Assembly (NCBI GenBank): GCA_035289305.1
Contig: DATDXN010000016.1
Span: 18,315 to 82,314, forward strand
Length of the DNA stretch: 64,000 nt
Source of the DNA: Patescibacteria group bacterium
Lineage (GTDB): Bacteria > Patescibacteriota > Microgenomatia > UBA1406 > HO2-37-13b
Reading direction: 5' to 3'
Part shown: piece after piece, positions 1-64,000 of the stretch
Layout of the letters: each line of letters opens with the position of its first letter
Numbering within the stretch: position 1 is the stretch's first letter
The notes under the pieces: generated by a model
Seen by the model: only the letters and a program-made list of their open reading frames with translations
Told to the model about the DNA's origin: nothing
Databases searched by the model: none
Made by a program: the position numbers and the translations under genes

Positions 1-162
1 ACAACATCATTTTCTTTTAGGGATAATTTTTCGTTGTGCGCTTTATACCGTTTGTGCTTTTTTATCGTTTTTTTATAGAGTGGATGCTGAAATACCCTCT
101 CCACTTCAACCACCACTGTTTTTTGCCCTTTTGTTGAAACTACTTTTCCCTGTAGTACCTTG
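1..162 (-). CDS. rpsQ: 30S ribosomal protein S17, partial (3' end runs off the window start)
   Basis: Reverse-strand translation from the ATG at 160-162 gives MAKVLQGKVVSTKGQKTVVVEVERVFQHPLYKKTIKKHK..., an S17-like N-terminus. It lies directly downstream of rpmC, as in the S10 operon. Confidence 0.8.
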
Positions 163-182
163 GCCATAGTATTTTTTGAAAA

Positions 183-380
183 TCACTCACTTTTCTCGCC
201 TAAAATGGTTAAAATGCGAGCCAGTCTTTTCCTTTTTTTCATGATGCTATTGGTGTCTTTTTGTGGATTTATTCCCCTCTCAATCGTGAGCTTTGCAATC
301 TCGGTGCGCAAAGCTATACTCTCTGCTTTTAGCTCTTCTACCGATTTACTTTTAAGGTCTTGCATGTCTTTTTTAGTCAT
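183..380 (-). CDS. rpmC: 50S ribosomal protein L29
   Basis: The 65-aa ORF MTKKDMQDLKSKSVEELKAESIALRTEIAKL... has the L29 helical pattern. It sits between rplP and rpsQ. Confidence 0.85.
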   Translation of the reverse strand: MTKKDMQDLKSKSVEELKAESIALRTEIAKLTIERGINPQKDTNSIMKKRKRLARILTILGEKSE

Positions 381-386
381 ACGATT

Positions 387-794
387 TTATTGTTTTTTGA
401 TAATTTTCGTCTTGACGGGCAACTTGCTTGCAACACTTTTGAGCGCGACACGTGCCTCCACTTCAGGTACACCATCAATTTCAAAAAGAACTCGTCCGGG
501 AGAAACAACACTCACAAAATATGCTACCTCTCCTTTTCCAGCTCCCATGGTTACCTCGGGTGGTTTTTTGGTATATGGCTTATCGGGAAAAATACGCATC
601 CAAAATTTTCCTGTCTTTCGTGTCGTTCGCGCCAATATAAGTCGAGCTGCCTCAATTTGTCGATCCTTGATAAAACCTGCTTCGATTGATTTGAGACCAA
701 TGCCCCCAAATTCTAAAGCATTTCCTTTTATAGCGATTTTGCGCCATACACCCCGAAATGCCTTTCTGTATTTTTGTCTTTTTGGTGCCAACAT
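387..794 (-). CDS. rplP: 50S ribosomal protein L16
   Basis: The 135-aa ORF MLAPKRQKYRKAFRG...RIFPDKPYTKKP...GKGEVAYFV matches the L16 consensus. Confidence 0.95.
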   Translation of the reverse strand: MLAPKRQKYRKAFRGVWRKIAIKGNALEFGGIGLKSIEAGFIKDRQIEAARLILARTTRKTGKFWMRIFPDKPYTKKPPEVTMGAGKGEVAYFVSVVSPGRVLFEIDGVPEVEARVALKSVASKLPVKTKIIKKQ

Positions 795-809
795 TGTATA
801 AATTAAAAA

Positions 810-1460
810 TTAAAAATTTTTACGTGCGATCCAAACTTTCACGCCGATATACCCTGATCGTGTCAGAGCTGGAAAACGCGCAAAATCAATGTCTTCACGC
901 ACAGTTGACATTGGGACAGTTCCTTCATAGTACTTTTCGCGGCGTGAAATGGCAGCGCCCGCAATCCTTCCTCCCAGTTGAATTTTCACACCCTTTGCTC
1001 CAGCTTCCATCACCCTGTCCATCGAATGATGAATAATTATTCTATGGGGTAATTGTCTCACGAGCTTTCCGGCAATATCGTGGGCTACGAATTGAGCGTT
1101 GAGATAGGGTTTTTTCACTGGTTCAATCTTTATATCGATTTTTGTTTTCTGTTTCTTGACTGTTTTTCTCCCTATAACATCCTGCGCGAAACGCTTAATC
1201 TCCTCAAGCCCTTTCCCGCCTCGCCCGATAATCATACCGGGTTTGACTGCATGGATAATAAGTCCGATTTTATTGATTGCGCGTTCTATCTCAACTTGAA
1301 CAACATCAGCAAAGCTGAATCTTTTCGTTATCCCTGTTCGTATGGCAATATCATTCAACAGAGCCTCCTTATAGACTTTTTTGTTCCCAAAAATCCATCG
1401 AGAGTCCCATGTTGTTAATATTCCCAGTCGCAATCCTTTTGGATGTACTTTTTGTCCCAT
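810..1460 (-). CDS. rpsC: 30S ribosomal protein S3
   Basis: The 216-aa ORF starts MGQKVHPKGLRLGI... and has a KH-domain pattern. It is in the canonical position. Confidence 0.95.
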   Translation of the reverse strand: MGQKVHPKGLRLGILTTWDSRWIFGNKKVYKEALLNDIAIRTGITKRFSFADVVQVEIERAINKIGLIIHAVKPGMIIGRGGKGLEEIKRFAQDVIGRKTVKKQKTKIDIKIEPVKKPYLNAQFVAHDIAGKLVRQLPHRIIIHHSMDRVMEAGAKGVKIQLGGRIAGAAISRREKYYEGTVPMSTVREDIDFARFPALTRSGYIGVKVWIARKNF

Positions 1461-1477
1461 AGGTTCTATTTAAAAAA

Positions 1478-1843
1478 TTATTTTTTCTCCTTTTTTTCTG
1501 ACCCTTCGTCCTTTGGCACTAAAACAATGTTAATATGCGCCCCTTTCCGCTTGAAGGGTTTTGCAGTACCCCTCCCGCCCATTCTGTATCTTTTCAGCCT
1601 CGGCCCTTCATCAATAGAAAAGGTCTTAAATTGTACCATGCGCGCATCCTTTTTTAAAGTGCTTGCGGCATTGGAAAAAGCTGATTTCAGTGCTTTATAC
1701 AAAATTCTTGCACCGCGTTTTGGGCTGTATAAAAGCATATCAAGCGCTGCTTCCGGCTCCATCTTTTTTATTTCTACAATAAGAAAACGCAGTTTCTTGG
1801 GTGAAATGCGAACGCCGGTAATGTGTGTATGTGATTCACTCAT
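1478..1843 (-). CDS. rplV: 50S ribosomal protein L22
   Basis: The 121-aa ORF ...ISPKKLRFLIVEIKKM..ALDML...IDEGPRLKRYRMGGRG aligns to L22. Confidence 0.9.
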   Translation of the reverse strand: MSESHTHITGVRISPKKLRFLIVEIKKMEPEAALDMLLYSPKRGARILYKALKSAFSNAASTLKKDARMVQFKTFSIDEGPRLKRYRMGGRGTAKPFKRKGAHINIVLVPKDEGSEKKEKK

Positions 1844-1850
1844 ACTATTT

Positions 1851-2594
1851 TTATTTTCTCCTCTTTACGATAAACTTATTACTCCATTTGTTTCTTTTTC
1901 TTGTTCTTGTGCCTCGCGCGCTCTTCCCCCATGGGGTTTTTGGCGTCATGCCTTCTCCTGTCTTTCCCTCTCCTCCTCCATGAGGATGCGAGCGTGGATT
2001 TTGTGCGACACCCCGCACGGTAGGCCGTATACCCATAAGACGGGCGCGACCAGCTTTGCCGATTTTCTCGAGTTTGTGGCCGATGTTGCTTATCTGACCA
2101 ATGGTCACCCAACAATCAAGCATAATTTTTCTCACTTCTTTTGACGGAAGCCTGATATCCGCATATGTGTCATCTTTTGCAATAACCACTGCGTAATTTC
2201 CAGCACTTTTCGCTATCTGTCCACCCTTTGAAGGATACAGTTCTATATTGTGAATAAATGTACCCAAGGGAATATTTTTCAAAACGGTCGCATTGCCGGG
2301 TCGAATTGGTGCATTTTCACTTGATATGATTGCATCGCCCTTTTTCACACCTTCTGGATGCAGTATATATCGTCGTTCACCATCCTTATATGCAACAAGC
2401 GCAATATATGCAGTTCTGTTGGGATCGTATTCGATACCAATGATTTTTCCTTCATTATCTCGCTTATCGCGTTTGAAATCCATCATGCGATAATATCGTT
2501 TTTGTCTGCCTCCTTGATGACGAACAGAAACATGACCTTTTTGGTCTCTTCCTGAATGTTTCTTCAAAATGGTGATGAGTCTTTTTTCAGGCAT
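1851..2594 (-). CDS. rplB: 50S ribosomal protein L2
   Basis: Contains RHQGGRQKRYYRMMDFKR...YDPNRTAYIALV...NPRSHPHGGGEGK. The ORF track extends to 2717, but the internal Met at 2594 gives a normal L2 N-terminus and abuts the rplW stop. Confidence 0.93.
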   Translation of the reverse strand: MPEKRLITILKKHSGRDQKGHVSVRHQGGRQKRYYRMMDFKRDKRDNEGKIIGIEYDPNRTAYIALVAYKDGERRYILHPEGVKKGDAIISSENAPIRPGNATVLKNIPLGTFIHNIELYPSKGGQIAKSAGNYAVVIAKDDTYADIRLPSKEVRKIMLDCWVTIGQISNIGHKLEKIGKAGRARLMGIRPTVRGVAQNPRSHPHGGGEGKTGEGMTPKTPWGKSARGTRTRKRNKWSNKFIVKRRK

Positions 2595-2599
2595 ATTTT

Positions 2600-2887
2600 T
2601 CACGTCTGCGGGAAAAGATTGATCTTTCCTTTTGAAACTTTTATATACGCCATTTTTCGATCGGGTTGTTTTTTGGAGACCATTTTCCTTCCCTTTTTTC
2701 GCACTTTTCCCTCGCAAATAGCAGTGCGAACGCCCGAAACCGTGACGGAAAAAAGAAGCTCTACAGCTTCTTTGATCTGTCTTTTTTGCGCATGAGGATG
2801 AACCTCAAATGTATAGACTGATTCTTTTACTTTTTGCATCGCTCTTTCAGTGATGATTGGTCTGTAAATAACTTCGTTAATTTTCAT
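2600..2887 (-). CDS. rplW: 50S ribosomal protein L23
   Basis: The ORF reads [18 protein letters not shown]...TFEVHPHAQKRQIKEAVE. The start is taken at the internal Met; the ORF track extends to 2902. Confidence 0.85.
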   Translation of the reverse strand: MKINEVIYRPIITERAMQKVKESVYTFEVHPHAQKRQIKEAVELLFSVTVSGVRTAICEGKVRKKGRKMVSKKQPDRKMAYIKVSKGKINLFPQT

Positions 2888-3599
2888 GGTGTCTTTTTTC
2901 AAGAACTGCTAAACTTTCTTTGGCGAGGAGTATTTTTCGAGCTTTAAGCATCGCGTATGGGTTTACCGTTTGAGCATCAGCAAATTCCACATATGAAACG
3001 TTTCGTCCTCCCTGTCTCATATGCTCAAATCCCTTCTCTGGCAAAACAACGAGCACTCTTTTTTTCTCACCTGACGCAAAATGATCAAGTACTTTGCACG
3101 TCTCTTTTGTGCGCGGTTTGATTTCTGAAAATCCCGAAACAACCTGAATATCACCGGCACTGAATTTTTGGGAAAGTACTGCAAAAAAAACACGTCTCTT
3201 TTGTTTTTTGTTCATGGTGAGTGAGAAATCGCGAGGTTTGGGTCCATGTGCTACTCCTCCGCCGACGAAAATCGGTGCTTTGATAGGACCGTGTCTGGCT
3301 CGGCCAGTACCCTTTTGGCGGTAAATTTTCCGTGTCGACCCCGCTACTTCTCCCCGCGTTTTAGTCGAGATAGTGCCTTGTCGCTGACAAGCTAAATAGA
3401 CACGTATGTATTGTGCAATAAGTTTGTCTGACCCCTTTTCTTCAAATATTTTTTTCGGCAATGCTACACGCTCGACCTCCTGTCCCACCGTATTATATAT
3501 CGGTATACCAGCTTCTTCTTTTTTTACCGGCCCATTCTTTTTTTCACCTACAGAACTTTTTGTTGTGACTTCTTTTGGTGTTTTTTTTGCGGGTGACAT
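2877..3599 (-). CDS. rplD: 50S ribosomal protein L4
   Basis: The 240-aa ORF ...[32 protein letters not shown]... carries the L4 signature. Confidence 0.9.
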
Positions 3600-3602
3600 A
3601 TA

Positions 3603-4286
3603 TTAAAAATAGGATTCATGTGAAATAACCGTAATAACTCCCCCCTGTGCTCCAGGGACAAGTCCTGCTACTACTAACTCATCATCTTTTGCCTCAACTA
3701 CCCGCAGACCCTTCACAGTGACTGTATCTCCTCCCATTCTACCTGCCATTCGTTTCCCCTTGTACACTCGTCCAGGGGTCGTGGTTTGTCCGATTGACCC
3801 GGGTGCGCGCTCACGGTCAGACTGTCCATGTGTCCGTGGGCCTCCTTTGAAACGATGGCGCCTTACCACTCCCTGAAACCCTTTACCTTTTGATACACCG
3901 GTCACAACGATCGGATCATTTTTTGCAAAAAGAAGAGAAGGAGTAATTTCTGATCCGGCAAATAATTCGTGTTGACCGACTTTAATTCCCTGTTTTCCTT
4001 CTTTCTCAATAAATGAGATTCCATTTTTCTTATCAAGCCGTATCTCGCGAAAAAAACGAAGCGGGTCTTTGATGCCCGCTTTTTTCAAAATTCCGGCGCG
4101 TGATTTTTGAATTTTCTTGGTGCCTCCCCATCCAAGAAGGATAGATGTGTATCCATCACGTTGTGGATACTTCACATCAATCACCCTACAGGGACGGGTG
4201 ATAATATGAGTGACTACAATCCGTTTTCCTTTTTCATCAAATGCTGCCTCCGATTTCGATTTTTTACCTACGATAAAACCTTTCAT
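3603..4286 (-). CDS. rplC: 50S ribosomal protein L3
   Basis: The ORF reads MKGFIVGKK...FKGGPRTHGQSDRERAPGSIG. The ATG at 4284-4286 is preferred over the upstream TTG at 4293-4295 given in the ORF track. Confidence 0.9.
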   Translation of the reverse strand: MKGFIVGKKSKSEAAFDEKGKRIVVTHIITRPCRVIDVKYPQRDGYTSILLGWGGTKKIQKSRAGILKKAGIKDPLRFFREIRLDKKNGISFIEKEGKQGIKVGQHELFAGSEITPSLLFAKNDPIVVTGVSKGKGFQGVVRRHRFKGGPRTHGQSDRERAPGSIGQTTTPGRVYKGKRMAGRMGGDTVTVKGLRVVEAKDDELVVAGLVPGAQGGVITVISHESYF

Positions 4287-4293
4287 ACAGAAC

Positions 4294-4318
4294 AAAAAAA
4301 AGCCCCAGATTGGGGCTT
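4294..4318 (-). terminator. Intrinsic-terminator-like hairpin plus U8 in the rplC leader; a possible attenuator
   Basis: Plus strand 4300-4318 is AAGCCCCA-GAT-TGGGGCTT, an 8-bp GC-rich stem, preceded by A8 at 4294-4301. On the minus-strand RNA this reads as a hairpin followed by U8, ending 7 nt before the rplC ATG. Confidence 0.5.
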
Positions 4319-4390
4319 GTCGCTTCCTTCCAATCTGAAAAACTGTGTCAAAAAAACTGCGTGATAAAAATATCTTTTATCATTAATACA

Positions 4391-4419
4391 ATTATATAGT
4401 ATCTTCACGCATGCGTCAA
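4391..4419 (-). promoter_or_regulatory. Sigma-70-like promoter on the minus strand, reading toward rplC
   Basis: The reverse complement gives TTGACG (4419-4414), a 17-nt spacer and TATAAT (4396-4391). The predicted start is near 4384, leaving about 98 nt of leader that contains the hairpin above. Confidence 0.45.
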
Positions 4420-4468
4420 TGAGTAGTTTGACATTGTGTTTTTGGGGCGGTTGCGATACACTATCAAA

Positions 4469-7030
4469 ATGGATACGGGGGAGATTGAGAAACAAGGGCT
4501 TTCGACAAAACACGCCCAAGAACTTCTCAAAATACACGGGTTAAACGAGATACGAGAGAAAAGGGATTTTACTCTTTTTACAGCATTTTTCAGTCAATTT
4601 GACAATTTTTTGATCATTCTTCTTATAGGAGCAGGAATTGTATCATTTCTTTTTGGCGAAAAAATAGACAGTTTTTTTATTTTTTTCATCGTTATTCTTA
4701 ATGCTTTCTTTGGCGTCTATCAAGAATTTAAAGCAGAAAAAGCTATCCAAGCGCTCAAAGTCCTCACGATAAGCACCACCCGTGTCATACGAGACGGGAG
4801 GGAACAAAACATCGATAACAAATACCTTGTGCCCGGAGATATCATATATGTTGAAGAAGGCGCCAAAATCCCCGCAGATTGCCATGTGGTCAAAGCAAGG
4901 CATTTTGAGGTCAATGAATCCTCATTCACCGGAGAATCATTCCCTGTGAGAAAAAACGAAAACAAAAACAATAATCTGCTATATCTCGGAACGGTTGTTG
5001 CAAAAGGAAGAGCATACGCACGAGTAACAAAAATAGGCATGCATACGCGTTTTGGAGAAATTGCGCAAACACTCAAAACTATCAAGGAGAAAAAAACACC
5101 GCTTCAGCGCAAACTCGAAGTCTTTTCAAAACAAGTTGGAATCATTGGTATATGCGCGTCAATCGTGGTATTTTTCCTCTCCTTCATACAAACAAAGACG
5201 TTGTTTGAGAGTTTTCTCTTTGCCGTCAGCCTGGCTGTGGCAGCAGTACCCGAGGGGCTTCCTGCAGTCATGACCATCACCCTTGCGATAGGAGTTGAGC
5301 GCATGAGCAAAAAAAAGGCCATCATCAGGAAATTAAACGCCATAGAAACACTTGGCGCTGTGACGCTTGTTGCAACAGATAAGACTGGAACTCTTACGAC
5401 CAATCAGATGAGTGTGAGAAAAATATGGATTGATAAAAATGTATATGAAGCAAAAACTCCCTCATCCATCTCTCCAGATCATCCATTCAATTTATTTCTT
5501 CTCAATTCAATCCTCTGCTCAACTGCCTCAATTGTCATGAAAGTAAACCATGGAGCATTCGACGTCGTGGGCGACACAACCGAGGGAGCACTGCTTCTTT
5601 TTGCCCATAAAATGAATTACTCACCTGCTGGAATTCGAAAAGAGTGGACAATCCTCGATGAGATGTCTTTTAACCCAGTGACGAAGCGAATGAGCGTTGC
5701 TGTTTCTTCACTCAAAAATCCTCATGAGATGTATGTCTTTAGCAAAGGAGCTCCCGAATCAATTATAGGTATCTGTGACAAAATCATCTGGCGAGGACAA
5801 GAAATAGAATTTGATACAGAGAAAAAAACACTTATTGAAAAGGAATTTCAGTCATTTGCAAAAAAAGGTCTTCGCACGATTGCATTCTCGTATAAAAAGA
5901 AAGATCGCAACCTCCAGTCAAAACAGGTATTTTTGGGATTTGCAGGCATAGCAGATCCTGTGCGAGATGAGGCAAGAGAAGCTGTGGAGAGGGCAAAAAA
6001 AGCAGGAATACGTGTCGTGATGATTACCGGAGACAGCACGCTTACGGCAGAGGCAATCGGAATTGAAGCAGGAATTATCACGCAGGGAGACGATATTCTC
6101 ACCGGTTCCCAAATAGATGCTTCCTCGGACCGGGAGCTTCGTCCTATTCTCGATAAAGTCAAAATATATGCCCGCACGACGCCGGAGCACAAATATCGTC
6201 TGGTCAAGCTTTTGCAGGAAAACAATGTCGTTGCAGTAACTGGAGATGGCGTCAACGATGCCCTCGCGCTTAAACAAGCAGACGTGGGAGTTGCAATGGG
6301 AAAAACAGGAACAGATGTGGCAAAAGAAGCAGCTGATATGATTATCACCGATGACAACTTCGCGACACTCATCAATGCAATTGAGGAAGGACGCAATATC
6401 TTCAATAACATTAAAAATGCCATCAAGTATCTTCTCACGTCAAATACCGCTGAAGTCATCGCAGTTCTTATCACCGTCAGCCTCAAACTACCTATCGTTA
6501 TTACTGCCTTACAAATACTCTATATCAATCTCATAACAGATGGGTTACCTGCACTTTCCCTCGCGTTTTCACCAAAAGATAAAGACATCATGCGCCAAAA
6601 ACCGAGGAAAGCAGAGGCGCTCCTTCAGAAAAAAGACTTTAAATACATCCTCGTAATAGGACTTTTTGGAGGGATACTGACAATTATTTCATTCTTTGTG
6701 GGTATGGGGTTTGATGGCGTGGGATTTGCCCGCACTATGGCTTTTACTACCCTGACACTTATTCAGCCATTTATTCTTCTTGATTTGTGGCTTTCACATC
6801 GCATCATCATTCGCCATTTTAATTTGCTTAAACACCCTGTTTTTTTAAGCTCATTACTTCTTCCGTTTCTCATTCAGCCATTTCTTATATATCAACCGCT
6901 CTTGCAAGATATTTTCAAAACACAGTCTCTTAATCCCTTGTATATTGTGATTGCGTTTTTACTAACGACACTTATTATTCTTCCCATTGAAATAAAAAAG
7001 ATTCTGATGAGGAAAACAGTTACATCTTAA
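4469..7030 (+). CDS. P-type cation-transporting ATPase (P2-type, Ca2+/Mg2+-ATPase-like)
   Basis: Carries the DKTGTLT phosphorylation motif, MITGD, TGDGVNDALALKQADVGVAMG and multiple TM helices. The start is taken at the ATG at 4469; the ORF track begins at a GTG at 4436. Confidence 0.92.
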   Translation: MDTGEIEKQGLSTKHAQELLKIHGLNEIREKRDFTLFTAFFSQFDNFLIILLIGAGIVSFLFGEKIDSFFIFFIVILNAFFGVYQEFKAEKAIQALKVLTISTTRVIRDGREQNIDNKYLVPGDIIYVEEGAKIPADCHVVKARHFEVNESSFTGESFPVRKNENKNNNLLYLGTVVAKGRAYARVTKIGMHTRFGEIAQTLKTIKEKKTPLQRKLEVFSKQVGIIGICASIVVFFLSFIQTKTLFESFLFAVSLAVAAVPEGLPAVMTITLAIGVERMSKKKAIIRKLNAIETLGAVTLVATDKTGTLTTNQMSVRKIWIDKNVYEAKTPSSISPDHPFNLFLLNSILCSTASIVMKVNHGAFDVVGDTTEGALLLFAHKMNYSPAGIRKEWTILDEMSFNPVTKRMSVAVSSLKNPHEMYVFSKGAPESIIGICDKIIWRGQEIEFDTEKKTLIEKEFQSFAKKGLRTIAFSYKKKDRNLQSKQVFLGFAGIADPVRDEAREAVERAKKAGIRVVMITGDSTLTAEAIGIEAGIITQGDDILTGSQIDASSDRELRPILDKVKIYARTTPEHKYRLVKLLQENNVVAVTGDGVNDALALKQADVGVAMGKTGTDVAKEAADMIITDDNFATLINAIEEGRNIFNNIKNAIKYLLTSNTAEVIAVLITVSLKLPIVITALQILYINLITDGLPALSLAFSPKDKDIMRQKPRKAEALLQKKDFKYILVIGLFGGILTIISFFVGMGFDGVGFARTMAFTTLTLIQPFILLDLWLSHRIIIRHFNLLKHPVFLSSLLLPFLIQPFLIYQPLLQDIFKTQSLNPLYIVIAFLLTTLIILPIEIKKILMRKTVTS

Positions 7031-7328
7031 TTTCCACATCAATACCTGCTGGAAGATCAAGATGCATGAGAGAATCAATCGTTTGGTTAGTGGGATTGAT
7101 AATATCAAGAAGCCTCTTGTGGATTTTGAGACCAAAGTATTCTCGACTATCTTTGTCAATAAAGGTTGATTTATTGACGACATATGCCTCTTTTTTTGTC
7201 GGAAGGGGGATGGGCCCCACGATAGAAGCACCAGTCTTTGTGGCAGTATCGACCAATTTTTGACACGTCTCGTCAATGAGACGATGATCAAATGACTTCA
7301 ATTTTATCCGTATCCTTCCTTTTGGCAT
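7020..7328 (-). CDS. rpsJ: 30S ribosomal protein S10
   Basis: The 102-aa ORF MPKGRIRIKLKSFDHRLIDETCQKLVDTATKTGASIVGPIPLPTKK is a classic S10. Confidence 0.95.
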   Translation of the reverse strand: MPKGRIRIKLKSFDHRLIDETCQKLVDTATKTGASIVGPIPLPTKKEAYVVNKSTFIDKDSREYFGLKIHKRLLDIINPTNQTIDSLMHLDLPAGIDVEIKM

Positions 7329-7366
7329 ATGTAAAAGAGCAAAAAACAGTTAAATCAGTTGTGTAA

Positions 7367-8551
7367 CTATTTAGTGACTTTCGTGACGACTCCCGCACCG
7401 ACCGTATGACCTCCCTCACGGATGGCAAATTTGACACCTTCCTCAAGAGCCACCGGATAAATTAACTTACCCGTGATTTTGATATTATCTCCTGGCATGA
7501 CCATCTCGACTCCCGAAGGAAGCGTTGCCTCACCAGTCACATCAGTAGTCCTTATATAAAATTGTGGTCTGTAGCCAGTGAAAAAGGGCGTGTGACGTCC
7601 ACCTTCTTCTTTGGTCAATACATAAATTTCTGCCTCAAATTCTGTATGAGGTGTGACCGACCCTGGTTTGGCAATGACTTGACCTCGCTCCACCTGCGTT
7701 TTTTCAATTCCTCGAAGTAGAAGGCCGACGTTGTCTCCTGCACGTGCCTCATCAAGGCTTTTCTTGAACATTTCAACACCGGTGATGACGGTCTTTTTGG
7801 TCTCTTTAAGGCCTACGATCTCAATTTCCTCATTGACTTTGAGTATTCCTCGCTCCACTCTTCCCGTCACCACTGTTCCTCTTCCTTGAATGGTGAAAAT
7901 GTCCTCAATAGGCATCAAGAAGGGTTTTTCAGTGTCTCGAATTGGATCGGGGACGTATTCATCAACCGCCTTCATCAGATCTTCGATTGACTTTACCGCA
8001 TCTGCATCTCCTTCAATTGCCTTAAGAGCAGAACCGCGGATTACCGGAATTTTATCACCGGGGAAATTATACTTTTTGAGAAGATCACGAACTTCCATCT
8101 CAACTAGATCAAGAATCTCTTTATCAGATACCATGTCTACCTTGTTCAGGAAAACAACAATCGCAGGAACGTTTACCTGACCGGCAAGGAGGATGTGTTC
8201 TCTTGTTTGGGGCATGGGCCCGTCAGGCGCTGAAACGACCAGTATCGCGCCATCCATTTGTGCAGCACCGGTAATCATATTCTTGATATAATCAGCATGT
8301 CCTGGAGCGTCAATATGGGCATAGTGCCGCTTCTCGGTCTCGTATTCAGAGTGGTGAAGATTGATCGTCACTCCACGAGCTTTTTCCTCGGGCGCTTTAT
8401 CAATTTCTTCGTATTTGAGGACTTGTGCCATTCCTTTTTTTGCCAACACATGATGAATTGCCGACGTAAGCGTCGTCTTGCCATGATCCACATGACCAAT
8501 GGTGCCAATGTTTAAATGAGGCTTGGTTCGCTGAAAAACTCCTTGTGCCAT
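7367..8551 (-). CDS. tuf: Elongation factor Tu
   Basis: The 394-aa ORF contains [22 protein letters not shown] and NKVD. Confidence 0.97.
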
Positions 8552-8576
8552 ATGTTATTTAAAGTAAAGTCAATAA

Positions 8577-8596
8577 ATCCCGATTTATATCGGGAT
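8577..8596. promoter_or_regulatory. Perfect 8-bp inverted repeat with a 4-nt spacer, in the divergent tuf / membrane-protein intergenic region
   Basis: ATCCCGAT-TTAT-ATCGGGAT read directly from the sequence. It could be an operator or a 5'-UTR hairpin. Confidence 0.35.
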
Positions 8597-8673
8597 AAAA
8601 ATTTTTAATGATATAGACTTACAAATGTAATATTCTAGTACAAACAAATAAAAAAAGCAAATGCAAAAAGCGC

Positions 8674-8702
8674 TTGCAAAGTTATATGCGTTGTTCTACT
8701 AT
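8674..8702 (+). promoter_or_regulatory. Candidate sigma-70-like promoter for the 8713 membrane-protein gene
   Basis: TTGCAA (8674-8679), a 17-nt spacer, then TACTAT (8697-8702). The ATG at 8713 leaves a near-leaderless transcript. Confidence 0.3.
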
Positions 8703-8712
8703 AAAATTAGGT

Positions 8713-9633
8713 ATGAAAAAAATCAAGACTTTTTTTCATGTATTGACCAATTCTGCGATTCCTCATAGAGAGTATTACAAAAAGATCCAAAGGACGCCTT
8801 TTCGGTTTTCTCTCACCTATTTTTTCTTTCTCGTTTTTATCACTCAATTTATCGTCATGACGATTGTTTTTACAAGAATATGGCTTTTTGAGGGCAGTTT
8901 TGGGAGCTTCAAAACAAACGTCACGCAAATGTTTGATAGCTTCCCTCAAGATCTCGTGGTCACGATCAAAAATAGACGACTGTTTACCAACTATAATTAT
9001 CCTTTTATTGCGTGGTTTAACTACCACAATATTCCATTTCCCATAGTTGCTGTAGATGAATATGCCAACGCAGGAAAAATCCAGGAGTATGATTCATTTG
9101 TGCTTCTTCATGCTGAAGGAATCACCACGCAAACTCAAAAAGACCTTAATACCTATCCGTTTGAAAAAAATACAACGTATGTCATCAATAAAGAGAAAGT
9201 TAATACGCTCAAAAACTTCTTTCTCTACTGGTTTTCTCTCGTTTTTCCCTTAGCTGTTTTGCTCTTTTTCATTCTCACGATTTCAATCGTACCCTTTGCT
9301 TATTTTATTGGCACATTGATCTATCTCGTTGTGTTGGCCTTAGTTGTCTCTATCGCGGCAAAATTGAGCTATCAACATATTCATTACAAAAAAGTTCTGC
9401 AGATTAGTTTTCACGCAATCACGCTCCCGTTTATTCTCAATAATATCACATTTCTCATCATGCCCCATCGCCCCATTTTCAAATTATGGCCGGGAACTCA
9501 ACTTGCAGTGCAACTTAGATTTTCGTGGCTTTTTTTGGTGATCTATTTCTTGTTTTTGGTGGTCGCGGTATACGAAGTGTATGGTACTTCCTCCTCTCAT
9601 ACAAAATCTCATCATGTTTCCCATCATCAATGA
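8713..9633 (+). CDS. Hypothetical polytopic membrane protein
   Basis: Several hydrophobic segments and a C-terminal His-rich tail SHHVSHHQ. The start is taken at MKKIKTFF; no family assigned. Confidence 0.5.
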   Translation: MKKIKTFFHVLTNSAIPHREYYKKIQRTPFRFSLTYFFFLVFITQFIVMTIVFTRIWLFEGSFGSFKTNVTQMFDSFPQDLVVTIKNRRLFTNYNYPFIAWFNYHNIPFPIVAVDEYANAGKIQEYDSFVLLHAEGITTQTQKDLNTYPFEKNTTYVINKEKVNTLKNFFLYWFSLVFPLAVLLFFILTISIVPFAYFIGTLIYLVVLALVVSIAAKLSYQHIHYKKVLQISFHAITLPFILNNITFLIMPHRPIFKLWPGTQLAVQLRFSWLFLVIYFLFLVVAVYEVYGTSSSHTKSHHVSHHQ

Positions 9634-10910
9634 CGAGACGTCAAAATAGCCTCCAATTCTTTCACAAATGAAATATTTTTGTATGAAAATATGTGCGAGA
9701 AACCAAAACGCTCTGCATCGCGCATGATTTTTGCCTGACGTATGACTTTGCGTACCTCTCCCAAAAGCCCCACCTCACCGACAAACACCGATTTTTCAGG
9801 AGCGGGAATATTTTTGAATGAGGAAATAACCGAGGCAATAACTCCCAAATCTGCGGCAGTTGATTTGATCGAAATGCCACCGACAACGTTGACATAGATA
9901 TCGTAGCGATCAAGCGGTAACCCCATGTTTTTGCGAACGACTGCCAGAAGCAACAGTAATTTATTGTAGTCTATGCCCGATGATACTCGACGAGGGATGG
10001 TCAGGAAACTTTCAACCACCAACGTCTGCACTTCAAAAAAAAGAGGGCGATTGCCTTCTGCCACTCCCACGAGTACTTTGCCCGGAGCTCTTTTTGTCTC
10101 CTCATCCAAAAACATGGTAGATCCTGAAGCCTCTACAAATCCTTTTTCCTTCATCTCAAAAATTCCGACCTCATCTGTTGAACCAAATCGGTTTTTATGT
10201 GCTCGCAAAATCCGAAATTGCGACTGACGGTCTCCTTCAAAATACAAAACAACATCTACAACATGCTCAAGTAGTTTGGGTCCGGCAATACCTCCTTCTT
10301 TTGTCACGTGACCGATCATAATGACTGAAATATTGTTTTTTTTGGCAAAGTCAATGACTTGTGCGGCAATTTCTTTAATCTGCGCAGGAGCACCGGGAGA
10401 AGCTTCAATTTTTTTGGAATACACCGTTTGGATAGAATCAATGACGATGATGTCATAGATATTTTTTTTCTCACCCGCAGCCTCCAAAATTCCCTCAATT
10501 TGCACGTCATCGGAAAAATAGATGTGGGCAAGATCAACCCCCGTACGCTCTGCACGCTCTTTCACCTGTTCGCCAGACTCCTCACCGGAGACATAAAGAG
10601 TTTTCATTCCCGAAAAAGATGTCAAAAGAAGGGTCGATTTTCCAATGCCCGGGTCACCGCTTAAAAGGACGACAGATCCTTGAGCAAATCCACCCCCCAA
10701 AACACGGTCAAACTCGAAGAAGCGAGTTTTTTTGCGCTCACGCGTACGGCTTGTAACCTTCGAAAGAGAGATAATTGTTGCTTTTTTCGTTTCTTCCCCC
10801 ACCCCTATTTCTTTTTGTTCACGCATCATATTCCACTCTCCACAGGAGGGACATTTACCATACCACGAAGCTGAACCATATCCACACGAAGCGCAAATAA
10901 ACAATGACAT
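9627..10910 (-). CDS. radA: DNA repair protein RadA/Sms
   Basis: N-terminal C4 zinc finger (CASCGY...CPSCGEW), RecA-like Walker A GDPGIGKST, and a Lon-like C-terminal domain. Confidence 0.9.
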   Translation of the reverse strand: MSLFICASCGYGSASWYGKCPSCGEWNMMREQKEIGVGEETKKATIISLSKVTSRTRERKKTRFFEFDRVLGGGFAQGSVVLLSGDPGIGKSTLLLTSFSGMKTLYVSGEESGEQVKERAERTGVDLAHIYFSDDVQIEGILEAAGEKKNIYDIIVIDSIQTVYSKKIEASPGAPAQIKEIAAQVIDFAKKNNISVIMIGHVTKEGGIAGPKLLEHVVDVVLYFEGDRQSQFRILRAHKNRFGSTDEVGIFEMKEKGFVEASGSTMFLDEETKRAPGKVLVGVAEGNRPLFFEVQTLVVESFLTIPRRVSSGIDYNKLLLLLAVVRKNMGLPLDRYDIYVNVVGGISIKSTAADLGVIASVISSFKNIPAPEKSVFVGEVGLLGEVRKVIRQAKIMRDAERFGFSHIFSYKNISFVKELEAILTSRH

Positions 10911-10948
10911 TGCATCTATTCTAACAAAAAAAAGATTCTCTATTGACC

Positions 10949-10977
10949 TTGAAATATTGTAGAGGATGCGTTACAAT
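10949..10977 (+). promoter_or_regulatory. Sigma-70-like promoter for the 11003 gene
   Basis: TTGAAA (10949-10954), a 17-nt spacer, then TACAAT (10972-10977). It lies 26 nt upstream of the ATG. Confidence 0.4.
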
Positions 10978-11002
10978 ACACCTCCAAATTAGTTATAAAC
11001 AT

Positions 11003-12865
11003 ATGAATCGGAAAGAATTACCACCACCCACTACCCAACCGCATATCAAAATAATAAAAGAAGTGCCTGCTCTTTCTCCTATCGAGAAACGTCTCGTCCA
11101 CAGTGCGGTGAATGAAAATATAGACCAAGGAGTAGATCCAAAAGAAACCCATCAGAGAGGACAATACACCGAAGAAAGAATTCTTTTCCTGAAACTTAAT
11201 CTTCCTCCTTCATATAATTTTCAAGAAGTTCTTGAAACAATATATCCCAAATCTCTCGAGGATTCTGGTAATACTACAGCAAAAGAAAAACCCACAATAC
11301 CATGGCTTGCAGCAAAACCTTTCTCCACCGAAGATGAACAAGAAATAAAAAAATTATTGCCTCGCCTAGTGCTTGATGATCCAGTATATGAAGAAACATT
11401 GGACCTACCCGATTTTCCTCTATATGCCGTAAGCACTCTCCTCACTTCTGAAACGTATGAAAAAGCTCATGAAAAAATGGTGAAGACTATAAGAAAATAT
11501 ATACACGAAGCAATCGGGAATAGAGGGGAAATCGTCCTTACGGAAATACTTGAGGGAAATTCTCGTTTTGTAAAAGGAGCCCTCATCCAACAAGACATAC
11601 GCCATGCACTTTTTGGACAACCAACAGAGGATGGAGGATTTTATTATCGTCATCCGACGGTATTTCTCAGATGGGTTAACCAGTGTCATGATCGAAAAGC
11701 TCTGAAAGAAGTAATGGGTGTAATGGGTATAGAATCAAAAGAAAACGAAAAAATTCGTGGTCTTTTATTGCATACGTTTGCAATGCCTGCGCAAGAAGGA
11801 ATACATACACATATTCGAAATAGTCAAGATGACTCACGCATACGCCCCTCCTCACAAACAATAATGATGGCAATCGGAGAAAGCAATCTACCTGATATAT
11901 CATCTATGGAAAAAACCATACAAGAAACACTTCAAAAAAAATACTTACCTTCTCAATCATGTTGTTCTATCGAAGTAGCGCCACTTCCTGAAGCGAGTGG
12001 AAATTTCTATTATAAAATTCCAACGAGGAGTATAGAAGATACTTTCTCGATGTTGCAACAATCTGTTTCACTCATGGACTCCCTTAAAGAAAAGGGGTTG
12101 CTGCATCCGCTTACCGGAATGCCCCTTCGCACTGGCACAATGCTTGAATTTGAAAATCTAAACGATACAGAACGGAAAGTTTTGTTGCATTCATTCGCAG
12201 CACTCACTTGTGCATTATGGCTCTCTATCAGTCCTGTTGATCGACTAGAACATTTTCTTCAAGCCCAACGAAATTCCTTAATCGGCCATGATGATCATGG
12301 CAACGGAAGGTATGTCATATATAACAAGCTTCCCTTCGTAACTGATATGCTTTCTTTTGATGTGGCTCGTTTAGAGACGTTATTTACAGCGCATGTTGCG
12401 GAAACTTATAAACAAAATGGAATTGAGGACGCACGACAAACGATGAAGGAAATAATAGATGCTATCGGTGAAAACCTCATATCGCTCAATCGCTCTCCTG
12501 TAAATATAGAGTCTTTGCAAGATGTATATTCACTTTTGGGAGTAAAGTATGATGATAAATGTCATGAAACTATGGTGGGTCTTGTATCTGATCATCGACG
12601 AAAAATTGGAAACAACAGCGATCGTATACAACGTTTCTCTCGCGCATTGAAACGGGCGAAAAAAGAAAGTGCAGAAGAAAAAATACGAAAAATAGAAACT
12701 CTCCTTCATGATCTTGAAAACAGCAAGGTATACATTGACGATTATTTTCTTTTGGGGAAAGAGGGACGAAACAGGCTCGCCGGTAAGATCATAGAGATTT
12801 TGAAAGATGCGATAACTGCAACGGTAGGTAAAAAAAGAGGTGGCGTAGATTTTTCCTCTCTCTGA
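11003..12865 (+). CDS. Hypothetical protein (about 620 aa, no recognisable domains)
   Basis: Long intact ORF with a hydrophilic, charged sequence. The start is taken at MNRKELPPP; the upstream TTG in the ORF track is unlikely. Confidence 0.55.
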   Translation: MNRKELPPPTTQPHIKIIKEVPALSPIEKRLVHSAVNENIDQGVDPKETHQRGQYTEERILFLKLNLPPSYNFQEVLETIYPKSLEDSGNTTAKEKPTIPWLAAKPFSTEDEQEIKKLLPRLVLDDPVYEETLDLPDFPLYAVSTLLTSETYEKAHEKMVKTIRKYIHEAIGNRGEIVLTEILEGNSRFVKGALIQQDIRHALFGQPTEDGGFYYRHPTVFLRWVNQCHDRKALKEVMGVMGIESKENEKIRGLLLHTFAMPAQEGIHTHIRNSQDDSRIRPSSQTIMMAIGESNLPDISSMEKTIQETLQKKYLPSQSCCSIEVAPLPEASGNFYYKIPTRSIEDTFSMLQQSVSLMDSLKEKGLLHPLTGMPLRTGTMLEFENLNDTERKVLLHSFAALTCALWLSISPVDRLEHFLQAQRNSLIGHDDHGNGRYVIYNKLPFVTDMLSFDVARLETLFTAHVAETYKQNGIEDARQTMKEIIDAIGENLISLNRSPVNIESLQDVYSLLGVKYDDKCHETMVGLVSDHRRKIGNNSDRIQRFSRALKRAKKESAEEKIRKIETLLHDLENSKVYIDDYFLLGKEGRNRLAGKIIEILKDAITATVGKKRGGVDFSSL

Positions 12866-12940
12866 AATCCAAACGCTCCCACTTCAATTTATTAAATAAT
12901 TAAAGTCCTTATTCTCTGACAAAAATAGTAAGATAGAAGT

Positions 12941-13957
12941 ATGCATATACAACTTATTCCAGACAACTTCGATAAAGATATTTATAACCAAATAGCCACT
13001 CATCCCCTCCAGTCGTGGCAGTGGGGGGAGGCGCGGAAAAAGATGGGGATTGCAATAATGCGAGTCGGCGAATACCATAAAGAAACACTCGTTAATGTCT
13101 ACCAAGTCACTTTTCACCAGATTCCCCACACGCCTTTTACCATCGGATATTTGCCGCGATCTGCTACACCTTCAGAAGAAGTCGTGCATTTTCTTGAACA
13201 TGAAGGAAAGAAAAGAAACTGTATTTTCATCAAAGTTGAACCTTACGTAAGAAAATCAAAAATAAATGGAAATCCCTTAGGTGCAAATATAAATCCACCC
13301 CTGGGGTGTATTTTATCTTCTCACCCATTATTTCCAAATTGGACGCTCTTGCTTGATCTCACTAAATCTGAAGATGAGCTTTTGAAAAATATGCATCCAA
13401 AAACGAGATACAATATCAAACTTGCGCAGAAAAAGGGTGTAATTGTGAAAGAAATGACAAATACGCAAGGATTTGAAATATTTGCGAAGCTCTATTTTGA
13501 AACATGCAAAAGACAAAAGTATTTTGGTCACAATACGACCTATCACAAGACCATTTTTGAAACTTTGAAAAATACAATCTCACATATCTTGGTTGCTTTT
13601 TATGAAAAAACACCACTTGCCGCGTATGAGATTTTCATCTTTAACGGCGTCTTGTATTATCCCTACGGAGGATCTTCTGTTCAATTACGCAATCTTATGA
13701 TGCCACATCTTCTCATGTGGGAGGCAATACGCTTCGGGAAACAACAGGAGGCAAAAAAGTTTGATATGTGGGGATCACTCCCACCTTCATATGATGTGAA
13801 GAATCCCTGGGCAGGGTTTACTCGATTTAAAGAAGGGTTCGGTGGTATACACACGGAACTTATCGGTAGCTTCGATCTTGTAATTAACAAGTTACTCTAT
13901 CCTATATATAATTTTGTCTATAAAACACGAAGAAAATTTTTGACTTTAAATTTTTGA
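12941..13957 (+). CDS. FemAB-family peptidoglycan interpeptide-bridge peptidyltransferase (aminoacyl-tRNA dependent)
   Basis: The 338-aa ORF has FemAB/FemX-like features (KTRYNIKLAQKKGV, MWGS, GFTRFKEGFGG) in GNAT-like tandem halves. Confidence 0.65.
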   Translation: MHIQLIPDNFDKDIYNQIATHPLQSWQWGEARKKMGIAIMRVGEYHKETLVNVYQVTFHQIPHTPFTIGYLPRSATPSEEVVHFLEHEGKKRNCIFIKVEPYVRKSKINGNPLGANINPPLGCILSSHPLFPNWTLLLDLTKSEDELLKNMHPKTRYNIKLAQKKGVIVKEMTNTQGFEIFAKLYFETCKRQKYFGHNTTYHKTIFETLKNTISHILVAFYEKTPLAAYEIFIFNGVLYYPYGGSSVQLRNLMMPHLLMWEAIRFGKQQEAKKFDMWGSLPPSYDVKNPWAGFTRFKEGFGGIHTELIGSFDLVINKLLYPIYNFVYKTRRKFLTLNF

Positions 13958-13970
13958 CTTTAAATTTTCA

Positions 13971-16949
13971 TTATTGCCATGCTTCACAATTAATTCGAAA
14001 CGGACAAAAATCACACCATGGCCCGACGTTTGCCGCAAATAACCCTTTCTGTATCTGCGAAATCGTATTTTTTACCACTGCCTTTGCTTCTTCAATGTCC
14101 TCCGGCTTTTTTTTCGTTGAGAATACATCTGCATCTTGTAGGAAGTGAAAAGTCAGCGTAATATCATCAACGGGTTTTGCGTAAAAACTTTTATCAGACA
14201 CAGCCAATGCGTAGAGACTCATCTGTAGATTTTTTTTCAAGGCAGGTAGCGTTGGTTTTTTTCCAGTTTTATAATCAATGATTTCCAGCCCTCCATCTTT
14301 TCGCGCATCAACCCTGTCTATTTTCCCACTGATAAATGTAGTTTCATCTATCTTCACGGTAAATCGTTTTTCAAGATCAAGAATTGAGAGATTATCCGTA
14401 TGATAGCGCATAAAAAAACTCTGCAACATCTTCTTTCCCTCTTTTTTCATTTTTTCCTCATGGGTCCTGGAAACATATCCCAATGGCAACCAACACATTT
14501 CATAAAACGTAAAAAGATCATCAAGCGTTACTCTGCCGACTTTTTTGAGAAACAGATAAAACTTCTGCAAAGCTCTATGAATACTGTCTCCAAAAGAGGC
14601 AGCTGCTGATGGCAAAGTAGGGATTTTTAAGACATACTGATATTTATAACGTAAGGGACATGTCTTATACGACTCAATCTGTGAATAGGAAAGCCGCGAC
14701 GGAACGGGACGAGAAAAAACAGGCTCTTTGTCTTTTTTTTCTTCATGTTTCTTAAAATCAACCCCGATTGAATCGGGATCAGCTCCAATGAGATCGGGAT
14801 CAAAAATCGAGAGCTGTGATTTTTCTTCCTTTTGCCTGTGGGTAAGTCTTTGGACAAAATCTTCACCCATTGCCTCAACGACAAATGGTGAAACTTTGCG
14901 CATCCGCCTGCCCTCGCCGTAGTTAAGACTTGACGTAAAATATACTTTGTCCCGGGCGCGCGTCACCCCCACATAAAAAAGCCTGCGCTCTTCCTCAAGA
15001 TGATAATCACCCTCTGGCAGTATTTCTTTGATAAGCTCATCGGGAATGGGGATCGGCTCTCGCCGCTCTCGTGTGGGAAACCGATCAAGCGTCAGATTGA
15101 CCAAAAAGACGACTTTAAATTCCATACCCTTTGCAGAATGTACAGTAAGAATGTTGACCGCATCGCGCTCGCTTATATCAAGTTCAGGCACGAGGGGGGA
15201 CTCTTTAAACTCCATACACATGTGGATGAAATCAACCGCCGCCTCTACCGATGCGTCTTCCTGCCTGACCTCACGTGTTTTTAAAAACTCGAAAAATCGA
15301 GAGATATTGACCACTTTTCGCTCGTCCTTCGCTGTCTTTGCTGATGCAAGATAGGATAAATATCCTGATTCTTCGAGGAAAAAGTAGAGAATCTGACCTA
15401 CTGTTTCTTTTGAAAAAAGGGAAAGCGCTCGCTCAACAATGCCATAGATTTTCTTGATTGTCTCTTTGGTCTCCTGCCGTGTGATAAAAAGCTCCCTCCG
15501 GTAGATCTCAAATTCGCTGCGTGCGTATTCTGTGTAGAAAAATGAAAGATACACGTGCATAGCCTCAAAAAGTGAGAGACTTGTCCGTTTGGCAAATGAG
15601 ATAAAACGCGCTACGTCTTTCTCATCAAGGTGGAAAATATCCATGGAGATCACACGGTAAAAACTCGCTGAATCAGAAACATCTGTCAAAAAAGTAAGAT
15701 ATGCAATAAGATCCTTGATTTCTGGTTGCTTGAAAAGCATACCCTGCCCCAAAAATTGAAAAGGAATTCCATGTCGCTCAAATGTATGAGCAAAAGGATC
15801 TGCGTGGCTATTGGCACGCATCAAAAGAGCGATATCGCGATACTTGTATCCTTTTGTGATCAATTCCTGGATTTTCTCTGCGACGTATTCGCATTCTTTG
15901 GTGATATGAGGGGCGACAAAAAGTGAAACGCTTTCACCGTTTCCCTTACCTGTCATGCTTTTGAGGTTTTTTGAAATATTGAGTCTGCTTTCCAATGTGT
16001 CGGGATTATTGTGCGTGATGACGCGGTAGGCAATATCAAGAATGTGTTGATTTGATCGGTAATTCTCAAGGAGTACCATCTGTTTTGCTTGGCCGTAATC
16101 TTTCATGAACTGAAGAATATTTGAAACGGAGGCACCTCGAAACTTATAGATGCTTTGATTATCATCTCCGATGACTGAAAGCTTCGGCTGTTCTTGAGGC
16201 GGGGCGAGGAGCTTAATCAGCTCATATTGAGCAATATTAGTGTCTTGAAACTCATCAACAAGAATATATTTAAACCGCGCCTTGTACTTCTCTTTGATAT
16301 TTTGGCGGGCGCGAAAAAGCTTCACGGTATAAAAAATAAGATCTGCAAAATCCATGATAGTATCTTTCAATTTAATATCTTGAAATACCGTATACGCATG
16401 TGCTAATTCAGTGTTTTTCTTCACATCGGGACTTTCGACTTTATGGACTTTTTCCTGTGCACGTGCCCATTTCATATAGTTTTCCGGCGCAATGTCTTCG
16501 TCTCGAAGGCGCGAAAAATGTTGGATCAATCCTTCGATAAATTTATAGGGGTTTCCTAGAGGACGGAAATAGTCGAGATTGAACAAAAACAGTTTTTTTT
16601 GAAGATAGATGATTGATTGAGCCTGCGTATAAAGCTTATATTCGGGGGAAAGACCCATATGCATCCCGTCTTCTTTCAAAACACCGTCGCAAAAAGAGTG
16701 AAATGTGGCGATATGTGTCTGAAAATATCCATAAGGAAGTATTTTATCCACTCGCTCCTCAATTTCGTTCACTGCCTTTTCCGTGAAGGTAAGCGCCAGA
16801 ATCTCATCGGGACGGGCGAGTTTGTGAGCAATGAGATATTTAATCTTTTCAACTAGTACGGTGGTTTTGCCAGTTCCTGCTCCGGCGATGATGAGAAGCG
16901 GTCCATCATTGTATACAACTGCCTGTTTCTGCGAATGAGTCAACTTCAC
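13971..16949 (-). CDS. UvrD/PcrA-like helicase fused to a RecB-family PD-(D/E)XK nuclease with a C-terminal Cys cluster (AddA/AddB-like)
   Basis: N-terminal IIAGAGTGKTTVL UvrD motif I. C-terminal GKIDRVD...IIDYKTG nuclease motifs and a CDFCPFRINC cluster. Confidence 0.85.
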   Translation of the reverse strand: MKLTHSQKQAVVYNDGPLLIIAGAGTGKTTVLVEKIKYLIAHKLARPDEILALTFTEKAVNEIEERVDKILPYGYFQTHIATFHSFCDGVLKEDGMHMGLSPEYKLYTQAQSIIYLQKKLFLFNLDYFRPLGNPYKFIEGLIQHFSRLRDEDIAPENYMKWARAQEKVHKVESPDVKKNTELAHAYTVFQDIKLKDTIMDFADLIFYTVKLFRARQNIKEKYKARFKYILVDEFQDTNIAQYELIKLLAPPQEQPKLSVIGDDNQSIYKFRGASVSNILQFMKDYGQAKQMVLLENYRSNQHILDIAYRVITHNNPDTLESRLNISKNLKSMTGKGNGESVSLFVAPHITKECEYVAEKIQELITKGYKYRDIALLMRANSHADPFAHTFERHGIPFQFLGQGMLFKQPEIKDLIAYLTFLTDVSDSASFYRVISMDIFHLDEKDVARFISFAKRTSLSLFEAMHVYLSFFYTEYARSEFEIYRRELFITRQETKETIKKIYGIVERALSLFSKETVGQILYFFLEESGYLSYLASAKTAKDERKVVNISRFFEFLKTREVRQEDASVEAAVDFIHMCMEFKESPLVPELDISERDAVNILTVHSAKGMEFKVVFLVNLTLDRFPTRERREPIPIPDELIKEILPEGDYHLEEERRLFYVGVTRARDKVYFTSSLNYGEGRRMRKVSPFVVEAMGEDFVQRLTHRQKEEKSQLSIFDPDLIGADPDSIGVDFKKHEEKKDKEPVFSRPVPSRLSYSQIESYKTCPLRYKYQYVLKIPTLPSAAASFGDSIHRALQKFYLFLKKVGRVTLDDLFTFYEMCWLPLGYVSRTHEEKMKKEGKKMLQSFFMRYHTDNLSILDLEKRFTVKIDETTFISGKIDRVDARKDGGLEIIDYKTGKKPTLPALKKNLQMSLYALAVSDKSFYAKPVDDITLTFHFLQDADVFSTKKKPEDIEEAKAVVKNTISQIQKGLFAANVGPWCDFCPFRINCEAWQ

Positions 16950-16963
16950 GTAATGATTATATA

Positions 16964-19336
16964 TTACGACTCACTTAAATATTTATTCAACATTTCTCGT
17001 ATCATATCTAATTGTTCTTTTCTTGCTTTGTTTGGTGATGTGTTCGTTCTTAATTTGTAGCAAAATTGTTTCATGTAAGTAGCAATCGTTCTTTCTCCTA
17101 ATCCAAACTCTTTTCCCACCTTTTCAAAACTATCACCGTCGAAAAATACCCTCTTTACTATTTGTCCGTCACGGGGACTTAATATCATTTCTATCAATTT
17201 CTCAAGTTCTCTTCTAATAGCATACCTATTATGCTTGCGAACAATATATGGCTCGTATAGAGTCAGATCTATCTGCGCATTCCTTCTGTTAATATATGCT
17301 TTTATAAGAGACCTTCCAATTTCTGTCTCCTGCGCTAATTCTTCTGTTAGCGATTCGATCTCATCGTGTGGAATTCCGCAAGGATGCAATTTTAAAACAA
17401 CATCAATCCTATCTCTTACTTTTTCGTATGGAAGTGTTTTATGCCTACTGCGTAAAACCATACCAATGCCCATTTGTTCTTCCTTCGCGATATAAGAAGC
17501 CGCTGCGGCACGTGCGTCATAAAAAACTTGTTGAGGACTATAATATTTCGTTTTCACTTTCATAGCTTTTTCTGTTAACTTTCTCTGAATTGCAGCAATA
17601 GCTTCATGGAGCATTTCTTCATTATCATGCGCATTTTTTGACTTATATCCTTCAACTCCGTTCATAATAGTTTTTAAGTTTAAAAGCAAAAAAACAGTAC
17701 GTCCAGCAGATGAAACATTTGTATCAATGCTTGCCATCGCTTGTAGAATTTGACGTTGAGTTTCAGTTCTCACAAAATATGGCAAAGCCTTTACCATTAA
17801 TTCGTAAAAATCGAAAGAAGAGATACCGGGATTTTTATCATATATTTCCGAAGCAACGTGATTGATTGCAGCTGCAATTTCTATGATTGATCCACCCTTT
17901 AAATGTTTTCTCAAAAGCGACCGTGCTTGCACTGAATCTATCACTGAATGAATCTTGCCTCCAAAAAACTGTATTCGTGCATCGCTTTTTACATTTTTTC
18001 CTCTTTGACTTTTTTCTTGCACACTGCCTATTTGTGTCCCGCGTAGAACATAATACGGATCGAAAATATCTGGAATAAGAATAGGCGCTTGTGTCGAACG
18101 GGTGAAATCATCAACCAATTGAATAGCAATGCTTTTATGTTTTTGCGTCTCTTCACATGGCCGCAAAATTCTTCCAAGCTCCTGCGTCGCTACGATGCCG
18201 GATTGTGTGGGAGCTAAAAATATTCCAACTTCTGTCTCCGGCGAATCCCACCCTAACTGCAACATATTAACACCGAGCACAACTTGCACCTCTCCATTTT
18301 TATGCGACTGCAAAATTTGTTCTCTCTGTTTATCAGAAAGTTTACCATGCACTGCTTGAGCAGATATCCCAAGTCTGCGAAGTTTGTCTGCCAATTGCTC
18401 AACATGATTAATTGATAAACCAAACACCACCGTTCTTTTTCCGCGAATTTTTTCGTGTATCGAAGTCATCTCATCTACTTGTTGAGGAATAAAAGATATG
18501 TTTGATGAAAGACTATGAAGACCTGCAAGTAGACCGATCGTCAAATAGTTTCGTTTCTCTGTATTAAGATATTTTTCCAATTGTCGTTGATCATACGCCC
18601 CTTCTGGAGATATAGTAATAGCGTCAACAGCCATATCAGTGGTGAAAAGATGCACATCCAATGATGTTAAGATGCCTTTTTCTATTGCCTCCTCAAGCGA
18701 CATTTCATGGATAAGGCGTGTAAATACGCCCAACCAATGTTCGTCGCCTTTTATAATATTTCGTTCTTTGTATCCCGCAAGTTGTTCGAAATAAGGCGTT
18801 GCGGTAAGTCCTATTTTGATTGCGTTTTGGGGGATATGTTTGAACAACGTATGCCTTTCCTCACCTAAAGCAGTATGTATTTCGTCACAAATAAGAAGTT
18901 CTATTTTGTTTGTGTCGATTTTTTGCTGTTCAATGAGTTTGAGAAAAGACGTATAGGTAGTATTTAATGTTTGTCGTCCTAGATTTTTTTCAGCAGTATA
19001 ATAATTACCCACTTCTACGTGAGAAGCAAAATTTTCCATTGCACGATGTGTTTGCAGAAGAATAGGACGAGTGGGTGAAAGAATAACGGTATTCAAGTTC
19101 ATTGCTCCGATGAGTTCTGCTGCGACAACGGTCTTTCCAAATCCCGTAGGCAAACTTAAATATCCCGCAATATCGCCTTTTTTCAAAGAATCAAGCACTG
19201 ATTGTGCGACTGGTTTTTGGTGCTCTCGCAGCCTACTTTCTTGAGACGCATCTAAGTATCTGGTAAGACCCTCAATTGCCTTTTCGCAAGGAGCAACTAC
19301 CCTCCCTTGCTCTGGAACAACATATCTCTCCAACAT
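16964..19336 (-). CDS. SF2 DEAH-type helicase with a C-terminal sigma-70 region-4-like HTH
   Basis: LPTGFGKT (motif I), LICDEIH (motif II), GLTATP, and QELGRILR (motif VI). The C-terminus LSPRDGQIVKRVFFDGDSFEKVGKEFGLGERTIATYMKQFCYKLR parallels the rpoD region 4.2 in this window, [49 protein letters not shown]. Confidence 0.7.
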   Translation of the reverse strand: MLERYVVPEQGRVVAPCEKAIEGLTRYLDASQESRLREHQKPVAQSVLDSLKKGDIAGYLSLPTGFGKTVVAAELIGAMNLNTVILSPTRPILLQTHRAMENFASHVEVGNYYTAEKNLGRQTLNTTYTSFLKLIEQQKIDTNKIELLICDEIHTALGEERHTLFKHIPQNAIKIGLTATPYFEQLAGYKERNIIKGDEHWLGVFTRLIHEMSLEEAIEKGILTSLDVHLFTTDMAVDAITISPEGAYDQRQLEKYLNTEKRNYLTIGLLAGLHSLSSNISFIPQQVDEMTSIHEKIRGKRTVVFGLSINHVEQLADKLRRLGISAQAVHGKLSDKQREQILQSHKNGEVQVVLGVNMLQLGWDSPETEVGIFLAPTQSGIVATQELGRILRPCEETQKHKSIAIQLVDDFTRSTQAPILIPDIFDPYYVLRGTQIGSVQEKSQRGKNVKSDARIQFFGGKIHSVIDSVQARSLLRKHLKGGSIIEIAAAINHVASEIYDKNPGISSFDFYELMVKALPYFVRTETQRQILQAMASIDTNVSSAGRTVFLLLNLKTIMNGVEGYKSKNAHDNEEMLHEAIAAIQRKLTEKAMKVKTKYYSPQQVFYDARAAAASYIAKEEQMGIGMVLRSRHKTLPYEKVRDRIDVVLKLHPCGIPHDEIESLTEELAQETEIGRSLIKAYINRRNAQIDLTLYEPYIVRKHNRYAIRRELEKLIEMILSPRDGQIVKRVFFDGDSFEKVGKEFGLGERTIATYMKQFCYKLRTNTSPNKARKEQLDMIREMLNKYLSES

Positions 19337-19390
19337 AATACCCTATTATACCATAAAATTGTCTTATAGTAAATAGAGAACTATCGGGTA

Positions 19391-20479
19391 CTATTCAAGA
19401 AAATCGCGCAGTTTCTTGGCGCGCGTGGGGTGGCGAAGTTTGCGTATTGCTTTTGCCTCAATCTGCCTGATACGCTCTCTCGTGACGCGAAATTCTCTCC
19501 CCACTGCCTCAAGCGTCTTGGGCTTGCCGTCATCCAGCCCAAACCGCATAATAAGCACTTTTTTCTCGCGATCAGAAAGCGTATCAAGCACATCATTGAG
19601 ATAATCCTTCAAAAACTCCCGTGATACTTTATCATAGAGAGTCGGTTTATTCTGGTCGGATAAAAACTCCTCAAGCGTTGTTTCTTTATCATCGCCCACC
19701 GGCGTTGAAAGAGACTTGGGGTGCTGTGATATTTTAATCAAATTTTCAACTTCTTTGACCGAAATCCCGAGCTCTTTTGCAATCTCTTTGGTCGTTGCGT
19801 CTCTTCCCAATTTTTGTGTGAGACGTCGCTGTGTCTTGTAGTACCTGTTGATATGATCGACCATGTGTACCGGAATGCGTATCGTACGCGACTGATCTGC
19901 AATAGCGCGCGTGATCGCCTGCCGTATCCACCATGTCGCATAGGTTGAGAATTTATACCCCCGTCGCCAGTCGTATTTCTCAACCCCCTTGATAAGTCCC
20001 TGGTTGCCTTCTTGAATAAGATCCAAGAAAGACAACCGTCTCCCCAGATATTTTTTGGCAATTGAGACCACTAGTCGAAGATTCGATTTAATGAGTTTCT
20101 CACGAGCTGCCAGATCATCTTTTTCATATCTTTTTGCGAGAGACACTTCTTCCTTAAACGTCAGCAAGGGGTATCTACCGATTTCGCGAAGATACATCTT
20201 GATCGGATCCAAAGACTCGCCTTGTTTGAGCGTGATAATCTGTTTGAGCTCTTTCTCAAGCTCCTCAACTGTCTTTTTACTATCCTCATCCTCTGTTGAA
20301 ACATTTTCAAAAATATCAATATTTTTTTTGATTGCTTTGTCAAAAAGATCATCTATCTCATTAATATGATGCTCTGGATCAGAATACACGAAAAAAATAT
20401 CATCAAGCACTAAAAATCCATTTTCCTCGCCTTGTCTCAAGAGCTCTTTGACGTTCTTGGGAATTTTTTGGATACTCAT
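19391..20479 (-). CDS. rpoD: RNA polymerase sigma factor RpoD (sigma-70)
   Basis: Contains [35 protein letters not shown] and region 4.2. Confidence 0.95.
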
Positions 20480-20490
20480 GAGAGTATATT

Positions 20491-22278
20491 CTATATGAGA
20501 GAGAGCTTTTTTTCCACTTGTGATAGTTTGCGAAGGTAATCCTCAAGTCTGACATCGCTTTTTTCGGTTGCTCCTTCCTCCTTCATCATGTCCCTGATCT
20601 TCTTTTTGAGGGACATTCGTTTAAATTCAAGAAGAGGCTTTTCAAAATTTTTTTCCTCTACTTCTTCAAAGATAGCAATATCAAAAAGGACTATTTCATC
20701 AAAAACAGGCACAAGCTCTTTGGGAATGACATGAGCAAAAGCGTTGACAGAAAATGAGACCGGATGATCCTGACTGCAATAATCAAGAAGATGATTGACG
20801 AGTTTCCGATGAGAAGGAAGTGTAAAATCTTCTACATCTAAAACAGTCAGTGTCTTTTTTAGTATATGATCAGGATCTTTATGCTGAAAGATCGCGTGAA
20901 GGATATAGCGAGAAAGAATGTCGCGTCGGGAAATGCTACTGCGCTGTACTGTATGTGCGCTGGGCCGACGCCGCAAGGTAGTTTTTTGTTTTGCAATGGA
21001 CTTTCTGATCAAATCTTCTATCGATCTTTCATTCACCTGAAGAAGAGCGCTCATTTTTTTCAGATAATGTGATTTCACGATGGGATTTCTGATAAGCACA
21101 AGGAAGGGAATAACTTCCTCTGCAATGTTTTTTTTCGAGAACGCGTCTTCAATGCCATATTTTGCAAGCGCAGTTTCGATAACAAAATCATAAATAGCAA
21201 TGGGGCGCTCAATACTTTTCTTAAAAAGCTGTTTATCATGCGCAATTGCTTCATCTGGATCCTTCCCATTTGCAAATCGCGCAACCATTATTTCAAAATC
21301 AAGACTTTCTCCATCGAGTATCGCTTTTTTCGTCGTTGCAATTCCCGAAAAATCTGCATCCAAACATATAATGATTTTATTCGTGTACCGCTTCAGAAGC
21401 ATGAGTTGATCACGCGTCACAGCCGATCCTTTGACCGCAACCACATTGCCAATACCTATCTGAAAACAACTCATCGTATCAAACTCGCCCTCAACCACCA
21501 CAACCATCCCCTCTTTTTTGATCGCATCTTTTGCGATATGGATGCCAAAAAGCGTTTCGCGCTTATGATATATCGGTGTCTCTGGAGTATTGACATATTT
21601 TGCCTCTTTTGTAGGCGCGATCAGTCTCCCTGAAAAACCAACGATGTTTCCCGAGGCTAGAGTCAGCGGAAACATCACTCTCTTTCTGAAGCGATCATAA
21701 TATCGCCCGCCCGCACTTTTGATGACAAGACCTGCATCAACAATTTCCTCATCACGAAAGCCCTTTTTTTTCAAAAATGTGTGGAGCGAATTCCACGACG
21801 AAGGAGCATATCCCAGGCCAAACGTCTCAATGGTTTGTGCTCTTACACTTCGCTGTACTAGATATTGGCGTGCTTTTTCTCCAACCGTATGTTTCGTGAG
21901 TAAAAAGTGATAAAATTCTTGAGCAAGATGGTTGGCCGCAAGGAGTCGCTCTTTCTTTTTCCACTCCTTATCTTCAAACGACATACCTTCAAGCGATACG
22001 CCTGTTTTCTCGGCAAGTTCTCTTAAGATTTCGAAAAAAGGTCGTGCCTCCCATTTCATCAGAAACGCGATCACGTCCCCACCTGTTTGACACGCGCCAA
22101 AACATCTCCACGATTGCCGGTCGGGCGATATGATAAACGAAGGAGTCTTTTCCTGATGAAAAGGACACAAAGCTTTGAAGTTCCGTCCCGCTTTTTTAAG
22201 AGTGATACATGACCCGATGATATCAACAATATCCACTCTTCTTTTTACCTCATCAACAACGGTATCCATACACCTCAC
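20491..22278 (-). CDS. dnaG: DNA primase
   Basis: Zinc-binding [11 protein letters not shown]...[13 protein letters not shown], a TOPRIM region (EGEFD) and an N-terminal RVDIVDIIG. Confidence 0.93.
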
Positions 22279-22994
22279 TATTCTATACTATTATCACTCC
22301 TACTCTTTCTGAAAAAATCAAGATGTTCTTTAAATGTTGAAAAAACATTGCGCCAGGTAAAAAATGCAGACCGACCGAAGATGCGGGGATAGTGATGTAC
22401 AGGAACTTCTGCAAATCGAGCGCCTCTCTTCTCCAAGTTTTTAATCAATTCGACGCAAATAAGTCCTGATGAAGCAGTCAACGTGATTTCTTTTAGGAGC
22501 GACCTCCGTATCAATCTGAAATCACAATCTATATCAGCAATTGGGAGATTATACATCTTATGAACCGTCCAATTATAGACTGTTCCAATAATCTTTCGTA
22601 TCCACCTGTCTTTTCGCTCTGCTTTATATCCGTTTACCACATCTATATGAGAGGTCGCTTTTTTCACCAGTTCTTTTAGTTCGCATGAATCATATTGTCC
22701 ATCTCCATCAGTATAAAACACCCATTCTTTCGTGGCTGATGAAAAACCAGACTGAAGCGCGCCGCCATATCCCTTGTTTTTTTCGTGGCGTATGACTTTG
22801 AGCGATGGAAAATATCGCGACAGAAGAGAAGCTACCTCATATGTATCATCACACGATCCATCATCTACGATAATGACTTCAAATTCATTTGTGACAATAG
22901 GAAGAATACTATACATTTTCACGATCAAATACGGCAAAATTTTGGCATCGTTGAAGGCCGGAAAAAATACTGAAATACTGTTAATTTTTCTCAT
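22278..22994 (-). CDS. Family 2 glycosyltransferase (polyprenol-phosphate sugar synthase / DPM1-like)
   Basis: Contains VIIVDDGSCDDT, HEKNKGYGGALQSGF and a DGDGQ DxD-like motif. Confidence 0.8.
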   Translation of the reverse strand: MRKINSISVFFPAFNDAKILPYLIVKMYSILPIVTNEFEVIIVDDGSCDDTYEVASLLSRYFPSLKVIRHEKNKGYGGALQSGFSSATKEWVFYTDGDGQYDSCELKELVKKATSHIDVVNGYKAERKDRWIRKIIGTVYNWTVHKMYNLPIADIDCDFRLIRRSLLKEITLTASSGLICVELIKNLEKRGARFAEVPVHHYPRIFGRSAFFTWRNVFSTFKEHLDFFRKSRSDNSIE

Positions 22995-24111
22995 AAAACA
23001 TGTGTATAGTCTCTGCGATATATTCTATATCATGCCGCCTCAAGAAAGCGTGAAAAGGTAGACTAATAATCTCTTTTGCCAATCCTTCAGCACAAGGAAA
23101 ATCTCCCTTTTTAAATCCTAAATGGGAAAATGCAGGGACTAAATGGACAGGATACGGATAGTGAATCAAACTTTCTATGTGATATTTTTTTAAAAACGCT
23201 TGAAGCTTATCTCTTTTTTGTGCACGCACTACCATCAAATGATATGAAGGAGTAGACGGTACGGAAGTAGAAAGAAATGTCATATATGACAATAATTTTT
23301 TTCGTCTAAAAGTTTGACGATAGATCAAAGCTATTTTTTTCTTTTTTTCAAGTTCGCGGCCAAAACGCGCAAGATACAAAGAAATCACTCCTGCCTGTGT
23401 CTCTGGTAATCTACTATGACCGGAAATGAAAAGACTCTTGTAGCGAATCTCCTCACCGTATGATCGGGCTTGCGTGAAAAACTGGTGGTATTTTGTATTT
23501 CGAGTCCAAACAGCTCCTCCATCTCCAATGGTACCTACATTTTTGGTCGGATAAAATGAAAAACAACTGATATCTCCCCACGTTCCCACGGTGCGCCCTT
23601 TAAAGAGCGCACCAAGCGATTGAGCACAATCTTCTATAAGCACGAGTTTGTTTTTCCGTGTAAGTGCATGTATTTTTTCTATATCACCAATTAAACCATA
23701 GAGATGAACTATAATAATAGCCTTCGTACGGTTTGTTATTTTCTTTTCTACTTCTTTTGGATTGATTTGACCGTTTTTATCAACATCAACCGGGACTGGA
23801 CGAGCACCAGAAAGCACCACAGGAAAAGCAGTCGGATAGCTATTGACGGGAAACATCACCTCATCGCGTGGGGAAAGACGAAGTGACTGAAGTGCAAGAA
23901 GAAGAGCATCATGTCCTGATGCAACAGTTTTTATGTATCCGCCTCCCAAAAGAGAACACAGTTTTTCTTCAAGACGCGAATTTTGCTCCCCATGCAAGAA
24001 AATTCCCTCATCAAGCACATACGAAATCATCCGTATGATATTTCTTTTGTCTTGCCGTGCGCGTTCTTTTACATCGGTGAAAGAGATATGGCGTTGCTGT
24101 ATGCCTTTCAT
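22981..24111 (-). CDS. DegT/DnrJ/EryC1/StrS-family PLP-dependent sugar aminotransferase
   Basis: The 376-aa ORF has a FSFYPTKN lysine motif and EDCAQSLGA. Confidence 0.85.
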   Translation of the reverse strand: MKGIQQRHISFTDVKERARQDKRNIIRMISYVLDEGIFLHGEQNSRLEEKLCSLLGGGYIKTVASGHDALLLALQSLRLSPRDEVMFPVNSYPTAFPVVLSGARPVPVDVDKNGQINPKEVEKKITNRTKAIIIVHLYGLIGDIEKIHALTRKNKLVLIEDCAQSLGALFKGRTVGTWGDISCFSFYPTKNVGTIGDGGAVWTRNTKYHQFFTQARSYGEEIRYKSLFISGHSRLPETQAGVISLYLARFGRELEKKKKIALIYRQTFRRKKLLSYMTFLSTSVPSTPSYHLMVVRAQKRDKLQAFLKKYHIESLIHYPYPVHLVPAFSHLGFKKGDFPCAEGLAKEIISLPFHAFLRRHDIEYIAETIHMFYEKN

Positions 24112-24129
24112 CCTCTTTGTTTGTAGAGT

Positions 24130-24684
24130 TTAATCCTTCATTGGGGTCCAAAAATCAGCCCCGAGTATATCCCAACGTATTCTTTTCTCGTCTGGATCAT
24201 GAATATTAAAATGTTTATTGACAAAATACATAAGCTCTACTGGCTCTTTTGAAAAATTGCATGATCCGTGAGCTACTCCTTTTGGAATAAACAAGAGCTG
24301 TGAATATCCTCCACCAAGTAAGATGCGCATTTTTTTGCCCCTTGTGGGCGATGATTTTCGGACATCCCAAAGGCCGGCAAAAAGGAAACTAGACGGAGGA
24401 ACATGCCACAGTTCATCCTGTTTGAAATGAAGATGCCAGGCCTTGATTGAACTTGGATTAAGTTTTGTTCTATTGACTTGCGCAATCTGAAAACCCGGCA
24501 TTTGAGAGATCTGTCCTTTTTCATCGAGCCGCACTAATTCGCAAAAATCTCCCTCTTCTCCAATAATATTTTTGAGAGAAAAAATTTCAACTCCGTGAAT
24601 AGTATCTTTTTTTGAGTAATCCTGTATATACACATCATGGATTACTGCTTCGTCAATATCTTTGATGGATAAATCTGGTGTCAT
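24130..24684 (-). CDS. RmlC-like cupin (dTDP-4-dehydrorhamnose 3,5-epimerase family sugar epimerase/isomerase)
   Basis: The 184-aa ORF has a WHLHFKQDELWHV His pair and an RmlC-like fold pattern. Confidence 0.7.
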   Translation of the reverse strand: MTPDLSIKDIDEAVIHDVYIQDYSKKDTIHGVEIFSLKNIIGEEGDFCELVRLDEKGQISQMPGFQIAQVNRTKLNPSSIKAWHLHFKQDELWHVPPSSFLFAGLWDVRKSSPTRGKKMRILLGGGYSQLLFIPKGVAHGSCNFSKEPVELMYFVNKHFNIHDPDEKRIRWDILGADFWTPMKD

Positions 24685-24740
24685 TTTTTATATTGATAGA
24701 AATAAATAATATGAAACATTGTACCATGGGCAAATACCTC

Positions 24741-24769
24741 TTGACAAGGGTTTTTTATTTTGTTACTGT
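24741..24769 (+). promoter_or_regulatory. Candidate promoter for the major pilin gene
   Basis: TTGACA (24741-24746), a 17-nt spacer, then TACTGT (24764-24769). It lies 40 nt upstream of the ATG. Confidence 0.3.
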
Positions 24770-24809
24770 AAAAATTAGTTATTACATTTTTACTATTTTT
24801 TAAACCATT

Positions 24810-25277
24810 ATGAAATCAACAAAATCAAAAGGTTTTACCCTGATCGAACTGTTGGTAGTGATAGGAATTCTCGCGGTTCTTTTAGCAATTACGTTGATTG
24901 CCATCAATCCCGCACGTCAATTCTCCCAATCAAATAATACCAAAAGGAGAAGTGATGTAAATGCAGTACTCAATGCCATCAATCAATATATGGCAGATAA
25001 TAAAGGAACACTTCCTACTGGAATTGATGCAACGCTTCGAACTATAACCAACGATCCTGTTAATCCCGCAGGCGTTGATCTGTGTACAACATTGGTCACA
25101 CAATACATTGCAGCATTGCCGGTTGACCCATTGACAAATAATGGCACACCAGTCAGCAATTGTGCTGCAGGTACCTATGATACAAATTACACAGTCCAAA
25201 GAAGCGCTGCTGACAATAGAATTACCATACGAGCGCCAGCTGCTGAACTTGGAGAAGTCATTGAAGTAACTCGATAA
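24810..25277 (+). CDS. Type IV (major) pilin with a prepilin N-terminal methylation motif
   Basis: MKSTKSKG|FTLIELLVVIGILAV matches the G-F-T-L-I-E class III signal. Confidence 0.9.
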   Translation: MKSTKSKGFTLIELLVVIGILAVLLAITLIAINPARQFSQSNNTKRRSDVNAVLNAINQYMADNKGTLPTGIDATLRTITNDPVNPAGVDLCTTLVTQYIAALPVDPLTNNGTPVSNCAAGTYDTNYTVQRSAADNRITIRAPAAELGEVIEVTR

Positions 25278-25292
25278 ACGCACATTACTAAA

Positions 25293-25324
25293 CCTCCCCC
25301 ACTTTTTTGGGGGAGGTTTTTTTT
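25293..25324. terminator. Rho-independent terminator shared by the convergent pilin gene and the 25326 gene
   Basis: CCTCCCCCA-CTTTTT-TGGGGGAGG, a 9-bp stem, followed by T8 at 25317-25324. Confidence 0.8.
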
Positions 25325-25325
25325 A

Positions 25326-26030
25326 TTACAGTACGATCATAATGATCAATATGATGACAAGAACCGCAAATACCCCGACAAAAAGATATAGTCGGCGTTT
25401 CCCACGTTTTTGAAGAGAAGGATTTTTATTATTATTGTTTTGCACTTCTTTTTTTTGAGATATAACCTCTTCTTCAAGGAGACTGTACTGACGAAACGAG
25501 TCACTATTTTTGAGGATCCATCGTGCCGCGTCAGTAGTCATTCCTTGTGCAAATAAAACGCCTCCTACAAAATCAGGAATGATTAATTTTATTGGAAAAC
25601 CGTGTTTCACCAATATATCTTTCACTGGTTCGTAAAAATCCTTGTTTACTCCGATTACTTTCATTATTTTTTCCAACCGAAACATTTTTTTCATCACATT
25701 TTTGAAAGGAATTGCATCAAGGAAATATTGTATGCTGGACACTATATTTTCCTTTTGTTCCTCCACAGAAAAGTCTTTTTCGAACACGGCGTTTCTTGAA
25801 ATTACCATAATACTATGAAGAGGTGTGAGTGCATTCACCTGGATAAAAGTGGATATCAACGTGTTTAATTTTTGTATATCAATAATTTCCAAGTCGCGTA
25901 CGCTATCTTGCGGAAACTCACAAGAAGGTATCGCGACTTTATTATCCGAATAAAAACTTAGTTTATTTTGATCGAGGTAAAATACCCCTCCTGCCTTTTG
26001 AAATACCATAGCTACGGCACCTCCCTCCAC
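25326..26030 (-). CDS. Hypothetical pilus-locus protein with a C-terminal transmembrane anchor
   Basis: The 234-aa ORF has a hydrophobic C-terminus LYLFVGVFAVLVIILIIMIVL. No family assigned. Confidence 0.5.
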   Translation of the reverse strand: MEGGAVAMVFQKAGGVFYLDQNKLSFYSDNKVAIPSCEFPQDSVRDLEIIDIQKLNTLISTFIQVNALTPLHSIMVISRNAVFEKDFSVEEQKENIVSSIQYFLDAIPFKNVMKKMFRLEKIMKVIGVNKDFYEPVKDILVKHGFPIKLIIPDFVGGVLFAQGMTTDAARWILKNSDSFRQYSLLEEEVISQKKEVQNNNNKNPSLQKRGKRRLYLFVGVFAVLVIILIIMIVL

Positions 26031-26404
26031 GAAATAATTGTTAGTATGTTATTATTATAACTTACCACAATCTCAATGTATCTTACAAAGTTCCCGCTTG
26101 TTCCCTTTGAAAGAATGGTCTTCGGATCCCCTGCCGAAACGGTAATTTCGGCTATTCCCCCCTCAAGACTTACTGTTTCACCCGTATAAGAAGGATTGCG
26201 CAAAAGCCGCAAGATTGCATTTTCTCCTCCTGCCTCGGCCAGGTAAAAAGCTCGTGTTCCTTCTTGCAATTTGGTTGTGCTTGAAGCATTTACAACCATA
26301 AGAATGACTGCAGCTGATGTGATAACAAGTGTAATGCTTGCAAAAACTAAAAGTAGCACGAGACTCTGGCCTTTTTGGAAAAATAGTCTACTTTTTCTTT
26401 TCAT
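26012..26404 (-). CDS. Pilin-like protein (atypical prepilin N-terminus; PilX-like?)
   Basis: MKRKSRLFFQKGQSLVLLLVFASITLV has an N-terminal TM helix after a Gly but lacks Glu at +5. Confidence 0.45.
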   Translation of the reverse strand: MKRKSRLFFQKGQSLVLLLVFASITLVITSAAVILMVVNASSTTKLQEGTRAFYLAEAGGENAILRLLRNPSYTGETVSLEGGIAEITVSAGDPKTILSKGTSGNFVRYIEIVVSYNNNILTIISWREVP

Positions 26405-26898
26405 CGCGTACTCACCGTCATGGTGAAATTTTGGACACGCGGTCCGTGTTTAACTACCGTAACACTCTCAATAGTAAAATTTACTCGTATTGTGTTCTTG
26501 CCTCCACTGTTTCCAATTCTTTTGAATGTAAGATTAGTTAAACGAGTATTAACACTATTTAGTTGATTTGTCCCATTATTGTTTATTATCACGAGATTCC
26601 CACCCTGCAACTGGTATGTGTTATCTACACCAGAAAGTACTATAGCCATAGTACTGTCTGATGAACCCAGTGCTGGAGAAATAATAGCCTCGCTTCTCTC
26701 TATGTCGTACATGAGACGAGTCAAAATGAAACGCCCATCTATAGACACGGCAGACGTCGTCTCTGCCTCAAGACGAGTTTCAAGCGATGTAACAAATATG
26801 TTGGTTAAAATAATAAAAAAAACAGAGAGAAAAAGCATATAGATAATAAGTTCAACGATTGTTGTCCCTTTGTTCGTTGTTGCAAACTGTATGTTCAT
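26401..26898 (-). CDS. Minor pilin / pseudopilin
   Basis: TNKG|TTIVELIIYMLFL is a prepilin motif with E at +5. Confidence 0.75.
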   Translation of the reverse strand: MNIQFATTNKGTTIVELIIYMLFLSVFFIILTNIFVTSLETRLEAETTSAVSIDGRFILTRLMYDIERSEAIISPALGSSDSTMAIVLSGVDNTYQLQGGNLVIINNNGTNQLNSVNTRLTNLTFKRIGNSGGKNTIRVNFTIESVTVVKHGPRVQNFTMTVSTR

Positions 26899-28805
26899 GG
26901 TGAATAGTTAACGGTAATTTCGTGAAAAATGGGAGAGGAAGTCGTATCGATTGAGGAAAGATATGCTTTGTATCTGAAGCATTGACCCGGATTTTCAAAT
27001 CCTGAACCATCATCATCAAGAGGTATGGGCGAGGAACCAGTGAAAAAACTTGTCGAAGTCCCGTCAGGCCCTACATAGATAAAATTCGCCCCGCTGCATC
27101 CTCCCCCACTTGGGTCAGCAACAGCCATTTGATACTGAATCTGTGTTCCGGGGGGCATGTTTTCGATAGTCACAAATCTATTAAAAGCCGTCATGTAGCC
27201 CGAATCAAAAATACTTGATTCAAAAGTACCCGAGTCTGTGTATAATCCTCCTGGACCCCCTTCAATAATTCTTAACTCCTGTGTAGCGTCACCAGTTATG
27301 ATGTATGAATATGCATCTCCATCCATCTCAAGCACCGTATCTACCCCACGTATACCTGACGCAATGGATATTCCTCCACAATGAACAGGATTTGATTCAT
27401 TGCTAATATCAAGCACCAGATAATTCTCTCCACCATCTCCAACAATAACAACGCGATTACCTGTGGTCACTGCAACATCTTGAGGAGTAGTCATATTATT
27501 TATTATATAAATGCCCTGTATGCCATATGTTGCCAAGTCAAGAATATAAAATTGCCCTCCCGCAGTTGGATACTGTTGATTGATAATATATAGCCGTGTT
27601 CCAGTCGAGTTAATGGCTAACCCCTTCCCTCTTCCTGCTAAATTAAGGTTTAGTATCAATGTAAGATTGGCAGGATTGCTCACGTCTATAATCTGAAGAT
27701 CAACAATATTTCCATATACCGGTATATATGCTTTGCCATTTGCAACCACTATAGATTCCGACGCCGCCTGATAACTCAATGTAAAACCATCGCTGTCCAG
27801 GAGTGGACGCGATCCATTTTTACTCGTCAGATCAAAATTCCATAATGTATTTCCCTGCACCATATATCCTATATTCCCTGAAACGGTCACGTTGATCGCA
27901 TCGGTAGGTCCCGGCGCATCAAAATACCCAACCTCTGTATATGGCGATGTTGAAACGTCAATAATGACAATTTCTTTTGCATTATTATCTGTTGCAAGAT
28001 ATACATAATTTGATTGACTAAAAATATCATTTGTTTTATATCCGTCAAAAGTACCAATAATCGTCGGTACGGGAGGATTGGTATTGCTCACCGCCACGTT
28101 TGCAAACGAAACGCCTGAAGAATTATCTCCTGTTGCGGCAAATACATGGCCCTCATAGGCCGATAGCGCATTTGCCACACCATTTTTTGGCAAATCCAAC
28201 ATCACCAGAGATGGGTCGGGCTGACACCAGTCTCCCCCACCTCCTGCTCCCAATATCACTTCTCCCCCTGCGGTATTTGTCACGGCTACACCAGTTTTCA
28301 CCCCAGCATTGAAATCCGCTTCAGTCGTTTGAATAAAAGAAAGATTTTCAAAACGAGAAACATAGGTAACCTGATCAATGGAGGATGCAAATGGCAAGGA
28401 CCATGAAACGATCACTCGAACTCGTTTGGTTGATGGATCAAGCGCCCCTGAAGTGAGTGTAATTGCTCCACTTGCATCCCGATACACATCGCTTATTTCT
28501 ATCTGACGGATATATCCATTGATTGTCTCTGTCCCCGTCATCAAAACCCATGAGAAATCTGCCGATTCCTCCGGATGAAATGTTCCATTGATGGCAAAAG
28601 TGCTCCAGCCTTTTTCCCGCACGCTTCGGACTGCCTCAAATGCTTCCTTGGTCAAAGCAGTCGCTTCAAGCCTTTGAAATTGTTGGGCTTTTCCTTCCCG
28701 TGATGCAATAAAACCGGCAAAAAGCGCCGGCAGAATAATCGCTGAAATCCCGATAACAATAATAATCTCAATGAGCGACTGGCCGCGATGATACAATACC
28801 TGCAT
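26895..28805 (-). CDS. Large prepilin-type protein (636 aa) with LVIVD-like beta-propeller repeats; candidate pilus tip or adhesin subunit
   Basis: HRG|QSLIEIIIVIGI prepilin signal. It contains repeated blocks (VYLATDNNAKEIVIIDVS, LYIINQQ...FYILDL, VVIVGDGGENYLVLDIS) and Gly-rich stretches. Confidence 0.7.
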   Translation of the reverse strand: MQVLYHRGQSLIEIIIVIGISAIILPALFAGFIASREGKAQQFQRLEATALTKEAFEAVRSVREKGWSTFAINGTFHPEESADFSWVLMTGTETINGYIRQIEISDVYRDASGAITLTSGALDPSTKRVRVIVSWSLPFASSIDQVTYVSRFENLSFIQTTEADFNAGVKTGVAVTNTAGGEVILGAGGGGDWCQPDPSLVMLDLPKNGVANALSAYEGHVFAATGDNSSGVSFANVAVSNTNPPVPTIIGTFDGYKTNDIFSQSNYVYLATDNNAKEIVIIDVSTSPYTEVGYFDAPGPTDAINVTVSGNIGYMVQGNTLWNFDLTSKNGSRPLLDSDGFTLSYQAASESIVVANGKAYIPVYGNIVDLQIIDVSNPANLTLILNLNLAGRGKGLAINSTGTRLYIINQQYPTAGGQFYILDLATYGIQGIYIINNMTTPQDVAVTTGNRVVIVGDGGENYLVLDISNESNPVHCGGISIASGIRGVDTVLEMDGDAYSYIITGDATQELRIIEGGPGGLYTDSGTFESSIFDSGYMTAFNRFVTIENMPPGTQIQYQMAVADPSGGGCSGANFIYVGPDGTSTSFFTGSSPIPLDDDGSGFENPGQCFRYKAYLSSIDTTSSPIFHEITVNYSP

Positions 28806-28814
28806 AGCTTTTGA

Positions 28815-29309
28815 TTAGTTTAGTCCATACAACGATCCATAACGATTAAAATAAAACGTTTTTCTTTCATTACTTCCCATATACTCAAGTGTGAAAAAAT
28901 TGGAAGCAGGATCAAAGTTTTGCACCTCTCCCGAGAGCTTTCCAAAAGTGACAAATGAATTTGCAAAACCAATGGCTGAAAATTGCATCTGCGGGGATAA
29001 ATCAATACGAATATTTGAAGGTTCCATTGGATCGTATGTTGCGCCATGAAAAAGCGTATATCTTCCTTGTTCAAAATTTACTCCATAATCAGATGTCGAA
29101 CCTCTCCCTTCTGCATCCCCTACCATTGCCTTGATTTGTTGTTGTTTGATGTCGGCAATCAAAGTTTCTGTGGTTGTTGCAAATGTTGTTTTACCAAAAA
29201 GATTTGAAGTATTGATCGTCGAGACAGAGAGCAAAACTCCAATAATACTCAACACAATAATAAGCTCCAGAAAAGTTATCCCCTGCTGGTTTTTTCTTAT
29301 ATCACTCAT
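28815..29309 (-). CDS. Minor pilin / pseudopilin (GspH/FimT-like)
   Basis: NQQG|ITFLELIIVLSIIGVL is a prepilin motif. Confidence 0.75.
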   Translation of the reverse strand: MSDIRKNQQGITFLELIIVLSIIGVLLSVSTINTSNLFGKTTFATTTETLIADIKQQQIKAMVGDAEGRGSTSDYGVNFEQGRYTLFHGATYDPMEPSNIRIDLSPQMQFSAIGFANSFVTFGKLSGEVQNFDPASNFFTLEYMGSNERKTFYFNRYGSLYGLN

Positions 29310-29334
29310 TGCCTAAAAACACCTCTTAAGATTT

Positions 29335-30384
29335 TCATCGTGATCCTATATTGCCTATCAAATTATAAATTGGGCCGATAATTGAAAACATCATACTTCC
29401 CACCAAAACCCCGACCACAATGAGCATAATAGGTTCAAGCAAGGTAGTAATTGTTTGAAGTGTTTTTGCTACTTGATAGTCAAGATATAAAGAAACGTCT
29501 TGCATTGATTTGTCGAGAGTCCCGCTTTTTTCGCCTGCTTCGGTAATTTTAACCATCATACTTGGAATAATTCTCCCATGCATTTTAAAACCTTCTGAAA
29601 GTCTTTTTCCTCCAAGCACCATTTCTCTTGATTTACTAATCGCTTTTGCTATTTCTTTTTTCACCACCACATCTTGAGTGAGTTCAAGCGCTGTCGTGAT
29701 AGGAACACCTGATGACAGTAAGAGGAAGAGGCTCCGAGTAAAGCGTGTCAGATCTATTTGCTTTACCAGAAGAGAGATAAATGGGAGTTGAGAAAGGAAA
29801 GAAAAAAGTATTCTTTTCTTTTTGGCATACATATAAAAAAGGAAGATAACGATCAAAAGCGTGCATATGCCGGAAACAATTGGATGTTTGACGAGGATAT
29901 CCGAGATAAAAACTAAAATTCTTGTGGGAAGAGGAAGAGGTATTCTTAAGCGACTGAATACGATAAAAATCCGCGGTATCACAAATACCAGGATGACTAA
30001 AAGAACAGCCGCAAAGACAAGGAATATGAGTGCCGGATATATAAGCGCTGATCTAATTTTATCGTTAAATTCTATCTCTTTTTTGATATTTTCCCGCAGA
30101 TCTTTTAAAACCACTTCAAACGTTCCCCCTTCTTCTGCTGCTTTTAAAATGTTGGTGGTAACTTTATCAAAAACATGGGGAAATTTAGAAAAAGAAATAT
30201 ATACATGTTTCCCCTGCATCAAATCTTCTCTCACGGTTTCCAGAATCTTCTTTTGATTACCTTTTGCATCAATAAGCAACGCATCTACAGCTTCAAGAAT
30301 AGGAATACCAGCGATAAGCATCGTTGCAAAATTGCTGATGAGTGTCAGTTTGTCACTTGATGATAACGTAATAGTTTTGAACAT
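29335..30384 (-). CDS. pilC: Type IV pilus / type II secretion platform protein (GspF/PilC family)
   Basis: The 349-aa ORF has tandem T2SS-F domains and several TM segments. Confidence 0.85.
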   Translation of the reverse strand: MFKTITLSSSDKLTLISNFATMLIAGIPILEAVDALLIDAKGNQKKILETVREDLMQGKHVYISFSKFPHVFDKVTTNILKAAEEGGTFEVVLKDLRENIKKEIEFNDKIRSALIYPALIFLVFAAVLLVILVFVIPRIFIVFSRLRIPLPLPTRILVFISDILVKHPIVSGICTLLIVIFLFYMYAKKKRILFSFLSQLPFISLLVKQIDLTRFTRSLFLLLSSGVPITTALELTQDVVVKKEIAKAISKSREMVLGGKRLSEGFKMHGRIIPSMMVKITEAGEKSGTLDKSMQDVSLYLDYQVAKTLQTITTLLEPIMLIVVGVLVGSMMFSIIGPIYNLIGNIGSR

Positions 30385-30390
30385 AGATGG

Positions 30391-32082
30391 TTATACGTCA
30401 ACTCTCGTTACTCGAAGCACCTCCTCGAGCGTCGTAATACCCTTTTTCACTTTTTCAAGCCCGTCATCAAGCATTGTCGTCATTCCTTCAGTACTTGCTT
30501 CCTGCGCAATCATATCGGCATCATTTTTCTCCGTGATGAGTTTGCGTATTTTGTTGGTTATCTCAAGCACTTCAAAAACTGCTATTCGCTCCGAGTACCC
30601 TGTAAAACGGCAAATTTTGCATCCTTTTCCCTTATATAGTTGTATTTCGCTCTTGTTTCCAAATAATTTTTTCATAATTTCCAGCGGAATTTTTCCGACA
30701 AGATCATTTTGATGAACAGTCAATGAAGAATTACACATCTCGCAAATCCTGCGCAGTAACCTCTGGGCAATAATGATATTGACGGTGGAACCAACAAGAA
30801 ACGGCTCAACTTTCATATCAATAAGCCGAGGAAGAGCAGTTGCCGCATTGTTTGTATGGAGTGTTGAAAGAACCAGATGACCGGTCAAAGCAGCATTTAC
30901 CGCAATTCCCGCTGTTTCATTATCTCTAATTTCTCCAACAAATATGATGTTTGGATCTTGGCGCAGGATTGACCGAAGTCCGTTTGCAAAGGTAAGGTTG
31001 GTTTTGGGATTGGCTTGAATTTGATTTACTCCGCGGATGCGATATTCCACCGGGTCCTCTATGGTGGTAATATTTCTGTCTCTGGTGTTTAAGATTTTGA
31101 GAATTGCGTAGATGGTACTTGTTTTTCCTGATCCTGTCGGACCTGTTGCCAAAATCATACCAAAAGATTTATTCATAACACCCTCTACTTTCCGCAAATC
31201 TTTCTCCCCCATGCCTAAATCTATGAGCGTAAATCGGCGCGACTGGGAAGCAAGTAGTCGCAGCACAACCTTTTCTCCTTCGGCGATAGGAATTATGGAA
31301 ACACGAATGTCGAGATTCTCATCGGTCACATTTATGCGCATCTTTCCATCCTGCGCACTCAAATGTTCGTCTGTCCGAAGTTTCGAGAGTACTTTTATTC
31401 GCGCAATAATTTGCTCATGAATATTTTTTGGGAGTCTTACCGTATCGTGGAGTACCCCATCTATCCGAAAACGCACTAAACTGGCATCTTCTATAGCCTC
31501 AATATGTATATCTGACGCCTTATCCTGATATGCGTCATTTATGATGATATCAACAATCTGCGCAATAGGAGCTTCGTTTGTTTTGTGTAATTTTGTTCCA
31601 ATGCCTTGTGCATTAATAAGCTCATTAATTGTTTTTTGTACATCCTTTTTATATATACGAAATGCGTTGCTAATATCTCTTTCAGTGGCGAAATAAGGAA
31701 TAACTTTGGATCCTGTCTTTTTTGCAATGACTCGCTGTATTTCACCATCGGATGGATCTTGCATGGCTATTTTGACACTTTCTTTATCTCGAGCAAAAGG
31801 GATAACCTTGTATTTCCGAGCAACACTCTCGGGAATAATATGAAAGACTTCATCGGAAATGAACGTTTTGGAAAGGATTACAAACGGGAGCTTAAAAAAA
31901 TCAGCAATAAGAAGACCTAGATTTGCGTCTGATATAATATCTTGCTCCACAAGTACATTTTGAAGAGGACTCTTATTTTCGTGGGCAAGACGAACGAGCT
32001 CTTCTAGCTTCTTTGCGTCGACTAACCCCTTCTGTGTAATAAGCTGTTTGAGATTTTCATCGGTAATAACCATATATTTCAA
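30391..32082 (-). CDS. pilB: Type IV pilus assembly ATPase (GspE/PilB family)
   Basis: Walker A GPTGSGKTST, a tetracysteine motif (CEMC...CKIC) and a GspE N-terminal domain. Confidence 0.9.
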   Translation of the reverse strand: MKYMVITDENLKQLITQKGLVDAKKLEELVRLAHENKSPLQNVLVEQDIISDANLGLLIADFFKLPFVILSKTFISDEVFHIIPESVARKYKVIPFARDKESVKIAMQDPSDGEIQRVIAKKTGSKVIPYFATERDISNAFRIYKKDVQKTINELINAQGIGTKLHKTNEAPIAQIVDIIINDAYQDKASDIHIEAIEDASLVRFRIDGVLHDTVRLPKNIHEQIIARIKVLSKLRTDEHLSAQDGKMRINVTDENLDIRVSIIPIAEGEKVVLRLLASQSRRFTLIDLGMGEKDLRKVEGVMNKSFGMILATGPTGSGKTSTIYAILKILNTRDRNITTIEDPVEYRIRGVNQIQANPKTNLTFANGLRSILRQDPNIIFVGEIRDNETAGIAVNAALTGHLVLSTLHTNNAATALPRLIDMKVEPFLVGSTVNIIIAQRLLRRICEMCNSSLTVHQNDLVGKIPLEIMKKLFGNKSEIQLYKGKGCKICRFTGYSERIAVFEVLEITNKIRKLITEKNDADMIAQEASTEGMTTMLDDGLEKVKKGITTLEEVLRVTRVDV

Positions 32083-32459
32083 GAAGGTGTAGAGCGTCCT
32101 ATGATATTCATAATTTTTGCTTTAAGATTTGCGAAATCAAAAGAACTTTTATCCACATAATCCAGAGCACCTAATTGTTTTGCCTTTTTTACATCTTCTT
32201 CCTGTCCCAGCGTTGAAAAAATAATAACCGGAATTTTTTTGAGCGTGGAGTCTTGCGACATGTCTTTGAGCATTTCAAATCCATCTTTTTTCGGCATGAT
32301 GATATCGAGAATGATAAGGGACGGTATGATCTCTCGCGCTTTTTGAAGTCCTTCCTCTCCATTGGATGCGGTATAAACTTCCATCCCTTCTTCTTTCAGC
32401 TTTGAGGTGTAAAATTTTTGGAAAAAAACGTCATCCTCTACAAGGAGTATCTTAGTCAT
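32079..32459 (-). CDS. Single-domain response regulator (CheY-like receiver)
   Basis: KILLVEDD, the phosphoacceptor region ...IILDIIMPKKDGFE, and a conserved K in KIPVIIFS. Its start overlaps the pilB stop at ATGA. Confidence 0.8.
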   Translation of the reverse strand: MTKILLVEDDVFFQKFYTSKLKEEGMEVYTASNGEEGLQKAREIIPSLIILDIIMPKKDGFEMLKDMSQDSTLKKIPVIIFSTLGQEEDVKKAKQLGALDYVDKSSFDFANLKAKIMNIIGRSTPS

Positions 32460-32851
32460 ATGACACTTTGATGAAGAAATCGTTCTAATTTTTGTGTGTA
32501 TAAACTCACATCTTTCTCCTTATTACTCTCCCGTATCATAGTAAACGATTTCTCCACGGCCACAATCGCATCTTGTAGGACTACCCCAAGTGTATTCGCA
32601 AAAACGAGCTGATTGCTTTTGATTTTGTAAAAAACATGTTCAATCATTTTGCAAAGACTCCCTGTTTGAACAAAACCCATGATCATATGTTCTGAAGCAA
32701 GCGAGTGTGCTGCAAGATATATACGATCGATAATTACACTGTCCCTGTTACCTTTCATAAGGTCATCTACCCCATTTTTCATATCGCGAATATAATTCGC
32801 TGCTGTTTCTGCATATACATACTTAAATGCAAATGTGTCATTGACAGGCAT
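32456..32851 (-). CDS. Hypothetical protein, possibly an Hpt-like phosphotransfer domain
   Basis: The 131-aa helical protein has AAHSLASEH, which resembles the Hpt HxxKG region. Co-operonic with the receiver gene. Confidence 0.35.
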   Translation of the reverse strand: MPVNDTFAFKYVYAETAANYIRDMKNGVDDLMKGNRDSVIIDRIYLAAHSLASEHMIMGFVQTGSLCKMIEHVFYKIKSNQLVFANTLGVVLQDAIVAVEKSFTMIRESNKEKDVSLYTQKLERFLHQSVI

Positions 32852-32918
32852 AGTATTATTTGTAATAGTAATATATTACGAGGAAGATGTGCAAGTCCTG
32901 TTTGAGGTTAAAAAAATC

Positions 32919-34130
32919 ATGAAAGAAATACTGAAAGAAAACATAGCTCTGCGAATAGTAAGTATCGTCGTCGTGCTCGCAACCCTTATCACAGTAACCG
33001 TTCTCTACTTTAATCAAACCAATGAATATAAAAGAAACATTGTCAATCTTTCTGCAAAAGAAAGAAATGCCTCCCGAGAGCTTACCGATCTCAAAAAGAA
33101 CCTTACCCAAACATCTCAAGAATTAGACGACCTCAAAAATCAGGATCAGTATCTTATCAATCAAAAATTACAAGAAGATATTGGAAATATTGAAATCACG
33201 TACAAAACAACAGTATCAGCGTATGAAAAACTCCTGAAAGTAAGAGAAGCAACTACGGCAAAAAAAACACAAAAAATTGATGATTTTTTTTCTGATGCAT
33301 TGGTATTTCTTTCACAGCAAAATTATGTCGCAGCAAGCGCAGTGCTCAAACAATTAAGTCAGGAACTTACCAAAATTGAAGAGGAGTTGGCGCAGGCAGC
33401 AACCGCTGGACAAAACGTGGCAGTGGTCAACACTCCTCCTTCTTCCGGATACAGGAGACAAAACGTAAAGACCGATGCCGGTACTTTTCTGATAGACATC
33501 ATAGTAGCGGATCTTAACTCAACCAAAGTTATTGTCGACACCGCATCAGCAGGCGATTGTAGAAACGATTGTCCTGTTTTATCGCTGGCAGAATTTGCCC
33601 AAAGAAGTGGTGCTTTTGCCGGTATTAACGGTCCCTACTTTTGTCCCGCCTCTTACCCAAATTGTAGCGATAAGAAGAATTCTTTTGATACGCTCCTTAT
33701 GAATAAGGATAAAACATATTTCAATTCCGACAACAACGTATACAGTACAGTCCCTGCAGTGATTTTCTCGGGCAACTCCGCGCGCTTTGTCACGCAATCT
33801 CTGCAGTGGGGACGCGATATAGGAGTTGATGCGGTCATCGCAAGCCAACCGCTTTTGGTTTTAAATAATGAAATAGTATTCTTTGGCGACGGTGAGGCAA
33901 AACGAGCATCACGAGGATCGAGAAGCTTTATTGGAGCAACAAGAAACACCGTATATATTGGGGTTGTCCGCACCGCCACAGTAGCTGAAGTGGCAAAAGT
34001 CGTGAAGACTTTGGGAATTACAAATGCTTTAAATCTCGACAGCGGCGGATCAACAGCCCTCTGGAATGGTCGCTATCTTGCAGGCCCTGGACGGGCTACA
34101 CCTTTTGGGATTTTACTGACTCGAAAATAG
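32919..34130 (+). CDS. Phosphodiester glycosidase family protein (DUF2233/NAGPA-like) with N-terminal TM and coiled coil
   Basis: C-terminal NALNLDSGGSTALW motif. The start is taken at MKEILKEN; the ORF track starts at 32835. Confidence 0.65.
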   Translation: MKEILKENIALRIVSIVVVLATLITVTVLYFNQTNEYKRNIVNLSAKERNASRELTDLKKNLTQTSQELDDLKNQDQYLINQKLQEDIGNIEITYKTTVSAYEKLLKVREATTAKKTQKIDDFFSDALVFLSQQNYVAASAVLKQLSQELTKIEEELAQAATAGQNVAVVNTPPSSGYRRQNVKTDAGTFLIDIIVADLNSTKVIVDTASAGDCRNDCPVLSLAEFAQRSGAFAGINGPYFCPASYPNCSDKKNSFDTLLMNKDKTYFNSDNNVYSTVPAVIFSGNSARFVTQSLQWGRDIGVDAVIASQPLLVLNNEIVFFGDGEAKRASRGSRSFIGATRNTVYIGVVRTATVAEVAKVVKTLGITNALNLDSGGSTALWNGRYLAGPGRATPFGILLTRK

Positions 34131-34151
34131 AAACGGCGGATCAATCAACTA

Positions 34152-34454
34152 TTACTCTTTATGCGGAATAACTGATTTGATTTTTTGAAGCACTGTGTGT
34201 ATTGTATCACTCCCCCCTATTTTATTAAGAGAATGTTCTATTTTTTCTTTACCATCTGCGAATGTTTCCTCGATTTTCTCCATGAATTCCTCTTCTGAAA
34301 ACTCGAGATTTTCTGTGGCATCAAGCGCTTTTTTGAGCATTTTTCTTCCTTTTTGAGTACCAAAGAAAAATAATCCTGAAATACCAAAAACTGCTCCTAA
34401 TAGAAAATGCGGCCAAAATTCATGTTTTTTCTCTGCATAAAGATCATTTTTCAT
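34152..34454 (-). CDS. Small membrane protein (YtxH-like?)
   Basis: The 100-aa ORF has one TM helix HFLLGAVFGISGLFFFG and a charged helical tail. Confidence 0.4.
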   Translation of the reverse strand: MKNDLYAEKKHEFWPHFLLGAVFGISGLFFFGTQKGRKMLKKALDATENLEFSEEEFMEKIEETFADGKEKIEHSLNKIGGSDTIHTVLQKIKSVIPHKE

Positions 34455-34710
34455 GTTTCTTATGCTTTTTTTTCGCCAAAATATCTACGATGTGAAAAAG
34501 ACTTTTTAAACCCGAGAAAAAACCCATCACTTCAGAATATCCATGTCCTATGTTGAAACCAACTTTTTCAAATTCTTTTACGATGCGATTGATTTTGACA
34601 ACCAATGTCCGTATATCTTTTAAAACGAGTATGAGCTGTATCCCCACCACTGTTAGGATAATGGTGGTAATAGTTATTGCGGCAGAAAAAAGGATTTGTG
34701 TGATCTCCAT
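34444..34710 (-). CDS. Small membrane protein (DUF948-like?)
   Basis: The 88-aa ORF has an N-terminal TM helix and a basic C-terminus KKKHKKHEK. Confidence 0.4.
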   Translation of the reverse strand: MEITQILFSAAITITTIILTVVGIQLILVLKDIRTLVVKINRIVKEFEKVGFNIGHGYSEVMGFFSGLKSLFHIVDILAKKKHKKHEK

Positions 34711-34763
34711 ATCTTCATTTTCTCAAAAAAGAACCCCAAAAGTCAAGCACTATATAAAATAAT

Positions 34764-35462
34764 TTGATAGAATGTAAACACAATTCTATGTGTAAAATTA
34801 CTTTACTTACAATTTTAATCTCATTCTTCATTTTCACTCGTCTAGCTCCTGTTTTTGCTCAAGAAGACAATCATACTGCTCGCGAAGAAATTGAGGGAAA
34901 AGCTATCTGGGAAAGACTTCAGAATAAACAAGCCTCCTGCGATAACTTATCCGATGACGATTTTGGCGCACTAGGTGAATACTACATGGGACAAATGATG
35001 GGTACTTCCCATGAACAAATGAATCAAATGATGATCCAAATGATGGGTGAAGAAGGGGAAAAACAGATGCACATCTCTATGGGTAAACGGCTCAGTGGCT
35101 GCGATACTTCTGCACAATTTCCTCAAAACGAAATTGGTTTTATGCCGATGATGTGGATGATGGGATCCGCCTTCTCCCGATGGCCATCGGGATTTGACGA
35201 GACGAAGGGAGGTGATAATTCTATGATGGGGCAAGGATTTGGAACCATGATGAACGGTTGGGGTGGCTTTGGGATTTTCGGTTGGCTTTCAATGTTTCTA
35301 TTTTGGGCTCTTCTTATTCTGGGGGTGATTGCTCTTATCCGCTATCTTGCCAGATCGGGGCAGGAAAAAAAGGATAGAACCCCTCTTGATATTCTCAAAG
35401 AACGCTATGCTAAAGGGCAAATCGATAAAAAAGAATTTGAGGAGAAGAAAAAAGATTTATGA
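34764..35462 (+). CDS. Methionine-rich exported/membrane protein with a C-terminal SHOCT domain
   Basis: Signal-like N-terminus ...LAPVFAQ. Met-rich motifs (MMGTSHEQMNQMMIQMMGEEGEKQMHISM, MPMMWMMG, MMGQGFGTMMNGWGG), a TM helix, then PLDILKERYAKGQIDKKEFEEKK (SHOCT). Confidence 0.6.
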   Translation: MIECKHNSMCKITLLTILISFFIFTRLAPVFAQEDNHTAREEIEGKAIWERLQNKQASCDNLSDDDFGALGEYYMGQMMGTSHEQMNQMMIQMMGEEGEKQMHISMGKRLSGCDTSAQFPQNEIGFMPMMWMMGSAFSRWPSGFDETKGGDNSMMGQGFGTMMNGWGGFGIFGWLSMFLFWALLILGVIALIRYLARSGQEKKDRTPLDILKERYAKGQIDKKEFEEKKKDL

Positions 35463-35785
35463 AACTAGGCACCATTTTACAATCTAATAACCCGGAGCAT
35501 GTTTGGAATACCTTACGCTTGGGAATAACTGCTCTCTCTGCTTCTCATTCTGTGCATATTTTTCTGATGAGCGAAGGAGTGGAAATTACGAACATTCCTG
35601 ATACAAAACACTTTGATATTTCCAAAAAACTTGAGAAATTCCAAAAGTTAGGTGGGCAGCTTCTAGCCTGCGGAACATGTTTAGAAATCCGCCACACAGG
35701 TGAAAATAGAGTTTGTCCTGTGTCTACGATGAAAGATTTGGTAAAAATGATCGAGGAATCAGATAAAGTTTTAGTTTTTGGGTGA
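35459..35785 (+). CDS. DsrE/DsrF-like family protein
   Basis: The 108-aa ORF has an ACGTCL Cys motif. Its start overlaps the upstream stop at ATGA. Confidence 0.5.
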   Translation: MKLGTILQSNNPEHVWNTLRLGITALSASHSVHIFLMSEGVEITNIPDTKHFDISKKLEKFQKLGGQLLACGTCLEIRHTGENRVCPVSTMKDLVKMIEESDKVLVFG

Positions 35786-35848
35786 TTAACTAAAGGCTAA
35801 AAATTATTTCATAACAATCTTCGTAACCCCCGCGTTTGATTTTTATTT

Positions 35849-36910
35849 TTAGTCATTTAACCAGAATACAACCTGATTTTTTAATTGGAGAGAAAGCCTA
35901 TAAGCATTTGCGTGACCAAGATACCCAAGGTAAGATTGAACCGATTGATTCAATAACCCAGAAGATATTTTATTCATCTTGTAAAGTTGAACTTTTTGGT
36001 AAATCTTTTTAAATATTCTTCTTTTTGTCTTTGTTCTGGGTAAAACGAAGTGAGGAAAGATTACATATCCCAAAAAGTCTACGCCCAGATAATAGTTCTT
36101 TATTTCGATTTTTTGTGGATGTAATGATAACGTCAATTTAGAATTGAGAAATTCCTTTATACTTGTTATTAACCCTTCGAGGTATTCCCTACTCTCTGAC
36201 AAAATTATAAAATCATCCGCATAACGAATGTAATATTCTACTTTAAGTTCATGTTTTATATAGCGATCTAAAGGATCGAGGTAAATGTTAGCAAATAATT
36301 GTGAAGTGAGATTACCAATTGGCATACCCTTGGGAAATTTCAGATCTGTTGTAAATTCTGAACTAAAACTACTGACAATTTCTTTTAATAACCACAAAAA
36401 GTCTTCGTCCTGAATTCTTTTGTTCAGTAATTTTATAAGTATCTCGTGATCAACATTGGCAAAAAACTTTTTAATGTCGCATTTTAAAGCAAACAATGGA
36501 AAAGTATTATTTTTACTTGCCTTCCTTGAAAATCTGATAAATGCCTCAATGGCTTTAAGAGTTCCTTTTTCTCTGCGGCAGGAATACGAATGAGTATAAA
36601 ATGTTGAATCAAATATTTTTTCTAATAATCTGCTTGCGAGATGGTGAACAACCCTATCTTTCACACAAGCTTTTGATATGTGGCGGACTTTCGGATCCCT
36701 AATATAAAATGATTTATATCCACCATGCTCGTATGTTTTATTTTGCAAGTTTTGATGCAACTCGAATAGGTTATCTTCTAAAAATCTTGCAAAAGCTACA
36801 ACATCGGTTTTTTTCTTTTTGCCGATTATAAACTCGTCCCACGCTTGGAAAACAGCTTCAATCGTGCTACTATGAGAGTAGATGGTATGCCAAATTCTCA
36901 TGGTTTTCAA
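35849..36910 (-). CDS. Diversity-generating retroelement (DGR) reverse transcriptase
   Basis: YADD box (YIRYADDFIIL) and the DGR-specific motif-4 PIGNLTSQLFANIYL (I/LGxxxSQ). The N-terminus KKKKTDVVAFARFLEDNLFELHQNLQNKTYEHGGYKSFYIRDPKVRHIS is typical of DGR RTs. Length is about 350 aa. Confidence 0.85.
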   Translation of the reverse strand: MKTMRIWHTIYSHSSTIEAVFQAWDEFIIGKKKKTDVVAFARFLEDNLFELHQNLQNKTYEHGGYKSFYIRDPKVRHISKACVKDRVVHHLASRLLEKIFDSTFYTHSYSCRREKGTLKAIEAFIRFSRKASKNNTFPLFALKCDIKKFFANVDHEILIKLLNKRIQDEDFLWLLKEIVSSFSSEFTTDLKFPKGMPIGNLTSQLFANIYLDPLDRYIKHELKVEYYIRYADDFIILSESREYLEGLITSIKEFLNSKLTLSLHPQKIEIKNYYLGVDFLGYVIFPHFVLPRTKTKRRIFKKIYQKVQLYKMNKISSGLLNQSVQSYLGYLGHANAYRLSLQLKNQVVFWLND

Positions 36911-37264
36911 TCAAATAACCGAACTTTTGATTTTCCTATTTTTCAAAAAATATACGAAACATATAAACGTTTCTATTGTTATCTCGTCAATTTTCCCAAA
37001 AAAGATAAATATACCCTTGGTCAACGTTGCGAGAATGCGCTTTTGGATTTTTTAGAAACTATCGTAATAGCAGGAGGATTATCTAAAACTGAAAAATTTC
37101 CTGTATTGCAAAAGGCAAGTACAAAGCTTGATTTAGCAAAAATATTCATAAGATTGTGTAAAGATTTAAAAATTCTTGATAATAAAAAATACCTTGAACT
37201 GGAATCTTCTCTCCAAGAAATAGGCAGGATGCTTGGTGGTTGGATTAAATCCTCCTCCACTTAA
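36887..37264 (+). CDS. avd: Accessory variability determinant (Avd), a four-helix-bundle protein
   Basis: FPKKDKYTLGQRCENALLDF...LDLAKIFIRL...LQEIGRMLGGWIKSS matches the four-helix-bundle/Avd family. It is encoded antisense to the RT, TR and target. Confidence 0.7.
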   Translation: MPNSHGFQSNNRTFDFPIFQKIYETYKRFYCYLVNFPKKDKYTLGQRCENALLDFLETIVIAGGLSKTEKFPVLQKASTKLDLAKIFIRLCKDLKILDNKKYLELESSLQEIGRMLGGWIKSSST

Positions 37265-37274
37265 AGAAAATAAT

Positions 37275-37395
37275 ACTACCGCAACACGGAAACCGATGTT
37301 ATCGTTCGAGTTATCAGGTTGATTCCAATTGGCGTTCCCAGCACCACCGAGGTCAGAGTTACCAACCATGAGACGGTTCGAACCACCGGACTCAC
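37275..37395 (-). repeat. DGR template repeat (TR), 121-bp core
   Basis: It aligns base-for-base with 37821-37941. The minus-sense TR has A wherever the variable repeat differs, and is Asn-codon rich (VGNSDLGGAGNANWNQPDNSNDNIGF). Confidence 0.8.
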
Positions 37396-37760
37396 GCGTG
37401 TATTGCCCCTTTTCTTTCCTGAAGTAAGTATGACCTACTTCATTGTTACCACTGAATGTTAATCCAAAACACCTTATCTTTATATTCGAACCGAGATGGT
37501 CTTTAGACATTAAAGACTATCTCCTGTATTTAACATGGCTCAATCATTTCTTATTGATGCCTTCAAAAAGGGACAAGTAGTTTCATCTTCCTATTTGCTC
37601 TCTTTTGACAGGCGTACCCATCAAAACTCGGGCTTTAAATAAAAAGTGAGATTTCGTGAGATGTAGGCGTACCCACATCTGCATTAACAAAATCTATTGT
37701 GAAGCATAAAGAAGAATAAGGAAAAAATCAAGTGTAAATGCTATTTCTATTTATAGTCAT

Positions 37761-37778
37761 CTTTTAAAATTTTAAAAG
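37761..37778. other. Perfect 18-nt AT palindrome about 29 nt downstream of the target stop codon; a possible DGR hairpin or terminator
   Basis: CTTTTAAAATTTTAAAAG read directly from the sequence. Confidence 0.4.
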
Positions 37779-37806
37779 AGACCAAAAGAACCAAAGATTC
37801 AAAGTA

Positions 37807-40410
37807 TTAAGAACCGAAAACTACCGCAACACGGAAGCCGATGTAACCGCCCGAGGTCCCAGGCCGATCCCAATCGGCGTTCCCAGCACCACCGAGGTCA
37901 GAGCGACCAACCAGGAGACGGCGCGAACCACCGGACTCACGATATTCATCTTCTACCCACTCATAGGTATTAGTCTGTCCCCATCCTTCACGATTACCCA
38001 ATAAATTCCATTCTAAAGCTCTTAATAGTCGCATATCTGCTCTACCTACCAAACCAACGGTGGAGAGCACATCAGAGGTGATCCTCTGTATACCGTCTTG
38101 AGCAGTATTCCAGGTGATTTTGAATCTGTCAGAAAAACCAAGCATGGTAGTAATAGGGGTTTGGGCATAGTGGTTGCCAAAAGCTGGTTTCTCAAGGGTT
38201 TCAACAGCCATCCATTGTCCCGGCAAGGTTGGGAAATTGATTTTGTCTGCCTTTACCTCTTTCCAATACCACTTCATCAAGTTTCTTACCTTCGTGTGGT
38301 CAGCTTTGTCTGTATCTGATAATGACTCATATGGCTTCCAGTTGGGGTAATGAACATTTAATTCTTGTAAATACTCCTCAACGCTTTTATTGCGTAAGCT
38401 GCTTTGCAGTAAATCGAGCTTTGGGATAAAACGTAAAATCATACCAAGATCTTCTAATTTTCTCTTTACTTCTGGAGTAACATCAGCAGGGAGCGGCGCA
38501 ATATCTACGTGAGTACCCAATATATCCTGCCAAGCTCTTTGCTCGGCAACTTGTATTTCCGACACGGCCTCTTGCCTTCCTGCTCCTGTATCGACAGTAT
38601 CTCCCATTGGATCTTCATTACCGAGCGCTACCTCTCCTGCCATTTCCGAAGGAAGAATATAACTCTTGTCTTGATGAGGAATTTCAACCTGTATATCGGC
38701 CGTTGTGTCGGTGATTAGACCAAAAGCACGAAAGATTTTTTGTAGAGTTCGTCTCTCTTCTGGAACACTCATCGTTTTGGGATCCGTGACAAACTCACGA
38801 AGTTTATCGCTCATATAATGAGCAAAGTTTTGTCCTCTGGCAGAAGCCAGTTCCCATTCACCAAAGAGTTTAAAGAGCGTCCCTGGGTCAAGAAAATTGG
38901 TATTCAACGTTGTATCAGTGTTTCTTTGAGCATCAATGCCAAGAAGAGTCCTCATTTTTGTCGAAAAACCTTCAAAGTCGCGGTTGTGAATCCTTTGCAT
39001 CATTTCTGCAGCTTTAGTCAATTGTTCAACATATTTAACCTCATTCTGGCTCAGTTTTAATACTCCGCTTTCTGAAATTAACTTTGCCCGGATAATATCA
39101 TTCATCTCAGAAGCAGGCATATAACTTACTTCAACTCCTGTTAACTCACGAAGGATTGCAGGATCCATTTCTTCACGCTGCTTGGTCCTTTCATCTTTGG
39201 GATTTCCTGTAAAAACTTCAATAAAATTATTGGTTACATCAAAAACCTGTCCGTTAAAGCCGGGTATCTGGATCCGGTCCCCTGCACGGGCACCCATCAT
39301 GAATTTTGCAGCTAGTTGTGTTCTGGTTGAACCCCCGGTGTATTCCTCATGAATAACACCCACACCTCTTTCCAATGCTTTGGGTACAGGTCCTGGTTTC
39401 ATACCGCTCTGCACACCACCTAGTTCATCAGTCCATAACTCCCTGTACCCGAAAAGGTCGCGGGGAGTTGTGCCTTCATGCCAGTTAATAAGCTCATAGC
39501 CGCCTGTAAGATTGTTAAGAGCATAAAAAGCTAATTGTGTTTTACCTGTACCGGTTGAACCAACAAGAAAAATCTTTTTTCCTGCCAGTGCCTCACGGGT
39601 AATACGGTCAATCAGATGTTCTCTGGAGAGAGTCATGACAAAACCTTTCTCCTGAAGCTGTCTTTTATACTCCAATAACTTCTGCGTTTCAAGATAACCA
39701 AGAGTAGCAGGGGAGGCTGTGCCTTCAATACCTTTTTTTTGTTGTTCCAGTTCATCTAATTTACCCTGGAAAAAAGAGGTCTGATCGACTGAACTTTGAG
39801 TCAGCTTCCCGTGTTGTTGCTTATCTTCCAGATATCTTTTATACATTGCCTTCTTAAGCTTTCTGGTAACTCTGTCAATATCCCGGACCTGTCGTAGGGA
39901 TCGACGAGCTGCGTGATAGCGAGGCAACTCTTCATTGAATTCTTTTTCAAATCTGTCTCTTACTTGGGAACTTGCCAACAGTGCTGAGAGTCTGTGTTCA
40001 ATTTGCTTATGACGTTGCCCACCCTGGAGCTTATCTACATCTGGTTTGAGATGTAAAACCTCGTCAAGCTGGGTTTCCAGCTCCTCCAGTCCGCTTTTTT
40101 TACGGGGAATTTCTCTCCCATTTCCCGGTACACCCTCGGCGGTTAAATCAACATCTTTTATTTCAGCTATATCAGAAGAAGAGGGAAGGTAATATTCTTC
40201 CAGGTACCCTAATACTGCAAAACACTTATTTTGGATCTCTGCTTCAGATAACTCAGTTTGAGCAGCAGGCTGGGCTTTAGGGGAAATAAACCTTTTCCAG
40301 ACTAGAGGAGACAGGCGCTGGCGTGCTAATGGAGTAATCAACCAATCAGGAGCCGATGTTCTTGTGGGCAATAGTGTATCTGTTGCTTCCGCCATAAGTC
40401 TCTCTATCAT
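37807..40410 (-). CDS. DGR target protein: cytoplasmic P-loop (AAA+/MoxR-like) ATPase with a C-terminal C-type-lectin/FGE-fold variable domain
   Basis: Walker A KIFLVGSTGTGKTQLA. C-terminus ...YRESGGSRRLLVGRSDLGGAGNADWDRPGTSGGYIGFRVAVVFGS carries the variable repeat. No signal peptide or TM helix. Confidence 0.75.
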   Translation of the reverse strand: MIERLMAEATDTLLPTRTSAPDWLITPLARQRLSPLVWKRFISPKAQPAAQTELSEAEIQNKCFAVLGYLEEYYLPSSSDIAEIKDVDLTAEGVPGNGREIPRKKSGLEELETQLDEVLHLKPDVDKLQGGQRHKQIEHRLSALLASSQVRDRFEKEFNEELPRYHAARRSLRQVRDIDRVTRKLKKAMYKRYLEDKQQHGKLTQSSVDQTSFFQGKLDELEQQKKGIEGTASPATLGYLETQKLLEYKRQLQEKGFVMTLSREHLIDRITREALAGKKIFLVGSTGTGKTQLAFYALNNLTGGYELINWHEGTTPRDLFGYRELWTDELGGVQSGMKPGPVPKALERGVGVIHEEYTGGSTRTQLAAKFMMGARAGDRIQIPGFNGQVFDVTNNFIEVFTGNPKDERTKQREEMDPAILRELTGVEVSYMPASEMNDIIRAKLISESGVLKLSQNEVKYVEQLTKAAEMMQRIHNRDFEGFSTKMRTLLGIDAQRNTDTTLNTNFLDPGTLFKLFGEWELASARGQNFAHYMSDKLREFVTDPKTMSVPEERRTLQKIFRAFGLITDTTADIQVEIPHQDKSYILPSEMAGEVALGNEDPMGDTVDTGAGRQEAVSEIQVAEQRAWQDILGTHVDIAPLPADVTPEVKRKLEDLGMILRFIPKLDLLQSSLRNKSVEEYLQELNVHYPNWKPYESLSDTDKADHTKVRNLMKWYWKEVKADKINFPTLPGQWMAVETLEKPAFGNHYAQTPITTMLGFSDRFKITWNTAQDGIQRITSDVLSTVGLVGRADMRLLRALEWNLLGNREGWGQTNTYEWVEDEYRESGGSRRLLVGRSDLGGAGNADWDRPGTSGGYIGFRVAVVFGS
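37821..37941 (-). repeat. DGR variable repeat (VR) at the 3' end of the target gene
   Basis: 17 mismatches against the TR across 121 bp. 15 are at positions where the TR coding strand has A; the other 2 are non-A changes, one near the 3' (IMH-like) end. Confidence 0.8.
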
Positions 40411-40444
40411 TATACCAGATTTTTATAGTTGTTAACTACTGGCA

Positions 40445-43102
40445 CTATAGTTTTGATAATTGTTTCATTAATAATTTATGTCTTACCAGAGTGGCTTCCC
40501 TCACGTCATCAATTACAACTGCTGTATCCGGGTCTGCCGGATCATGGCAGACAATTTTAATATCCTGCGCCTCGCTTCCAAATCCTATACCTTGCACTAC
40601 AACACCGGCTGCCCGAAGCTCTTTAATTTCGTTGATACATCCGGCCTGATCGTCTACATCACCGTCTGAAACAACAGTCAAAACTTTCGCATAACCTCCT
40701 TTTTTAATCTTTTGTAAAGTGGCAGGATCCAGTGCTTCCCGATATTGTTTTAATGATTCACGAAGACCTCTTGATGACTGATTATGTGATTTTAACACAC
40801 CGTCAAGCTCAACAAGACCTCTTTCAGTAATAAAATCTGTGGATTCTTGGGCAACAGAAGTCCAATCACCAAATACTGCCACTCTTGATTTAACTGCCAA
40901 AGGTGTAGTCATACATCCTCTGTATCGGGAAAGTCCCAGTCGTTCATTAAGATTTTTAATGTTATATTCACTGCTTAGCACCATCTTCCGCTGTTCATCA
41001 GCAGGCAGGCCGCTCATTGACCCGGAAATATCCAGAATAAAATCATCTTCAAAAACAGAAACTTCTACTCGTTCTTTTTGTCTTACGTGTGACATCTGGT
41101 ACCCCAAAGGGTCATCCTCGTACGAACGAATATCGACAAATGCTGTCACAGAATCATCCAAAATTTCACCTTCGCTCTGTCTCACAGGACCTTTATATAC
41201 CTGCTGGGGAATTTCCCTGCGTTTATAAAGTAAATCAAATAACTGTCGCCATTCATCGTATATGGTACTTTGTCTGTGACTGATACTGGACTGCGCAGGA
41301 ACTGGAGTTCTGTTGACCCCGTTAATCCAGGTTTCCAGCTGATGCCACTGCTCCCATGCAATTCCTTTTTCCTGCTCAAACTGCTTGGCAGCTAATTCTT
41401 CCGGAGTGGGAGGTTGAATTGTTTGTTGATCTTGTTGAGAAAATTCTTGGTACAATTTTTCTATTTCCTCTTGGCTTAATTCAGATTGACCAACTAAAGA
41501 TTCTCCAAAATCCCCTTCAAGAGGTTCCTGATCACTATCCTGTTCTTCCTGCTTATCCTGTTTTTTTGCAGGTGTGGCATCCATACCTTTATGTATCCAT
41601 ATTTCCTTATCGGGATCCCAAACCTCTCCCCAGGCATGTTTATCCATTCCTTTAGCCTCAACAATTGCAAAATCAAAACGAGGATCTTTACTCCCTACAT
41701 AAGACCCTGTTGCAATACGGGAAGCAATCCTTATCCTTTTACACAGTTCATCCCGAAAAATATTTGCCCAGTAACAGTGGGCAATCCCTGTCTCGGTCAT
41801 TTTAGTCCAGAGTTCCTGTGGGAATACAGATAAATACAGGGAATCAATTTGACCTATTTCTGCAGCATCTTCCGGGTAACGAAACTTTTTACGGACATAG
41901 AGAGCAATTTCTCGTGCTTTTTGAACATCATTCATCCAATTTTGAGAAGATAATTCATCAAGGAACTCCTGTGTCTGTGGATCAACAGCTCCTCCCACAG
42001 GGATAAGATCACGATCACTAGGGGAAACATTGAGTTGATTAGATTGTGTTTCAGTCAGAACAAAATCGAATGAAAATTTTCCTGATGCTGCTTGTCTTTG
42101 TGTTCTGGGGTCAAGATAAACAATACCAAGATCATCTCTCATAAAGTGGAGTGAGTTAGCTGGCTGGAGCGTAGAAACTAATGGCAGAGTTCCATAAGGA
42201 AGTTTAACAAGAACTTCCTGTCCTGGTTGTATAACCCCTTCATACGTCCTTTTGGTTTTCCACACCGATTCATCTTCAGGAGCCTCATCAATATCCCACG
42301 ATTGTTTCATGCCTGATTCCTTAACAATTTGCCTTGTGCTTGGATCGTAGCGACATACCTGTTCTCTATAGTAGCCCCCGTAAAAAGGAGTAACTCTAAC
42401 AGCAATATCTGCCTCCTGAATAGGTTCTTTATCGTCGTTGATATCTTGAGTTTGAAATGGTCGATATTCAAACTTTTGAGATTGACCTGTTTGTCTATCA
42501 GTAGCAGCGAGTTCATCAATAAGAGGTTTCAAATGAGTTGCAAAATTTTGCCCGTCAAATCGAAAGTGACGACCACAGGCGATATAATCAACTAAACTTT
42601 GACCTCGGGACTTTGGGATTTTCTTGACCGCTTGAGTTACTGCATCTGAAAGGTGGTCTGGATATCTACCTGTTAGTACGTATGTATCAAGCGCCCATTG
42701 AAATTCTTGAACAAGCGTTTGATTTTGAGAATTAATGGGTTGATCACGAAGGATATCAGGGTTACTTTCTTTCAATCTTGCTAATCCTTGCCATCTAAGG
42801 ATTGGCTCACTGGCTTCGGGATAATCACGAATTGTTTGTAACAAGATACTTGCATCTTTTCGAATTGCTTGGGTGAGTCCCAAATGACCAGCCACCTGTC
42901 GCAAAGTTGCTATGCGCGCCTGGTCTTCGTTTTGAAATAAAGTCGTATTAACGCGCAGTTTTTGGTGACCTTCTGACCAAGCCATTCTCGCGCCTGTTTT
43001 TCTGGATAACACTACTACATCGCCATATACTTTTCTTCCTTCTTCGTGAGGAATTAAAGCACTTTCAACTGATGTGATCCCGACAGACTGTCTTTCATCC
43101 AT
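40445..43102 (-). CDS. Transglutaminase-like cysteine-protease domain plus C-terminal von Willebrand factor A (VWA) domain protein
   Basis: TGase-like GIAHCYWANIFRDELCKRIRIASR and HAWGEVWDPDKEIWIHKGMDATP (Cys-His-Asp). VWA MIDAS motif DISGSMSG...TVVSDGDVDD. The start is taken at MDERQ (43100-43102), because the longer ORF would overlap the divergent rmlD-like gene. Confidence 0.65.
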   Translation of the reverse strand: MDERQSVGITSVESALIPHEEGRKVYGDVVVLSRKTGARMAWSEGHQKLRVNTTLFQNEDQARIATLRQVAGHLGLTQAIRKDASILLQTIRDYPEASEPILRWQGLARLKESNPDILRDQPINSQNQTLVQEFQWALDTYVLTGRYPDHLSDAVTQAVKKIPKSRGQSLVDYIACGRHFRFDGQNFATHLKPLIDELAATDRQTGQSQKFEYRPFQTQDINDDKEPIQEADIAVRVTPFYGGYYREQVCRYDPSTRQIVKESGMKQSWDIDEAPEDESVWKTKRTYEGVIQPGQEVLVKLPYGTLPLVSTLQPANSLHFMRDDLGIVYLDPRTQRQAASGKFSFDFVLTETQSNQLNVSPSDRDLIPVGGAVDPQTQEFLDELSSQNWMNDVQKAREIALYVRKKFRYPEDAAEIGQIDSLYLSVFPQELWTKMTETGIAHCYWANIFRDELCKRIRIASRIATGSYVGSKDPRFDFAIVEAKGMDKHAWGEVWDPDKEIWIHKGMDATPAKKQDKQEEQDSDQEPLEGDFGESLVGQSELSQEEIEKLYQEFSQQDQQTIQPPTPEELAAKQFEQEKGIAWEQWHQLETWINGVNRTPVPAQSSISHRQSTIYDEWRQLFDLLYKRREIPQQVYKGPVRQSEGEILDDSVTAFVDIRSYEDDPLGYQMSHVRQKERVEVSVFEDDFILDISGSMSGLPADEQRKMVLSSEYNIKNLNERLGLSRYRGCMTTPLAVKSRVAVFGDWTSVAQESTDFITERGLVELDGVLKSHNQSSRGLRESLKQYREALDPATLQKIKKGGYAKVLTVVSDGDVDDQAGCINEIKELRAAGVVVQGIGFGSEAQDIKIVCHDPADPDTAVVIDDVREATLVRHKLLMKQLSKL

Positions 43103-43151
43103 AATTGTCAAAATTTTTTGTGTACAGTATATAAACAGTATATAATATGTT

Positions 43152-44006
43152 ATGAATAAAAAAATGGTAGTGGCGGCGACGGGTCTTGATGGACTCGTGG
43201 GATCACGAGTGAGAGAACTACTTGAGGATAAAATACAGTTCATACCTCTACCCAAAGAAATCATTGATATAACGAAAAAAGATTCGGTAAAACAGGCTTT
43301 ACAGTCAATTGACTTTGATATATTTCTGCATCTTGCAGCGTATACCAATGTAGACCTTGCGGAAAAAGAAAAAAGTCTAGCGTGGAGCGTTAATGTTGCG
43401 GGAACAAAAAATGTATTTGAAGTAGTTTCATCGCGTGAAAAAAAAATGATATACATCTCCACAGACTTCGTGTTTGATGGAGAAAACGCGCCATTTACCG
43501 AAGATTCTCCTCCCCGTCCCATCTCGCACTATGGCATGACGAAATATGAAGGAGAGAAAATCGTCAAAGATCATGCAATGATTGTCCGTTTCAGCTACCC
43601 TTATCGAGCATACTATGAGCCAAAAAAAGATATTGTGCGATCAATTCTTGCTGCTTTGAAAGACAAAAAACACATACAGGGAGTCGTTGATCAAATAATC
43701 ACGTTTACCTTCATTGACGATATTGCGCATGCACTACACTATCTTTTTCTCAACTATGCGCCTGAAATCTATCATGTTGTCGGAAAAGATAGTTTATCAG
43801 CCTATGATGCAATTATGACTATAGCTAAAGTTTTTGAGCTTGATACTTCTCTCGTCTCAAAAACGACATATGATGAGTTTTATAAAGGTAAAGCAAAACG
43901 TCCCAAAAAAGGAATTGTGAAATCAAAGAAAAATGTTTTTTACCCGATGAAAAGTTTAAAGGAAGGTTTAATGGAGATTAAAAAACAAAATTGTCTTTTA
44001 AAGTAA
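43152..44006 (+). CDS. dTDP-4-dehydrorhamnose reductase-like (RmlD family) NAD(P)-dependent sugar reductase
   Basis: The 284-aa ORF has the HYGMTK catalytic YxxxK region and is short-chain Rossmann-like. Confidence 0.7.
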   Translation: MNKKMVVAATGLDGLVGSRVRELLEDKIQFIPLPKEIIDITKKDSVKQALQSIDFDIFLHLAAYTNVDLAEKEKSLAWSVNVAGTKNVFEVVSSREKKMIYISTDFVFDGENAPFTEDSPPRPISHYGMTKYEGEKIVKDHAMIVRFSYPYRAYYEPKKDIVRSILAALKDKKHIQGVVDQIITFTFIDDIAHALHYLFLNYAPEIYHVVGKDSLSAYDAIMTIAKVFELDTSLVSKTTYDEFYKGKAKRPKKGIVKSKKNVFYPMKSLKEGLMEIKKQNCLLK

Positions 44007-44028
44007 ATTAGTATATGATACACCCATT

Positions 44029-45333
44029 ATGACGATAACATTCATAGGGCATGGTTATGTGGGGCTGGTATCGGCATGTGTGTTTGCGTCCCTTGGCAAT
44101 ACCGTCTATGTCATCGGAAGAAATGAGGAGAAAATAAAAAAACTTCAACAAGGTAATCCGATCATTTTCGAGCCAGGTCTTGCGGAACTGCTGAAAAAAA
44201 ATATTGAAGCGAAGAGAATTTTTTTCACGACTTCATATACGCATGCTACTCCCACATCACAAATAGTATTTATCGCAGTGGGAACTCCCGCAAAAACCGA
44301 TGGTGAAGCTGACTTGACTGCCGTCAATAAAACAGCACAACACATTGCCCGCCATTTGGGTAAACAGTATACAGTTATCTCCTGCAAAAGCACTGTTCCT
44401 ATCGGCACGAATAGAAAGATATATGAACTTGTCAAAAAAAACGCTCCTTCATATGCAAAATTTGATGTTGCCTCATGCCCGGAATTTTTAAGAGAGGGAT
44501 CAGCTCTTGAAGATAGTTTTAATCCTGATCGAATTGTGATTGGATCTTCATCAAAAAAAGCTCTATCTTTCCTACTTGACCTTCACAAGCCCATTGAGGG
44601 AAAACGAGTCATGGTAAACCTCGAATCGGCAGAGATCATCAAATATGCATCAAACTCCATTTTGGCTACGAAAATTTCCTTTGCCAATCTTATATCTTTT
44701 TTATGTGAAAAAACAGGAGCCGATGTAGTTGAAGTGTTGGACGGCGTTGGCCTTGACAATCGCATTGGGCGGATGTTTTTGAGTCCCGGCATTGGATACG
44801 GCGGCAGTTGTTTCCCGAAAGATTTGAGAAGCCTCATCCAAACAGGCGAATCACTGGATATCGATATGTCGCTTTTGAGAGAAGTTGAAGAGATAAACAA
44901 ACAAGCAAAAGAACGCATGCTTTCAAAAATCATCAAAAATTGCCCCGGAAAAATCGTCACGATCTGGGGTCTCGCCTTTAAACCAAATACCGACGATGTG
45001 CGAGAGGCTCCCTCGCTTTTTATCATCACAGAACTGCTCCAACGTGGTTTTGAAGTAAAAGTGTATGATCCTGAAGCAATGGACAATATAAAAAAAATTT
45101 TTGGTGACAAACTCATGTACTATAAGAATCCCTATGAGGCGGTGAAAAATACACATTTACTTGCTATTTTGACTGAATGGAATGAATTTAAACAAATAGA
45201 TTTGCAAAAAGTGAAAAAGACAATGAAGAAGTCAATTGTGGTTGACGGAAGAAATCTCTATGATCCCAAAAATATGGTACAATGTGATTTTACTTATATT
45301 CCTACGGGAAGAACGCCGTATCAAGATATATAA
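44029..45333 (+). CDS. ugd: UDP-glucose/GDP-mannose 6-dehydrogenase family (UDP-glucose 6-dehydrogenase likely)
   Basis: N-terminal GHGYVGL Rossmann fold and a catalytic GYGGSCFPKD Cys. 434 aa. Confidence 0.85.
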   Translation: MTITFIGHGYVGLVSACVFASLGNTVYVIGRNEEKIKKLQQGNPIIFEPGLAELLKKNIEAKRIFFTTSYTHATPTSQIVFIAVGTPAKTDGEADLTAVNKTAQHIARHLGKQYTVISCKSTVPIGTNRKIYELVKKNAPSYAKFDVASCPEFLREGSALEDSFNPDRIVIGSSSKKALSFLLDLHKPIEGKRVMVNLESAEIIKYASNSILATKISFANLISFLCEKTGADVVEVLDGVGLDNRIGRMFLSPGIGYGGSCFPKDLRSLIQTGESLDIDMSLLREVEEINKQAKERMLSKIIKNCPGKIVTIWGLAFKPNTDDVREAPSLFIITELLQRGFEVKVYDPEAMDNIKKIFGDKLMYYKNPYEAVKNTHLLAILTEWNEFKQIDLQKVKKTMKKSIVVDGRNLYDPKNMVQCDFTYIPTGRTPYQDI

Positions 45334-45356
45334 ATTTTTACACATTTCAAAAGACC

Positions 45357-46319
45357 ATGAAAAAACAAAAAAAAGCATTGATAACGGGTATCACAGGATT
45401 TGCAGGAAGTCATCTTGCCGAGTTTTTACTTGACAAAGGACTTGTCATACATGGAATGGTGAGGTGGAGATCTGAAAGAAGCAACATCCAGTCAATTAAA
45501 AAGAAATTGTTTCTCCATGAGGCAGATTTGCTTGATGCACACTCGCTGTATACGGTCATAGAAACGATAAAACCTGATTACATTTTCCATTTAGCTGCCC
45601 AGTCTTTTGTCAAATCTTCGTGGGCATCTCCCGCACACACCATTGAAGTAAACATGGTAGGATCGACAAACCTTTTTGAGGCAGTGCGGCGCTGTCATTT
45701 TCCCACAGTCATTCAGATTGCGTGCTCCTCTGAAGAATACGGTAAAGTGTATCCAGAGGAAACACCCATAAAAGAGACTAATGCTCTTCGACCGCTTTCC
45801 CCCTATGGAGTGTCAAAACTAGGTATGGATTATCTGGGTTATCAGTATTACGAAAGCTACGGCCTGAAAATTATACGGACACGAGGTTTTAATCACACAG
45901 GCCCACGCAGGGGCGAGGTATTTGCCGAAAGCACTTTTGCCAAACAAATAGCAGAAATTGAAAAAGGGAAAAGAGAACCAATAGTTTCCGTCGGTAATTT
46001 GGATGCAGAGCGCGATTATACAGACGTTCGAGACATGGTGCGGGCTTATTATCTAGCAGCACAAAAATGCACCCCTGGAGAGGTATACAATATCTGCACC
46101 GGTAAAACGTGGAAGATCAAAAAAGTGCTTGACTTCCTTCTTTCGCAATCAAAAGTGAAAATAACGATGCAAAAAGACCCCAATCGCATGAGACCATCTG
46201 ATGTCCTGCTTCTGTCGGGAGATAATAGTAAATTTGTGAAAGCGACAGGATGGAAACCGCAGATTTCTTTTGAGCAGACACTCACTGATCTTCTGAATTA
46301 TTGGAGAGAAAAGGTGTAA
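45357..46319 (+). CDS. GDP-mannose 4,6-dehydratase family enzyme (Gmd/Rmd-like NAD-dependent epimerase/dehydratase)
   Basis: ALITGITGFAGSHLAEFLL, RPLSPYGVSKL and FNHTGPRRG. The C-terminal half resembles Rmd. Confidence 0.7.
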   Translation: MKKQKKALITGITGFAGSHLAEFLLDKGLVIHGMVRWRSERSNIQSIKKKLFLHEADLLDAHSLYTVIETIKPDYIFHLAAQSFVKSSWASPAHTIEVNMVGSTNLFEAVRRCHFPTVIQIACSSEEYGKVYPEETPIKETNALRPLSPYGVSKLGMDYLGYQYYESYGLKIIRTRGFNHTGPRRGEVFAESTFAKQIAEIEKGKREPIVSVGNLDAERDYTDVRDMVRAYYLAAQKCTPGEVYNICTGKTWKIKKVLDFLLSQSKVKITMQKDPNRMRPSDVLLLSGDNSKFVKATGWKPQISFEQTLTDLLNYWREKV

Positions 46320-46323
46320 AGGT

Positions 46324-47277
46324 ATGAAAAGAGTCTTAATCACCGGAGGAGCAGGTTTTGTAGGCTCCCACCTGGTTGATGCTTTTCTTGGAAAAAAGTA
46401 TTGCGTGTGGGTTATTGACAATCTTATCACCGGCTCTTTGAGAAATATTGCGGAAGCACGAAAGAACAAGCATTTTCATTTTGTGCAGGATGACCTTATC
46501 ACCATGGATCTTGAGGGGAAACTCGAAGCTCGGCGATTTGATCTAGTGTACCACCTCGCTTCTCCTGCCTCCCCGAAACAATATTTTACCTATCCTCTTG
46601 AAACCCTTTTGGTAAACTCCTATGGTACGCACCGACTCATGGAGTATTTTAAGAATACAAAAAGCGGCCATTTTATCTATGCCTCTACATCAGAAGTATA
46701 TGGGGACCCATTAGTCCATCCCCAAGTTGAACAGTACTGGGGAAACGTCAATCCTGTTGGGGAACGTGCATGTTATGACGAAGGAAAAAGATGCGGAGAA
46801 ACTTTCTGTACGATCTATAGTAAAAAATATGACCAACATATTACAATCGTTCGAATCTTTAACACATACGGACCCCGTATGGAAAAAGATGATGGGAGAG
46901 TTATTTCCAACTTCATCACACAAGCACTCAAGAGCGGTGAAATAACGATCTACGGAGATGGTCATCAAACTCGTTCATTTTGTTTTGTATCAGATCTTGT
47001 GGAGGGATTATATCGTGCAGGAAACATAGATGAGAACGGGGTGATCATGAATTTAGGAAACCCAACAGAAAAGAAGATTATCGATATTGCGCTGCTTATC
47101 AAGAAATTAACCCATTCACATTCAGCTATCGTATACAAAGAAAAACGCACTGACGATCCTCAAAAAAGGAAACCAGACATCACCAGAGCACAACGTCTTC
47201 TTTTCTGGTCTCCTCACGTTGACCTTGAAACGGGACTGACATTAACTATCACCTATTTTAAATCGCTCATCTCATGA
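46324..47277 (+). CDS. UDP-glucuronate decarboxylase (UDP-xylose synthase)
   Basis: ITGGAGFVGSHL, TSEVYGDPLVHPQVEQYWGNVNPVGERACYDEGKR. Adjacent to ugd. Confidence 0.8.
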   Translation: MKRVLITGGAGFVGSHLVDAFLGKKYCVWVIDNLITGSLRNIAEARKNKHFHFVQDDLITMDLEGKLEARRFDLVYHLASPASPKQYFTYPLETLLVNSYGTHRLMEYFKNTKSGHFIYASTSEVYGDPLVHPQVEQYWGNVNPVGERACYDEGKRCGETFCTIYSKKYDQHITIVRIFNTYGPRMEKDDGRVISNFITQALKSGEITIYGDGHQTRSFCFVSDLVEGLYRAGNIDENGVIMNLGNPTEKKIIDIALLIKKLTHSHSAIVYKEKRTDDPQKRKPDITRAQRLLFWSPHVDLETGLTLTITYFKSLIS

Positions 47278-48389
47278 AAAAAGTTGTTGTTATTCTTCCT
47301 ACGTACAATGAAAAGGAAAATATCAAAACACTCATTCCTGCAATTTTTGACGCTGCTACTTCCTCCCCTAATTGGCATATCTCAATCATTGTCGTTGACG
47401 ATAAATCACCGGATGAAACGGGTAAGGAGGTGCGCAAACTCCAAGCTCGCTACGCTGATTTACATATCATCTACGGAAAAAAAGAAGGACTAGGAAATGC
47501 ATACTTAAGAGGCTTCTCATATGCTTTGGAAGCACAAAATCCATCGGTCGTTTTTGAAATGGATGCTGATTGGTCCCATAATCCCTCCCAAATTCCGGGC
47601 TTTCTGAAAAAAATAGAAGAAGGAGTAGATTTTGTCATCGGATCACGGTATATGAAAGGAGGATCAATTCCTAAAAACTGGGGTTTACATCGAAAACTCT
47701 TTTCGATTATAGGGAACCTGATCATTCGTTTTGGATTTATGGTGAGAAATATTCGCGACTGGACATCAGGATATAGAGCCATCAGAACGTGGTATATAAA
47801 GGAAATCCTAGGAGAAATGGAAAATTATAATGGGTATGTCTTTCAAGTCGCTCTCCTTGATCGTGCACATAAAAGAGGTCTTCGCATTGCAGAAATTCCG
47901 ATACATTTTAAAGATAGGAAAAAAGGAGTATCAAAGATAAAATCGATGCAATACATCATAACCACTTTGTGGTATGTTTTCTTGCACTCATCTTTCATCA
48001 AATTCGTTATCGTAGGAACCATCGGATTCCTCATCGATTTTACTCTCTCTTTTTTATTCATAGAAAAAATAAAACTGTCTATTTGGATAAGCACAGTGAT
48101 AAGCTCTGAAGTTGCAATTATATCAAACTTTTTCTGTAATAATTTTTGGAGTTTCTCCCATAAAAAAGTTACGCATGCATTCTTATCCTATATCAAGAAA
48201 TTTTCTCATTTTAACCTTGTTGCGGTTGGATCAATTATCATCCAAGCAATACTTCTTCATTTTGCAACCGTCATTTTTCCCGCATATTTGTGGTATATTT
48301 ATAAAACGATCATTATTATTGCTATTATCATACCGTATTCGTATTATATGTATAATTACGTCATTTGGAAAAAAAAGTCACGAACATGA
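47274..48389 (+). CDS. GT2 polyprenol-phosphate glycosyltransferase fused to a GtrA-like 4-TM domain
   Basis: N-terminal ILPTYNEKENI...VVDDKSPDETG...DADWSH. The C-terminus carries multiple TM helices of GtrA type. Confidence 0.8.
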   Translation: MKKVVVILPTYNEKENIKTLIPAIFDAATSSPNWHISIIVVDDKSPDETGKEVRKLQARYADLHIIYGKKEGLGNAYLRGFSYALEAQNPSVVFEMDADWSHNPSQIPGFLKKIEEGVDFVIGSRYMKGGSIPKNWGLHRKLFSIIGNLIIRFGFMVRNIRDWTSGYRAIRTWYIKEILGEMENYNGYVFQVALLDRAHKRGLRIAEIPIHFKDRKKGVSKIKSMQYIITTLWYVFLHSSFIKFVIVGTIGFLIDFTLSFLFIEKIKLSIWISTVISSEVAIISNFFCNNFWSFSHKKVTHAFLSYIKKFSHFNLVAVGSIIIQAILLHFATVIFPAYLWYIYKTIIIIAIIIPYSYYMYNYVIWKKKSRT

Positions 48390-49033
48390 AAACCGTCTCA
48401 TACACTCAAAAAGTGCTTAATGTGTGGGCAGTAATTTTGATTTTATGGAGTATATATCGTGCAAAATTAGCCCTACCTGAATGGTTTGATGAGTTTATAG
48501 CAAAACCACTTATATTTATTCTTCCCGTCTATCTTTTTATAAGAAAAGTTGAAAAAGGCAACTTTTTTTCAAAAATCGCTTTAAGAAAGGAAAACAGCAT
48601 ACGGGAGTTCTACTACGCCATCTTTATCGGTATCTCTCTGTTATTTGTAGTGATTGTGGCAAAACTAGCACAACAAGAAGAACTTGCTGTCAATACAAAA
48701 ACTATCTTATATGCTTTTGCGCAATTTCCTTTTGTATTTGCTACTGCTTTTTCAGAAGAAATCCTCGCGCGAGGTTTCATTCTCAAAAGACTTTACGGCG
48801 AATCCCACAATATTATAACCTCGACTTTTGTAGCAAGCATATTATTTTTGATCATTCAGATCCCTATTCTCTTCACCAATCTCAATCTCACGGGAAATCT
48901 TATCGTTCTTTTTATCATCACCGATCTTATATTGAGTTTTGCAAACTCATTTATTTTCCTTTACCGGCGAAGTCTCATCGTTCCTATCTTCGTACATGCT
49001 TTTTATAATCTCATACTTCTTCTTGCCCTATAA
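48386..49033 (+). CDS. CPBP (CAAX protease / Abi) family intramembrane metalloprotease
   Basis: Multi-TM protein with an EEILARGF motif and a C-terminal HAFYN. The start is taken at the internal Met. Confidence 0.65.
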   Translation: MKTVSYTQKVLNVWAVILILWSIYRAKLALPEWFDEFIAKPLIFILPVYLFIRKVEKGNFFSKIALRKENSIREFYYAIFIGISLLFVVIVAKLAQQEELAVNTKTILYAFAQFPFVFATAFSEEILARGFILKRLYGESHNIITSTFVASILFLIIQIPILFTNLNLTGNLIVLFIITDLILSFANSFIFLYRRSLIVPIFVHAFYNLILLLAL

Positions 49034-50632
49034 ATTCTCATAAATCCAGAAAATTTCCTCGCCATCTGCGTATATTTTTTTAATTTTGTCCATATCAATG
49101 TCTTTTCTATCCTCAAAATGTTCTGGATACCCGATATATGAAATACCCTTCTTGGTAAGGTCAAGATTGAAGTTGAAGTTAAATTTGTCAAAACTTTCAA
49201 CCTGCCCAAACCCATACTCATCAGGGGGAGAAAGCCGCGCCTGTTTCTGGTATTGTGTCGGATCATATCTTAAATAAAATAATAACTCTATATACGGCTG
49301 ACCGTGACGAGAAGTGATAATGAATTCGTCAAAATTGGTATAATTTTCCTTAACATAATTTGCAAGTTCTTTATATCCACACTGCCATGATCTTTTTACG
49401 AGGGCGCGTTTGTAATAATGAAAAAAATAATAATCCCACGTTTGCGCAATAAAAATCAAGAAAACACTAGCAACTACCATGAAAAAAACTCTCCTGTGTC
49501 CCACATTTCTTGCCAGATGAATAAACCCATATGAAGCAACAAGAAGGATGGGAACGACTAAGAAAAATGAGCGGGTTAACGAGTACTCCTGCCAAGCCAA
49601 AGAAGCGGGAAGCGGCGAAACAAAAAGTAGGAGAATTATGAGAAAACGGTATTTTTCTTTCCTTTTAAACAGATAATATAACCCAATGAGGAAAAAAATA
49701 TACTCCACGAGACTTATCGGTGAAATACCCGGGTATCCAAAACGAGGATTTGCATCCCCACTTATAAAGAGAAATTGTGGAGAAAAATAGGTAAAATATT
49801 GTTTTGAAAGATCGAAAAAACCCTGCGTGAGTTTATTGTGAAATATCTGGATGTTATGCTCGTTTCTTAGTTCATAGATTTTGAGATTAAAACCAGTATC
49901 TCGAAAAAAAATAAGATTTTGTACTCTTGTTGGCGGACTTTGAAATTCTGAATAAAGGAAAAAAATAATTGGAAGAAAGAGGACAACAAAAAAAAGCATG
50001 CGGCTACCCTGCACTTCCTTCCTTTTTTTGAGAAGAATATATAGTACATATATCAAAAAGAAGAAGGAGAATATCTTTGTGCTATGGTAGGTAAAAAGAC
50101 CCACACCCTGCATCAGAGAAAAGCAAAAAAAATCAAAAAAAGAAAACGACGCGAGAAATCTTATGAGAAAAATGACAGTAATGCTCAAAATGAATACTAC
50201 GAGGATCGCCTCATGAGCATGACGAGCAGTAATTTGAAGCCATGGAGAAACACTGGCGGCAAAAGCAGCAACCAATGCAATTTTTTTGTCCTTGAAAAAC
50301 TGATGGGCTAATAGAAATATAACAATCGGGAACAATACTCCAAAAATATTTGCAAGCATTCTCGCTGACATGGCGCTTAAACCAAACAGCCCAATAAAGG
50401 GAACTGAAAGATATGAGTAGAGGGGTAGTTTATAATCACCAAATGACTTCAGACGCAGAGGCAAAAAAATACCATATTCATCTTTTCCAGTTTTGAGCAG
50501 TGAGTATGCATTATACCCAAAAGCAGCCTCATCCGCATTAACACATGCAGGTACTTCTGATGCTTTGAATATATGGAGAAATAGTGCAATCCCAACAAAT
50601 AGTAAGAGATACAAAAAAACACCTTTTTTCAT
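49028..50632 (-). CDS. GT-C family membrane glycosyltransferase (ArnT/PMT-like, GT39/GT83)
   Basis: The N-terminal loop NADEAAFGYNAYSLLKTGKDEYG carries a DE motif, followed by more than 10 TM helices. 534 aa. Confidence 0.75.
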   Translation of the reverse strand: MKKGVFLYLLLFVGIALFLHIFKASEVPACVNADEAAFGYNAYSLLKTGKDEYGIFLPLRLKSFGDYKLPLYSYLSVPFIGLFGLSAMSARMLANIFGVLFPIVIFLLAHQFFKDKKIALVAAFAASVSPWLQITARHAHEAILVVFILSITVIFLIRFLASFSFFDFFCFSLMQGVGLFTYHSTKIFSFFFLIYVLYILLKKRKEVQGSRMLFFVVLFLPIIFFLYSEFQSPPTRVQNLIFFRDTGFNLKIYELRNEHNIQIFHNKLTQGFFDLSKQYFTYFSPQFLFISGDANPRFGYPGISPISLVEYIFFLIGLYYLFKRKEKYRFLIILLLFVSPLPASLAWQEYSLTRSFFLVVPILLVASYGFIHLARNVGHRRVFFMVVASVFLIFIAQTWDYYFFHYYKRALVKRSWQCGYKELANYVKENYTNFDEFIITSRHGQPYIELLFYLRYDPTQYQKQARLSPPDEYGFGQVESFDKFNFNFNLDLTKKGISYIGYPEHFEDRKDIDMDKIKKIYADGEEIFWIYENL

Positions 50633-51540
50633 GACGTATGGGTAAAAATTCGCAAAACTTCTCGATCGGAAAACATGTTGTTATCAACACCGCTACGCCT
50701 TTTTTGCCAAACACTGGGAATATAAAAAAGAGCTTTCCATAAACCCAAAAAAAACTCCCACTCTTTTTTGGAGGCGCAATATACCATATGGAAGGGAAGA
50801 AAAAAAAGATGAGAGAGAAATAGATCGCCATCTGCGATATTCTTCCACATGAAAATCAGTTGGTTTCGAAAAGCAATCGTTTTTACCCGTCTTTTATCAA
50901 AATATTTGCCAATCGTAGACTCATGATGGTGTTCAACCAGTATGCCGGGATCAAACAGTACCCGCCACCCTCTTTTGTAGGCGCGATATGATAGGTCAAT
51001 ATCTTCCCAATAGAAGGGCGCATAGAGCGTGTCAAAACCATCAAGCTCATCAAAATACTGCTTCCTTACAATACTTGCTCCTCCTTCTGCCCACCCATTT
51101 ATATCAGGGCGCGTATCTTTTACCTTACGGTGAAATAAAAAACCGCGCCTGAAAAAAATAGTATTTTTCCCCACCAGTTCGCCATTTTTTTCCTTTTGCA
51201 TGAAACTCACCGCAAAAAGCCGCTTATCTTTTTGCAGAGAAACAACAGCTTTTTCAAAATGCGCATCCAAAAGCTTCACGTCTGAATTGAGAAGGAAAAT
51301 ATATTCACCCTGCGCTTTTTTAACTCCTTTGTTTACCGTACCTGCAAATCCGAGATTCACGTCGTTTTTGAGGTAGATGATAGATGGATAGCGCTCGTGG
51401 ATAATCTTTTCAAGTTTAGGATCATACGCATCATCAATGATGATGACCTCGTGTTTTTGCAGAAAAGGATAATTATGTGCCAGATTCTTTAAAAAAAGCT
51501 CCCTATTTTTATATACCGGTATCACGACTGAAAGCTCCAT
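50629..51540 (-). CDS. Family 2 glycosyltransferase
   Basis: LSVVIPVYKN...IIIDDAYD...NLGFAGTVNKG and DxD-like motifs. Confidence 0.8.
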   Translation of the reverse strand: MELSVVIPVYKNRELFLKNLAHNYPFLQKHEVIIIDDAYDPKLEKIIHERYPSIIYLKNDVNLGFAGTVNKGVKKAQGEYIFLLNSDVKLLDAHFEKAVVSLQKDKRLFAVSFMQKEKNGELVGKNTIFFRRGFLFHRKVKDTRPDINGWAEGGASIVRKQYFDELDGFDTLYAPFYWEDIDLSYRAYKRGWRVLFDPGILVEHHHESTIGKYFDKRRVKTIAFRNQLIFMWKNIADGDLFLSHLFFLPFHMVYCASKKEWEFFLGLWKALFYIPSVWQKRRSGVDNNMFSDREVLRIFTHTS

Positions 51541-51548
51541 AGTAATTT

Positions 51549-52649
51549 TCAGATCAAATGAAAATGGGTAATAACTCTTTTTTTGAAATCTTCATAAGAA
51601 AAATGCTCGCTTATAAATAGTTGTGCCTGATTGGCTATTTCCGTCAGAGTGTTTCTTATATTGTATGTATCGATCGTTTTTTGAACAAGTTCATCCATCA
51701 TGTTGTATACAAACCCATTTTTGCCATTTTTGATCAATGTAGCAAGCTCGCCTTTTTTGGGACAAAAAATAATACACCCTGATGCCATTGCCTCAAGAGG
51801 AGAAATACCCAGATGCTCTACGAGCTCCGGACTATGCTTCTCATTTATATCATACCCTGCCGCATGCCAAAAAAACAACGCCTTGCGGTAATACTCAATC
51901 ACAGTAGTTTGTGAAGCATTGGGAAGAAAGATGATATTATCATTGTCGCGAGCAAGAAGTACCAGCTCATCAAAGTACTTTTTATCTTCTTCTTTCAACC
52001 CGCCAATGAGATAGAGTTTAAAATCTTTGAACATATTATTTTCCCGTTGTAATTTATTGAACGCTTTTATCAGAATATCTTGTCTTTTCGTATGAAGATG
52101 TCTGAAAAATCTACCAACTGAAAGAATTATGTTTTGTTTATTGGTTCCTGTGTGGTTTTTATGAAAATATCTAAAATCTATATAGGGATATATGACGCTG
52201 CTTTCTTTTCCCGTCCATTTATCTACAAACGACTTGGTGAAATGTGAATTACATATAAAATCGAAGTTGCTCCATTTCATATGATTGATCCATGTTGCTT
52301 TATATAATTCTTTTTTCGGATACATGCAAAAAACATGATTGTGCGAAGCGCCTGAAAAGAGATAACTCCCGTCTGTCACATAAAAAAAGTGCTCGTATTT
52401 CTTAGTCTCTAAAAACTTACTCACTATGTTACCTTCAAAAAATGAATGAACGATCGACAGATGTGAAAAATCCATATCAAACTGTTTTTTTAAACGATCG
52501 CTTATTGAAGCATCATTCCATATCACGTCAACGTGATATCCGCACTGATCAAACACTTTAGCGATTGAAAGAATATGTCGCTCTCCTCCACCAAGCGTAT
52601 CAAGATACGGATCGTACACGATGATCTTTTTCTTTTTCATATTTTTCAT
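51549..52649 (-). CDS. Family 4 (GT-B) glycosyltransferase
   Basis: C-terminal EHLGISPLEAMASGCIIFCPKKGELATLIKNGKNGFV GT4 signature. The start is taken at an internal Met to limit overlap with the upstream gene. Confidence 0.8.
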   Translation of the reverse strand: MKNMKKKKIIVYDPYLDTLGGGERHILSIAKVFDQCGYHVDVIWNDASISDRLKKQFDMDFSHLSIVHSFFEGNIVSKFLETKKYEHFFYVTDGSYLFSGASHNHVFCMYPKKELYKATWINHMKWSNFDFICNSHFTKSFVDKWTGKESSVIYPYIDFRYFHKNHTGTNKQNIILSVGRFFRHLHTKRQDILIKAFNKLQRENNMFKDFKLYLIGGLKEEDKKYFDELVLLARDNDNIIFLPNASQTTVIEYYRKALFFWHAAGYDINEKHSPELVEHLGISPLEAMASGCIIFCPKKGELATLIKNGKNGFVYNMMDELVQKTIDTYNIRNTLTEIANQAQLFISEHFSYEDFKKRVITHFHLI

Positions 52650-53385
52650 AGAGGAAAATATACGTAATCGTTTTTGAGAAAGCCTGATAGATTGATTCAA
52701 TGATACCAAAAGCTCCATCTAAAAATCCTTTATGCACGACAAGACGCTTATACAACTCACCACCAAATTTCCGCAAAAAAGTAACAGTTGATACTTTTTT
52801 CCCTGCCTCAAAAAGGAGATCTGACTCAATATCTTCAAAAGTCACCGTCTTTTGCACCATGTTTTCAAACGAGGGATGAAAATAATGCACGAGCGGATTT
52901 CGCAGTAGCCCACACGTACCCCTTATATGAGGTACCGCGTGAATTCTTGATGGCCAGCTCACGAAATATTTCTTATTAATGAGACGCACTTGATAATCAG
53001 GGTACCATCCCCCATGTACAAGCCATTTTTTCTTGCTAAATATATTTTTTCTGGGTACTTTGTAGTGAGAATGAGTCGAAAGATGAAGAAGGCTTTTTAT
53101 TTCATCTGCAAGAGGTTGAGTGATGCGCTCGTCTGCGTCCAGAATAAACACCCATTCTGTTTGAGCCTTTGCTATCCCAAACCTCCGCGCCGGCTCCACG
53201 TATTTTGTATAAGGAAAATCATAAAGGACACATCCCTCCCTCAAAACATACTCTCGCGTTTTGTCTCGGCTGCCCATATCAATAACAACTATCCTATCAC
53301 TTAACTGACGCGCAGATTGTATACACTCACGTATGTTTTCCTCTTCATTGAACGTATGAATTATAATACTGATATCATGGCTCAT
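52600..53385 (-). CDS. Family 2 glycosyltransferase
   Basis: ISIIIHTFNEEENI...VIDMGSRDKT...LDADE. Confidence 0.8.
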   Translation of the reverse strand: MSHDISIIIHTFNEEENIRECIQSARQLSDRIVVIDMGSRDKTREYVLREGCVLYDFPYTKYVEPARRFGIAKAQTEWVFILDADERITQPLADEIKSLLHLSTHSHYKVPRKNIFSKKKWLVHGGWYPDYQVRLINKKYFVSWPSRIHAVPHIRGTCGLLRNPLVHYFHPSFENMVQKTVTFEDIESDLLFEAGKKVSTVTFLRKFGGELYKRLVVHKGFLDGAFGIIESIYQAFSKTITYIFLYEKYEKEKDHRVRSVS

Positions 53386-54501
53386 ATATCTTATTCTATC
53401 AAAAAGAAAGTTTTTATTTTTCTTTTTATCATCAATCTTATTCTTCTTATGCTCTATTCATATGTACTGGTTGATCCCAATATCACCCTCATCAACCACC
53501 CACTGTGGACGACTTTTCGAAATAGTATGGTATATATCGGTTATTATAAACGTCCCTTATCTACTTTTTTCTTCGTAATGTTGATCATTTCTTTGGGAGC
53601 TTGGAATATATATGCCCACCGATTGTCATTTCGACCGCTTCATATCAGCTTGTTAATTGGCCTTATTTTGCTTTTTTCCTACCCATTTCTTTCTCATGAT
53701 TTTTTTAACTATATCTTTGATGCAAAAATACTGACTTTTTATCATAAAAATCCGTATCTTTATAAGGCACTTGATTTCCCGGGCGATCCGTATCTTCGAT
53801 TTATGCACTGGACACATCGCACCTACCCCTATGGACCATTCTGGCTGATCATTTCCTCCATTCCCTCTTTTCTTTCGGCACACAAGTTTTTACTCAATTT
53901 TCTATTTCTTAAAATGACGTTTGGGGCGTTGTACGTCATCAGCACCTATATACTTGAAAAAAGCAACAAAAAACATGCGCTTTTTTTTGCGACCAATCCC
54001 CTCGTCATCATGGAGGGCCTCGTTTCACCTCACAATGACTTGGCTGCCGTAACACTTGGTATTATTTTCCTCTTTTTTATTATGGCACAGAACAAAAAAT
54101 TGCTTGGAGGGGTATTCTTATTGCTGTCAATACTCATCAAATATATAACGATATTTCTTCTTGGCTTTTTGATTCCCATGAAAAAACGTATACAAATTAC
54201 AACAAGCATCTTTCTATGTGGAATCATTCTTCTCTATCTCATAGTCAAAAATGGAGTTTTTCCATGGTATTTTCTCAACATTTTTGTTTTTCTTCCTTTT
54301 TGTGGCAGAAGGACGAAAATGGCACTTACTATATTTACAGTTATACTATGCATCACATATCTTCCATTTATCCTATACGGCGATTGGACGAAACAAACAC
54401 TTCAATTTCGCAGTCAAATCTTCTGGGTAGGAGTAGTAATTTCCATTATTGTCTTGCTCATAGTTCGCTATCTTCCCAAAAGAGCATTTTTCAGTAAATG
54501 A
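53377..54501 (+). CDS. Polytopic membrane protein, putative GT-C-like glycosyltransferase (DUF2029/GT87-like?)
   Basis: More than 9 hydrophobic helices and a YPYGPFWLII motif. The start is uncertain; candidate Mets lie at 53317-53377. Confidence 0.45.
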   Translation: MAHISYSIKKKVFIFLFIINLILLMLYSYVLVDPNITLINHPLWTTFRNSMVYIGYYKRPLSTFFFVMLIISLGAWNIYAHRLSFRPLHISLLIGLILLFSYPFLSHDFFNYIFDAKILTFYHKNPYLYKALDFPGDPYLRFMHWTHRTYPYGPFWLIISSIPSFLSAHKFLLNFLFLKMTFGALYVISTYILEKSNKKHALFFATNPLVIMEGLVSPHNDLAAVTLGIIFLFFIMAQNKKLLGGVFLLLSILIKYITIFLLGFLIPMKKRIQITTSIFLCGIILLYLIVKNGVFPWYFLNIFVFLPFCGRRTKMALTIFTVILCITYLPFILYGDWTKQTLQFRSQIFWVGVVISIIVLLIVRYLPKRAFFSK

Positions 54502-55301
54502 AGTTTCGTGTAAAAAGGAGCATATTTTAAACCAAAAATAAACCTGTTCTTTTTTTGATAATGTTGATGCAGAGATGATCCCGCCCCGCCGGTTGATTGC
54601 GCATTTTTGTGCCAGATGGCAACTGACGGATCGTAGTATAAAGGAATATGTTTTTGTTTTGCACGCTCGCAATAATCAGCATCTTCATAATAAAGAAAAT
54701 ACCGCTCATCCCACAATCCTATCGCAGAAACCACTGCATGGTCAAAAAGCATGAGACAGCCGGTGATAAATGGAGTTTGCATAAACGCATCATACTGACC
54801 ATGATCCACCTCGTCCACCCCTCTGTGCGCTGTATATACATTTTTCCAGTCAACAATGCCGCCGGCATACCACAACACTTTACCTGATTCCTCCTTCGCA
54901 TACTTATCATGATACTCATACCCTTTCTCATAATAAATCTTTCCGCCGATGAGTGATTTGGGGTGATGCATGAGGCTATTTTTTACATGTTTCACAAAAT
55001 CTTTTTCCACTCGCGTGTCGTTGTTTATGACAACAAAATGGTCTAAGTCCTGTTTCAAAGCTGCCTCAATGCCAACATTCACCCCATGTGCATATCCTTT
55101 GTTCTCTGCGGGAATAACACTTAACCATGGCCTTTCTGGCAATTGCTCCTTTCTTTCTGATAAATCTGCGATAAAAATATGAAAGTCGTCGCTTTTAATT
55201 GGTGCAAAACAATCAATAAATTCACGAGTGACTGTATAATTTCGATAATTGACCGTAAGGATAGCAATTTTTTTCATATTCTTATCATGATGAACGCTCA
55301 C
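54468..55301 (-). CDS. Family 2 glycosyltransferase
   Basis: IAILTVNYRN...VVINNDT...YYEDADYCERA. The start may be the internal Met at 55277. Confidence 0.8.
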   Translation of the reverse strand: MSVHHDKNMKKIAILTVNYRNYTVTREFIDCFAPIKSDDFHIFIADLSERKEQLPERPWLSVIPAENKGYAHGVNVGIEAALKQDLDHFVVINNDTRVEKDFVKHVKNSLMHHPKSLIGGKIYYEKGYEYHDKYAKEESGKVLWYAGGIVDWKNVYTAHRGVDEVDHGQYDAFMQTPFITGCLMLFDHAVVSAIGLWDERYFLYYEDADYCERAKQKHIPLYYDPSVAIWHKNAQSTGGAGSSLHQHYQKKNRFIFGLKYAPFYTKLHLLKNALLGR

Positions 55302-56755
55302 GTTTTTAAAAGCTCTCGTATTTCACGATACAAGGCATTTCCTTTTCTTTTGTACACAATAAAAAAGTAAATAAGAGCGCCCCCGATCACCGAGATGATA
55401 AAGTATGTATATACATGTTCTCCCAGTTGCGAAAAAAGTAATCGGACAATCAAAAGATAAAAAAACATGACTGAAACTCCAAAAAAAGAAGTCTTAAACG
55501 AGTTTTCAAATGAAAACTGGACATATCGTCGAGCAATCGCTATAACAAATATAAATGAAAGGGACTGAATAAAAAACGCAATTGATATGCCGTTTGGACC
55601 AAAAAATTTGATGCCAACTGGTACGAGAATCCATGTAAAAGCAGTCCACATAATCATAAAATATAGACTTAATTTTACCTTGCCTATTGCATTAAATAAA
55701 TTGATAAAAGGAGTAGTAAGAGTGATGAAAAAGGCAGAAAAAGAGAAGAAGTAAAATGAAAATAAAGAACTTCCCCATTTTGTGAAATAACCGGGAATGA
55801 TTTTTAGGACACTTTCAAAAACGAACAGCACTCCGACAATGGCCGGGAAGATAAGCAGAGACTCATAAAAGAGTACTTTTTCCATACTTTTAGTCAGAAG
55901 CTCTTTTTCTTTCTGGAACCGTGCAAAAAGTGGAAATGAAACTCTATTGAAATTATCAACGACTATTCGTATGGAAAATTCCGCATATTTTTTTGCGAAA
56001 GTAACATATCCTAGATTAGTAAGTCCGATCGCACTTCCAAGATACATTATCAGAAGATCGTCTTTGACGAGAGCGAGAAAAGAATTTCCTTGAAAAGGAA
56101 TCCCATAGCTTAAGAGTGCTTTGGCTGATGAAGGAGAAAATATCAGTCGAGGAGACCAAGGCTGTAAAATATATACCATCACAATACCAACCAGAGATCG
56201 AAAAAGGACAGCGACGATTAAACTAAATATTTCAAATCCAAGGAGTGAAAAAATAATAATAAGCAGATAAAAAACAGTATTTTCGACTGCCTGGACCAAT
56301 ACTACTTTATATATTTGTATTTTCTTCTCCAGGAGAATGGAGGGAATTGTCTTGAGGGAAAGAAGAAAAAAAGAGGCAAGTACTGACCAGTACAGATAGA
56401 CGGCGTTTCTTGGAAGATCTGGATAGAGCACAAAAAGCTTGTTTGTCAAGGAAAACCCCACCGCAACTGCTATAATTGAAAGAGCAAATTGGAGAAGAAA
56501 AGCTGTATGCAGGTCTTTTTCCTCGACGTCTTTTTTTTGTACTATTGCAGCGGCAAGACCAAGATTAGTAAAATAGTTGAAAAAGGCCATCATAGCTAGA
56601 ACAGTATTATAAATTCCCAAAAGATATACGCCAGATTTTATTGTTAAAATAAGAAATGCGGCAAATCCTAAAACAGCAGAATATGTTGTTTGCATCATTA
56701 AGCTTGAAACGCTTAAGAAACTGCGGGATTTGACGTCTCGTAAATTATGTTCCAT
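55298..56755 (-). CDS. Wzx-like polysaccharide/oligosaccharide flippase (MOP superfamily)
   Basis: 485 aa with about 12-14 predicted TM helices and a typical PST-family N-terminus. Confidence 0.7.
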   Translation of the reverse strand: MEHNLRDVKSRSFLSVSSLMMQTTYSAVLGFAAFLILTIKSGVYLLGIYNTVLAMMAFFNYFTNLGLAAAIVQKKDVEEKDLHTAFLLQFALSIIAVAVGFSLTNKLFVLYPDLPRNAVYLYWSVLASFFLLSLKTIPSILLEKKIQIYKVVLVQAVENTVFYLLIIIFSLLGFEIFSLIVAVLFRSLVGIVMVYILQPWSPRLIFSPSSAKALLSYGIPFQGNSFLALVKDDLLIMYLGSAIGLTNLGYVTFAKKYAEFSIRIVVDNFNRVSFPLFARFQKEKELLTKSMEKVLFYESLLIFPAIVGVLFVFESVLKIIPGYFTKWGSSLFSFYFFSFSAFFITLTTPFINLFNAIGKVKLSLYFMIMWTAFTWILVPVGIKFFGPNGISIAFFIQSLSFIFVIAIARRYVQFSFENSFKTSFFGVSVMFFYLLIVRLLFSQLGEHVYTYFIISVIGGALIYFFIVYKRKGNALYREIRELLKT

Positions 56756-58519
56756 AACATAGCTCGCCTCATTAAAAAAAATTCAGCCCTTTTTGAAGCT
56801 CTCCTTATCTTTATTATAACAATTCCAAGCTTTTTTGCACTTTTTAAAGCTCCTTATTTTTCTATGCATGATAATCAACATATAGCGCGATTGTACCTTC
56901 TGGATCAGGGGATCAGACAAGGACATATATATCCCAGATGGGTTGATATGCTGGGCTTTGGTTTTGGATACCCGCTTTTTAACTTTTACCCGCCGTTTAT
57001 TTACTATATTGGAGTTTTTTTCCGTTTATTTGGCGCCTCATACATCTGGTCAATCAAATTGATGATTATTGTCGGTTTTTTTTTGGCGGCATACGGCTCG
57101 TACTTATTTGTCAAGAGACTTATCGGTAAAACATACGGGTTTTTAGCATCAGTTCTCTATACCTATTTTTTCTACCATGCAGTACTTACATATGTACGAG
57201 GAGCGTTTGCCGAGTTCTTTAGCATGGCGATTATTCCCTTCCTTTTTATAGCTTTATGGAACGGGAAGAAAAATCCATCCCTGCGCAGTGCGATTTTTAT
57301 CGGGCTTTCCTTTGCTATTCTTATTCTTACTCATCCTCTTATTGCGTTTCCCACTCTTTTTTTTGTTGGGTTTTTCATTGTATTTGCGATCATCACCAAT
57401 AAACAAAAACTACGACAATTGATTACCTATGCGTGTGGAATGATCATTGCTCTTGGAATATCTGCATTTTTTTGGCTTCCTTCTCTGTTTGAGAGAAAAT
57501 TTACCCTTGTTGATGCGATTCTCACAAAAGAACTTGCCTCTTATAAAATCCACTATATATTTCCCCAACAGTTCATTTATTCACCATGGGGATATGGAGG
57601 TTCAATCAACGGCCCCTATGATGGCATGACGTTTCAACTGGGGAAAATACATCTATTTCTTGCCCTTCTTGCTATCATCTCCTCGCTTATATACTGGGCA
57701 AAAACACGGGTATTTTCCCATACGCTCAAGCAATTCTTTTTGATAACTTTTCTCGCGGTTTTTAGTCTTTTTATGACGACATATTTTTCATCGTTTGTCT
57801 GGGACAACGTTACATTCCTCCATTATTTGCAGTTTCCATGGCGTTTTCTCACATTTTCTGGTCTTTTCATAAGCGCCATGGGAGCTTACGCAATCTTTTT
57901 TTTAACGTCTCTTACAAAAATACGTTTTGCACGTTATGTCGCTGTTATATTTCTTATCGCCATAATAATCATACGCTATTCTCCCTACTTCAAACCTCAA
58001 AGATTTATTTACACGCAAGATTCAAAACTCACTTCATTTGAAGAAATTGCATGGAATATCAGCAAATCATCGTTTGAATTTATACCAAAAGGTGTGGTCA
58101 CGAAAAAAACGCCGCTCAATACAACAACTGTGGATATTGAAAAAAATCGGCTTCCCTCCGGACCCTTTGAAATACTTGACGGGAAGAGTGACGTTCAAAT
58201 AGAAAAAAATAATTTTACAGATAAACGATTCACGATCTACGCACAAACGCCTATTGTATTCCAGCTGAATACATACTATTTTCCTGGTTGGTACGCGTAT
58301 GTAGATGGAAATAACATCAGTATTAATGATATAAACAAATATAAATTGATAACGATAATGATTCCTCAAGGCAAACACAGTGCGCAGTTTTTCTTCAAAG
58401 ATACTTTCACTCGAAAAATCGCCAACTACATCTCTTGGGTCTTTTTTATTTCTATTACTCTGTATATTTTTTTGCTCTATTGGAGAAAAAACAATAATCA
58501 CAAAACCTTGAAAAAATAA
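56747..58519 (+). CDS. Large polytopic membrane protein (YfhO / PTPS-related-domain-like putative glycosyltransferase)
   Basis: 590 aa with an N-terminal multi-TM region containing HDNQHIARLYLLDQGIRQGHIYPRW and a large C-terminal soluble domain. Confidence 0.4.
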   Translation: MFHNIARLIKKNSALFEALLIFIITIPSFFALFKAPYFSMHDNQHIARLYLLDQGIRQGHIYPRWVDMLGFGFGYPLFNFYPPFIYYIGVFFRLFGASYIWSIKLMIIVGFFLAAYGSYLFVKRLIGKTYGFLASVLYTYFFYHAVLTYVRGAFAEFFSMAIIPFLFIALWNGKKNPSLRSAIFIGLSFAILILTHPLIAFPTLFFVGFFIVFAIITNKQKLRQLITYACGMIIALGISAFFWLPSLFERKFTLVDAILTKELASYKIHYIFPQQFIYSPWGYGGSINGPYDGMTFQLGKIHLFLALLAIISSLIYWAKTRVFSHTLKQFFLITFLAVFSLFMTTYFSSFVWDNVTFLHYLQFPWRFLTFSGLFISAMGAYAIFFLTSLTKIRFARYVAVIFLIAIIIIRYSPYFKPQRFIYTQDSKLTSFEEIAWNISKSSFEFIPKGVVTKKTPLNTTTVDIEKNRLPSGPFEILDGKSDVQIEKNNFTDKRFTIYAQTPIVFQLNTYYFPGWYAYVDGNNISINDINKYKLITIMIPQGKHSAQFFFKDTFTRKIANYISWVFFISITLYIFLLYWRKNNNHKTLKK

Positions 58520-60030
58520 ATTGCTTCTGCGCCGCCTGGTTTTTCGTATTTTTGAATAAGCTCAAGCGGCCATTCATTCACATTATCCACAGATTTTGCA
58601 AATACTGCAAAAACATGACGCATTTTCTTTTCTTTCTGTGCTTCAATAACATGTTTCTTCTCAAGCGGCCAGAAACCTTTGATCTCTATGCGATCTCCTC
58701 TTTTCAAAAACACGTCAAGCACATCTCCACTCATCCCAAAATTTCCTTCGGCTAAAATAATCACTGGCTTCTCTTGCGCTTTCAAACGCGCATACTCGAT
58801 AATTTCCCGCGCCCCATACCCTGAAGGGTATCCTTCTATATACTGTCCTCGATCATCGCACAGGAATGGAATACTTTTGTAATCAAACATAATCGTGTAA
58901 TCAAAATAAACAGTGAAACTATATAGGAGAATCAGCACAACGATCCATATAAGGGTTTTTTTTACCTTTGTTGCAAGAAAATACGCTGCAAAGATAATAA
59001 AAGGAGCTATAAGGAAAATAACATACCGAGAAAATAATACCTTCATGAAAAAAGTTGTAAGGACGTAGGGAATGAATATCCATAGGAGGAAATACAGACT
59101 CATGCGTTTATTTTTCCGGTAAAAAAACACGAATCCCAAAATTCCCAAGATGGTAGTAGCCCATCCCGCGTTGTAAGCAGTGTGAAGAGGCGTATAGCGC
59201 AAATTATACCAAAAGGCAGAGAACGGTTCGCTCACAAATTCATCCCATGTCTTAACAAATGTATTATTTTTCTCTGACACAAAATGGAGAAACGGAGAAA
59301 GTCGCTGTATATTATAAAAAAGTACAACAATTATAATAACTATGAGCATCAAAAAAACATAATTTATTATTGTTCTACTATTTTTTTGAACACTTTTTGA
59401 AAAGATAGTAAGCGGCGCAAATATAGAAAGTCCAAGAAAAAGACTCACTGAAGATTTGGCAAGCATAAACATTCCCGCAATAAAGCCGAAAAAGAGCGCT
59501 ACATCGTAGCGAAGAGTATTAATAAGAAGCAGCGATAAAAACAATATCCACACAAAAGACGCATTCACCAGCGAGTCAACCATCGCGAGGCGATCAAAAA
59601 ATAGGTAAAACGGCGTGATGATATAAAGCAGGGAAGCTATATACGCTGTTTTCTTTCCGAAAAGATAAGAAGATAGCGAAAATATGCCAATCATGGCTAC
59701 AAAACCACTTGCTACTCCAAAAAGTCTTCCAGCGAAAAGCGCACGGTCAGGAAATAGCTTCAAAAATGGAATTGTCGCCCATGTTTGCAGTGGCTGCCTA
59801 CCGTCAGTGAGTGAGATAAAGCGCCATGAAGCATCATGCCATGCCACCTTTGCCCAACGTATATAAATTCCTTCGTCGGAAAAAATAGGAAATGACTCAA
59901 GATTGGTGAGACGCGTCGCAAAAAAGGCAAAAAGAAGCAAAAAAATAATCAGAATGTCTTGTCTTGAAAGGTTTTTCTTGATAAATCGTATACTCCTGAC
60001 TATGTCAAACATATTGTATAATTCTATCAC
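58498..60030 (-). CDS. GT-C family membrane glycosyltransferase (ArnT/PMT-like)
   Basis: The N-terminal loop FPIFSDEGIYIRWA carries a DE motif, followed by more than 10 TM helices. 510 aa. Confidence 0.75.
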   Translation of the reverse strand: MIELYNMFDIVRSIRFIKKNLSRQDILIIFLLLFAFFATRLTNLESFPIFSDEGIYIRWAKVAWHDASWRFISLTDGRQPLQTWATIPFLKLFPDRALFAGRLFGVASGFVAMIGIFSLSSYLFGKKTAYIASLLYIITPFYLFFDRLAMVDSLVNASFVWILFLSLLLINTLRYDVALFFGFIAGMFMLAKSSVSLFLGLSIFAPLTIFSKSVQKNSRTIINYVFLMLIVIIIVVLFYNIQRLSPFLHFVSEKNNTFVKTWDEFVSEPFSAFWYNLRYTPLHTAYNAGWATTILGILGFVFFYRKNKRMSLYFLLWIFIPYVLTTFFMKVLFSRYVIFLIAPFIIFAAYFLATKVKKTLIWIVVLILLYSFTVYFDYTIMFDYKSIPFLCDDRGQYIEGYPSGYGAREIIEYARLKAQEKPVIILAEGNFGMSGDVLDVFLKRGDRIEIKGFWPLEKKHVIEAQKEKKMRHVFAVFAKSVDNVNEWPLELIQKYEKPGGAEAIYFFKVL

Positions 60031-60032
60031 AT

Positions 60033-60959
60033 ATGAGATATACGATTATATTTCCCGTCTACAATGAAGAAGAAAACATTGAAAATATCTATAAACAAAC
60101 GGCAAGAGTCATGAACACGTTGAAAAACAAGTATGAGATCATTTTTGTCAATGACGGTTCGTTTGATAACACTCCTGATATGCTCTCCAGACTCCATGAA
60201 AAATACCCGGAGGTAAAAATTATCAACTTTTCCCGAAACTTTGGCCACCAAACTGCAGTCACTGCAGGACTACATCATGCAATCGGCGAGGCCATAGCAA
60301 TACTTGATGCAGATTTGCAAGATCCTCCAGAAATTCTCCCTCGTTTTTTTAAAAAACTCGAGGAAGGATATGACGCAGTATATGCGGTGAGAAAAAAACG
60401 GAAAGAAAACATTTTTAAAAGAGGCATGTATAGCATGTTTTATAGGTTGCTTAAAAAAATTGCGGATACTGATATTCCTCTGGATAGTGGAGATTTTTGC
60501 GTGATGAGCAAACGCATGGTGCGAACAATGAACTCTCTTCCGGAGCGCAATCGCTTCATTCGTGGGATAAGAAGCTGGGTGGGGTATAAACAATGCGGTA
60601 TCGAATATGAAAGAAACGCCAGATCAGCAGGAGAGAGCAAATATACGCTGCGAAAAATGTTCAAACTTGCATTCGACGGTATTTTTTCTTTTTCGTATAT
60701 TCCACTTCAACTCATGTTTTTCATTGGGTTTTTTTCTCTTATGCTTTCTTTCCTGGGTATCATTATTGCCTTTTATATGAAATTCTTCACACAAAATTAT
60801 ACGCGCGTTCCCGGATTTGCATCTACGTTTATATTACTTATGTTTATCGGCGGTCTTGTGCTCTTCTCAATTGGGATACTAGGCGAATATATACGGCGGA
60901 TATATGATGAAATCAAACAACGCCCTCCGTATATCATTGAATCAAAAATCGGATTTTGA
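60033..60959 (+). CDS. GtrB/ArnC-like GT2 polyprenol-phosphate glycosyltransferase
   Basis: IIFPVYNEEENI...FVNDGSFDNT...LDADLQDPPE, with two C-terminal TM helices. Confidence 0.85.
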   Translation: MRYTIIFPVYNEEENIENIYKQTARVMNTLKNKYEIIFVNDGSFDNTPDMLSRLHEKYPEVKIINFSRNFGHQTAVTAGLHHAIGEAIAILDADLQDPPEILPRFFKKLEEGYDAVYAVRKKRKENIFKRGMYSMFYRLLKKIADTDIPLDSGDFCVMSKRMVRTMNSLPERNRFIRGIRSWVGYKQCGIEYERNARSAGESKYTLRKMFKLAFDGIFSFSYIPLQLMFFIGFFSLMLSFLGIIIAFYMKFFTQNYTRVPGFASTFILLMFIGGLVLFSIGILGEYIRRIYDEIKQRPPYIIESKIGF

Positions 60960-60967
60960 GGGATTTT

Positions 60968-62659
60968 CTACCAACCTCCACCCCCTCCACCACCACCGCC
61001 TCCACCTGACGAACCACCGGAGAAACCGCTGCCAAAACCTGAAGAACTTGAACGAGGAGTTGCGGCAACTCGCAAGCTAGAAAAGGAAGAATTCAAACCG
61101 TTCGTAAGGAGTATACTGTTGAAAACAGCACCAGAATACCCTTGATACCAATCGGAAGGTTGTATAGAAACGTCTTTAAATCTCGCTGCCCAGATTTTTT
61201 CTACACCAAAGACAATCGCATAAGGAAGTAGTCTCTCAAACATAAGCTGGTTTTTTGCCTGAAATTCAAGTTGTCTCTCTTGACTTACCAGAAAATTACG
61301 AAGAGATTTTGCCACCTGTGCTCCCAGTACCCCCTCTTGAGTCTTTCTCACGAGATTCCTGCCGAAAATAAATGCTGCTGCCGCCAAAAACCAGTTAAAA
61401 GTCATCATTGCTAGAACGCCAATACCGACATAGAAGTTTCGTATACGTGCGGGATTATGAGGGAAAAACCCTTCTGCGACAAGCCCTTCATAGATTCCTT
61501 TTTTTGCATCTTCAACTGTTTTATATAAATCTTCTTTCTTTGAGTCTTTTATAGAAAAGACTTCTTGTCTTTCAAAAAGATCGTTTAAAAATGAACGCTC
61601 CCATAAAAGTAGGTTTTTATCGTGAGAAAAATCTTTACTTTTCACAAAGTAAAAATCTCCTTTTTCCCTTTCTTCAATTTTCATATATCCCTTTTGAGCA
61701 AGATAAACAATCATTCCGCAAATTTCTCTCATCTGCGCCATCTCATCAATGAGCGTACCTGTTTCCTCCGGCGTCAAAAATCTGCCATTTTTATTTTTAG
61801 GAGGATCAAACCACGCCCGAACTTCTCCCGGCTGCCCTTGTGCAGGAGAAGGATCACGGCCGTGTTTATACCATTTGTATACGATGAAAATTGGGTAGAT
61901 GATATACCAAAAAGTCGCAAGCAAAAACATAAGAAAAACCACAAATCGACCAAACAGCGTCTGCCAAAATGTGGTATAAGCCGCAGGCTCAAGCACACTC
62001 ACCAGTCCTTTGGGGAAACTGACAACTATAGTAAATCCCTCACCAACGGATAAAAACCTATCTGTTTCAAAAACGACTATACCCCCTTTAAGATTGACAG
62101 AACAGCTCATCTCTCTGTTATCTTTTGTCCCCGTATAACAAATCGCCTTTAATTGACTTTGCTTTATTTCTTTGGGGAATCTGACTGTGGCAGATGCTGA
62201 CTGCGCTCCAACAGTCCAATCATTACCCGTGACGTTCCAGTACAGTTCATCGTGATCAGAAAAATACGTTACAGCGCCCGATACTCGATATCGAATAATA
62301 TATGTATGAACACCCGTTATGGTTTTGTTCGGATCTCCGATTTTGAGATGTATATTTTCTCCAGATTGTGTTTGATCATATGGATACCTTTTCCTGTTTT
62401 CGTCTTCGATCGACAAAATAGTGATATTGAGTTTAAACTTTTTACCCGCGTTGTTTGTTTTTATGTACGGGATGTCTCGATAAATACCATGCCTGCTTAC
62501 CTCACCAAAATCATACGTGATGGTTTCAACCACATCGATCGTACCATCTGTGTTTATGGTAATATCTGCGGCAAAGTTGTTTATTTGCTCTGCATGAACA
62601 AAGGGCACAAAAAATAAAACCAAACCTACAACTATACAGAAAGAGAGAAATTTTTTCAT
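60968..62659 (-). CDS. DUF2207-family membrane protein with a C-terminal Gly-rich tail
   Basis: Signal peptide, an extracellular domain, TM helices, and a GSGFSGGSSGGGGGGGGGGGW terminus. Confidence 0.65.
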   Translation of the reverse strand: MKKFLSFCIVVGLVLFFVPFVHAEQINNFAADITINTDGTIDVVETITYDFGEVSRHGIYRDIPYIKTNNAGKKFKLNITILSIEDENRKRYPYDQTQSGENIHLKIGDPNKTITGVHTYIIRYRVSGAVTYFSDHDELYWNVTGNDWTVGAQSASATVRFPKEIKQSQLKAICYTGTKDNREMSCSVNLKGGIVVFETDRFLSVGEGFTIVVSFPKGLVSVLEPAAYTTFWQTLFGRFVVFLMFLLATFWYIIYPIFIVYKWYKHGRDPSPAQGQPGEVRAWFDPPKNKNGRFLTPEETGTLIDEMAQMREICGMIVYLAQKGYMKIEEREKGDFYFVKSKDFSHDKNLLLWERSFLNDLFERQEVFSIKDSKKEDLYKTVEDAKKGIYEGLVAEGFFPHNPARIRNFYVGIGVLAMMTFNWFLAAAAFIFGRNLVRKTQEGVLGAQVAKSLRNFLVSQERQLEFQAKNQLMFERLLPYAIVFGVEKIWAARFKDVSIQPSDWYQGYSGAVFNSILLTNGLNSSFSSLRVAATPRSSSSGFGSGFSGGSSGGGGGGGGGGGW

Positions 62660-64000
62660 TTCTTAAAAAGATATAACTGTCCAAATTTTTTCAACAATTT
62701 CGTGTTTTTTACTTCTGGATTTGTTTTATAATTCTCTTCGTAAACAACAAGACACTCATTGATACGCAGAGAACCGACCTTTTCTTTAAATACGTCCATA
62801 TCATATATGAAATTCACACGTTTACCAAAATAATAGACTATAGATGGATGATCTCCCCACCATTTTGAAGTCGTGATGAGAAGTCCCATGCTCTCAAGTG
62901 TAGCGAAACTTTCTCTGACGTCTGTACTTAATAACAATGATAATGTATCGCATTTTTCTCGTGCAAAAAGAGCAAGGTCGTAATAATGCTCTCTCTTTGA
63001 ATAAAATGTTGAAAAAAATGCATCAGGAATAAATGCGCGATATATGATATATATACATACAATAACCCCTACCACCATATACGCCAGTCTCTTTTTGGAG
63101 AGGATAGTAATGGGAAAAATACTCAAAAAAGCAAATTGAGGTATGGCGGGTATGATATACCAAAAAATCTTGGTTTTTGTGAGATTTAAGAAGAGAAACC
63201 ATGGGAGCAAATATAGTCCCCAAAACAGTTTTTTCTCGTTTTTGAAATATTTGACTGCAAAAAGGAAAAACCCTACGATCGAAACCCAAAAGAAAATACC
63301 AAACTGGGCGCGTATAAGATCAATATAAAAAGTTCTTTTGCCAAAATGAAACTCTATGGATGATGAAACTCGCTTGAAATGACTTTCTATGATGTGTTGC
63401 ATGAAAAACGCTTTTTTGTAGAGAATGAGCATTGCGACAAACCATAAAGACAACATCAATCCATGCAGTACTATTTTCATCATATTTTTCTGCAACTCTG
63501 GCATTTTGATTTTCTTTCGAAAAAAAAGGTAGAGGTAGAATAAACTCATCATCGCAAGCGGATAAAACCCGATGAGTGACTTACTCAATATCGCAATCGC
63601 CCCAAATAGTAAACTCGCCCAAAAACGATTGAAAAATATAATATATCCGAGCCACCCCAGAAGAAGGAAAATGTCAAGATTAACCATTTGCGTGCGCTGA
63701 AGAAAAATGGGGGTAAATGTAGTCAACACAACCGCCAAAAAGGCAAACAAACGTCTCCCCACTACACGAAGGTAGAGAATATATACGAAAAAGAGTACGA
63801 CCGAAGCGACAGCGAGGGTAAAAAGACGGGTGGAAACTTCAGGGGACGTAAAGAAAAAAAGTCTCATAATAAGTCCATATAAGAAAGGGACAAGTGGCGG
63901 CTTGTCAAGCCATGGCTCACCTTGCCACACAGGAAAAAGAAAGAATTTGCGCTCAAACATTTCTTTTCCCGACTGCACGTATAAAGACTCATCCCAATCA
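62656..64000 (-). CDS. GT-C family membrane glycosyltransferase (ArnT-like), 5' end beyond the window
   Basis: The in-frame sequence continues upstream of the GTG at 63978 (…DWDESLYVQSGKEMFERKFFLFPVWQGEPWLDKPPLVPFL), with the ArnT-like DE...EKPPL pattern. Confidence 0.65.
   Translation of the reverse strand, partial: DWDESLYVQSGKEMFERKFFLFPVWQGEPWLDKPPLVPFLYGLIMRLFFFTSPEVSTRLFTLAVASVVLFFVYILYLRVVGRRLFAFLAVVLTTFTPIFLQRTQMVNLDIFLLLGWLGYIIFFNRFWASLLFGAIAILSKSLIGFYPLAMMSLFYLYLFFRKKIKMPELQKNMMKIVLHGLMLSLWFVAMLILYKKAFFMQHIIESHFKRVSSSIEFHFGKRTFYIDLIRAQFGIFFWVSIVGFFLFAVKYFKNEKKLFWGLYLLPWFLFLNLTKTKIFWYIIPAIPQFAFLSIFPITILSKKRLAYMVVGVIVCIYIIYRAFIPDAFFSTFYSKREHYYDLALFAREKCDTLSLLLSTDVRESFATLESMGLLITTSKWWGDHPSIVYYFGKRVNFIYDMDVFKEKVGSLRINECLVVYEENYKTNPEVKNTKLLKKFGQLYLFKK

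Follow-up and report, generated by a model that had tools for sequence, protein, structure and literature searches.

An apparently unreported, clade-wide relocation of rpsS within the S10-spc ribosomal-protein cluster of Microgenomates

The window analysed here, which is the whole 64-kb stretch of DNA from contig DATDXN010000016.1 of a Patescibacteria group bacterium, begins within a ribosomal-protein cluster that is encoded on the minus strand and continues past the left window end. Its genes and features are given below in window coordinates, in the direction of transcription of the cluster; L001 denotes a contig that extends beyond the left end and is described further on.

7367-8551, minus strand: tuf, which precedes rpsJ
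7020-7328, minus strand: rpsJ (S10), after tuf and separated from rplC
4436-7030, plus strand: P-type ATPase, type II (Ca2+-like), 864 aa, between rpsJ and rplC
4296-4419 (L001 7425-7558), minus strand: rplC leader, with a promoter-like site and a terminator-like hairpin
3603-4286, minus strand: rplC (L3), which opens the co-oriented block in this organism
2877-3599, minus strand: rplD (L4)
2600-2887, minus strand: rplW (L23)
1851-2594, minus strand: rplB (L2), 247 aa, TAA stop at 1851-1853, Pfam PF00181 and PF03947
1844-1850, minus strand: L2-L22 spacer, 7 nt, AAATAGT on the coding strand, the rpsS slot in canonical genomes
1478-1843, minus strand: rplV (L22), 121 aa, ATG at 1841-1843, Pfam PF00237, directly 3' of rplB
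810-1460, minus strand: rpsC (S3), Pfam PF07650 and PF00189
387-794, minus strand: rplP (L16)
183-380, minus strand: rpmC (L29)
1-167, minus strand: rpsQ (S17), 5' part, continuing off the left window end

The sequence-only reading had claimed that rpsS, the gene for S19, is missing between rplB and rplV, with 7 nt separating the L2 stop (1851-1853) from the L22 start (1841-1843). These coordinates are exact, and the absence is real: the Pfam matches extend over positions 1-77/77 of L2_N, 2-126/126 of L2_C and 5-103/104 of L22, so that both proteins are intact on the side of the junction and neither is truncated there, and the 7-nt spacer holds no S19 remnant. An AGGAG Shine-Dalgarno-like motif is present within the final L2 codons (AAG AGG AGA AAA), 14 nt 5' of the L22 ATG. 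At the other end of rplB, the mechanically derived ORF starts with a TTG at 2717 and has a 118-nt overlap with L23; the ATG at 2594, giving 247 aa, is likely the real start, and the TTG at 2717 probably is not. Public gene calls for L2 also differ, some giving 247 aa and others 211 aa.

The same reading held that no S19-like ORF occurs anywhere in the window, and both searches of the 64 kb agree with it. The use of tblastn with S19 of E. coli, B. subtilis and T. thermophilus gave a best E-value of 0.04, with short spurious matches only, while an unfiltered profile HMM, made from 81 Microgenomates S19 sequences and applied to all six-frame segments, reached a best E-value of 1.9 (5.8 bits), compared with 176.6 bits for the true S19 of the organism as positive control. 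The gene sits outside the window, which is why the earlier reader could not see it. Contigs L001-L003, from three independent assemblies (ENA ERZ4903055, JGI 3300002502 and Logan SRR2090153), are 100% identical to window positions 1-11843 and run on past the left edge, the window position being equal to 11844 minus the L001 position. Beyond the edge come L5, a type Z S14, S19 and S8, an order that is seen on five agreeing contigs (L001-L004 and L006), two of them (L004 and L006) identical to the window over shorter overlaps. The two genes of interest are the following.

L001 13190-13375 (about 1.35-1.53 kb beyond window position 1): rpsN (S14, type Z), 61 aa, with CxxC...CxxC
L001 13380-13664 (about 1536-1820 nt beyond window position 1), same strand as the cluster: rpsS (S19), full length, 94 aa

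The encoded S19 (MARSLKKGPYIDQKLFEKVKK...GHRLGEFAPTRSFKGHGKVTKRVLEKT) matches PF00203 over positions 1-81/81 (9.9e-36, 121.9 bits, cut-off 27) and scores 135.8 bits against TIGR01050 rpsS_bact (cut-off 89.35). A gap of 4 nt separates its gene from the preceding S14 stop, and one of 8 nt from the S8 start that follows; the gene belongs to the same co-oriented cluster and is 3.4 kb downstream of the canonical slot. Since the gene is intact and has only been repositioned, the organism should still make a normal S19. The neighbouring S14 scores 98.6 bits against NF005974 (cut-off 77), which assigns it to type Z; its gene is missed by gene finders on all public contigs, where 204 nt separating L5 from S19 are left as "intergenic".

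Compared with the canonical cluster (rpsJ-rplCDWB-rpsS-rplV-rpsC-rplP-rpmC-rpsQ / rplNXE-rpsNH-rplFR-rpsE-rpmD-rplO-secY), the locus is a variant of the S10-spc cluster and not a new kind of system. The two are alike in content, strand and the relative order of genes other than rpsS, as well as in their few-nucleotide spacers: rplC-rplD-rplW-rplB and, across the junction, rplV-rpsC-rplP-rpmC-rpsQ are collinear with the canonical S10 operon, and outside the window S17 is followed by L14, L24, L5, S14 (Z), S19, S8, L6, L18, S5, a short L15 and SecY. Unlike the canonical S10-spc-alpha cluster, however, this one carries rpsS in its spc part, where it intervenes in the canonical succession of rpsN and rpsH; rpsJ is cut off by the ATPase gene and does not stand next to rplC on the same strand; and rpmD (L30) is absent between rpsE and rplO, S5 ending at L001 15514 and the L15-like gene starting at 15521, which leaves only 6 nt and hence no room for L30. 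The gene before secY, which extends to L001 15835, encodes 104 aa with a match to rplO_bact at positions 11-66 only (42.4 bits, below the cut-off) and no Pfam match, and from its sequence the product looks like a shortened or divergent L15. Off the window as well, a 57-aa L33 gene is situated between secY and adk (L001 17161-18480), and the adk in this interval encodes 375 aa, roughly double the usual size, and its product has AAA/ADK-type Pfam matches in two sets.

The ATPase gene lies on the opposite strand to rpsJ, and the 3' ends of the two genes overlap by 11 nt. No ATPase gene was found at the S10-L3 position in related Microgenomates loci (0/80), and in six relatives that share the relocated rpsS the S10-L3 gap is only about 124-151 nt. 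Its absence from 80/80 related loci marks the insertion as recent and lineage-specific, and with it the S10 operon is broken a second time. For the same reason, the idea that the ATPase insertion accompanied the S19 move was rejected.

A survey of gene order was based on one genome per species (GTDB representatives), from which 80 loci were retrieved with this S19; the order in each, over up to about 12 kb per genome, was read from tblastn matches to 21 cluster proteins. The relocated order (L2-L22 ... L5-S14-S19-S8) is found in 38 of the 80 loci and the canonical order (L2-S19-L22 ... S14-S8) in the other 42, and within the stretch read for each genome (up to about 12 kb) no locus has two S19 genes, the state expected of a duplication intermediate. 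The CPR-named records among these loci all belong to Microgenomates (Roizmanbacteria, Woesebacteria, Shapirobacteria, Gottesmanbacteria and Levybacteria). In a distance-based neighbor-joining tree of 12 concatenated ribosomal proteins, S19 excluded, the relocated genomes and the window form one clade, with the bipartition recovered in 60/60 bootstraps; its sisters are the canonical Roizmanbacteria locus L013 and then the canonical locus L019, and the window is placed in a 60/60-supported clade holding most of the Roizmanbacteria-named loci. The mean ribosomal-protein identity within the relocated clade is 62.5%, with a minimum of 51%, and the nearest sampled relative of the window shares only 65%. 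The single clade with 60/60 support, together with the deep divergence within it, points to a single ancient relocation, kept ever since, in a large subclade of Candidatus Roizmanbacteria (Microgenomates/OP11, CPR), which are uncultured bacteria of groundwater. Many of the species-representative MAGs in the survey bear the title "uncultured Gammaproteobacteria" or "Pseudomonadales" (binchicken / SRP..._co assemblies), and the title of one is "Limisphaerales"; all of these carry Microgenomates-type ribosomal clusters (L011, L015-L018, L023, L026, L033, L034 and others); as these loci fall inside Microgenomates in the ribosomal-protein tree, the titles of the records look wrong.

The sequence 5' of rplC is a second point at which the locus differs from a canonical S10 operon. 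The leader contains the promoter-like TTGACG-17-TATAAT at 4391-4419, the best such site of the region in a consensus scan, and a terminator-like hairpin, AAGCCCCAAUCUGGGGCUU with a U-run, at 4300-4318, which ends 13 nt before the L3 ATG. In an alignment of 18 leaders from the relocated clade (alignment A1), 99.1% of the stem cells are paired and compensatory changes occur in 4 of the 6 pairs, a covariation value reached by none of 500 shuffles, and a similar hairpin closes the S10-L3 spacer in most of the Microgenomates loci examined. Further upstream, the conserved CCGGAUUGG is complementary to CCAAUCUGG, which comprises the 5' arm and loop of the hairpin; pairing between the two amounts to 93.2% versus 26-59% when the segments are slid against each other, and since both are nearly invariant they show no covariation. 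From these features, CCGGAUUGG could be a putative antiterminator of the hairpin, and the rplC leader is a candidate regulatory, attenuator-like element. The S10 leader of E. coli, which is controlled by L4, offers a parallel, in that a conserved GC stem and U-run with covariation are found in the rplC leader too. When the extended locus of 20 kb was scanned against Rfam by E-value, no ribosomal-protein leader or other relevant family was returned, and a survey of ribosomal-protein leaders records an rplC-associated leader only for Archaeoglobi. The rplC leader may merit separate study.

For the empty slot between rplB and rplV, the sequence-only reading had named relocation, loss or an assembly artefact as explanations. 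Only the first of these stands: the intact rpsS between rpsN and rpsH speaks for relocation and, by the same token, against loss, whereas identical independent assemblies and the 38 other genomes speak against an artefact. The source is a metagenome-assembled sequence, from which S19 might have been dropped at the L2/L22 junction, or which might be chimeric; however, 18 public contigs carry a gene for the identical L22 protein, and nine of the ten listed among these (L001-L009) have the same 7-nt spacer. The junction-spanning contigs come from different samples and three pipelines (ENA megahit, JGI and Logan), one of them (L008) represents a slightly different strain with 3 mismatches and the same junction, and the 38 other species-level genomes with the same order stem from unrelated studies, which leaves an assembly artefact with a negligible probability. 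A genuine loss, resulting in an S19-less ribosome as a CPR-style reduction, would be in line with the lack of some otherwise universal ribosomal proteins in CPR bacteria and with the absence of L30 here, but given a full-length rpsS above the equivalog cut-off on the same contig, 3.4 kb downstream, it is refuted. The same gene order would also be expected as the end state if a foreign rpsS had been inserted between rpsN and rpsH by horizontal transfer and the native copy deleted. Single genes of the cluster have been swapped for divergent homologues elsewhere, according to the parts of Brandis 2021 (PMC8046335) drawn on here, and the S19-only tree is poorly resolved, with most, but not all, relocated S19 clustering together and 94 aa being too short to resolve the origin. 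Against such a displacement, the relocated S19 is typical of Microgenomates: it agrees with its counterparts in canonical Roizmanbacteria sisters both in length (94 aa) and in having a GHGKVTKRVLEKT-type C-terminal tail, its mean identity to those of L012, L013 and L019 is 68-71%, its best database relatives are all Microgenomates, and there is no sign of a distant donor. We therefore regard displacement by a foreign gene as very unlikely; in one variant of it, the donor would be a very close relative and the outcome indistinguishable from an intragenomic move. Because the moved S19 resembles that of the canonical sisters, the gene most likely moved within the genome and was not captured from a foreign source, as judged from protein similarity. 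Taken as a whole, it is highly probable that rpsS moved once within the ribosomal-protein supercluster, from the rplB/rplV to the rpsN/rpsH position, in the ancestor of a Roizmanbacteria subclade, and was retained in all sampled descendants.

The relocation of rpsS would alter its rank in the polycistron, with S19 translated after S14 instead of after L2. On the basis of the 4-nt and 8-nt spacers and the lack of a convincing terminator between L3 and SecY, we infer that S19 is co-transcribed and translationally coupled in a long polycistron. A consensus scan across the cluster returned 16 terminator-like sites versus 13.0 +/- 3.8 in shuffled sequence; the promoter and terminator counts are no higher than in shuffled sequence, and the scan is informative only for the single strong site 5' of L3. 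The move may have been adaptive and not neutral, either by coupling the synthesis of S19 to that of S14, its partner in the 30S head and a member of the same assembly branch, or by freeing S19 from the rplC-leader attenuator. On the Nomura/Culver 30S assembly map, S19 is said to be a secondary and S14 a tertiary binder of the 3' domain. Retention in 38/38 clade members despite about 50% protein divergence is what an advantage would produce, yet long retention is expected for any order in an essential, tightly packed operon in which rearranging is costly, and the canonical order is equally stable in the 42 other genomes; on balance, we hold an adaptive origin to be unlikely. An equally low standing is given to the fuller proposition that the move is an undescribed, ancient, clade-defining rare genomic change that was fixed as functionally advantageous, whether through coupling to S14 or through changed exposure to the rplC leader.

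Coming back to a single move of rpsS within the supercluster, the net change would be that two neighbouring blocks, S19 and L22...S14, traded places, and can be envisaged by two routes: (i) S19...S14 was duplicated in tandem, after which the first S19 and the second L22...S14 block were lost, and (ii) a copy of rpsS alone was inserted where S14 and S8 meet, and the original was then deleted. By analogy with the changes in this operon cluster that have been reconstructed as duplication plus deletion in Gammaproteobacteria and Bacilli, in the parts of Brandis 2021 (PMC8046335) considered, duplication and then loss of redundant copies is most likely to have been the route. The search for scars or microhomology at the relocation junctions returned the generic form "TAA n(1-10) ATG" throughout, in both arrangements, and as all junctions share this form they are uninformative on the mechanism. 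Across the relocated clade, the L2-L22 spacer measures 1-35 nt and contains no S19 remnant, and spacers of a few nucleotides are found in both states.

A separate observation concerns the start of S8. In the canonical locus L019, and apparently also in L013, which has the same computed overlap, the S8 start overlaps the S14 end by 8 nt (tcATGGTAA), and the N-terminus of S8 in L019 is MVNDPIAD. Relocated genomes have this S14 end too, but with S19 behind it, and their S8 start differs.

The rplB-rpsS-rplV-rpsC string is among the most stable gene orders known, so that any break in it is rare. To our knowledge, the L2-S19-L22 adjacency is otherwise maintained throughout Bacteria, Archaea and organelles. 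Peculiarities of CPR ribosomes are reportedly of a different kind, Brown et al. in 2015 being said to have described them as without L30 and, in some phyla, without L9 or L1. The present locus has in common with these its Microgenomates-type lineage and the absence of L30; on the other hand, those are gene losses, whereas here the position of a gene has changed and the content is kept. Closer parallels are found in the cases described in the parts of PMC8046335 used here, in which one gene is likewise gone from its cluster slot with a copy elsewhere, duplication and deletion are proposed, and the neighbours and spacers are intact. Those cases, however, concern rpmJ, rpsN, rplJL and secY, with the surviving copy outside the cluster, while in our case rpsS stays inside, 3.4 kb off, in a CPR lineage; in the main text of Brandis 2021 (PMC8046335), rpsS has 0 occurrences. 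In a paper on Roizmanbacteria genomics, S19 figures solely among 16 marker proteins. Within the literature searched, we came across no account of rpsS having relocated in CPR, Microgenomates or Roizmanbacteria, and none of the papers listed there that name Microgenomates, Patescibacteria, OP11 or Roizmanbacteria also mentions "rpsS". The S19 relocation is a real, clade-wide gene-order variant that has apparently gone unreported.

For the organism itself, the biological consequence appears modest, with little visible so far. As a clean, ancient and subclade-wide break, the relocation provides a simple, alignment-independent marker to define this Roizmanbacteria subclade and to check bins, and pipelines that collect the 16 syntenic ribosomal proteins, or use their order to assess completeness or contamination, need to allow for an S19 located between S14 and S8 in such genomes and not score it as missing. 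More broadly, the locus indicates that even the S10-spc operon can reshuffle internally without loss of content.

What the first reader, a model, noticed from the sequence alone, without database searches (positions are those of the whole stretch)
4286..4419. Near-consensus promoter plus a terminator-like hairpin in a roughly 98-nt leader directly upstream of rplC: candidate r-protein attenuator
Minus-strand TTGACG-17-TATAAT (4419-4391) would start transcription near 4384. The leader contains an 8-bp GC-rich stem (4300-4318) followed by U8, ending 7 nt before the rplC ATG. An upstream leader segment (RNA UCAGAUUGG, plus-strand 4330-4338) is complementary to the loop-proximal part of the hairpin (CCAAUCUGG), which would allow an alternative anti-terminator pairing. 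The E. coli S10 operon is controlled by an L4-responsive leader attenuator. Here the equivalent seems to have been rebuilt in front of rplC after the separation from rpsJ.
Basis: partly seen in the sequence, partly recalled or inferred. Interest (0 to 1): 0.55.

Follow-up and report, generated by a model that had tools for sequence, protein, structure and literature searches.

The report
Leader-ORF transcription attenuator before rplC
In front of the main ribosomal-protein operon of this uncultured (Roizmanbacteria-like) bacterium sits a conserved promoter, a tiny translated reading frame, and an RNA switch that can either stop or pass the polymerase. The layout suggests that ribosomes themselves throttle the production of ribosomal-protein mRNA, and no described RNA family or paper in the libraries searched covers it.

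Summary
TTGACG-17-TATAAT (4419-4391, minus), a strong terminator hairpin plus U8 (4318-4294) ending 7 nt before the rplC ATG, and an 8-nt upstream box (CAGAUUGG, 4337-4330) complementary to the hairpin's inner 5' arm and loop are all present.

Comparison with about 45 protein-selected and about 70 metagenomic relatives (Microgenomates, CPR) shows the whole unit is conserved and occurs only upstream of rplC. Both the terminator and the antiterminator pairing are supported by covariation. Other clades use different sequences but keep the complementarity.

An ATG lies 7-9 nt after the -10, so the mRNA is leaderless (window: MIKDIFITQFF, 4383-4348). Its stop lies 2-20 nt before the box in 83 of 84 unique leaders, and insertions stay in frame. 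It also contains a conserved 5' hairpin.

Best reading: a ribosome-mediated attenuator. A ribosome finishing the leader ORF occludes the box, so the terminator forms. Without timely translation the antiterminator forms and rplC is transcribed. L4 control remains an untested rival.

"Rebuilt after separation from rpsJ" is not supported, because relatives with adjacent rpsJ-rplC carry the same promoter and leader. No Rfam family or paper matches it. I class it as a new variant of a known kind.

The parts
4414..4419 (-). -35 hexamer TTGACG of the rplC-operon promoter
   Evidence: It aligns with TTGAC[C/A] in relatives. 51 of 81 leaders have at least 5 of 6 matches at 16-18 nt spacing.
4391..4398 (-). 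-10 element TATAAT (4396-4391), within the conserved TATATAAT
   Evidence: It is invariant or nearly so in the alignment of 36 relatives.
4348..4383 (-). Leaderless leader ORF: ATG 4383-4381, 11 codons (MIKDIFITQFF), stop TGA 4350-4348
   Evidence: The ATG lies 7 nt after the -10. An equivalent ORF is found in 83 of 84 unique leaders, with the stop 2-20 nt before the box. Frames 1 and 2 give 8 and 27 of 84, and chance is 0.23 per sequence. Leaderless, SD-less starts are the norm in this genome.
4362..4382 (-). P1: 5' hairpin inside the leader ORF (UGAUAAAA-GAUAU-UUUUAUCA)
   Evidence: It appears in the folds. An ORF-internal hairpin of at least 6 bp is predicted in 61 of 84 relatives, with 47 different arm sequences and a mean z of -1.3.
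4330..4337 (-). Box A, CAGAUUGG: the 5' strand of the antiterminator
   Evidence: It pairs with 4313-4306. The pairing is kept in 96.9% of cells across 40 relatives, with AU/GU/GC exchange.
4306..4313 (-). CCAAUCUG: the 3' strand of the antiterminator (the inner 2 nt of the terminator 5' arm, the 5-nt loop, and the first G of the 3' arm)
   Evidence: It overlaps the terminator, so the two helices are mutually exclusive.
4294..4318 (-). Intrinsic terminator: stem 4318-4312 / 4306-4300, loop 4311-4307, U-tract 4301-4294
   Evidence: Across relatives 93.9% of cells are paired, with 23 compensatory cells, a value reached by 0 of 500 shuffles.
3603..4286 (-). rplC (L3), first gene of the regulated operon (rplD, rplW, rplB and others follow)
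   Evidence: Pfam Ribosomal_L3 and Ribosomal_L4.
7020..7328 (-). rpsJ (S10), in the upstream tuf-rpsJ unit and separated from rplC (context)
   Evidence: Pfam Ribosomal_S10.
4469..7030 (+). P-type cation ATPase inserted between rpsJ and the rplC promoter, divergent from the leader (context)
   Evidence: Pfam E1-E2_ATPase and related families.

Best explanation
Window 4419-4287 (minus strand) holds the promoter and about 97-nt leader of the rplC-rplD-... ribosomal-protein operon. It works as a translation-coupled (leader-ORF) transcription attenuator.

Proposed sequence of events:
1. Transcription starts at, or 1-3 nt before, the AUG at 4383. The RNA therefore begins with a leaderless 11-codon ORF, which contains a 5' hairpin (P1).
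2. Ten nt after the stop codon lies box A (CAGAUUGG).
3. Box A is made before the terminator's 3' arm. It can pair with the inner 5' arm and loop of the terminator (CCAAUCUG) and block nucleation of the hairpin, so the polymerase reads through into rplC.
4. If a ribosome has loaded on the 5' AUG and reached the stop codon, or moves on from it, it covers or unwinds box A. The more stable terminator (-12.6 vs about -7 kcal/mol) then folds and the transcript ends at the U8 tract.
5. Operon transcription is thereby set inversely by how promptly ribosomes translate the leader. This is a feedback from free translational capacity to ribosomal-protein mRNA.

P1, which the ribosome must melt, probably acts as a pause or synchronisation hairpin, or as a 5'-end stabiliser.

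Shown here: all the parts, their conservation, covariation of both helices, selection on the ORF, and exclusivity to rplC.

Inferred: that the ORF is translated, the direction of the switch, the physiological signal, and the role of P1.
For: 1. Conserved unit.
- The promoter, an ATG 7-9 nt after the -10, a short ORF, the box, and a terminator just upstream of rplC (typically 3-30 nt) align in 36 protein-selected relatives.
- A covariance model finds one hit per locus, each upstream of and near rplC.
- A metagenome pattern scan found 68 of 69 hits with a T-tract followed by rplC, and 0 of 44 hits without one.

2. Both helices are supported.
- Antiterminator: 96.9% of cells paired, with AU 22, GU 14 and GC 4 at one pair, and an L012 GA/UC double change.
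- Terminator: 93.9% paired, with 23 compensatory cells.
- Three other clades have different box and loop sequences but keep the complementarity, for example CGGAU../..AUCCG, AUAGAGUC/GACUCUAU and CUCGGAUGAG/CUCAACCGAG.

3. The ORF is under selection.
- The frame-0 stop lies 2-20 nt before the box in 83 of 84 unique leaders. Frames 1 and 2 give 8 and 27 of 84, and the shuffle expectation is 0.23.
- There are 48 peptide clusters below 50% identity.
- The ATG-to-box distance varies from 26 to 64 nt (81 nt in L025), yet insertions of 21-36 nt stay in frame.
- Frame 0 never reads into the box.
- Other clades also have a short ORF ending at or in the box in 26 of 30 cases.

4. Leaderless translation is plausible here.
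- SD-like motifs precede 6 of 45 long ORFs, against an 11% background.
- A -10-like hexamer lies 5-11 nt before the ATG in 13 of 50 long ORFs, against 7.2% of random ATGs.

5. Folding order. The nascent RNA up to the loop folds as P1 plus antiterminator. The full leader folds as P1 plus terminator.

6. There is no room for another promoter between the U-tract and rplC, so this essential operon must be transcribed through the terminator.
Against: - There is no transcript, ribosome-profiling or biochemical evidence. The organism is uncultured.
- In about 30% of leaders the stop lies 11-20 nt before the box, beyond the roughly 10 nt a terminating ribosome covers. Occlusion would there need steric effects or post-termination scanning.
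- The box and loop sequences are more conserved within Roizmanbacteria than pairing alone requires. This could mean a trans-acting protein recognises them.
- One relative (L035) lacks the ORF but keeps the box and terminator. L011 and L014 keep the ORF and terminator but lack a clear box.
- In part of the family a UCGGGA motif at the P1 apex could pair with the box region (26 of 50 CGGA-type vs 8 of 33 CAGA-type). That would allow a trp-like 1:2 structure and the opposite outcome for untranslated RNA. However, the box:terminator duplex is stronger in 79 of 84.
- P1 covariation was not formally counted, because RNAalifold found no consensus on the heterogeneous alignment.
Confidence: 0.55

Rival explanations
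1. Autogenous protein control. Excess L4, or another protein of the operon such as L3, L23, L2, S19, L22 or S3, binds the leader RNA and favours the terminator, as L4 does with NusA in the E. coli S10 leader. The ORF would be secondary.
For: - L4-mediated attenuation of the S10 operon in E. coli is a precedent (PMC3616713), as is L20-mediated attenuation in B. subtilis (PMC1865079).
- The hairpin loop and box are almost invariant within Roizmanbacteria, even though their L3 proteins are only 50-69% identical.
- The CGGAUUGG variant of the box equals E. coli 16S rRNA 1303-1310. This is a weak hint of rRNA mimicry.
Against: - No conserved structured domain exists beyond the two competing helices, and the P1 loop is variable.
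- The box and loop sequences are replaced wholesale in sister clades whose r-proteins and rRNA sites should be conserved.
- This model does not explain the strong selection on the ORF's frame and stop position.
- There is no match to any Rfam r-protein leader.
Confidence: 0.2
2. A constitutive, unregulated arrangement. The leaderless ORF merely loads ribosomes onto (or stabilises) an SD-less polycistronic mRNA, and the terminator/antiterminator pair sets a fixed level of read-through or insulates rplC from upstream transcription.
For: - The genome lacks SD sequences and uses leaderless starts, so a 5' AUG may be the only efficient ribosome entry site.
- rplC itself has no SD.
- No sensing domain or regulatory codon run is visible.
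Against: - Ribosome loading would not need a terminator or an antiterminator, nor a stop kept just upstream of the antiterminator strand.
- A leaderless rplC would be simpler, and many genes here are leaderless.
- Two conserved competing helices with compensatory changes are the hallmark of a switch.
Confidence: 0.15
3. Amino-acid (Phe-tRNA) sensing attenuator of the classical kind. Ribosome stalling at Phe codons in the leader peptide would free the box and give read-through.
For: - Roizman-type peptides are Phe-rich, for example MIFFFVRDNRE, MVFFRNWKKFIG and MIKDIFITQFF.
- There is a weak cmscan hit to Phe_leader (23 bits against a cut-off of 55, E 0.12).
Against: - No conserved run of a regulatory codon is present, and peptides in the other clades (MTTLRRVSLTT, MTRQSEISEVTKSLG, MEVNQHR) lack Phe.
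- The Phe codons coincide with the U-rich 5' arm of P1 (UUUUUCC).
- The Rfam hit rests on the terminator and the U-runs.
- There is no physiological logic linking Phe supply to L3 and L4.
Confidence: 0.05
4. An independent small gene. The promoter, about 90 nt of RNA and the terminator would encode an sRNA or an 11-aa micropeptide, unrelated to rplC expression.
For: The architecture is sRNA-like. The best sub-threshold Rfam hit is the sRNA MicC (34 bits against a cut-off of 90).
Against: - The U-tract is typically only 3-30 nt from the rplC ATG, leaving no room for a separate promoter in the window or in most relatives.
- The unit is never found away from rplC.
- The peptides are poorly conserved (48 clusters among 84).
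Confidence: 0.03
5. A DNA-level operator. The box and the hairpin loop would form an inverted repeat bound by a dimeric repressor.
For: CAGATTGG...CCAATCTG is a perfect inverted repeat in the window.
Against: - 14 of 40 relatives have CGGATTGG with CCAATCTG. This is a G-U pair in the sense RNA but an asymmetric repeat in DNA.
- The spacing between the two halves is variable.
- The repeat lies 50-80 nt downstream of the transcription start.
Confidence: 0.02

Closest known systems
Classical leader-peptide (ribosome-mediated) transcription attenuators: trp, his, phe, thr, leu, ilv and pheST leaders (own knowledge of established systems)
   Same: A short ORF sits in the leader. The stop codon is placed just upstream of the strand that forms the antiterminator with the 5' half of an intrinsic terminator. 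The terminator lies directly before the first structural gene. A hairpin inside the ORF could act as a pause site.
   Different: - There is no run of regulatory codons and no generally conserved 1:2 anti-antiterminator.
- The ORF is leaderless and SD-less.
- The controlled genes encode ribosomal proteins rather than amino-acid biosynthesis or charging enzymes.
- The predicted signal is general translation capacity, and untranslated RNA is predicted to read through rather than super-attenuate.
E. coli S10-operon leader (L4-interacting RNA; PMC3616713)
   Same: It controls the same block of genes (rplC, rplD, rplW, rplB, ...) by transcription attenuation at an intrinsic terminator in a promoter-proximal leader.
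   Different: - The E. coli RNA precedes rpsJ, has five hairpins, needs L4 and NusA, has no leader ORF, and is confined to Gammaproteobacteria.
- This leader precedes rplC, has one 5' hairpin plus a two-state switch, and contains a conserved ORF.
- There is no sequence or structure similarity.
Translation-inhibition-sensing attenuators found upstream of antibiotic-resistance genes (erm/cat-type leader peptides; Term-seq leaders such as vmlR, lmo0919, bmrCD; own knowledge)
   Same: How a ribosome fares on a short upstream ORF decides between alternative RNA structures. Slow or absent progress of the ribosome switches the downstream genes on.
   Different: Those systems respond to drug-stalled ribosomes, usually involve an anti-antiterminator overlapped by the uORF, and control resistance genes. 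Here the target is the ribosomal-protein operon itself and the uORF is leaderless.
B. subtilis infC-rpmI-rplT leader (L20-dependent transcription attenuation; PMC1865079)
   Same: It is a ribosomal-protein operon leader that uses a terminator/antiterminator choice.
   Different: It is a leader of about 200 nt with an rRNA-mimicking L20 binding site and no leader ORF.
L4-Archaeoglobi r-leader candidate upstream of rplC, rplD, rplW, rplB (PMC7247131)
   Same: It is the only described candidate leader located directly upstream of rplC.
   Different: It is archaeal and a presumed protein-binding structure. It was not matched by cmscan on this region even at E up to 10.

Membership tests
E. coli-type L4-interacting S10 leader | Located upstream of rpsJ, the first gene of the S10 operon | tested here: not met
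   The element lies upstream of rplC, both in the window and in relatives where rpsJ is adjacent. The rpsJ-tuf gap is only 38 nt.
E. coli-type L4-interacting S10 leader | Five-hairpin structure (HA-HE plus the hairpin over the start codon), with HD-HE required for termination (PMC3616713) | tested here: not met
   Only P1 plus a two-state terminator/antiterminator is present. No Rfam or sequence similarity was found.
E. coli-type L4-interacting S10 leader | Termination stimulated by L4 together with NusA | not testable with these tools
   This needs in vitro transcription with purified proteins.
Leader-peptide (ribosome-mediated) transcription attenuators | A short ORF in the leader that is under selection to be open | tested here: met
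   83 of 84 unique leaders have the frame-0 stop 2-20 nt before the box. Control frames give 8 and 27 of 84, and chance is 0.23. Insertions stay in frame. The other clades show it in 26 of 30 cases.
Leader-peptide (ribosome-mediated) transcription attenuators | An intrinsic terminator before the first structural gene, and a mutually exclusive antiterminator using its 5' half | tested here: met
Leader-peptide (ribosome-mediated) transcription attenuators | The stop codon is positioned so that a terminating ribosome masks the antiterminator's 5' strand | tested here: inconclusive
   The median stop-to-box gap is 7-8 nt, which is within reach. About 30% of leaders have 11-20 nt, which is borderline. 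In the Levy-type and some clade-D leaders the stop lies inside the box.
Leader-peptide (ribosome-mediated) transcription attenuators | A run of regulatory codons for the sensed amino acid | tested here: not met
   No conserved codon run is present, and the peptides fall into 48 clusters.
Leader-peptide (ribosome-mediated) transcription attenuators | A 1:2 anti-antiterminator or pause hairpin overlapping the ORF | tested here: inconclusive
   P1 lies inside the ORF in most leaders (61 of 84), but it does not involve the box. A possible UCGGGA:box pairing exists in only part of the family and is weaker than the antiterminator in 79 of 84.
Leader-peptide (ribosome-mediated) transcription attenuators | The leader ORF is actually translated, and translation changes termination | not testable with these tools
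   This needs ribosome profiling, toeprinting or reporter assays. Indirect support: leaderless, SD-less starts are usual in this genome.
Rfam r-protein leaders and riboswitches (any curated family) | A score at or above the family's gathering threshold | tested here: not met
   There were no hits in the 64-kb window or in six related loci. The best sub-threshold hits are terminator-driven: MicC at 34 of 90 bits and Phe_leader at 23 of 55 bits.

The most novel reading that the evidence does not exclude
Microgenomates (CPR) bacteria regulate their major ribosomal-protein operon by letting ribosomes measure themselves. A leaderless mini-ORF is translated only when free, initiation-competent 70S ribosomes are available. 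Each successful round of translation converts an antiterminator into a terminator, so r-protein mRNA synthesis falls as ribosome capacity rises. This direct ribosome-to-transcription feedback would take the place of the r-protein/rRNA-mimicry autoregulation known from model bacteria.
Probability: 0.4. Interest if true: 0.85.

Novelty: new variant of a known kind. Interest (0 to 1): 0.72.

Why it matters
- Ribosomal-protein synthesis is the largest biosynthetic investment of a cell. The known bacterial controls are autogenous protein-RNA interactions that are narrowly distributed (PMC3616713). Nothing is known for the Candidate Phyla Radiation, which cannot be cultured.
- This finding gives a concrete, widely conserved cis-element with testable parts (AUG, stop position, box, loop) in front of the main r-protein operon of a whole CPR lineage.
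- If the proposed logic holds, I know of no described case, and found none in the libraries searched, of leader-ORF attenuation governing r-protein genes or of a leaderless uORF acting as the sensor.
- It also explains a genome-organisation fact. Because rplC has its own promoter and leader, rpsJ and rplC can be pulled apart by insertions, as in this window and in at least 18 related genomes.
- The alignment could seed a new RNA family for annotating these genomes.

Tried and rejected
- Rfam scans at gathering threshold on the window and on six relatives, and at E up to 10 on 4150-4550, gave nothing meaningful.
- Searching the window for further copies of the hairpin found none. The only other match had 3 mismatches at 9843 and looks like chance.
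P1 support therefore rests on per-sequence folds.
- rRNA mimicry: none of the 200 loci nor the window contains rRNA, so the organism's own rRNA could not be compared. The E. coli 16S and 23S comparison gave one 10-of-11 match (16S 1302-1312), which I judged too weak to use.
- Metagenome hits were selected by the exact box and loop pattern. I therefore did not use them for covariation of those positions, only for exclusivity, the ORF and P1.
- A riboswitch was rejected because there is no conserved aptamer-like domain.
- A role as the terminator of rpsJ was rejected, because in the window the nearest upstream co-directional gene is 2.7 kb away, across an antisense gene, yet the element is fully intact.
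- Literature searches found no description of this element.
Full report
**Context**

The window comes from a low-GC (39.5%) Candidatus Roizmanbacteria-like genome (Microgenomates, CPR). The best L3 matches, at 52-69% identity, are Roizmanbacteria, Woesebacteria, Gottesmanbacteria and Levybacteria MAGs.

On the minus strand the order is as follows:
- tuf (8551-7367) and rpsJ (7328-7020);
- a P-type ATPase on the plus strand (4469-7030), convergent with rpsJ;
- the feature under study;
- rplC (ATG 4286), rplD, rplW, rplB and further genes.

**Observation check**

- Promoter: TTGACG-17-TATAAT at 4419-4391, matching 11 of 12 consensus positions.
- Hairpin: AAGCCCC-AAUCU-GGGGCUU at 4318-4300, running into a U8 tract (4301-4294). 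Seven nt follow, then the rplC ATG.
- The hairpin is the best terminator-like site in the first 20 kb. It folds at -12.6 kcal/mol, and 0 of 200 shuffles fold as well.
- Only one other canonical terminator was seen in 60 kb, between convergent genes at 25290-25319.
- CAGAUUGG (4337-4330) is perfectly complementary to CCAAUCUG (4313-4306). That stretch is the last two C of the 5' arm, the whole loop, and the first G of the 3' arm.
- RNA truncated at the loop folds into this helix. The full leader folds into the terminator.

**Comparative evidence**

I fetched 80 loci by L3 protein similarity. About 45 of them (Roizman-, Woese- and Gottesman-type) carry the same motif: C[A/G]GAUUGG, then 12-35 nt, then GCCCCAAUCUGGGGC and a U-tract. 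It typically ends 3-30 nt before rplC.

- In most of these loci rpsJ lies only 110-200 nt upstream. The promoter begins about 10-15 nt after the rpsJ stop. The unit therefore predates the rpsJ-rplC separation seen in the window.
- At least 18 relatives have 0.5-3.5 kb inserted between rpsJ and this promoter.
- A covariance model of box plus hairpin gives one hit per locus, each upstream of and near rplC, and no plus-strand hit elsewhere in 672 kb. The window scores 57.8 bits, E 3e-8.
- An exact-pattern scan of metagenomes returned 120 stretches. Of the 69 hits with a T-tract and enough flanking DNA, 68 are followed by rplC. Of the 44 hits without a T-tract, none is.

**Two competing helices**

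I counted pairs on 40 protein-selected leaders.
- Antiterminator: paired in 96.9% of cells. One pair shows AU 22, GU 14 and GC 4, and L012 has a GG/CC to GA/UC change.
- Terminator: paired in 93.9% of cells, with 23 double-change cells, a value reached by 0 of 500 shuffles.
- The G-U pairs argue for RNA on this strand rather than a DNA palindrome.

The sister clades are more telling. Their sequences are quite different, but the complementarity between an upstream box and the terminator's inner 5' arm and loop is kept:
- Gottesman-type: CGGAUUUUGGG with CCCCGAUCCG;
- Levy-type: AUAGAGUC with GACUCUAU, UCGAAGUC with GACUUCGG, and UUCUACA with UGUAGAA;
- a fourth clade: CUCGGAUGAG with CUCAACCGAG.

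Against shuffled upstream sequence, the mean z values are -3.2, -2.5, -1.4 and -1.9 in the four clades. The sequences are related, so these values are not independent.

In the alignment an ATG is conserved 7-9 nt after the -10, which leaves no room for a 5' UTR.
- From this ATG, frame 0 stays open for 9-18 codons. In the window it is ATG 4383 to TGA 4350-4348, encoding MIKDIFITQFF.
- The stop falls 2-20 nt before the box in 83 of 84 unique leaders. Frames 1 and 2 give 8 and 27 of 84, and the shuffle expectation is 0.23 per sequence.
- The peptides fall into 48 clusters below 50% identity.
- The ATG-to-box distance ranges from 26 to 64 nt (81 nt in L025).
- Insertions stay in frame: +36 nt in L025, +21 nt in L113, +24 nt in L155.
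- The frame never runs into the box.
- The other clades also have a short ORF ending in or just before their own box in 26 of 30 cases. Their 5' UTRs are about 5-10 nt.

Translation of such an ORF is plausible in this genome.
- SD-like motifs precede 6 of 45 long ORFs, against an 11% background.
- A -10-like hexamer lies 5-11 nt before the ATG of 13 of 50 long ORFs, against 7.2% of random ATGs.
- Leaderless initiation is therefore normal here.

Inside the ORF a hairpin (P1; window 4382-4362) is predicted in most leaders, with many different arm sequences. Insertions form an extra hairpin at its tip while staying in frame.

**Mechanism**

The anatomy is that of a ribosome-mediated attenuator.
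- Box A emerges before the terminator's 3' arm. If it is free, it pairs with the top of the nascent hairpin and read-through follows.
- A ribosome that has translated the leaderless ORF and sits at the stop covers or unwinds the box. The median gap is 7-8 nt, and in Levy-type leaders the stop lies inside the box. The more stable terminator then forms.
- The essential operon has no other promoter. Its transcription would thus be inversely coupled to how promptly ribosomes translate the leader, which is a homeostatic feedback.
- P1 may pause the polymerase until a ribosome melts it, as the trp 1:2 hairpin does. It may also protect the 5' end.
- The parts and their conservation are shown. Translation, the direction of the switch, the signal and the role of P1 are inferred.

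Caveats:
- Gaps of 11-20 nt occur in about 30% of leaders.
- The box and loop are very strongly conserved within Roizmanbacteria.
- Exceptions exist (L035, L011 and L014).
- A UCGGGA:box pairing is possible in part of the family.

**Rivals**

- L4 or another r-protein as effector cannot be excluded. However, it leaves the ORF unexplained, and the box and loop sequences change between clades.
- A constitutive ribosome-loading role does not need a switch.
- Phe sensing, an independent sRNA gene and a DNA operator are each contradicted by specific observations, listed under the rival explanations.

**Comparison with known systems and novelty**

- It works like classical leader-peptide attenuators and like translation-inhibition-sensing attenuators. 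It lacks regulatory codons, is leaderless, and controls r-protein genes.
- It is not a member of the E. coli L4 leader family (PMC3616713), because both its position and its structure differ.
- No Rfam 15 family matches.
- The only published candidate leader before rplC is archaeal (PMC7247131).
- Literature searches found no description.

I rate it a new variant of a known kind, and of high interest for r-protein regulation and CPR biology.

Noticed in passing
whole window (for example ATGs at 43152, 44029, 60033 on the plus strand and several on the minus strand): The genome appears SD-less. SD-like motifs precede 6 of 45 long ORFs, against an 11% background. Many genes have a -10-like hexamer 5-11 nt before the ATG (13 of 50, against 7.2% of random ATGs), so leaderless mRNAs seem common. 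How internal cistrons such as rplC and rplD are initiated without an SD is open. The rplD ATG lies 3 nt after the rplC stop.
   Followed up: partly
window 7020-7030; loci L006-L009, L021, L026, L030, L032, L036, L037, L039, L042, L052, L056, L061, L070, L073, L074: Insertions between rpsJ and the rplC promoter recur: 0.5-3.5 kb in at least 18 relatives. In the window the insert is a P-type cation ATPase on the opposite strand. Its 3' end overlaps the 3' end of rpsJ by 11 nt, in convergent orientation.
   Followed up: partly
window 25290-25319 (+): This is the only other canonical intrinsic terminator in 60 kb (12-bp stem, T-run). It lies between convergent ORFs (24810-25277 on the plus strand, 25326-26030 on the minus strand) and is A-tract/T-tract flanked, so it is probably bidirectional.
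   Followed up: partly
window 8577-8596, minus strand, about 25 nt upstream of the tuf ATG (8551): The hairpin AUCCCGAUAUAAAUCGGGAU sits between a TAGAAT -10-like box (about 8636-8631) and tuf. It is followed by an interrupted U-rich stretch, and I saw no ORF. This may be another leader element of the tuf-rpsJ unit.
   Followed up: no
window 4330-4340 versus L201 (E. coli 16S rRNA nt 1302-1312): The CCGGAUUGGAA variant of the box matches E. coli 16S CCGGAUUGGAG at 10 of 11 positions. This is in the 3' major (head) domain, helix 42 by my recollection of the numbering. About 0.04-0.1 such matches are expected by chance. It is a weak lead for rRNA mimicry (the operon encodes S19 and S3). The organism's own rRNA was not available.
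   Followed up: partly
loci such as L002, L026, L029, L086, L125, L138, L165 (leader ORF, apex of P1): A recurrent GUUCGGGAA motif sits at the tip of P1. It is commoner with CGGAUUGG boxes (26 of 50) than with CAGAUUGG boxes (8 of 33). It could pair with UUUCCGGA at the box, which would be a possible third (anti-antiterminator) pairing in part of the family. It is absent from the window's own leader.
   Followed up: partly
Levybacteria-type loci L049, L059, L061, L068, L070, L071, L073, L074, L078, L079, L080 (leader ORF): A GGAGG motif is conserved inside the leader ORF in two different reading-frame registers (..AGG AGG G.. and ..G GAG GT..), 12-15 nt before the stop. This suggests a nucleotide-level role, such as an internal SD for an in-frame TTG/ATT start or an anti-SD pause site.
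   Followed up: no
loci L035; L011 and L014: These are exceptions to the architecture. L035 keeps the promoter, box and terminator but has no ATG ORF. L011 and L014 keep the promoter, a 5-codon ORF with P1 and a terminator, but have no recognisable box.
   Followed up: no

What the first reader, a model, noticed from the sequence alone, without database searches (positions are those of the whole stretch)
16964..19336. SF2 helicase fused to a sigma-70 region-4-like HTH, encoded immediately downstream of rpoD
The N-terminal approx. 450 aa carry helicase motifs I, II (DEIH) and VI. The C-terminal approx. 50 aa parallel region 4.2 of the RpoD encoded 55 nt upstream (LSxRDxxIVKRVFFDG...VGKEFGLGERTIATYMKQFCYKLR vs [18 protein letters not shown]...[24 protein letters not shown]). 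I do not recognise a helicase carrying a sigma region-4 module in the dnaG-rpoD operon as a described family. It could be a promoter (-35) targeted or RNAP-associated remodeller.
Basis: partly seen in the sequence, partly recalled or inferred. Interest (0 to 1): 0.65.

Follow-up and report, generated by a model that had tools for sequence, protein, structure and literature searches.

The report
Helicase fused to whole sigma-factor module
This gene encodes an ATP-driven DNA helicase joined to a complete but strongly diverged copy of a bacterial sigma factor. It belongs to an undescribed protein family of candidate-phyla (Patescibacteria) bacteria that probably ties a DNA motor to RNA polymerase or promoters, and its position next to rpoD is incidental.

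Summary
The ORF (16964-19336, minus strand, 790 aa) is intact. It carries an SF2 helicase core (ResIII + Helicase_C, motifs I/II/III/VI) and a C-terminal sigma-70 region-4-like HTH. In this copy the region-4 match is weak: Pfam 19.9 bits, below the cut-off, and BLASTP against the adjacent RpoD gives E = 0.24. However, 47 of 49 full-length homologues hit Sigma70_r4 (best 2.5e-18), and some are 63% identical to this window's RpoD region 4.

Residues ~480-765 are collinear with sigma regions 1.2-2-3-4, supported by HMM, HHalign (P = 2.4e-5 with region 4 removed) and Foldseek hits to whole sigma factors. The -10-melting tryptophans are absent across the family.

About 234 clusters at 50% identity exist, all named ones from Patescibacteria. 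Roughly half are helicase fusions and half look like stand-alone ~320-aa sigma-like proteins.

The rpoD neighbourhood is not conserved. None of ~12 other loci is adjacent to rpoD, and a close relative has dnaG-rpoD-uvrD/PDDEXK without this gene.

Most likely function (inferred, not shown): a sigma-mimicking module docks an XPB/RadD-like dsDNA translocase onto RNA polymerase or promoter DNA. No published description was found. This copy's -35 recognition helix is degenerate.

The parts
16964..19336 (-). Whole gene: SF2 helicase fused to a sigma-like module, 790 aa (identical to HLC94324.1)
   Evidence: AF2 full-length model has mean pLDDT 84.6.
18791..19234 (-). RecA-like domain 1 (aa 35-182), with motif I PTGFGKT (19130-19150), motif II DEIH (18875-18886) and motif III TAT
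   Evidence: Pfam ResIII 3.3e-22 and DEAD 4.5e-13. G67, K68, D151, E152, T178, A179 and T180 are invariant or at least 90% conserved.
18470..18790 (-). Inter-lobe insertion of the helicase (aa 183-289), conserved in the family
   Evidence: Conserved W201, E215/E216, R262 and G272. Confidently modelled.
18047..18469 (-). RecA-like domain 2 (aa 290-430), with motif VI QELGRILR (18161-18184)
   Evidence: Pfam Helicase_C 2.8e-14. Q385, G388, R389 and R392 are invariant. Closest solved relatives are archaeal XPB/Rad25 (5.7e-15), UvrB and RadD. Foldseek finds SauUSI, LlaBIII, RadD and XPB/Ssl2.
17975..18046 (-). Flexible linker between helicase and sigma-like module (aa 431-454)
   Evidence: pLDDT is below 50 for aa 429-450. 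This stretch is variable in alignment A2.
17825..17974 (-). Fusion-specific strand (IQFFG; family ITFSG) plus two long helices (aa 455-504). The strand is absent from stand-alone relatives.
   Evidence: F457 and G459 are at least 90% conserved. Stand-alone proteins start at profile positions 21-50.
17462..17824 (-). Sigma region 1.2/2.1/2.2/2.3-2.4-like domain (aa 505-625), including the family signature LQAMASIDTN (consensus ALQAxASIDSN)
   Evidence: HHalign of the region-4-less profile against a region-4-less RpoD profile gives P = 2.4e-5. The mid-only HMM hits the window RpoD at 6.7e-5. Foldseek matches sigmaE region 2 (2map) with TMt 0.68. The Trp dyad is absent.
17267..17431 (-). Sigma region 3-like three-helix domain (aa 636-690), followed by a low-confidence linker (3.2-like)
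   Evidence: Collinear alignment to SigA and RpoD. Helices H636-650, H657-671 and H675-687, with a pLDDT dip at ~aa 690.
17042..17254 (-). Sigma region 4-like domain (aa 695-765), with a degenerate recognition helix GERTIATYMKQF
   Evidence: Pfam Sigma70_r4 at aa 719-763, 19.9 bits. Family consensus is [22 protein letters not shown]. The family profile hits primary sigmas at 7.5e-38.
19345..19373 (-). Promoter-like site TTTACT-17-TATAAT with TG extension. Its -10 box ends 8 nt before the ATG, in the rpoD-helicase gap.
   Evidence: Best-scoring site of the 5.7-kb region, 10 of 12 matches. A TGATATAAT box sits at the equivalent place after rpoD in relative L020. This is a consensus match only.
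19391..20479 (-). Context: genuine primary sigma factor RpoD (362 aa), not functionally linked by conservation
   Evidence: Pfam regions 1.2, 2, 3 and 4. 77-85% identical to Roizmanbacteria RpoD.
13971..16949 (-). Context: UvrD-type helicase fused to a PD-(D/E)XK nuclease (992 aa). It starts 14 nt after the helicase-sigma stop codon.
   Evidence: Pfam UvrD-helicase 8e-72, UvrD_C and PDDEXK_1 1e-39. In relative L020 this gene directly follows rpoD.

Best explanation
The gene encodes a member of a Patescibacteria-restricted family. In it, an XPB/RadD-type SF2 ATPase (the dsDNA-translocase type of helicase core) is covalently joined, through a flexible linker, to a complete but strongly diverged sigma-70-family module with regions 1.2, 2, 3 and 4. 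That much is shown.

The proposed mechanism is inferred. The sigma-like module acts as a sigma mimic. It places the motor on RNA polymerase core (region 4 on the beta flap, region 2 on the beta-prime clamp helices), and in members with an intact recognition helix also on -35-like DNA. ATP-driven DNA translocation or unwinding then acts on RNAP-DNA complexes, either remodelling or clearing them or assisting opening.

The module has lost the residues that canonical sigmas use to melt the -10 element. It therefore cannot work as an ordinary sigma factor.

In this particular copy the -35 recognition helix has also decayed, so only docking, not promoter reading, is likely retained. The gene sits between rpoD and a uvrD/nuclease gene by lineage-specific insertion and has its own promoter-like box.
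For: Architecture:
- The helicase core is above Pfam cut-offs and its motifs are invariant.
- Its closest solved relatives are XPB/Rad25, XPBII, UvrB and RadD by sequence, and SauUSI, LlaBIII, RadD and XPB/Ssl2 by fold.
- A profile of the C-terminal half hits primary sigmas at 7.5e-38 as one collinear stretch, profile 103-331 against SigA 152-390.
- With region 4 removed, HHalign against an RpoD profile that also lacks region 4 gives P = 2.4e-5 over 175 columns. The reversed control gives 0.07.
- The same region-4-less HMM picks the window's RpoD as its only other hit among 344 ORFs (6.7e-5, regions 2.1 to 3.1).
- The top Foldseek hits of the AF2 C-terminal model (pLDDT 82.7) are whole sigma factors: SigB, SigD, WhiG, sigma70, FliA and sigmaE. 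They span 240-290 columns with probability 0.97-1.0, and sigmaE region 2 alone gives TMt 0.68.

Selection:
- Region 4 is group-1-like. It is 50-63% identical to RpoD, including the RHPSRS tail.
- 19 of 49 members keep E-R-[IV]-R-Q.
- The acidic residue and Gln of region 2.2 are kept: D/E in 97% and Q in 60%.

Loss of melting residues: the Trp-dyad positions are Q/Q, and no column in that region exceeds 1% Trp.

Family size and lineage: 234 clusters at 50% identity. Named members are Levybacteria, Curtissbacteria and 'Patescibacteria group'.

Housekeeping rather than mobile contexts.
Against: - No experiment or co-complex prediction shows RNAP binding.
- Positions equivalent to sigma70 E407 and N409 (core binding; numbering from my memory) are not conserved.
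- The sigma 2-3 part is so diverged that Pfam Sigma70_r2 hits only 2 of 33 members, weakly. The mid-only profile finds no canonical sigma in PDB sequences. It finds only 234 proteins among 1.84 billion.
- Region 4 decays in many members, including this one. That is unexpected if -35 reading were essential.
- There is no conserved neighbourhood with RNAP genes.
- Sigma-type HTH domains serve as plain DNA-binding modules in other proteins, for example BrxL (PMC12839542).
- Stand-alone relatives show that the sigma-like module also works without a motor.
Confidence: 0.5

Rival explanations
1. DNA-repair or recombination helicase with a recycled DNA-binding array. The sigma-derived helices (HTH of region 4, HTH of region 3) serve only as a DNA-binding or targeting domain for a RadD/XPB-like repair helicase, with no contact to RNA polymerase.
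For: - The best NCBIfam hits of the core are RadD and XPB repair helicases.
- The neighbours here and elsewhere are DNA-metabolism genes: uvrD/PDDEXK here, gyrB/gyrA/holB at L009, recR and mgsA at L005, and uvrA/uvrC next to a stand-alone relative.
- Sigma-HTH-like domains act as generic DNA binders in BrxL.
- The melting and part of the core-binding residues are lost.
Against: - A generic DNA binder would not need to keep all sigma domains in order, nor the group-1-specific region 4 tail (RKLRHPSRS) at 50-63% identity to RpoD.
- The DNA-metabolism neighbourhoods are not conserved between loci.
Confidence: 0.25
2. ATP-dependent initiation factor. The protein is a true alternative sigma whose missing -10-melting residues are replaced by the attached XPB-like translocase. 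The motor opens promoters with ATP, in the manner of TFIIH-XPB or, functionally, of sigma54 with its AAA+ activators.
For: - Whole sigma architecture with a group-1-like -35 recognition helix in ~40% of members.
- The Trp dyad is absent family-wide.
- The core is of the XPB/Ssl2 and type ISP dsDNA-translocase kind.
- ATPase motifs are invariant.
Against: - Stand-alone relatives lack both the melting residues and a motor.
- The recognition helix decays in many fused members, including this one.
- The region 2.2 core-binding positions are only partly kept.
- No candidate promoter regulon was identified.
Confidence: 0.12
3. Phage-, plasmid- or defence-derived helicase that happens to carry a sigma-like HTH. 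Examples would be a restriction-like translocase or a mobile-element replication helicase.
For: - The strongest single profile hit of the core is phage phrog_16 'DNA helicase' (1.1e-47).
- PADLOC gives PbeA at 2.5e-25 and type IV restriction helicase models.
- The top Foldseek hits are SauUSI and LlaBIII.
- The gene is present or absent between close relatives.
Against: - These hits cover only the generic helicase core.
- No nuclease, methylase or partner defence genes lie nearby, and no phage or integrase genes occur at any of ~12 loci.
- The family is confined to one bacterial lineage, with vertical-looking divergence of 31-48% identity.
Confidence: 0.06
4. Assembly or annotation artefact: two adjacent genes (a helicase and a small sigma-like gene) read as one.
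For: Stand-alone sigma-like genes exist. They are interspersed with fused ones in a rough tree.
Against: - The frame is continuous here.
- The same protein was seen on 9 contigs.
- 68 independent cluster representatives are fused, and they share a conserved fusion-specific ITFSG strand.
Confidence: 0.01

Closest known systems
Primary (group 1) sigma-70 factors, RpoD/SigA
   Same: The order of regions 1.2-2.1-2.2-2.3/2.4-3-4.1-4.2 is collinear. Region 4 in most family members is 50-63% identical to RpoD, including the ERIRQIE recognition helix and the RKLRHPSRS tail.
   Different: Regions 2 and 3 are diverged beyond Pfam detection. The Trp dyad and other -10 contacts are absent. There is an N-terminal 450-aa helicase instead of region 1.1. 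This copy has also lost the -35 contacts.
XPB/Ssl2 (TFIIH) and archaeal XPB/Rad25
   Same: Closest solved helicase cores by sequence (5.7e-15) and among the top by fold. XPB is a dsDNA translocase that works at promoters together with an initiation factor (established knowledge).
   Different: NCBIfam XPB scores 64.7 bits against a cut-off of 610. No DRD, RED or thumb features were identified. Here the initiation-factor-like part is fused in cis and is of bacterial sigma type.
RadD (YejH) DNA repair helicase
   Same: Best NCBIfam hit, aligned over aa 35-398 (9.8e-26). Foldseek gives TMt ~0.48-0.50 and rmsd 5-6 A.
   Different: 90 bits against a cut-off of 720. The RadD C-terminal domain is replaced by the sigma module.
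RapA/HepA, Mfd and HelD (RNAP-associated ATPases)
   Same: The proposed working principle is the same: an NTP-driven motor docked on RNA polymerase that remodels or recycles it (established knowledge; HelD in PMC7749165).
   Different: Different ATPase clades and different docking modules. RapA is Swi2/Snf2, and here PF18766 reaches only 23.6 bits, below its cut-off, with no PF00176 hit. Mfd docks through its RID domain and HelD through its arms. None uses a sigma-derived module.
Sigma54 with bacterial enhancer-binding AAA+ proteins
   Same: A bacterial precedent for initiation in which the sigma factor cannot melt DNA itself and ATP hydrolysis supplies opening (established knowledge).
   Different: Sigma54 is unrelated to the sigma70 family. 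Its ATPase is an AAA+ hexamer acting in trans, not an SF2 motor fused in cis.
Sigma-HTH-like DNA-binding domains in non-sigma proteins (e.g. BrxL N-terminus)
   Same: A sigma-type tri-helical HTH reused outside transcription initiation (PMC12839542).
   Different: Those proteins carry a single HTH domain. Here the entire multi-domain sigma layout is retained.

Membership tests
SF2 helicase, ResIII / XPB-RadD-like group | RecA1 and RecA2 lobes scoring above curated Pfam cut-offs | tested here: met
   ResIII 79.6 bits (cut-off 22.5), Helicase_C 53.8 (23.5), DEAD 49.7 (26).
SF2 helicase, ResIII / XPB-RadD-like group | Catalytic motifs I (GxGKT), II (DExH), III (TAT) and VI (QxxGRxxR) present and conserved | tested here: met
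   PTGFGKT aa 63-69, DEIH 151-154, TAT 178-180, QELGRILR 385-392. These residues are invariant or at least 90% conserved in 49 homologues.
XPB (equivalog NF045503) | Full-length score above the NCBIfam equivalog cut-off | tested here: not met
   64.7 bits against a cut-off of 610.
RadD (equivalog NF053632) | Full-length score above the NCBIfam equivalog cut-off | tested here: not met
   90.2 bits against a cut-off of 720. Only the core aligns.
Sigma-70 family | Region 4 (Pfam PF04545) above the gathering score | tested here: inconclusive
   This protein scores 19.9 bits against 24.1, so it is not met on its own. The family meets it: 47 of 49 members hit, best 2.5e-18. AF2 gives the expected helices with pLDDT 86-91.
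Sigma-70 family | Region 2 (PF04542) and region 3 (PF04539) detectable | tested here: inconclusive
   Pfam gives no hit in this protein, and Sigma70_r2 hits 2 of 33 members weakly at 0.0036. Profile-profile gives P = 2.4e-5. The HMM hits RpoD at 6.7e-5. Foldseek matches whole sigmas and sigmaE region 2.
Sigma-70 family | -10 recognition and melting residues of region 2.3/2.4 (E. coli Y430, W433, W434, Q437, T440, R441; numbering from my memory) | tested here: not met
   The aligned columns are Q/Q at the Trp dyad. No Trp exceeds 1% in the region, and the other positions are unconserved.
Sigma-70 family | -35 recognition residues of region 4.2 (E. coli R584, E585, R588, Q589; from my memory) | tested here: not met
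   The window protein has G-E-R-T-I-A-T-Y where the family consensus is T-R-E-R-I-R-Q-I. 19 of 49 homologues keep E-R-[IV]-R-Q.
Sigma-70 family | Binds RNAP core and directs promoter-specific initiation | not testable with these tools
   Needs biochemistry or a multimer structure prediction.
LuxR/GerE-type HTH regulators | GerE (PF00196) above the cut-off and scoring better than sigma region 4 | tested here: not met
   GerE 15.8 bits against 23.5, below Sigma70_r4. None of 49 homologues hits GerE at E <= 1e-3.
RapA/HepA (Swi2/Snf2 RNAP recycling ATPase) | SNF2-family ATPase domain | tested here: not met
   No PF00176 hit. PF18766 SWI2_SNF2 reaches 23.6 bits against 26.7.
dnaG-rpoD (macromolecular synthesis) operon member | Conserved adjacency to rpoD or dnaG across genomes | tested here: not met
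   None of ~12 distinct homologue loci is adjacent, and one has a sigma gene 3 kb away. Close relative L020 has dnaG-rpoD-uvrD/PDDEXK without the gene.
Known anti-phage defence helicases (PADLOC) | Full-length match plus partner genes of the system | tested here: not met
   Only the core aligns (PbeA 2.5e-25, aa 31-402). No partner genes are nearby.

The most novel reading that the evidence does not exclude
A sigma70-derived initiation factor has lost its own -10-melting residues and instead opens promoters with a covalently attached XPB-like dsDNA translocase. This would be a bacterial, single-polypeptide analogue of TFIIB/TFIIH-type ATP-dependent promoter opening. It would be a third route beside spontaneous sigma70 melting and sigma54 with AAA+ activators, and it would be confined to ultrasmall Patescibacteria. 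The stand-alone sigma-like relatives would then be motor-less regulators or decoys of the same system.
Probability: 0.12. Interest if true: 0.95.

Novelty: new variant of a known kind. Interest (0 to 1): 0.7.

Why it matters
Both parts are textbook modules, but their combination is not described. Databases label the members 'DEAD/DEAH box helicase', 'sigma-70 family sigma factor' or 'hypothetical protein'.

If the sigma-like half docks on RNA polymerase, this would be a new way of coupling an ATP motor to the bacterial transcription machinery. It occurs in organisms with minimal genomes, which are generally thought to have few transcription factors.

The family also includes stand-alone 'pseudo-sigma' proteins that lack the DNA-melting residues, which raises the question of what a sigma factor that cannot melt DNA does.

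The family gives a concrete, testable entry point. The tests are RNAP binding, ATP-dependent open-complex formation and RNAP recycling. They bear on how Patescibacteria initiate or clear transcription, and on how sigma domains can be exapted.

For annotation, the rpoD adjacency seen here should not be used to infer function.

Tried and rejected
1. Operon link with rpoD/dnaG. Rejected. Context look-ups of seven homologues, genome and metagenome locus scans and tblastn with RpoD, DnaG and UvrD found no adjacency. The synteny of a close relative lacks the gene.

2. LuxR/GerE or generic HTH instead of sigma region 4. Rejected on family-wide Pfam counts and PDB profile hits to primary sigmas.

3. 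Mid-domain-only profile (A3) against PDB sequences. Nothing significant; best was 'Gogy' at 0.041 and SigW at 1.4. The sigma 2/3 homology had to be shown by profile-profile, a local HMM and fold comparison.

4. Pfam at E <= 10 on mid regions. Only 2 of 33 members gave weak Sigma70_r2 hits.

5. First search for related loci with the 49-sequence alignment failed for lack of a conserved stretch. Repeated with 12 sequences.

7. Defence or phage origin. PADLOC and PHROGs hits cover only the helicase core, and no partner genes were found.

8. Fused versus stand-alone phylogeny. The NJ tree was too noisy to decide on one or many fusion or fission events: 27 Fitch changes, and nearest-neighbour concordance of 84% (fused) and 64% (stand-alone).

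9. Six literature searches found no description of a helicase-sigma fusion. The library lacks most subscription journals, so this is not proof of novelty.
Full report
**1. Observation**

The minus-strand ORF 16964..19336 is one uninterrupted 790-aa frame. It lies 54 nt downstream of rpoD (19391..20479) and further downstream of dnaG (20491..22278). A UvrD-type helicase fused to a PD-(D/E)XK nuclease (13971..16949) follows it after 14 nt.

Pfam places ResIII at aa 35-182 (3.3e-22), DEAD (4.5e-13) and Helicase_C at aa 290-392 (2.8e-14), all above their cut-offs. Motifs I (PTGFGKT), II (DEIH), III (TAT) and VI (QELGRILR) are present. Their key residues are invariant or at least 90% conserved in 49 full-length homologues.

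- Pfam Sigma70_r4 covers aa 719-763 at E = 5.3e-4 and 19.9 bits, below the gathering score of 24.1. GerE scores 0.011.
- BLASTP against the adjacent RpoD gives 12/37 identities, E = 0.24.
- An HMM built only from close RpoD region-4 sequences does not hit it.

**2. The family makes the resemblance unambiguous**

A search of 5.8 billion proteins returned 49 full-length relatives at 31-48% identity. E-values then fall sharply, from 1e-109 to 1e-32, to ordinary ~755-aa helicases that lack the C-terminal half.
- 47 of the 49 hit Sigma70_r4 at E <= 1e-3 (best 2.5e-18). None hits GerE.
- The family consensus reads L..L..RE..V...RFGL......TL.E.G...G...ERIRQIE.KALRKLRHP.R, which is the signature of primary sigma factors.
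- tblastn with this window's RpoD matches the C-termini of the homologues at 47-60% identity. P0033 region 4 is 63% identical (6e-26).

The window copy is one of the most degenerate. Where 19 of 49 members keep E-R-[IV]-R-Q, it has GERTIATYM. The fusion is therefore real, conserved and of sigma type, but this copy has lost the residues that read the -35 element. The identities of those residues come from my knowledge of E. coli sigma70.

**3. The sigma-derived part is a whole sigma module**

Several lines of evidence point the same way.
- A profile of the C-terminal half (alignment A4) searched against all PDB sequences hits only sigma factors, with primary ones best (SigA 7.5e-38). The match is one collinear stretch, profile 103-331 against SigA 152-390, that is regions 2.1 through 4.2.
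- With region 4 cut off, the signal is weak but specific. HHalign of a 160-sequence region-4-less profile against a region-4-less RpoD profile gives P = 2.4e-5 over 175 columns (helicase aa ~481-682 against RpoD 68-248). A reversed control gives 0.07.
- The same region-4-less HMM, run on all 344 ORFs of the window, finds only the helicase itself and the genuine RpoD. The RpoD hit scores 16.8 bits, E = 6.7e-5, and aligns regions 2.1 to 3.1.
- AlphaFold2 models are confident: 84.6 for the full length and 82.7 for the C-terminal half.
- Foldseek of the C-terminal model against the PDB returns whole sigma factors as the top 14 hits, including SigB, SigD, WhiG, sigma70, FliA and sigmaE. Most span roughly 230-300 alignment columns, at probabilities from 0.47 to 1.0. 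SigmaE region 2 on its own matches with TMt 0.68.
- Motif-level collinearity is visible by eye. NLKTILSAIEPY corresponds to [12 protein letters not shown] (2.1), and E.IIQ.AI to DLIQEGN (2.2). A conserved Pro sits at the IRIPVHM position. An HTH-like 'LA.EL...TGI' corresponds to the region 3.1 HTH.

Limits of this evidence:
- Pfam Sigma70_r2 is seen weakly in only 2 of 33 members.
- The mid-only profile finds no sigma in PDB sequences.

What is lost and what is kept:
- At the columns aligned to the sigma70 Trp dyad the family has Q/Q, and no column nearby exceeds 1% Trp. The other -10 contact positions are unconserved.
- The acidic residue and Gln of region 2.2 are kept, at 97% D/E and 60% Q.

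**4. Helicase type**

By sequence, the closest solved cores are archaeal XPB/Rad25 (5.7e-15), XPBII, UvrB and RadD. By fold they are SauUSI, LlaBIII, RadD and XPB/Ssl2 within TFIIH. NCBIfam ranks RadD and XPB first but far below the equivalog cut-offs.

The strongest profile hit is the broad phage helicase family phrog_16 (1.1e-47). PADLOC gives PbeA and type IV restriction helicases. All of these cover the core only. These relatives are mostly dsDNA translocases, which is established knowledge.

**5. Family size, relatives and lineage**

The region-4-less profile scored against 1.84 billion representatives finds 234 proteins at E <= 1e-3, 113 of them at <= 1e-30. Of 160 with a full mid domain:
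- 68 are helicase fusions.
- 75 are stand-alone proteins that start with Met just before the sigma-like module. They are typically 300-350 aa, and some have long C-terminal tails.
- 17 are ambiguous.

The stand-alone forms carry Sigma70_r4. They are genuine genes with unrelated upstream neighbours at L015, L016-18 and L019. One is KKQ28698.1, annotated 'RNA polymerase sigma factor [Candidatus Levybacteria bacterium GW2011_GWA1_37_16]'. A MAG given the same species name carries a fused form (L001).

Named sources are Levybacteria, Curtissbacteria and 'Patescibacteria group'. Two labels are doubtful: a Saccharibacteria MAG and a 3.6-kb 'Gammaproteobacteria' contig. The window's RpoD is 77-85% identical to Roizmanbacteria RpoD. 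The window protein equals HLC94324.1, 'DEAD/DEAH box helicase family protein'.

**6. The rpoD neighbourhood is incidental**
- Seven homologues with 11-137-kb contigs have varied housekeeping neighbours and no rpoD, dnaG or uvrD gene.
- Further genome and metagenome loci give the same result. The one exception is a canonical 611-aa sigma gene 3 kb upstream at L024, with two unrelated genes in between.
- In a relative whose RpoD is 85% identical, the order is dnaG-rpoD-uvrD/PDDEXK-...-FemAB. This is the same synteny as in the window, minus the helicase-sigma gene. The gene was therefore inserted here or lost there.
- The best promoter-like site of the region (TTTACT-17-TATAAT with a TG extension) lies in the rpoD-helicase gap and ends 8 nt before the ATG. 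The relative has a TGATATAAT box at the same place ahead of its uvrD-like gene. These are consensus matches only.

**7. Mechanism**

Shown: an apparently active SF2 ATPase, with invariant motifs, is joined through a flexible linker (pLDDT < 50 for aa 429-450) to a diverged, complete sigma module. That module lacks the melting residues. In many members it keeps a primary-sigma-like region 4.

Inferred: the module works as a sigma mimic that positions the motor on RNA polymerase core, and in members with an intact recognition helix also on -35-like DNA. The motor then acts on RNAP-DNA complexes. I put this at about 0.5.

Within that frame, remodelling or recycling (as RapA, HelD and Mfd do by other means) seems more likely than ATP-dependent promoter opening, for two reasons:
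- The recognition helix decays repeatedly.
- Motor-less relatives exist.

The TFIIH-like reading is not excluded (about 0.12).

The main rival (0.25) is a repair helicase that reuses sigma HTH domains purely as DNA binders. BrxL is a precedent for such reuse (PMC12839542). The scattered DNA-repair neighbours (uvrD/PDDEXK here, uvrA/uvrC at L019, gyrase at L009) hint that way. Retention of the full domain order and of the group-1-specific region-4 tail argues against it. A defence or phage origin (0.06) and an artefact (0.01) are unlikely.

**8. Comparison and novelty**

The protein is a member of the SF2 ResIII-type helicases: the domains are above cut-off and the motifs are present. It is not a member of XPB, RadD, RapA or LuxR/GerE by their curated thresholds.

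It is derived from the sigma70 family but fails the family's functional hallmarks. The -10 melting residues are absent, and in this copy so are the -35 contacts. I therefore call it sigma-like rather than a sigma factor.

No Pfam or NCBIfam model covers the combination. Six full-text searches found no description, although the library is incomplete.

I rate it a new variant of known kinds: a new domain architecture and a new sigma-like subfamily. Interest is 0.7. However, the function is only inferred, the rpoD link is spurious, and this particular copy is a degenerate representative.

Noticed in passing
window 13971-16949 (-): A 992-aa UvrD-type helicase fused to a PD-(D/E)XK nuclease with a C-terminal Cys cluster (CDFCPFRINC) starts 14 nt after the helicase-sigma stop codon. 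In the close relative L020 its orthologue (53% identity) directly follows rpoD. dnaG-rpoD-uvrD/nuclease therefore looks like the ancestral string in this lineage.
   Followed up: partly
window 19345-19373 (-); L020 ~10130-10140: An extended -10 promoter-like box (TGgTATAAT) ends only 8 nt before the ATG of the helicase-sigma gene, which suggests a near-leaderless transcript. A TGATATAAT box sits at the same position after rpoD in the relative, ahead of its uvrD-like gene.
   Followed up: partly
L015 4422-5387; L016-L018 8001-8957; L019 8001-8975: Stand-alone ~320-aa sigma-like proteins (diverged regions 1.2-3 plus a good Sigma70_r4, no helicase) form roughly half of the family. One lies right after uvrA-transglutaminase-uvrC (L019). 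One is annotated 'RNA polymerase sigma factor' in Levybacteria. Their role is unknown, since they lack the -10-melting residues.
   Followed up: partly
Alignment A2 columns ~890-960 (P0003, P0005, P0006, P0017, also P0009): Several fused members carry, after region 4, a further conserved C-terminal motif of the form W..W....HPLP.......DE.RRY. Others have tails of up to +400 aa. The window protein lacks these and ends with one extra helix (aa 770-789).
   Followed up: no
L016-L018 ~9000-13400: Downstream of the stand-alone sigma-like gene there is a ~3-kb stretch without called genes, followed by LAGLIDADG, GIY-YIG and 23S_rRNA_IVP ORFs. This looks like an rRNA operon with intervening sequences, as reported for CPR bacteria (PMC11270868 title).
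   Followed up: no
L003 (CAYJVA010000097.1) and L004 (JAJDCL010000009.1): Two fused family members sit in MAGs labelled 'uncultured Gammaproteobacteria' (a 3.6-kb contig) and 'Candidatus Saccharibacteria'. This reflects either mis-binning or a wider distribution than the Microgenomates group.
   Followed up: no
window 10943-12865 (+): A 640-aa ORF with no Pfam hit at E <= 1e-5, next to a FemAB-family gene (12941-13957).
   Followed up: no
window 37807-43522 (-): Two large adjacent ORFs (867 aa with an AAA_5 dynein-related ATPase domain, 1025 aa with a transglutaminase-like core) have otherwise no recognised domains. A transglutaminase-core gene also sits between uvrA and uvrC at L019.
   Followed up: no
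P0185 (1631 aa), P0004 (1100 aa), P0041 (1013 aa): Some family members have long N-terminal extensions ahead of the helicase: the mid domain starts at aa 587-661. In P0185 the mid-domain match covers only its first ~140 profile positions. Further architectures exist.
   Followed up: no

Follow-up and report, generated by a model that had tools for sequence, protein, structure and literature searches.

A Predicted Sigma-70-Like Scaffold Joined to an SF2 Helicase Core in a Tiny Groundwater Bacterium

Why should a helicase carry sequence derived from a sigma factor, and what might such a protein do at RNA polymerase (RNAP)? The question is raised by a gene in the window analyzed here, a stretch of 64,000 nucleotides from a tiny groundwater bacterium. 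The gene (positions 16964..19336, minus strand) encodes a protein of 790 amino acids, called P0001 in the following, in which an SF2 helicase core is followed by a sigma-like scaffold. A first-pass annotation had described it as a helicase with a short sigma region 4-like module at its C-terminus.

The Gene and Its Neighbors

The open reading frame exists as first described and is open throughout. Contigs from two Logan runs cover positions 16500-19934 without difference or gap; the two runs may be the source samples and are then not an independent confirmation of the intact frame. P0001 has 48 full-length homologs (31-44% identity over the alignment), and the fused helicase plus sigma-like architecture recurs in at least 80 representative clusters. 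The concern that the frame might prove to be two genes after correction of a frameshift is thereby ruled out. Since the fusion is common to homologs at 31-44% identity, it must be old.

Only 54 nt upstream, on the same strand, lies rpoD (19391..20479, minus strand; 362 aa, regions 1.1-4), which is itself preceded by dnaG; the location immediately downstream of rpoD was thus correctly noted. On the other side follows a gene for a 992-aa protein combining a UvrD-like helicase with a PD-(D/E)XK nuclease (13971..16949, minus strand). Since in close relatives dnaG-rpoD is followed directly by the UvrD/PD-(D/E)XK gene, the helicase-sigma gene is, judged from gene order, an insertion into a conserved dnaG-rpoD-uvrD-like arrangement. 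Among the four homolog loci with a visible upstream side rpoD was not found as a neighbor, and the neighbors differ from locus to locus. Membership in a dnaG-rpoD operon, or linkage to rpoD, as a property of the family had therefore to be given up. The spacer behind rpoD also contains a promoter-like site. This site, TTTACT-17-TATAAT with TG (19345..19373, minus strand), was found by a consensus scan, and the end of its -10 hexamer lies 8 nt upstream of the ATG. Of the 33 sites that the scan gave in 10 kb (23 ± 5.5 expected by chance) it ranks second, and it is only suggestive of a promoter of the gene's own.

The SF2 Helicase Core

The ATPase/helicase core comprises residues 35-405 (18122..19234, minus strand). 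Motifs I, II and VI, which had been noticed earlier, were read from the translation together with motif III: PTGFGKT at residues 63-69 (GKT 67-69), DEIH at 151-154, TATP at 178-181 and QxxGRxxR at 385-392. In Pfam, ResIII (PF04851; residues 35-182, E 3e-22) and Helicase_C (PF00271; residues 290-392, E 3e-14) both score above cut-off, and in the family alignment K68, D151, E152, T178-P181, Q385, G388, R389 and R392 are invariant or >90% conserved. By the motifs of the two RecA-like domains and by these scores P0001 is a predicted SF2 helicase.

Searched against solved structures, the profile of the core matches RadD (3e-33, residues 36-400), the SauUSI-like 7clg (1e-32) and archaeal XPB (1e-26); the core also matches the DNA helicase phrog_16 (1e-47). 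The NCBIfam equivalog models for RadD (NF053632, 90.2 bits vs. a cut-off of 720) and XPB (NF045503, 64.7 bits vs. 610) stay far below their cut-offs. SWI2_SNF2 (PF18766) gives a weak, sub-threshold match, and SNF2-rel_dom (PF00176) is not among the Pfam matches of P0001. Behind the core the alignments reveal a conserved, family-specific segment (residues 406-469; 17930..18121, minus strand) in which P418, L420, F425, P427, L431, G433, G437 and G459 are nearly invariant; a Pfam search of this segment returned no match.

The Sigma-Like Scaffold

The sigma part had been taken for a region 4 module of about 50 aa. Region 4 is indeed present; the real extent, however, is about 320 aa, which in the predicted structure are shown domain by domain to form a whole sigma-70-like scaffold (sigma1.2-2-3-4). 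The AF2 model of residues 470-785 has a pLDDT of 91, its top 50 matches in Foldseek and VIA are all full-length sigma factors, and the profile of the module aligns to SigA/RpoD structures in one stretch from region 2.1 to region 4.2 (E 2e-36). That an SF2 helicase is fused to sigma-derived sequence is thus borne out by the Pfam matches and motifs in the one half and by the profile match to SigA/RpoD in the other.

The scaffold begins with two N-terminal helices and a fold like sigma region 1.2/domain 2 (residues 470-632; 17441..17929, minus strand; AF2 model and fold search). Within this part lie the motif ASIDxN, with S536/D538 nearly invariant, and a helix resembling region 2.2 (residues 570-588), the predicted contact to the beta' clamp helices. 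Modeled alone, without region 4, the sigma2-like part reaches a pLDDT of 94. In an exhaustive VIA fold search of pdb_via_wide with this part the top 20 of 48,161 chains were all sigma domain 2 (Z 9.5-6.0), with sigma32 as the best match (Z 9.5, rmsd 2.9 Å over 114 aa) and the first unrelated match at Z 6.0; Z values of 8-9.5 do not reach about 13, the value under which the tool advises caution with helical folds, though the list of matches is homogeneous. Foldseek with the sigma2-like domain alone gave no match at E <= 1e-3, and its only compact match was region 2 of sigmaE (4lup_C, TM 0.71 by target, rmsd 3.0 Å), amid repeat proteins with high rmsd.

With region 4 removed, hhalign against RpoD regions 1.2-3 yielded P 1.4e-4 and a probability of 52%, the order being colinear with regions 2.1, 2.2, 2.3/2.4 and 3.0 of RpoD. 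Neither Sigma70_r2 (PF04542) nor Sigma70_r3 was matched in P0001 by Pfam/NCBIfam, and the family profile without region 4 found no significant sigma factor among PDB sequences (best SigW, E 0.78). The sequence evidence for sigma2/3 apart from region 4 is thus modest, and the case for these domains rests on predicted structure.

A sigma3-like segment of three helices follows (residues 636-687; 17276..17431, minus strand; helices 167-181, 188-202 and 206-218 in model mbcedabc81008); hhalign places it colinearly on RpoD region 3.0/3.1, and sigma chains of full length line up with it as well. A linker and a long helix (residues 688-718; 17183..17275, minus strand; model helix 222-249) take, according to the alignment with SigA, the place of regions 3.2/4.1. 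A recent duplication of the neighboring rpoD can be dismissed as the origin of the module, since residues 440-790 gave no significant BLASTP match to RpoD (E 0.13) and the fusion is old.

Region 4 and the Promoter-Reading Residues

The region 4 helix-turn-helix (HTH; residues 719-763; 17048..17182, minus strand) is diverged in P0001. Sigma70_r4 (PF04545) scores 22.4-23.0 bits on the protein (E 6e-5 to 5e-4), just under the gathering score of 24.1, and 22.4 bits on the 111-aa tail (E 8.6e-5, residues 719-763). The GerE/LuxR model (PF00196) reaches 15.8-18.4 bits (cut-off 23.5; 17.7 bits on the tail), always less than Sigma70_r4 on the same residues, and other HTH models also score lower on the tail. 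A LuxR/GerE or generic HTH identity is therefore rejected, and the assignment of the C-terminal HTH to sigma region 4 holds by homology. PF04545 is precomputed in nearly all database homologs, and the consensus of the 48 homologs (...RFGL..g...TLeEvG...) is unmistakably region 4 at the same position and, with its RKLRHPsRS tail, nearly identical to that of RpoD/SigA. In P0001 the RFGL motif is lost.

The suggestion that the protein is targeted to the -35 element holds better for the relatives than for the copy in which it was made. The recognition-helix residues R334, E335, R336, R338 and Q339 (numbering of this genome's RpoD) are kept in 17-38 of the 48 homologs, for most of which the reading of a -35-like element is plausible from the alignment. 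In P0001 none of the five is kept; its -35 specificity would be changed or lost.

Different is the situation at the -10 element. Tryptophan occurs at the columns of RpoD W183/W184 in 0 of the 48 homologs (P0001 has Y/D at these positions), Y180 is present in four, T190 in one and Q187 in none. The residues of regions 2.3/2.4 that melt and read the -10 element (aromatic Y/W-W, Q, T, R) are, as aligned, absent across the family. Of the 48 homologs 27 retain the region 2.2 glutamine, and 11, P0001 included, have His in its place.

P0001 ends with a tail (residues 764-790; 16967..17047, minus strand) containing one predicted helix. Other members have unrelated extensions of 100-444 aa beyond region 4, in which no Pfam family was found.

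Predicted Docking on RNA Polymerase

In the predicted complex with residues 325-460 of the genome's own beta' subunit the ipSAE is 0.76 (runs 0.72-0.79), compared with 0.03 for the best control; 58 of 80 solved complexes, but only 2 of 110 mismatched pairs, come up to the ipSAE mark. At least 47% of the contacts agree between runs, and the pLDDT of the partners is at least 77. The predicted interface joins beta' 369-400, the clamp helices, to residues 570-588, the region 2.2-like helix. Complexes of sigma with beta' have already been solved, so that the predicted docking may in part be a memory of them. P0001 probably binds core RNAP through its sigma-like surfaces, and association with RNAP, which had been considered from the beginning, is the best-supported idea, resting on the predicted docking to the beta' clamp and on the predicted sigma fold.

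The Family of Sigma-Like Modules

The module defines a rare family of patchy distribution, which comprises 233 representative clusters; helicase fusions make up about half of them. The other members stand alone or are joined to a methyltransferase-like, an alpha-CTD or an NTPase domain; P0169, for example, carries the module fused to the alpha-CTD domain of RNAP. Fusions to alpha-CTD and to other enzyme domains fit a tether directed to RNAP.

The architecture had been thought not to be a described family. A full-text literature search found no published description of a helicase-sigma fusion, and to this extent the statement stands; the architecture is, however, already in databases, where the NCBI and JGI pipelines label members "sigma-70 family RNA polymerase sigma factor." What appears to have gone unrecognized is a divergent sigma-like branch of which Pfam sees region 4 alone.

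What the Protein May Do

The explanation that we put first, with a probability of about 0.5, is an ATP-driven SF2 DNA motor from the neighborhood of RadD, XPB and SauUSI that is tethered to RNAP by a complete, divergent scaffold of the sigma-70 family. The scaffold would dock on core RNAP as a sigma factor does, its region 2.2-like helix resting against the beta' clamp helices and its region 4 against the beta flap. The motor would be joined at the N-terminal end of the scaffold in place of sigma region 1.1, which in holoenzyme structures is positioned beside the main DNA channel. By taking the sigma site the protein would give rise to an alternative holoenzyme or promoter complex, in which ATP-dependent translocation or unwinding on promoter or downstream DNA would replace the work of the aromatic residues of region 2.3, residues of a normal sigma factor that are missing family-wide. 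That the protein acts in initiation or promoter remodeling rather than in the rescue of stalled polymerase is a separate and tentative step, against which the odds lean somewhat. About 90 members have the same degenerate sigma2 but no helicase, which makes it less likely that the helicase stands in for the missing melting residues. The rarity and patchiness of the family and its lack of conserved neighbors are also compatible with a role that is accessory or related to conflict.

Rather unlikely is a rescue or recycling motor that mimics sigma only to dock on sigma-free core, be it stalled, post-termination or elongating, and then pushes or strips the polymerase off the DNA, as Mfd, RapA or HelD do with a different anchor. 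Such a motor would share the evidence for docking on RNAP with the tethered motor that we prefer, and the family-wide loss of the -10 residues, together with that of the -35 residues in P0001, is what one expects if promoter reading is not needed. A search of 31 genomes from the order found the RNAP-interaction domain (RID) of Mfd/CarD in none of them, and the niche may therefore be open. Yet most homologs retain the RpoD residues that touch the -35 element, although a factor for rescue alone could do without them, and members of the module family lacking the helicase cannot act in this way. Mfd is moreover missing order-wide, yet the gene is present in very few genomes, so that there is no complementary pattern. 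Compensation for a lost Mfd was rejected as an explanation for the gene, since none of the 31 genomes has the RID and carriers of the gene do not differ from the others in this respect.

That P0001 is a DNA helicase of repair, recombination or replication working independently of RNAP, its sigma half serving merely for DNA binding or targeting, is in our view quite unlikely. The core is closest to the repair helicases RadD, XPB and Hef, the gene adjoins that for the UvrD/PD-(D/E)XK protein with dnaG nearby, and neighbors in the ESM Atlas include, as a lead only, phage helicases with other C-terminal HTH domains (Myb). However, for DNA binding region 4 would be needed at most, whereas the sigma1.2-2-3-4 scaffold is conserved as a whole, and with it the predicted beta'-binding helix; the neighborhood is not conserved, and the joining of this module to alpha-CTD in another protein is a pointer to RNAP.

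We give only a slim chance to an accessory gene of genetic conflict, of defence, mobile-element or phage origin, in which the sigma half would be a decoy or sensor and the helicase the effector against foreign transcription or DNA. The distribution would suit such a gene: it was found in 1 of 401 genomes sampled across the phylum, this genome has two copies of the module, a homolog from the same family (45% identical to P0001) is no closer than distant homologs, and the gene is inserted between otherwise conserved neighbors. In its helicase core P0001 is similar to PbeA, to type IV restriction helicases and to the phage phrog_16. Against it speaks that Pfam finds no nuclease or other effector domain, and that in the contexts examined the gene stands alone amid housekeeping genes, without integrase, phage genes or island; defence-system partner genes were found in none of these contexts, and direct or flanking repeats were not found at the borders of the gene. 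A fused relative was likewise found neither in INPHARED nor among the IMG/VR loci fetched. A phage origin was rejected: among 1281 INPHARED records matched by tblastn none exceeded 57% query coverage, with the helicase core only, and the matches in the 80 retained IMG/VR loci all stopped at or before query residue 481, again the core only, no helicase ORF in them having a sigma-like module. Also rejected was a PADLOC defence helicase, the matches covering the core only (PbeA profile positions 248-624 of 672; mREase_IV core).

Highly improbable, finally, is a sigma half decaying in this genome to a relic on what is now a helicase only: region 4 below the Pfam cut-off, the replaced recognition-helix residues and the lost RFGL would suit it, but the frame is intact across all 790 codons, P0001's own sequence is modeled at pLDDT 91-94, and the beta'-contact helix is kept.

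Comparison with Known Systems

With RpoD/SigA, the group 1 sigma-70 factors, P0001 shares the order of regions 1.2, 2, 3 and 4, the predicted sigma2 fold (rmsd about 3 Å over about 114 aa) and the predicted interface to the beta' clamp helices via the region 2.2-like helix. It differs from them in that Pfam matches to Sigma70_r2 and Sigma70_r3 are missing, that the residues of regions 2.3/2.4 for melting and for the -10 element are lacking in the 48 homologs, that region 4 has diverged and that a 465-aa SF2 helicase replaces region 1.1.

RadD (E. coli YejH), archaeal XPB/Rad25 and the helicase domain of SauUSI, the best solved-structure matches of the core, are DNA-dependent SF2 motors with a DExH-type motif II. 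Their accessory domains were not detected in P0001 by Pfam, and they carry no sigma module.

Combinations of helicase and sigma domains were also seen in the ESM Atlas. One cluster (658 aa, 141 members, mostly with viral labels) combines ResIII with Sigma70_r4 and is a lead, compared by domain labels. Two clusters from Actinomycetota (865 and 1069 aa), leads of the same kind, combine Sigma70_r1_2/r2 with DEAD/ResIII/Helicase_C; unlike the family of P0001, these have a region 2 that Pfam recognizes. The ESM Atlas clusters may be independent fusions.

Mfd, RapA/HepA, HelD and UvrD/PcrA are RNAP-associated motors. P0001 would share with them the principle of an NTP-driven nucleic-acid motor held on RNAP by a docking domain. 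Their anchors are the RID, SNF2-associated domains, secondary-channel arms and a Tudor-like CTD, respectively, whereas the anchor of P0001 is a sigma-like scaffold. P0001 is not Mfd (TRCF) itself: CarD_TRCF_RID (PF02559) was not found in this genome, and the matches to TIGR00580 (Mfd) lie elsewhere, in C3, whose 343 bits do not reach the cut-off of 800, and in C15. A DNA motor on a full sigma scaffold would be a new way of coupling ATP hydrolysis to RNAP.

Bacterial initiation of the sigma-70 type is the classical example of promoters melted without ATP. In TFIIH, with XPB, of eukaryotic and archaeal initiation, and in sigma54 with its AAA+ activators, ATP hydrolysis is coupled to promoter opening. 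One may speculate, at long odds, that P0001 represents a bacterial initiation of the TFIIH/XPB type, in which a sigma-derived factor without the -10 aromatics has its own XPB/RadD-like translocase in place of region 1.1, and that the divergent sigma scaffold is a general adaptor bringing helicase, methyltransferase and NTPase to RNAP in CPR bacteria. If this were true, promoter opening by an alternative holoenzyme would need ATP hydrolysis. Divergent sigma-like proteins are found fused to several types of enzymes in organisms with minimal genomes, whose transcription apparatus has barely been studied. The likeness to TFIIH and to sigma54 with its activators is one of analogy only, in that a motor would couple ATP hydrolysis to promoter opening; the tether is not homologous, and the P0001 core has XPB as one of its nearest relatives of solved structure.

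The gene and its surroundings

The gene at 16964-19336 (minus strand) is a single open frame of 790 codons that follows dnaG (20491-22278) and rpoD (19391-20479) and precedes a gene for a 992-residue UvrD-like helicase with a PD-(D/E)XK nuclease domain (13971-16949), all on the minus strand. The position directly downstream of rpoD, given in the first-pass annotation, is thus correct for this genome (0.9 Mb in 36 contigs, completeness 92.6%; relatives bear names including Candidatus Levybacteria and Curtissbacteria), and DNA of the window was found in groundwater and soil metagenomes. Logan contigs from two runs, which may be the source samples, span 16500-19934 with zero differences and zero gaps, so that the frame and its two junctions are not confined to a single assembly; the uninterrupted frame is that of one gene and not of two that a frameshift correction would separate. 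At 19904-20061, within rpoD region 2, assemblies are broken and the depth of contigs increases about five-fold. The words at this place are probably common to other organisms in the metagenomes, which makes this look like a feature of assembly rather than of biology.

The 54-nt spacer after rpoD contains a strong promoter-like site of the sigma-70 type (TTTACT-17-TATAAT with the TG of an extended -10; 19345-19373, minus strand), the second best within 10 kb. Since its -10 ends 8 nt ahead of the ATG, a leader would be very short or absent. No terminator-like site was found after rpoD, and co-transcription with rpoD and transcription of its own are therefore both compatible with the spacer.

The helicase half

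Pfam recognizes ResIII (residues 35-182) and Helicase_C (residues 290-392), both above their cut-offs. Motifs I (GKT, 67-69), II (DEIH, 151-154) and III (TATP, 178-181) and the motif VI residues Q385, G388, R389 and R392 are strictly or almost strictly conserved across 48 full-length homologues, which indicates that the ATPase is under selection. With a profile of the core the best solved relative was RadD (3e-33, residues 36-400), followed by a SauUSI-like helicase (7clg, 1e-32), archaeal XPB/Rad25 (1e-26) and then Hef, UvrB and DEAD-box proteins being matched via the second RecA domain only; PHROGs assigns the core to phrog_16, 'DNA helicase'. Judged from sequence, the half is a DNA-type SF2 motor of the RadD/SauUSI/XPB neighbourhood.

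The sigma half

The C-terminal helix-turn-helix is a sigma region 4: at residues 719-763 Sigma70_r4 was the best Pfam model (22.4 bits versus a cut-off of 24.1) with GerE behind, and the equivalent segment in homologues is a textbook region 4. The helix-turn-helix described in the first-pass annotation is thus real, but the extent of about 50 residues was too small, as the sigma homology reaches far beyond region 4. A family profile of residues 470-785 gave one continuous alignment with SigA (regions 2.1 through 4.2; E 2e-36); the AF2 model of these residues (pLDDT 91) was all-helical, and full-length sigma factors made up all of the top 50 matches to it in Foldseek and VIA, with colinearity between regions 1.2 and 4.2.

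Because region 4 alone could carry these matches, it was removed and the remainder was retested. The shortened profile found no sigma match in the PDB, and hhalign against regions 1.2-3 of the relatives' RpoD, the primary sigma factor, gave P 1.4e-4 and a probability of 52%, in an order colinear with RpoD (2.1, 2.2, 2.3/2.4, 3.0). At the level of sequence the evidence for sigma-likeness outside region 4 is weak. Residues 470-632 modelled alone (pLDDT 94) were compared exhaustively with the structures of 48,161 chains, and the top 20 were all sigma domain 2, among them sigma32 (Z 9.5, rmsd 2.9 Å, 114 residues), HrdB, a fragment of RpoS with regions 1.2+2, pro-sigmaK, Taq SigA and several ECF sigmas; the first unrelated chain has Z 6.0. 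These Z values do not reach the level below which the tool advises caution with helical folds, and it is the uniform match list, together with how much of the domain is covered, that points to a sigma domain 2-like fold for the model.

Retention of residues was scored column by column against RpoD in the 48 homologues. The W-W dyad of region 2.3 occurs in none, and at the -10-reading positions the RpoD residues are essentially never kept. The recognition helix of region 4.2 keeps them in 17-38 of the 48, and the window copy keeps none. In the region 2.2 glutamine column, 27 of the 48 have Q and 11, including the window copy, have H. A complex of the sigma2-like domain with residues 325-460 of the genome's own beta' was predicted with an ipSAE of 0.76 (three runs, 0.72-0.79; best control 0.03) and passed; of 80 solved complexes 58 reach the mark, of 110 mismatched pairs 2. 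The runs shared at least 47% of contacts with a partner pLDDT of at least 77, and placed the region 2.2-like helix (residues 570-588) on the clamp helices (beta' 369-400). As such complexes are already solved, this pass shows likeness to sigma/beta' complexes and is not proof of binding by the window copy. The beta' sequence (contig C27, L032:1438-2817, plus strand) has 420 residues over the 312-position Rpb1 domain-1 model, which implies that about 100 residues are inserted ahead of the clamp helices, a trait common to relatives (alignment A6).

Distribution and related proteins

The helicase-sigma family is rare. Among 401 genomes across the phylum the sigma-like module is present in this one only, and a related helicase core, there without the module, in just one other. 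Of 40 genomes related at the level of family and order, one has a helicase-sigma homologue, which at 45% identity is no closer than those of other lineages. The linkage to dnaG-rpoD is not a family trait: at the homologue loci examined the neighbours, all housekeeping genes, differ every time, and rpoD does not adjoin in any of the four with a visible upstream side. In relatives of the same family the UvrD/PD-(D/E)XK gene comes next after dnaG-rpoD (gap 17 nt in one, about 650 nt in two others), and for this reason the helicase-sigma gene looks like an insertion; flanking repeats were sought at its borders and none were found. The UvrD-like gene, the conserved 3' neighbour of rpoD in these relatives (L012, L013, L016), scores high on the PADLOC GajB and RTasHel models, as expected of any UvrD-like helicase. 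The Mfd/CarD RNA polymerase-interaction domain was found in none of the 31 genomes of the order that were searched; Rho is encoded in the genome holding the window.

The module forms a family in its own right: a search of 1.84 billion proteins with a profile of the sigma1.2/2-like part alone retrieved 233 representative clusters, of which 201 have E ≤ 1e-10 (module-family proteins P0126-P0243). Of 171 sequences compared, 80 are fused to the helicase and 91 are not; among the latter 36 are bare (about 300-380 residues) and 36 have more than 100 residues beyond region 4. In most members checked, region 4 is the sole part that Pfam sees. Pfam also revealed members fused to an alpha-CTD domain of RNA polymerase (P0169), to an NTPase_I-T domain (P0241) and to HEAT repeats (P0194).

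The same genome encodes a second module protein, P0125 (559 residues; contig C1, L002:724-2403, minus strand, outside the window), which matches residues 487-766 at 1e-13 and Sigma70_r4 with 27.6 bits, lies between an rpiB-like and a ribulose-phosphate-epimerase-like gene, and has about 250 C-terminal residues placed by the ESM Atlas among class I SAM methyltransferases, a candidate assignment. Besides RpoD the genome encodes two more sigma factors of the ordinary kind, one of 544 residues (contig C36, L028:1477-3111, minus strand; regions 2-3-4 after an unassigned N-terminal extension of 300 residues) and one of 337 residues (contig C29, L029:727-1740, plus strand; regions 1.2, 2 and 4). On three IMG/VR viral contigs (L110, L113, L116) a 392-residue ORF at 10759-11934 with a weak region 3-4 module match (E 2e-4) lies about 1.9 kb downstream of an SF2 helicase gene; on these contigs the sigma-like protein and the helicase are separate.

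Proposed function and comparison with known systems

The findings fit best with a DNA motor that a sigma-like scaffold tethers to RNA polymerase. The motor would occupy the place of sigma region 1.1 and, since most homologues also keep the residues contacting the -35 element, we prefer a role at promoters. The main rival is rescue or recycling of sigma-free polymerase, which fits the loss of the -10 residues in the family and of the -35 residues in the window copy. That the helicase replaces the melting residues is disfavoured in its simple form, because members without helicase also have a degenerate region 2.3; on the same basis we favour the scaffold as a general adaptor of RNA polymerase for enzymes. 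Less probable readings are a repair helicase that works independently of RNA polymerase, an accessory gene related to conflict, and a sigma half decaying in this genome.

The literature searched yielded no description of such a helicase-sigma fusion or of this divergent sigma branch, in agreement with the first-pass annotation, which did not recognize such a helicase as a described family. Automated pipelines already label some members 'sigma-70 family RNA polymerase sigma factor', and putative helicase+sigma clusters labelled as viral or as Actinomycetota are listed in the ESM Atlas. The protein should interest transcription specialists and is amenable to standard biochemistry. It combines known kinds, the sigma-70 family and the RNA polymerase-associated SF2 motors. 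With RadD and XPB its motor shares the SF2 core by profile match, but it scores far below the NCBIfam equivalog cut-offs of both and is a member of neither family.
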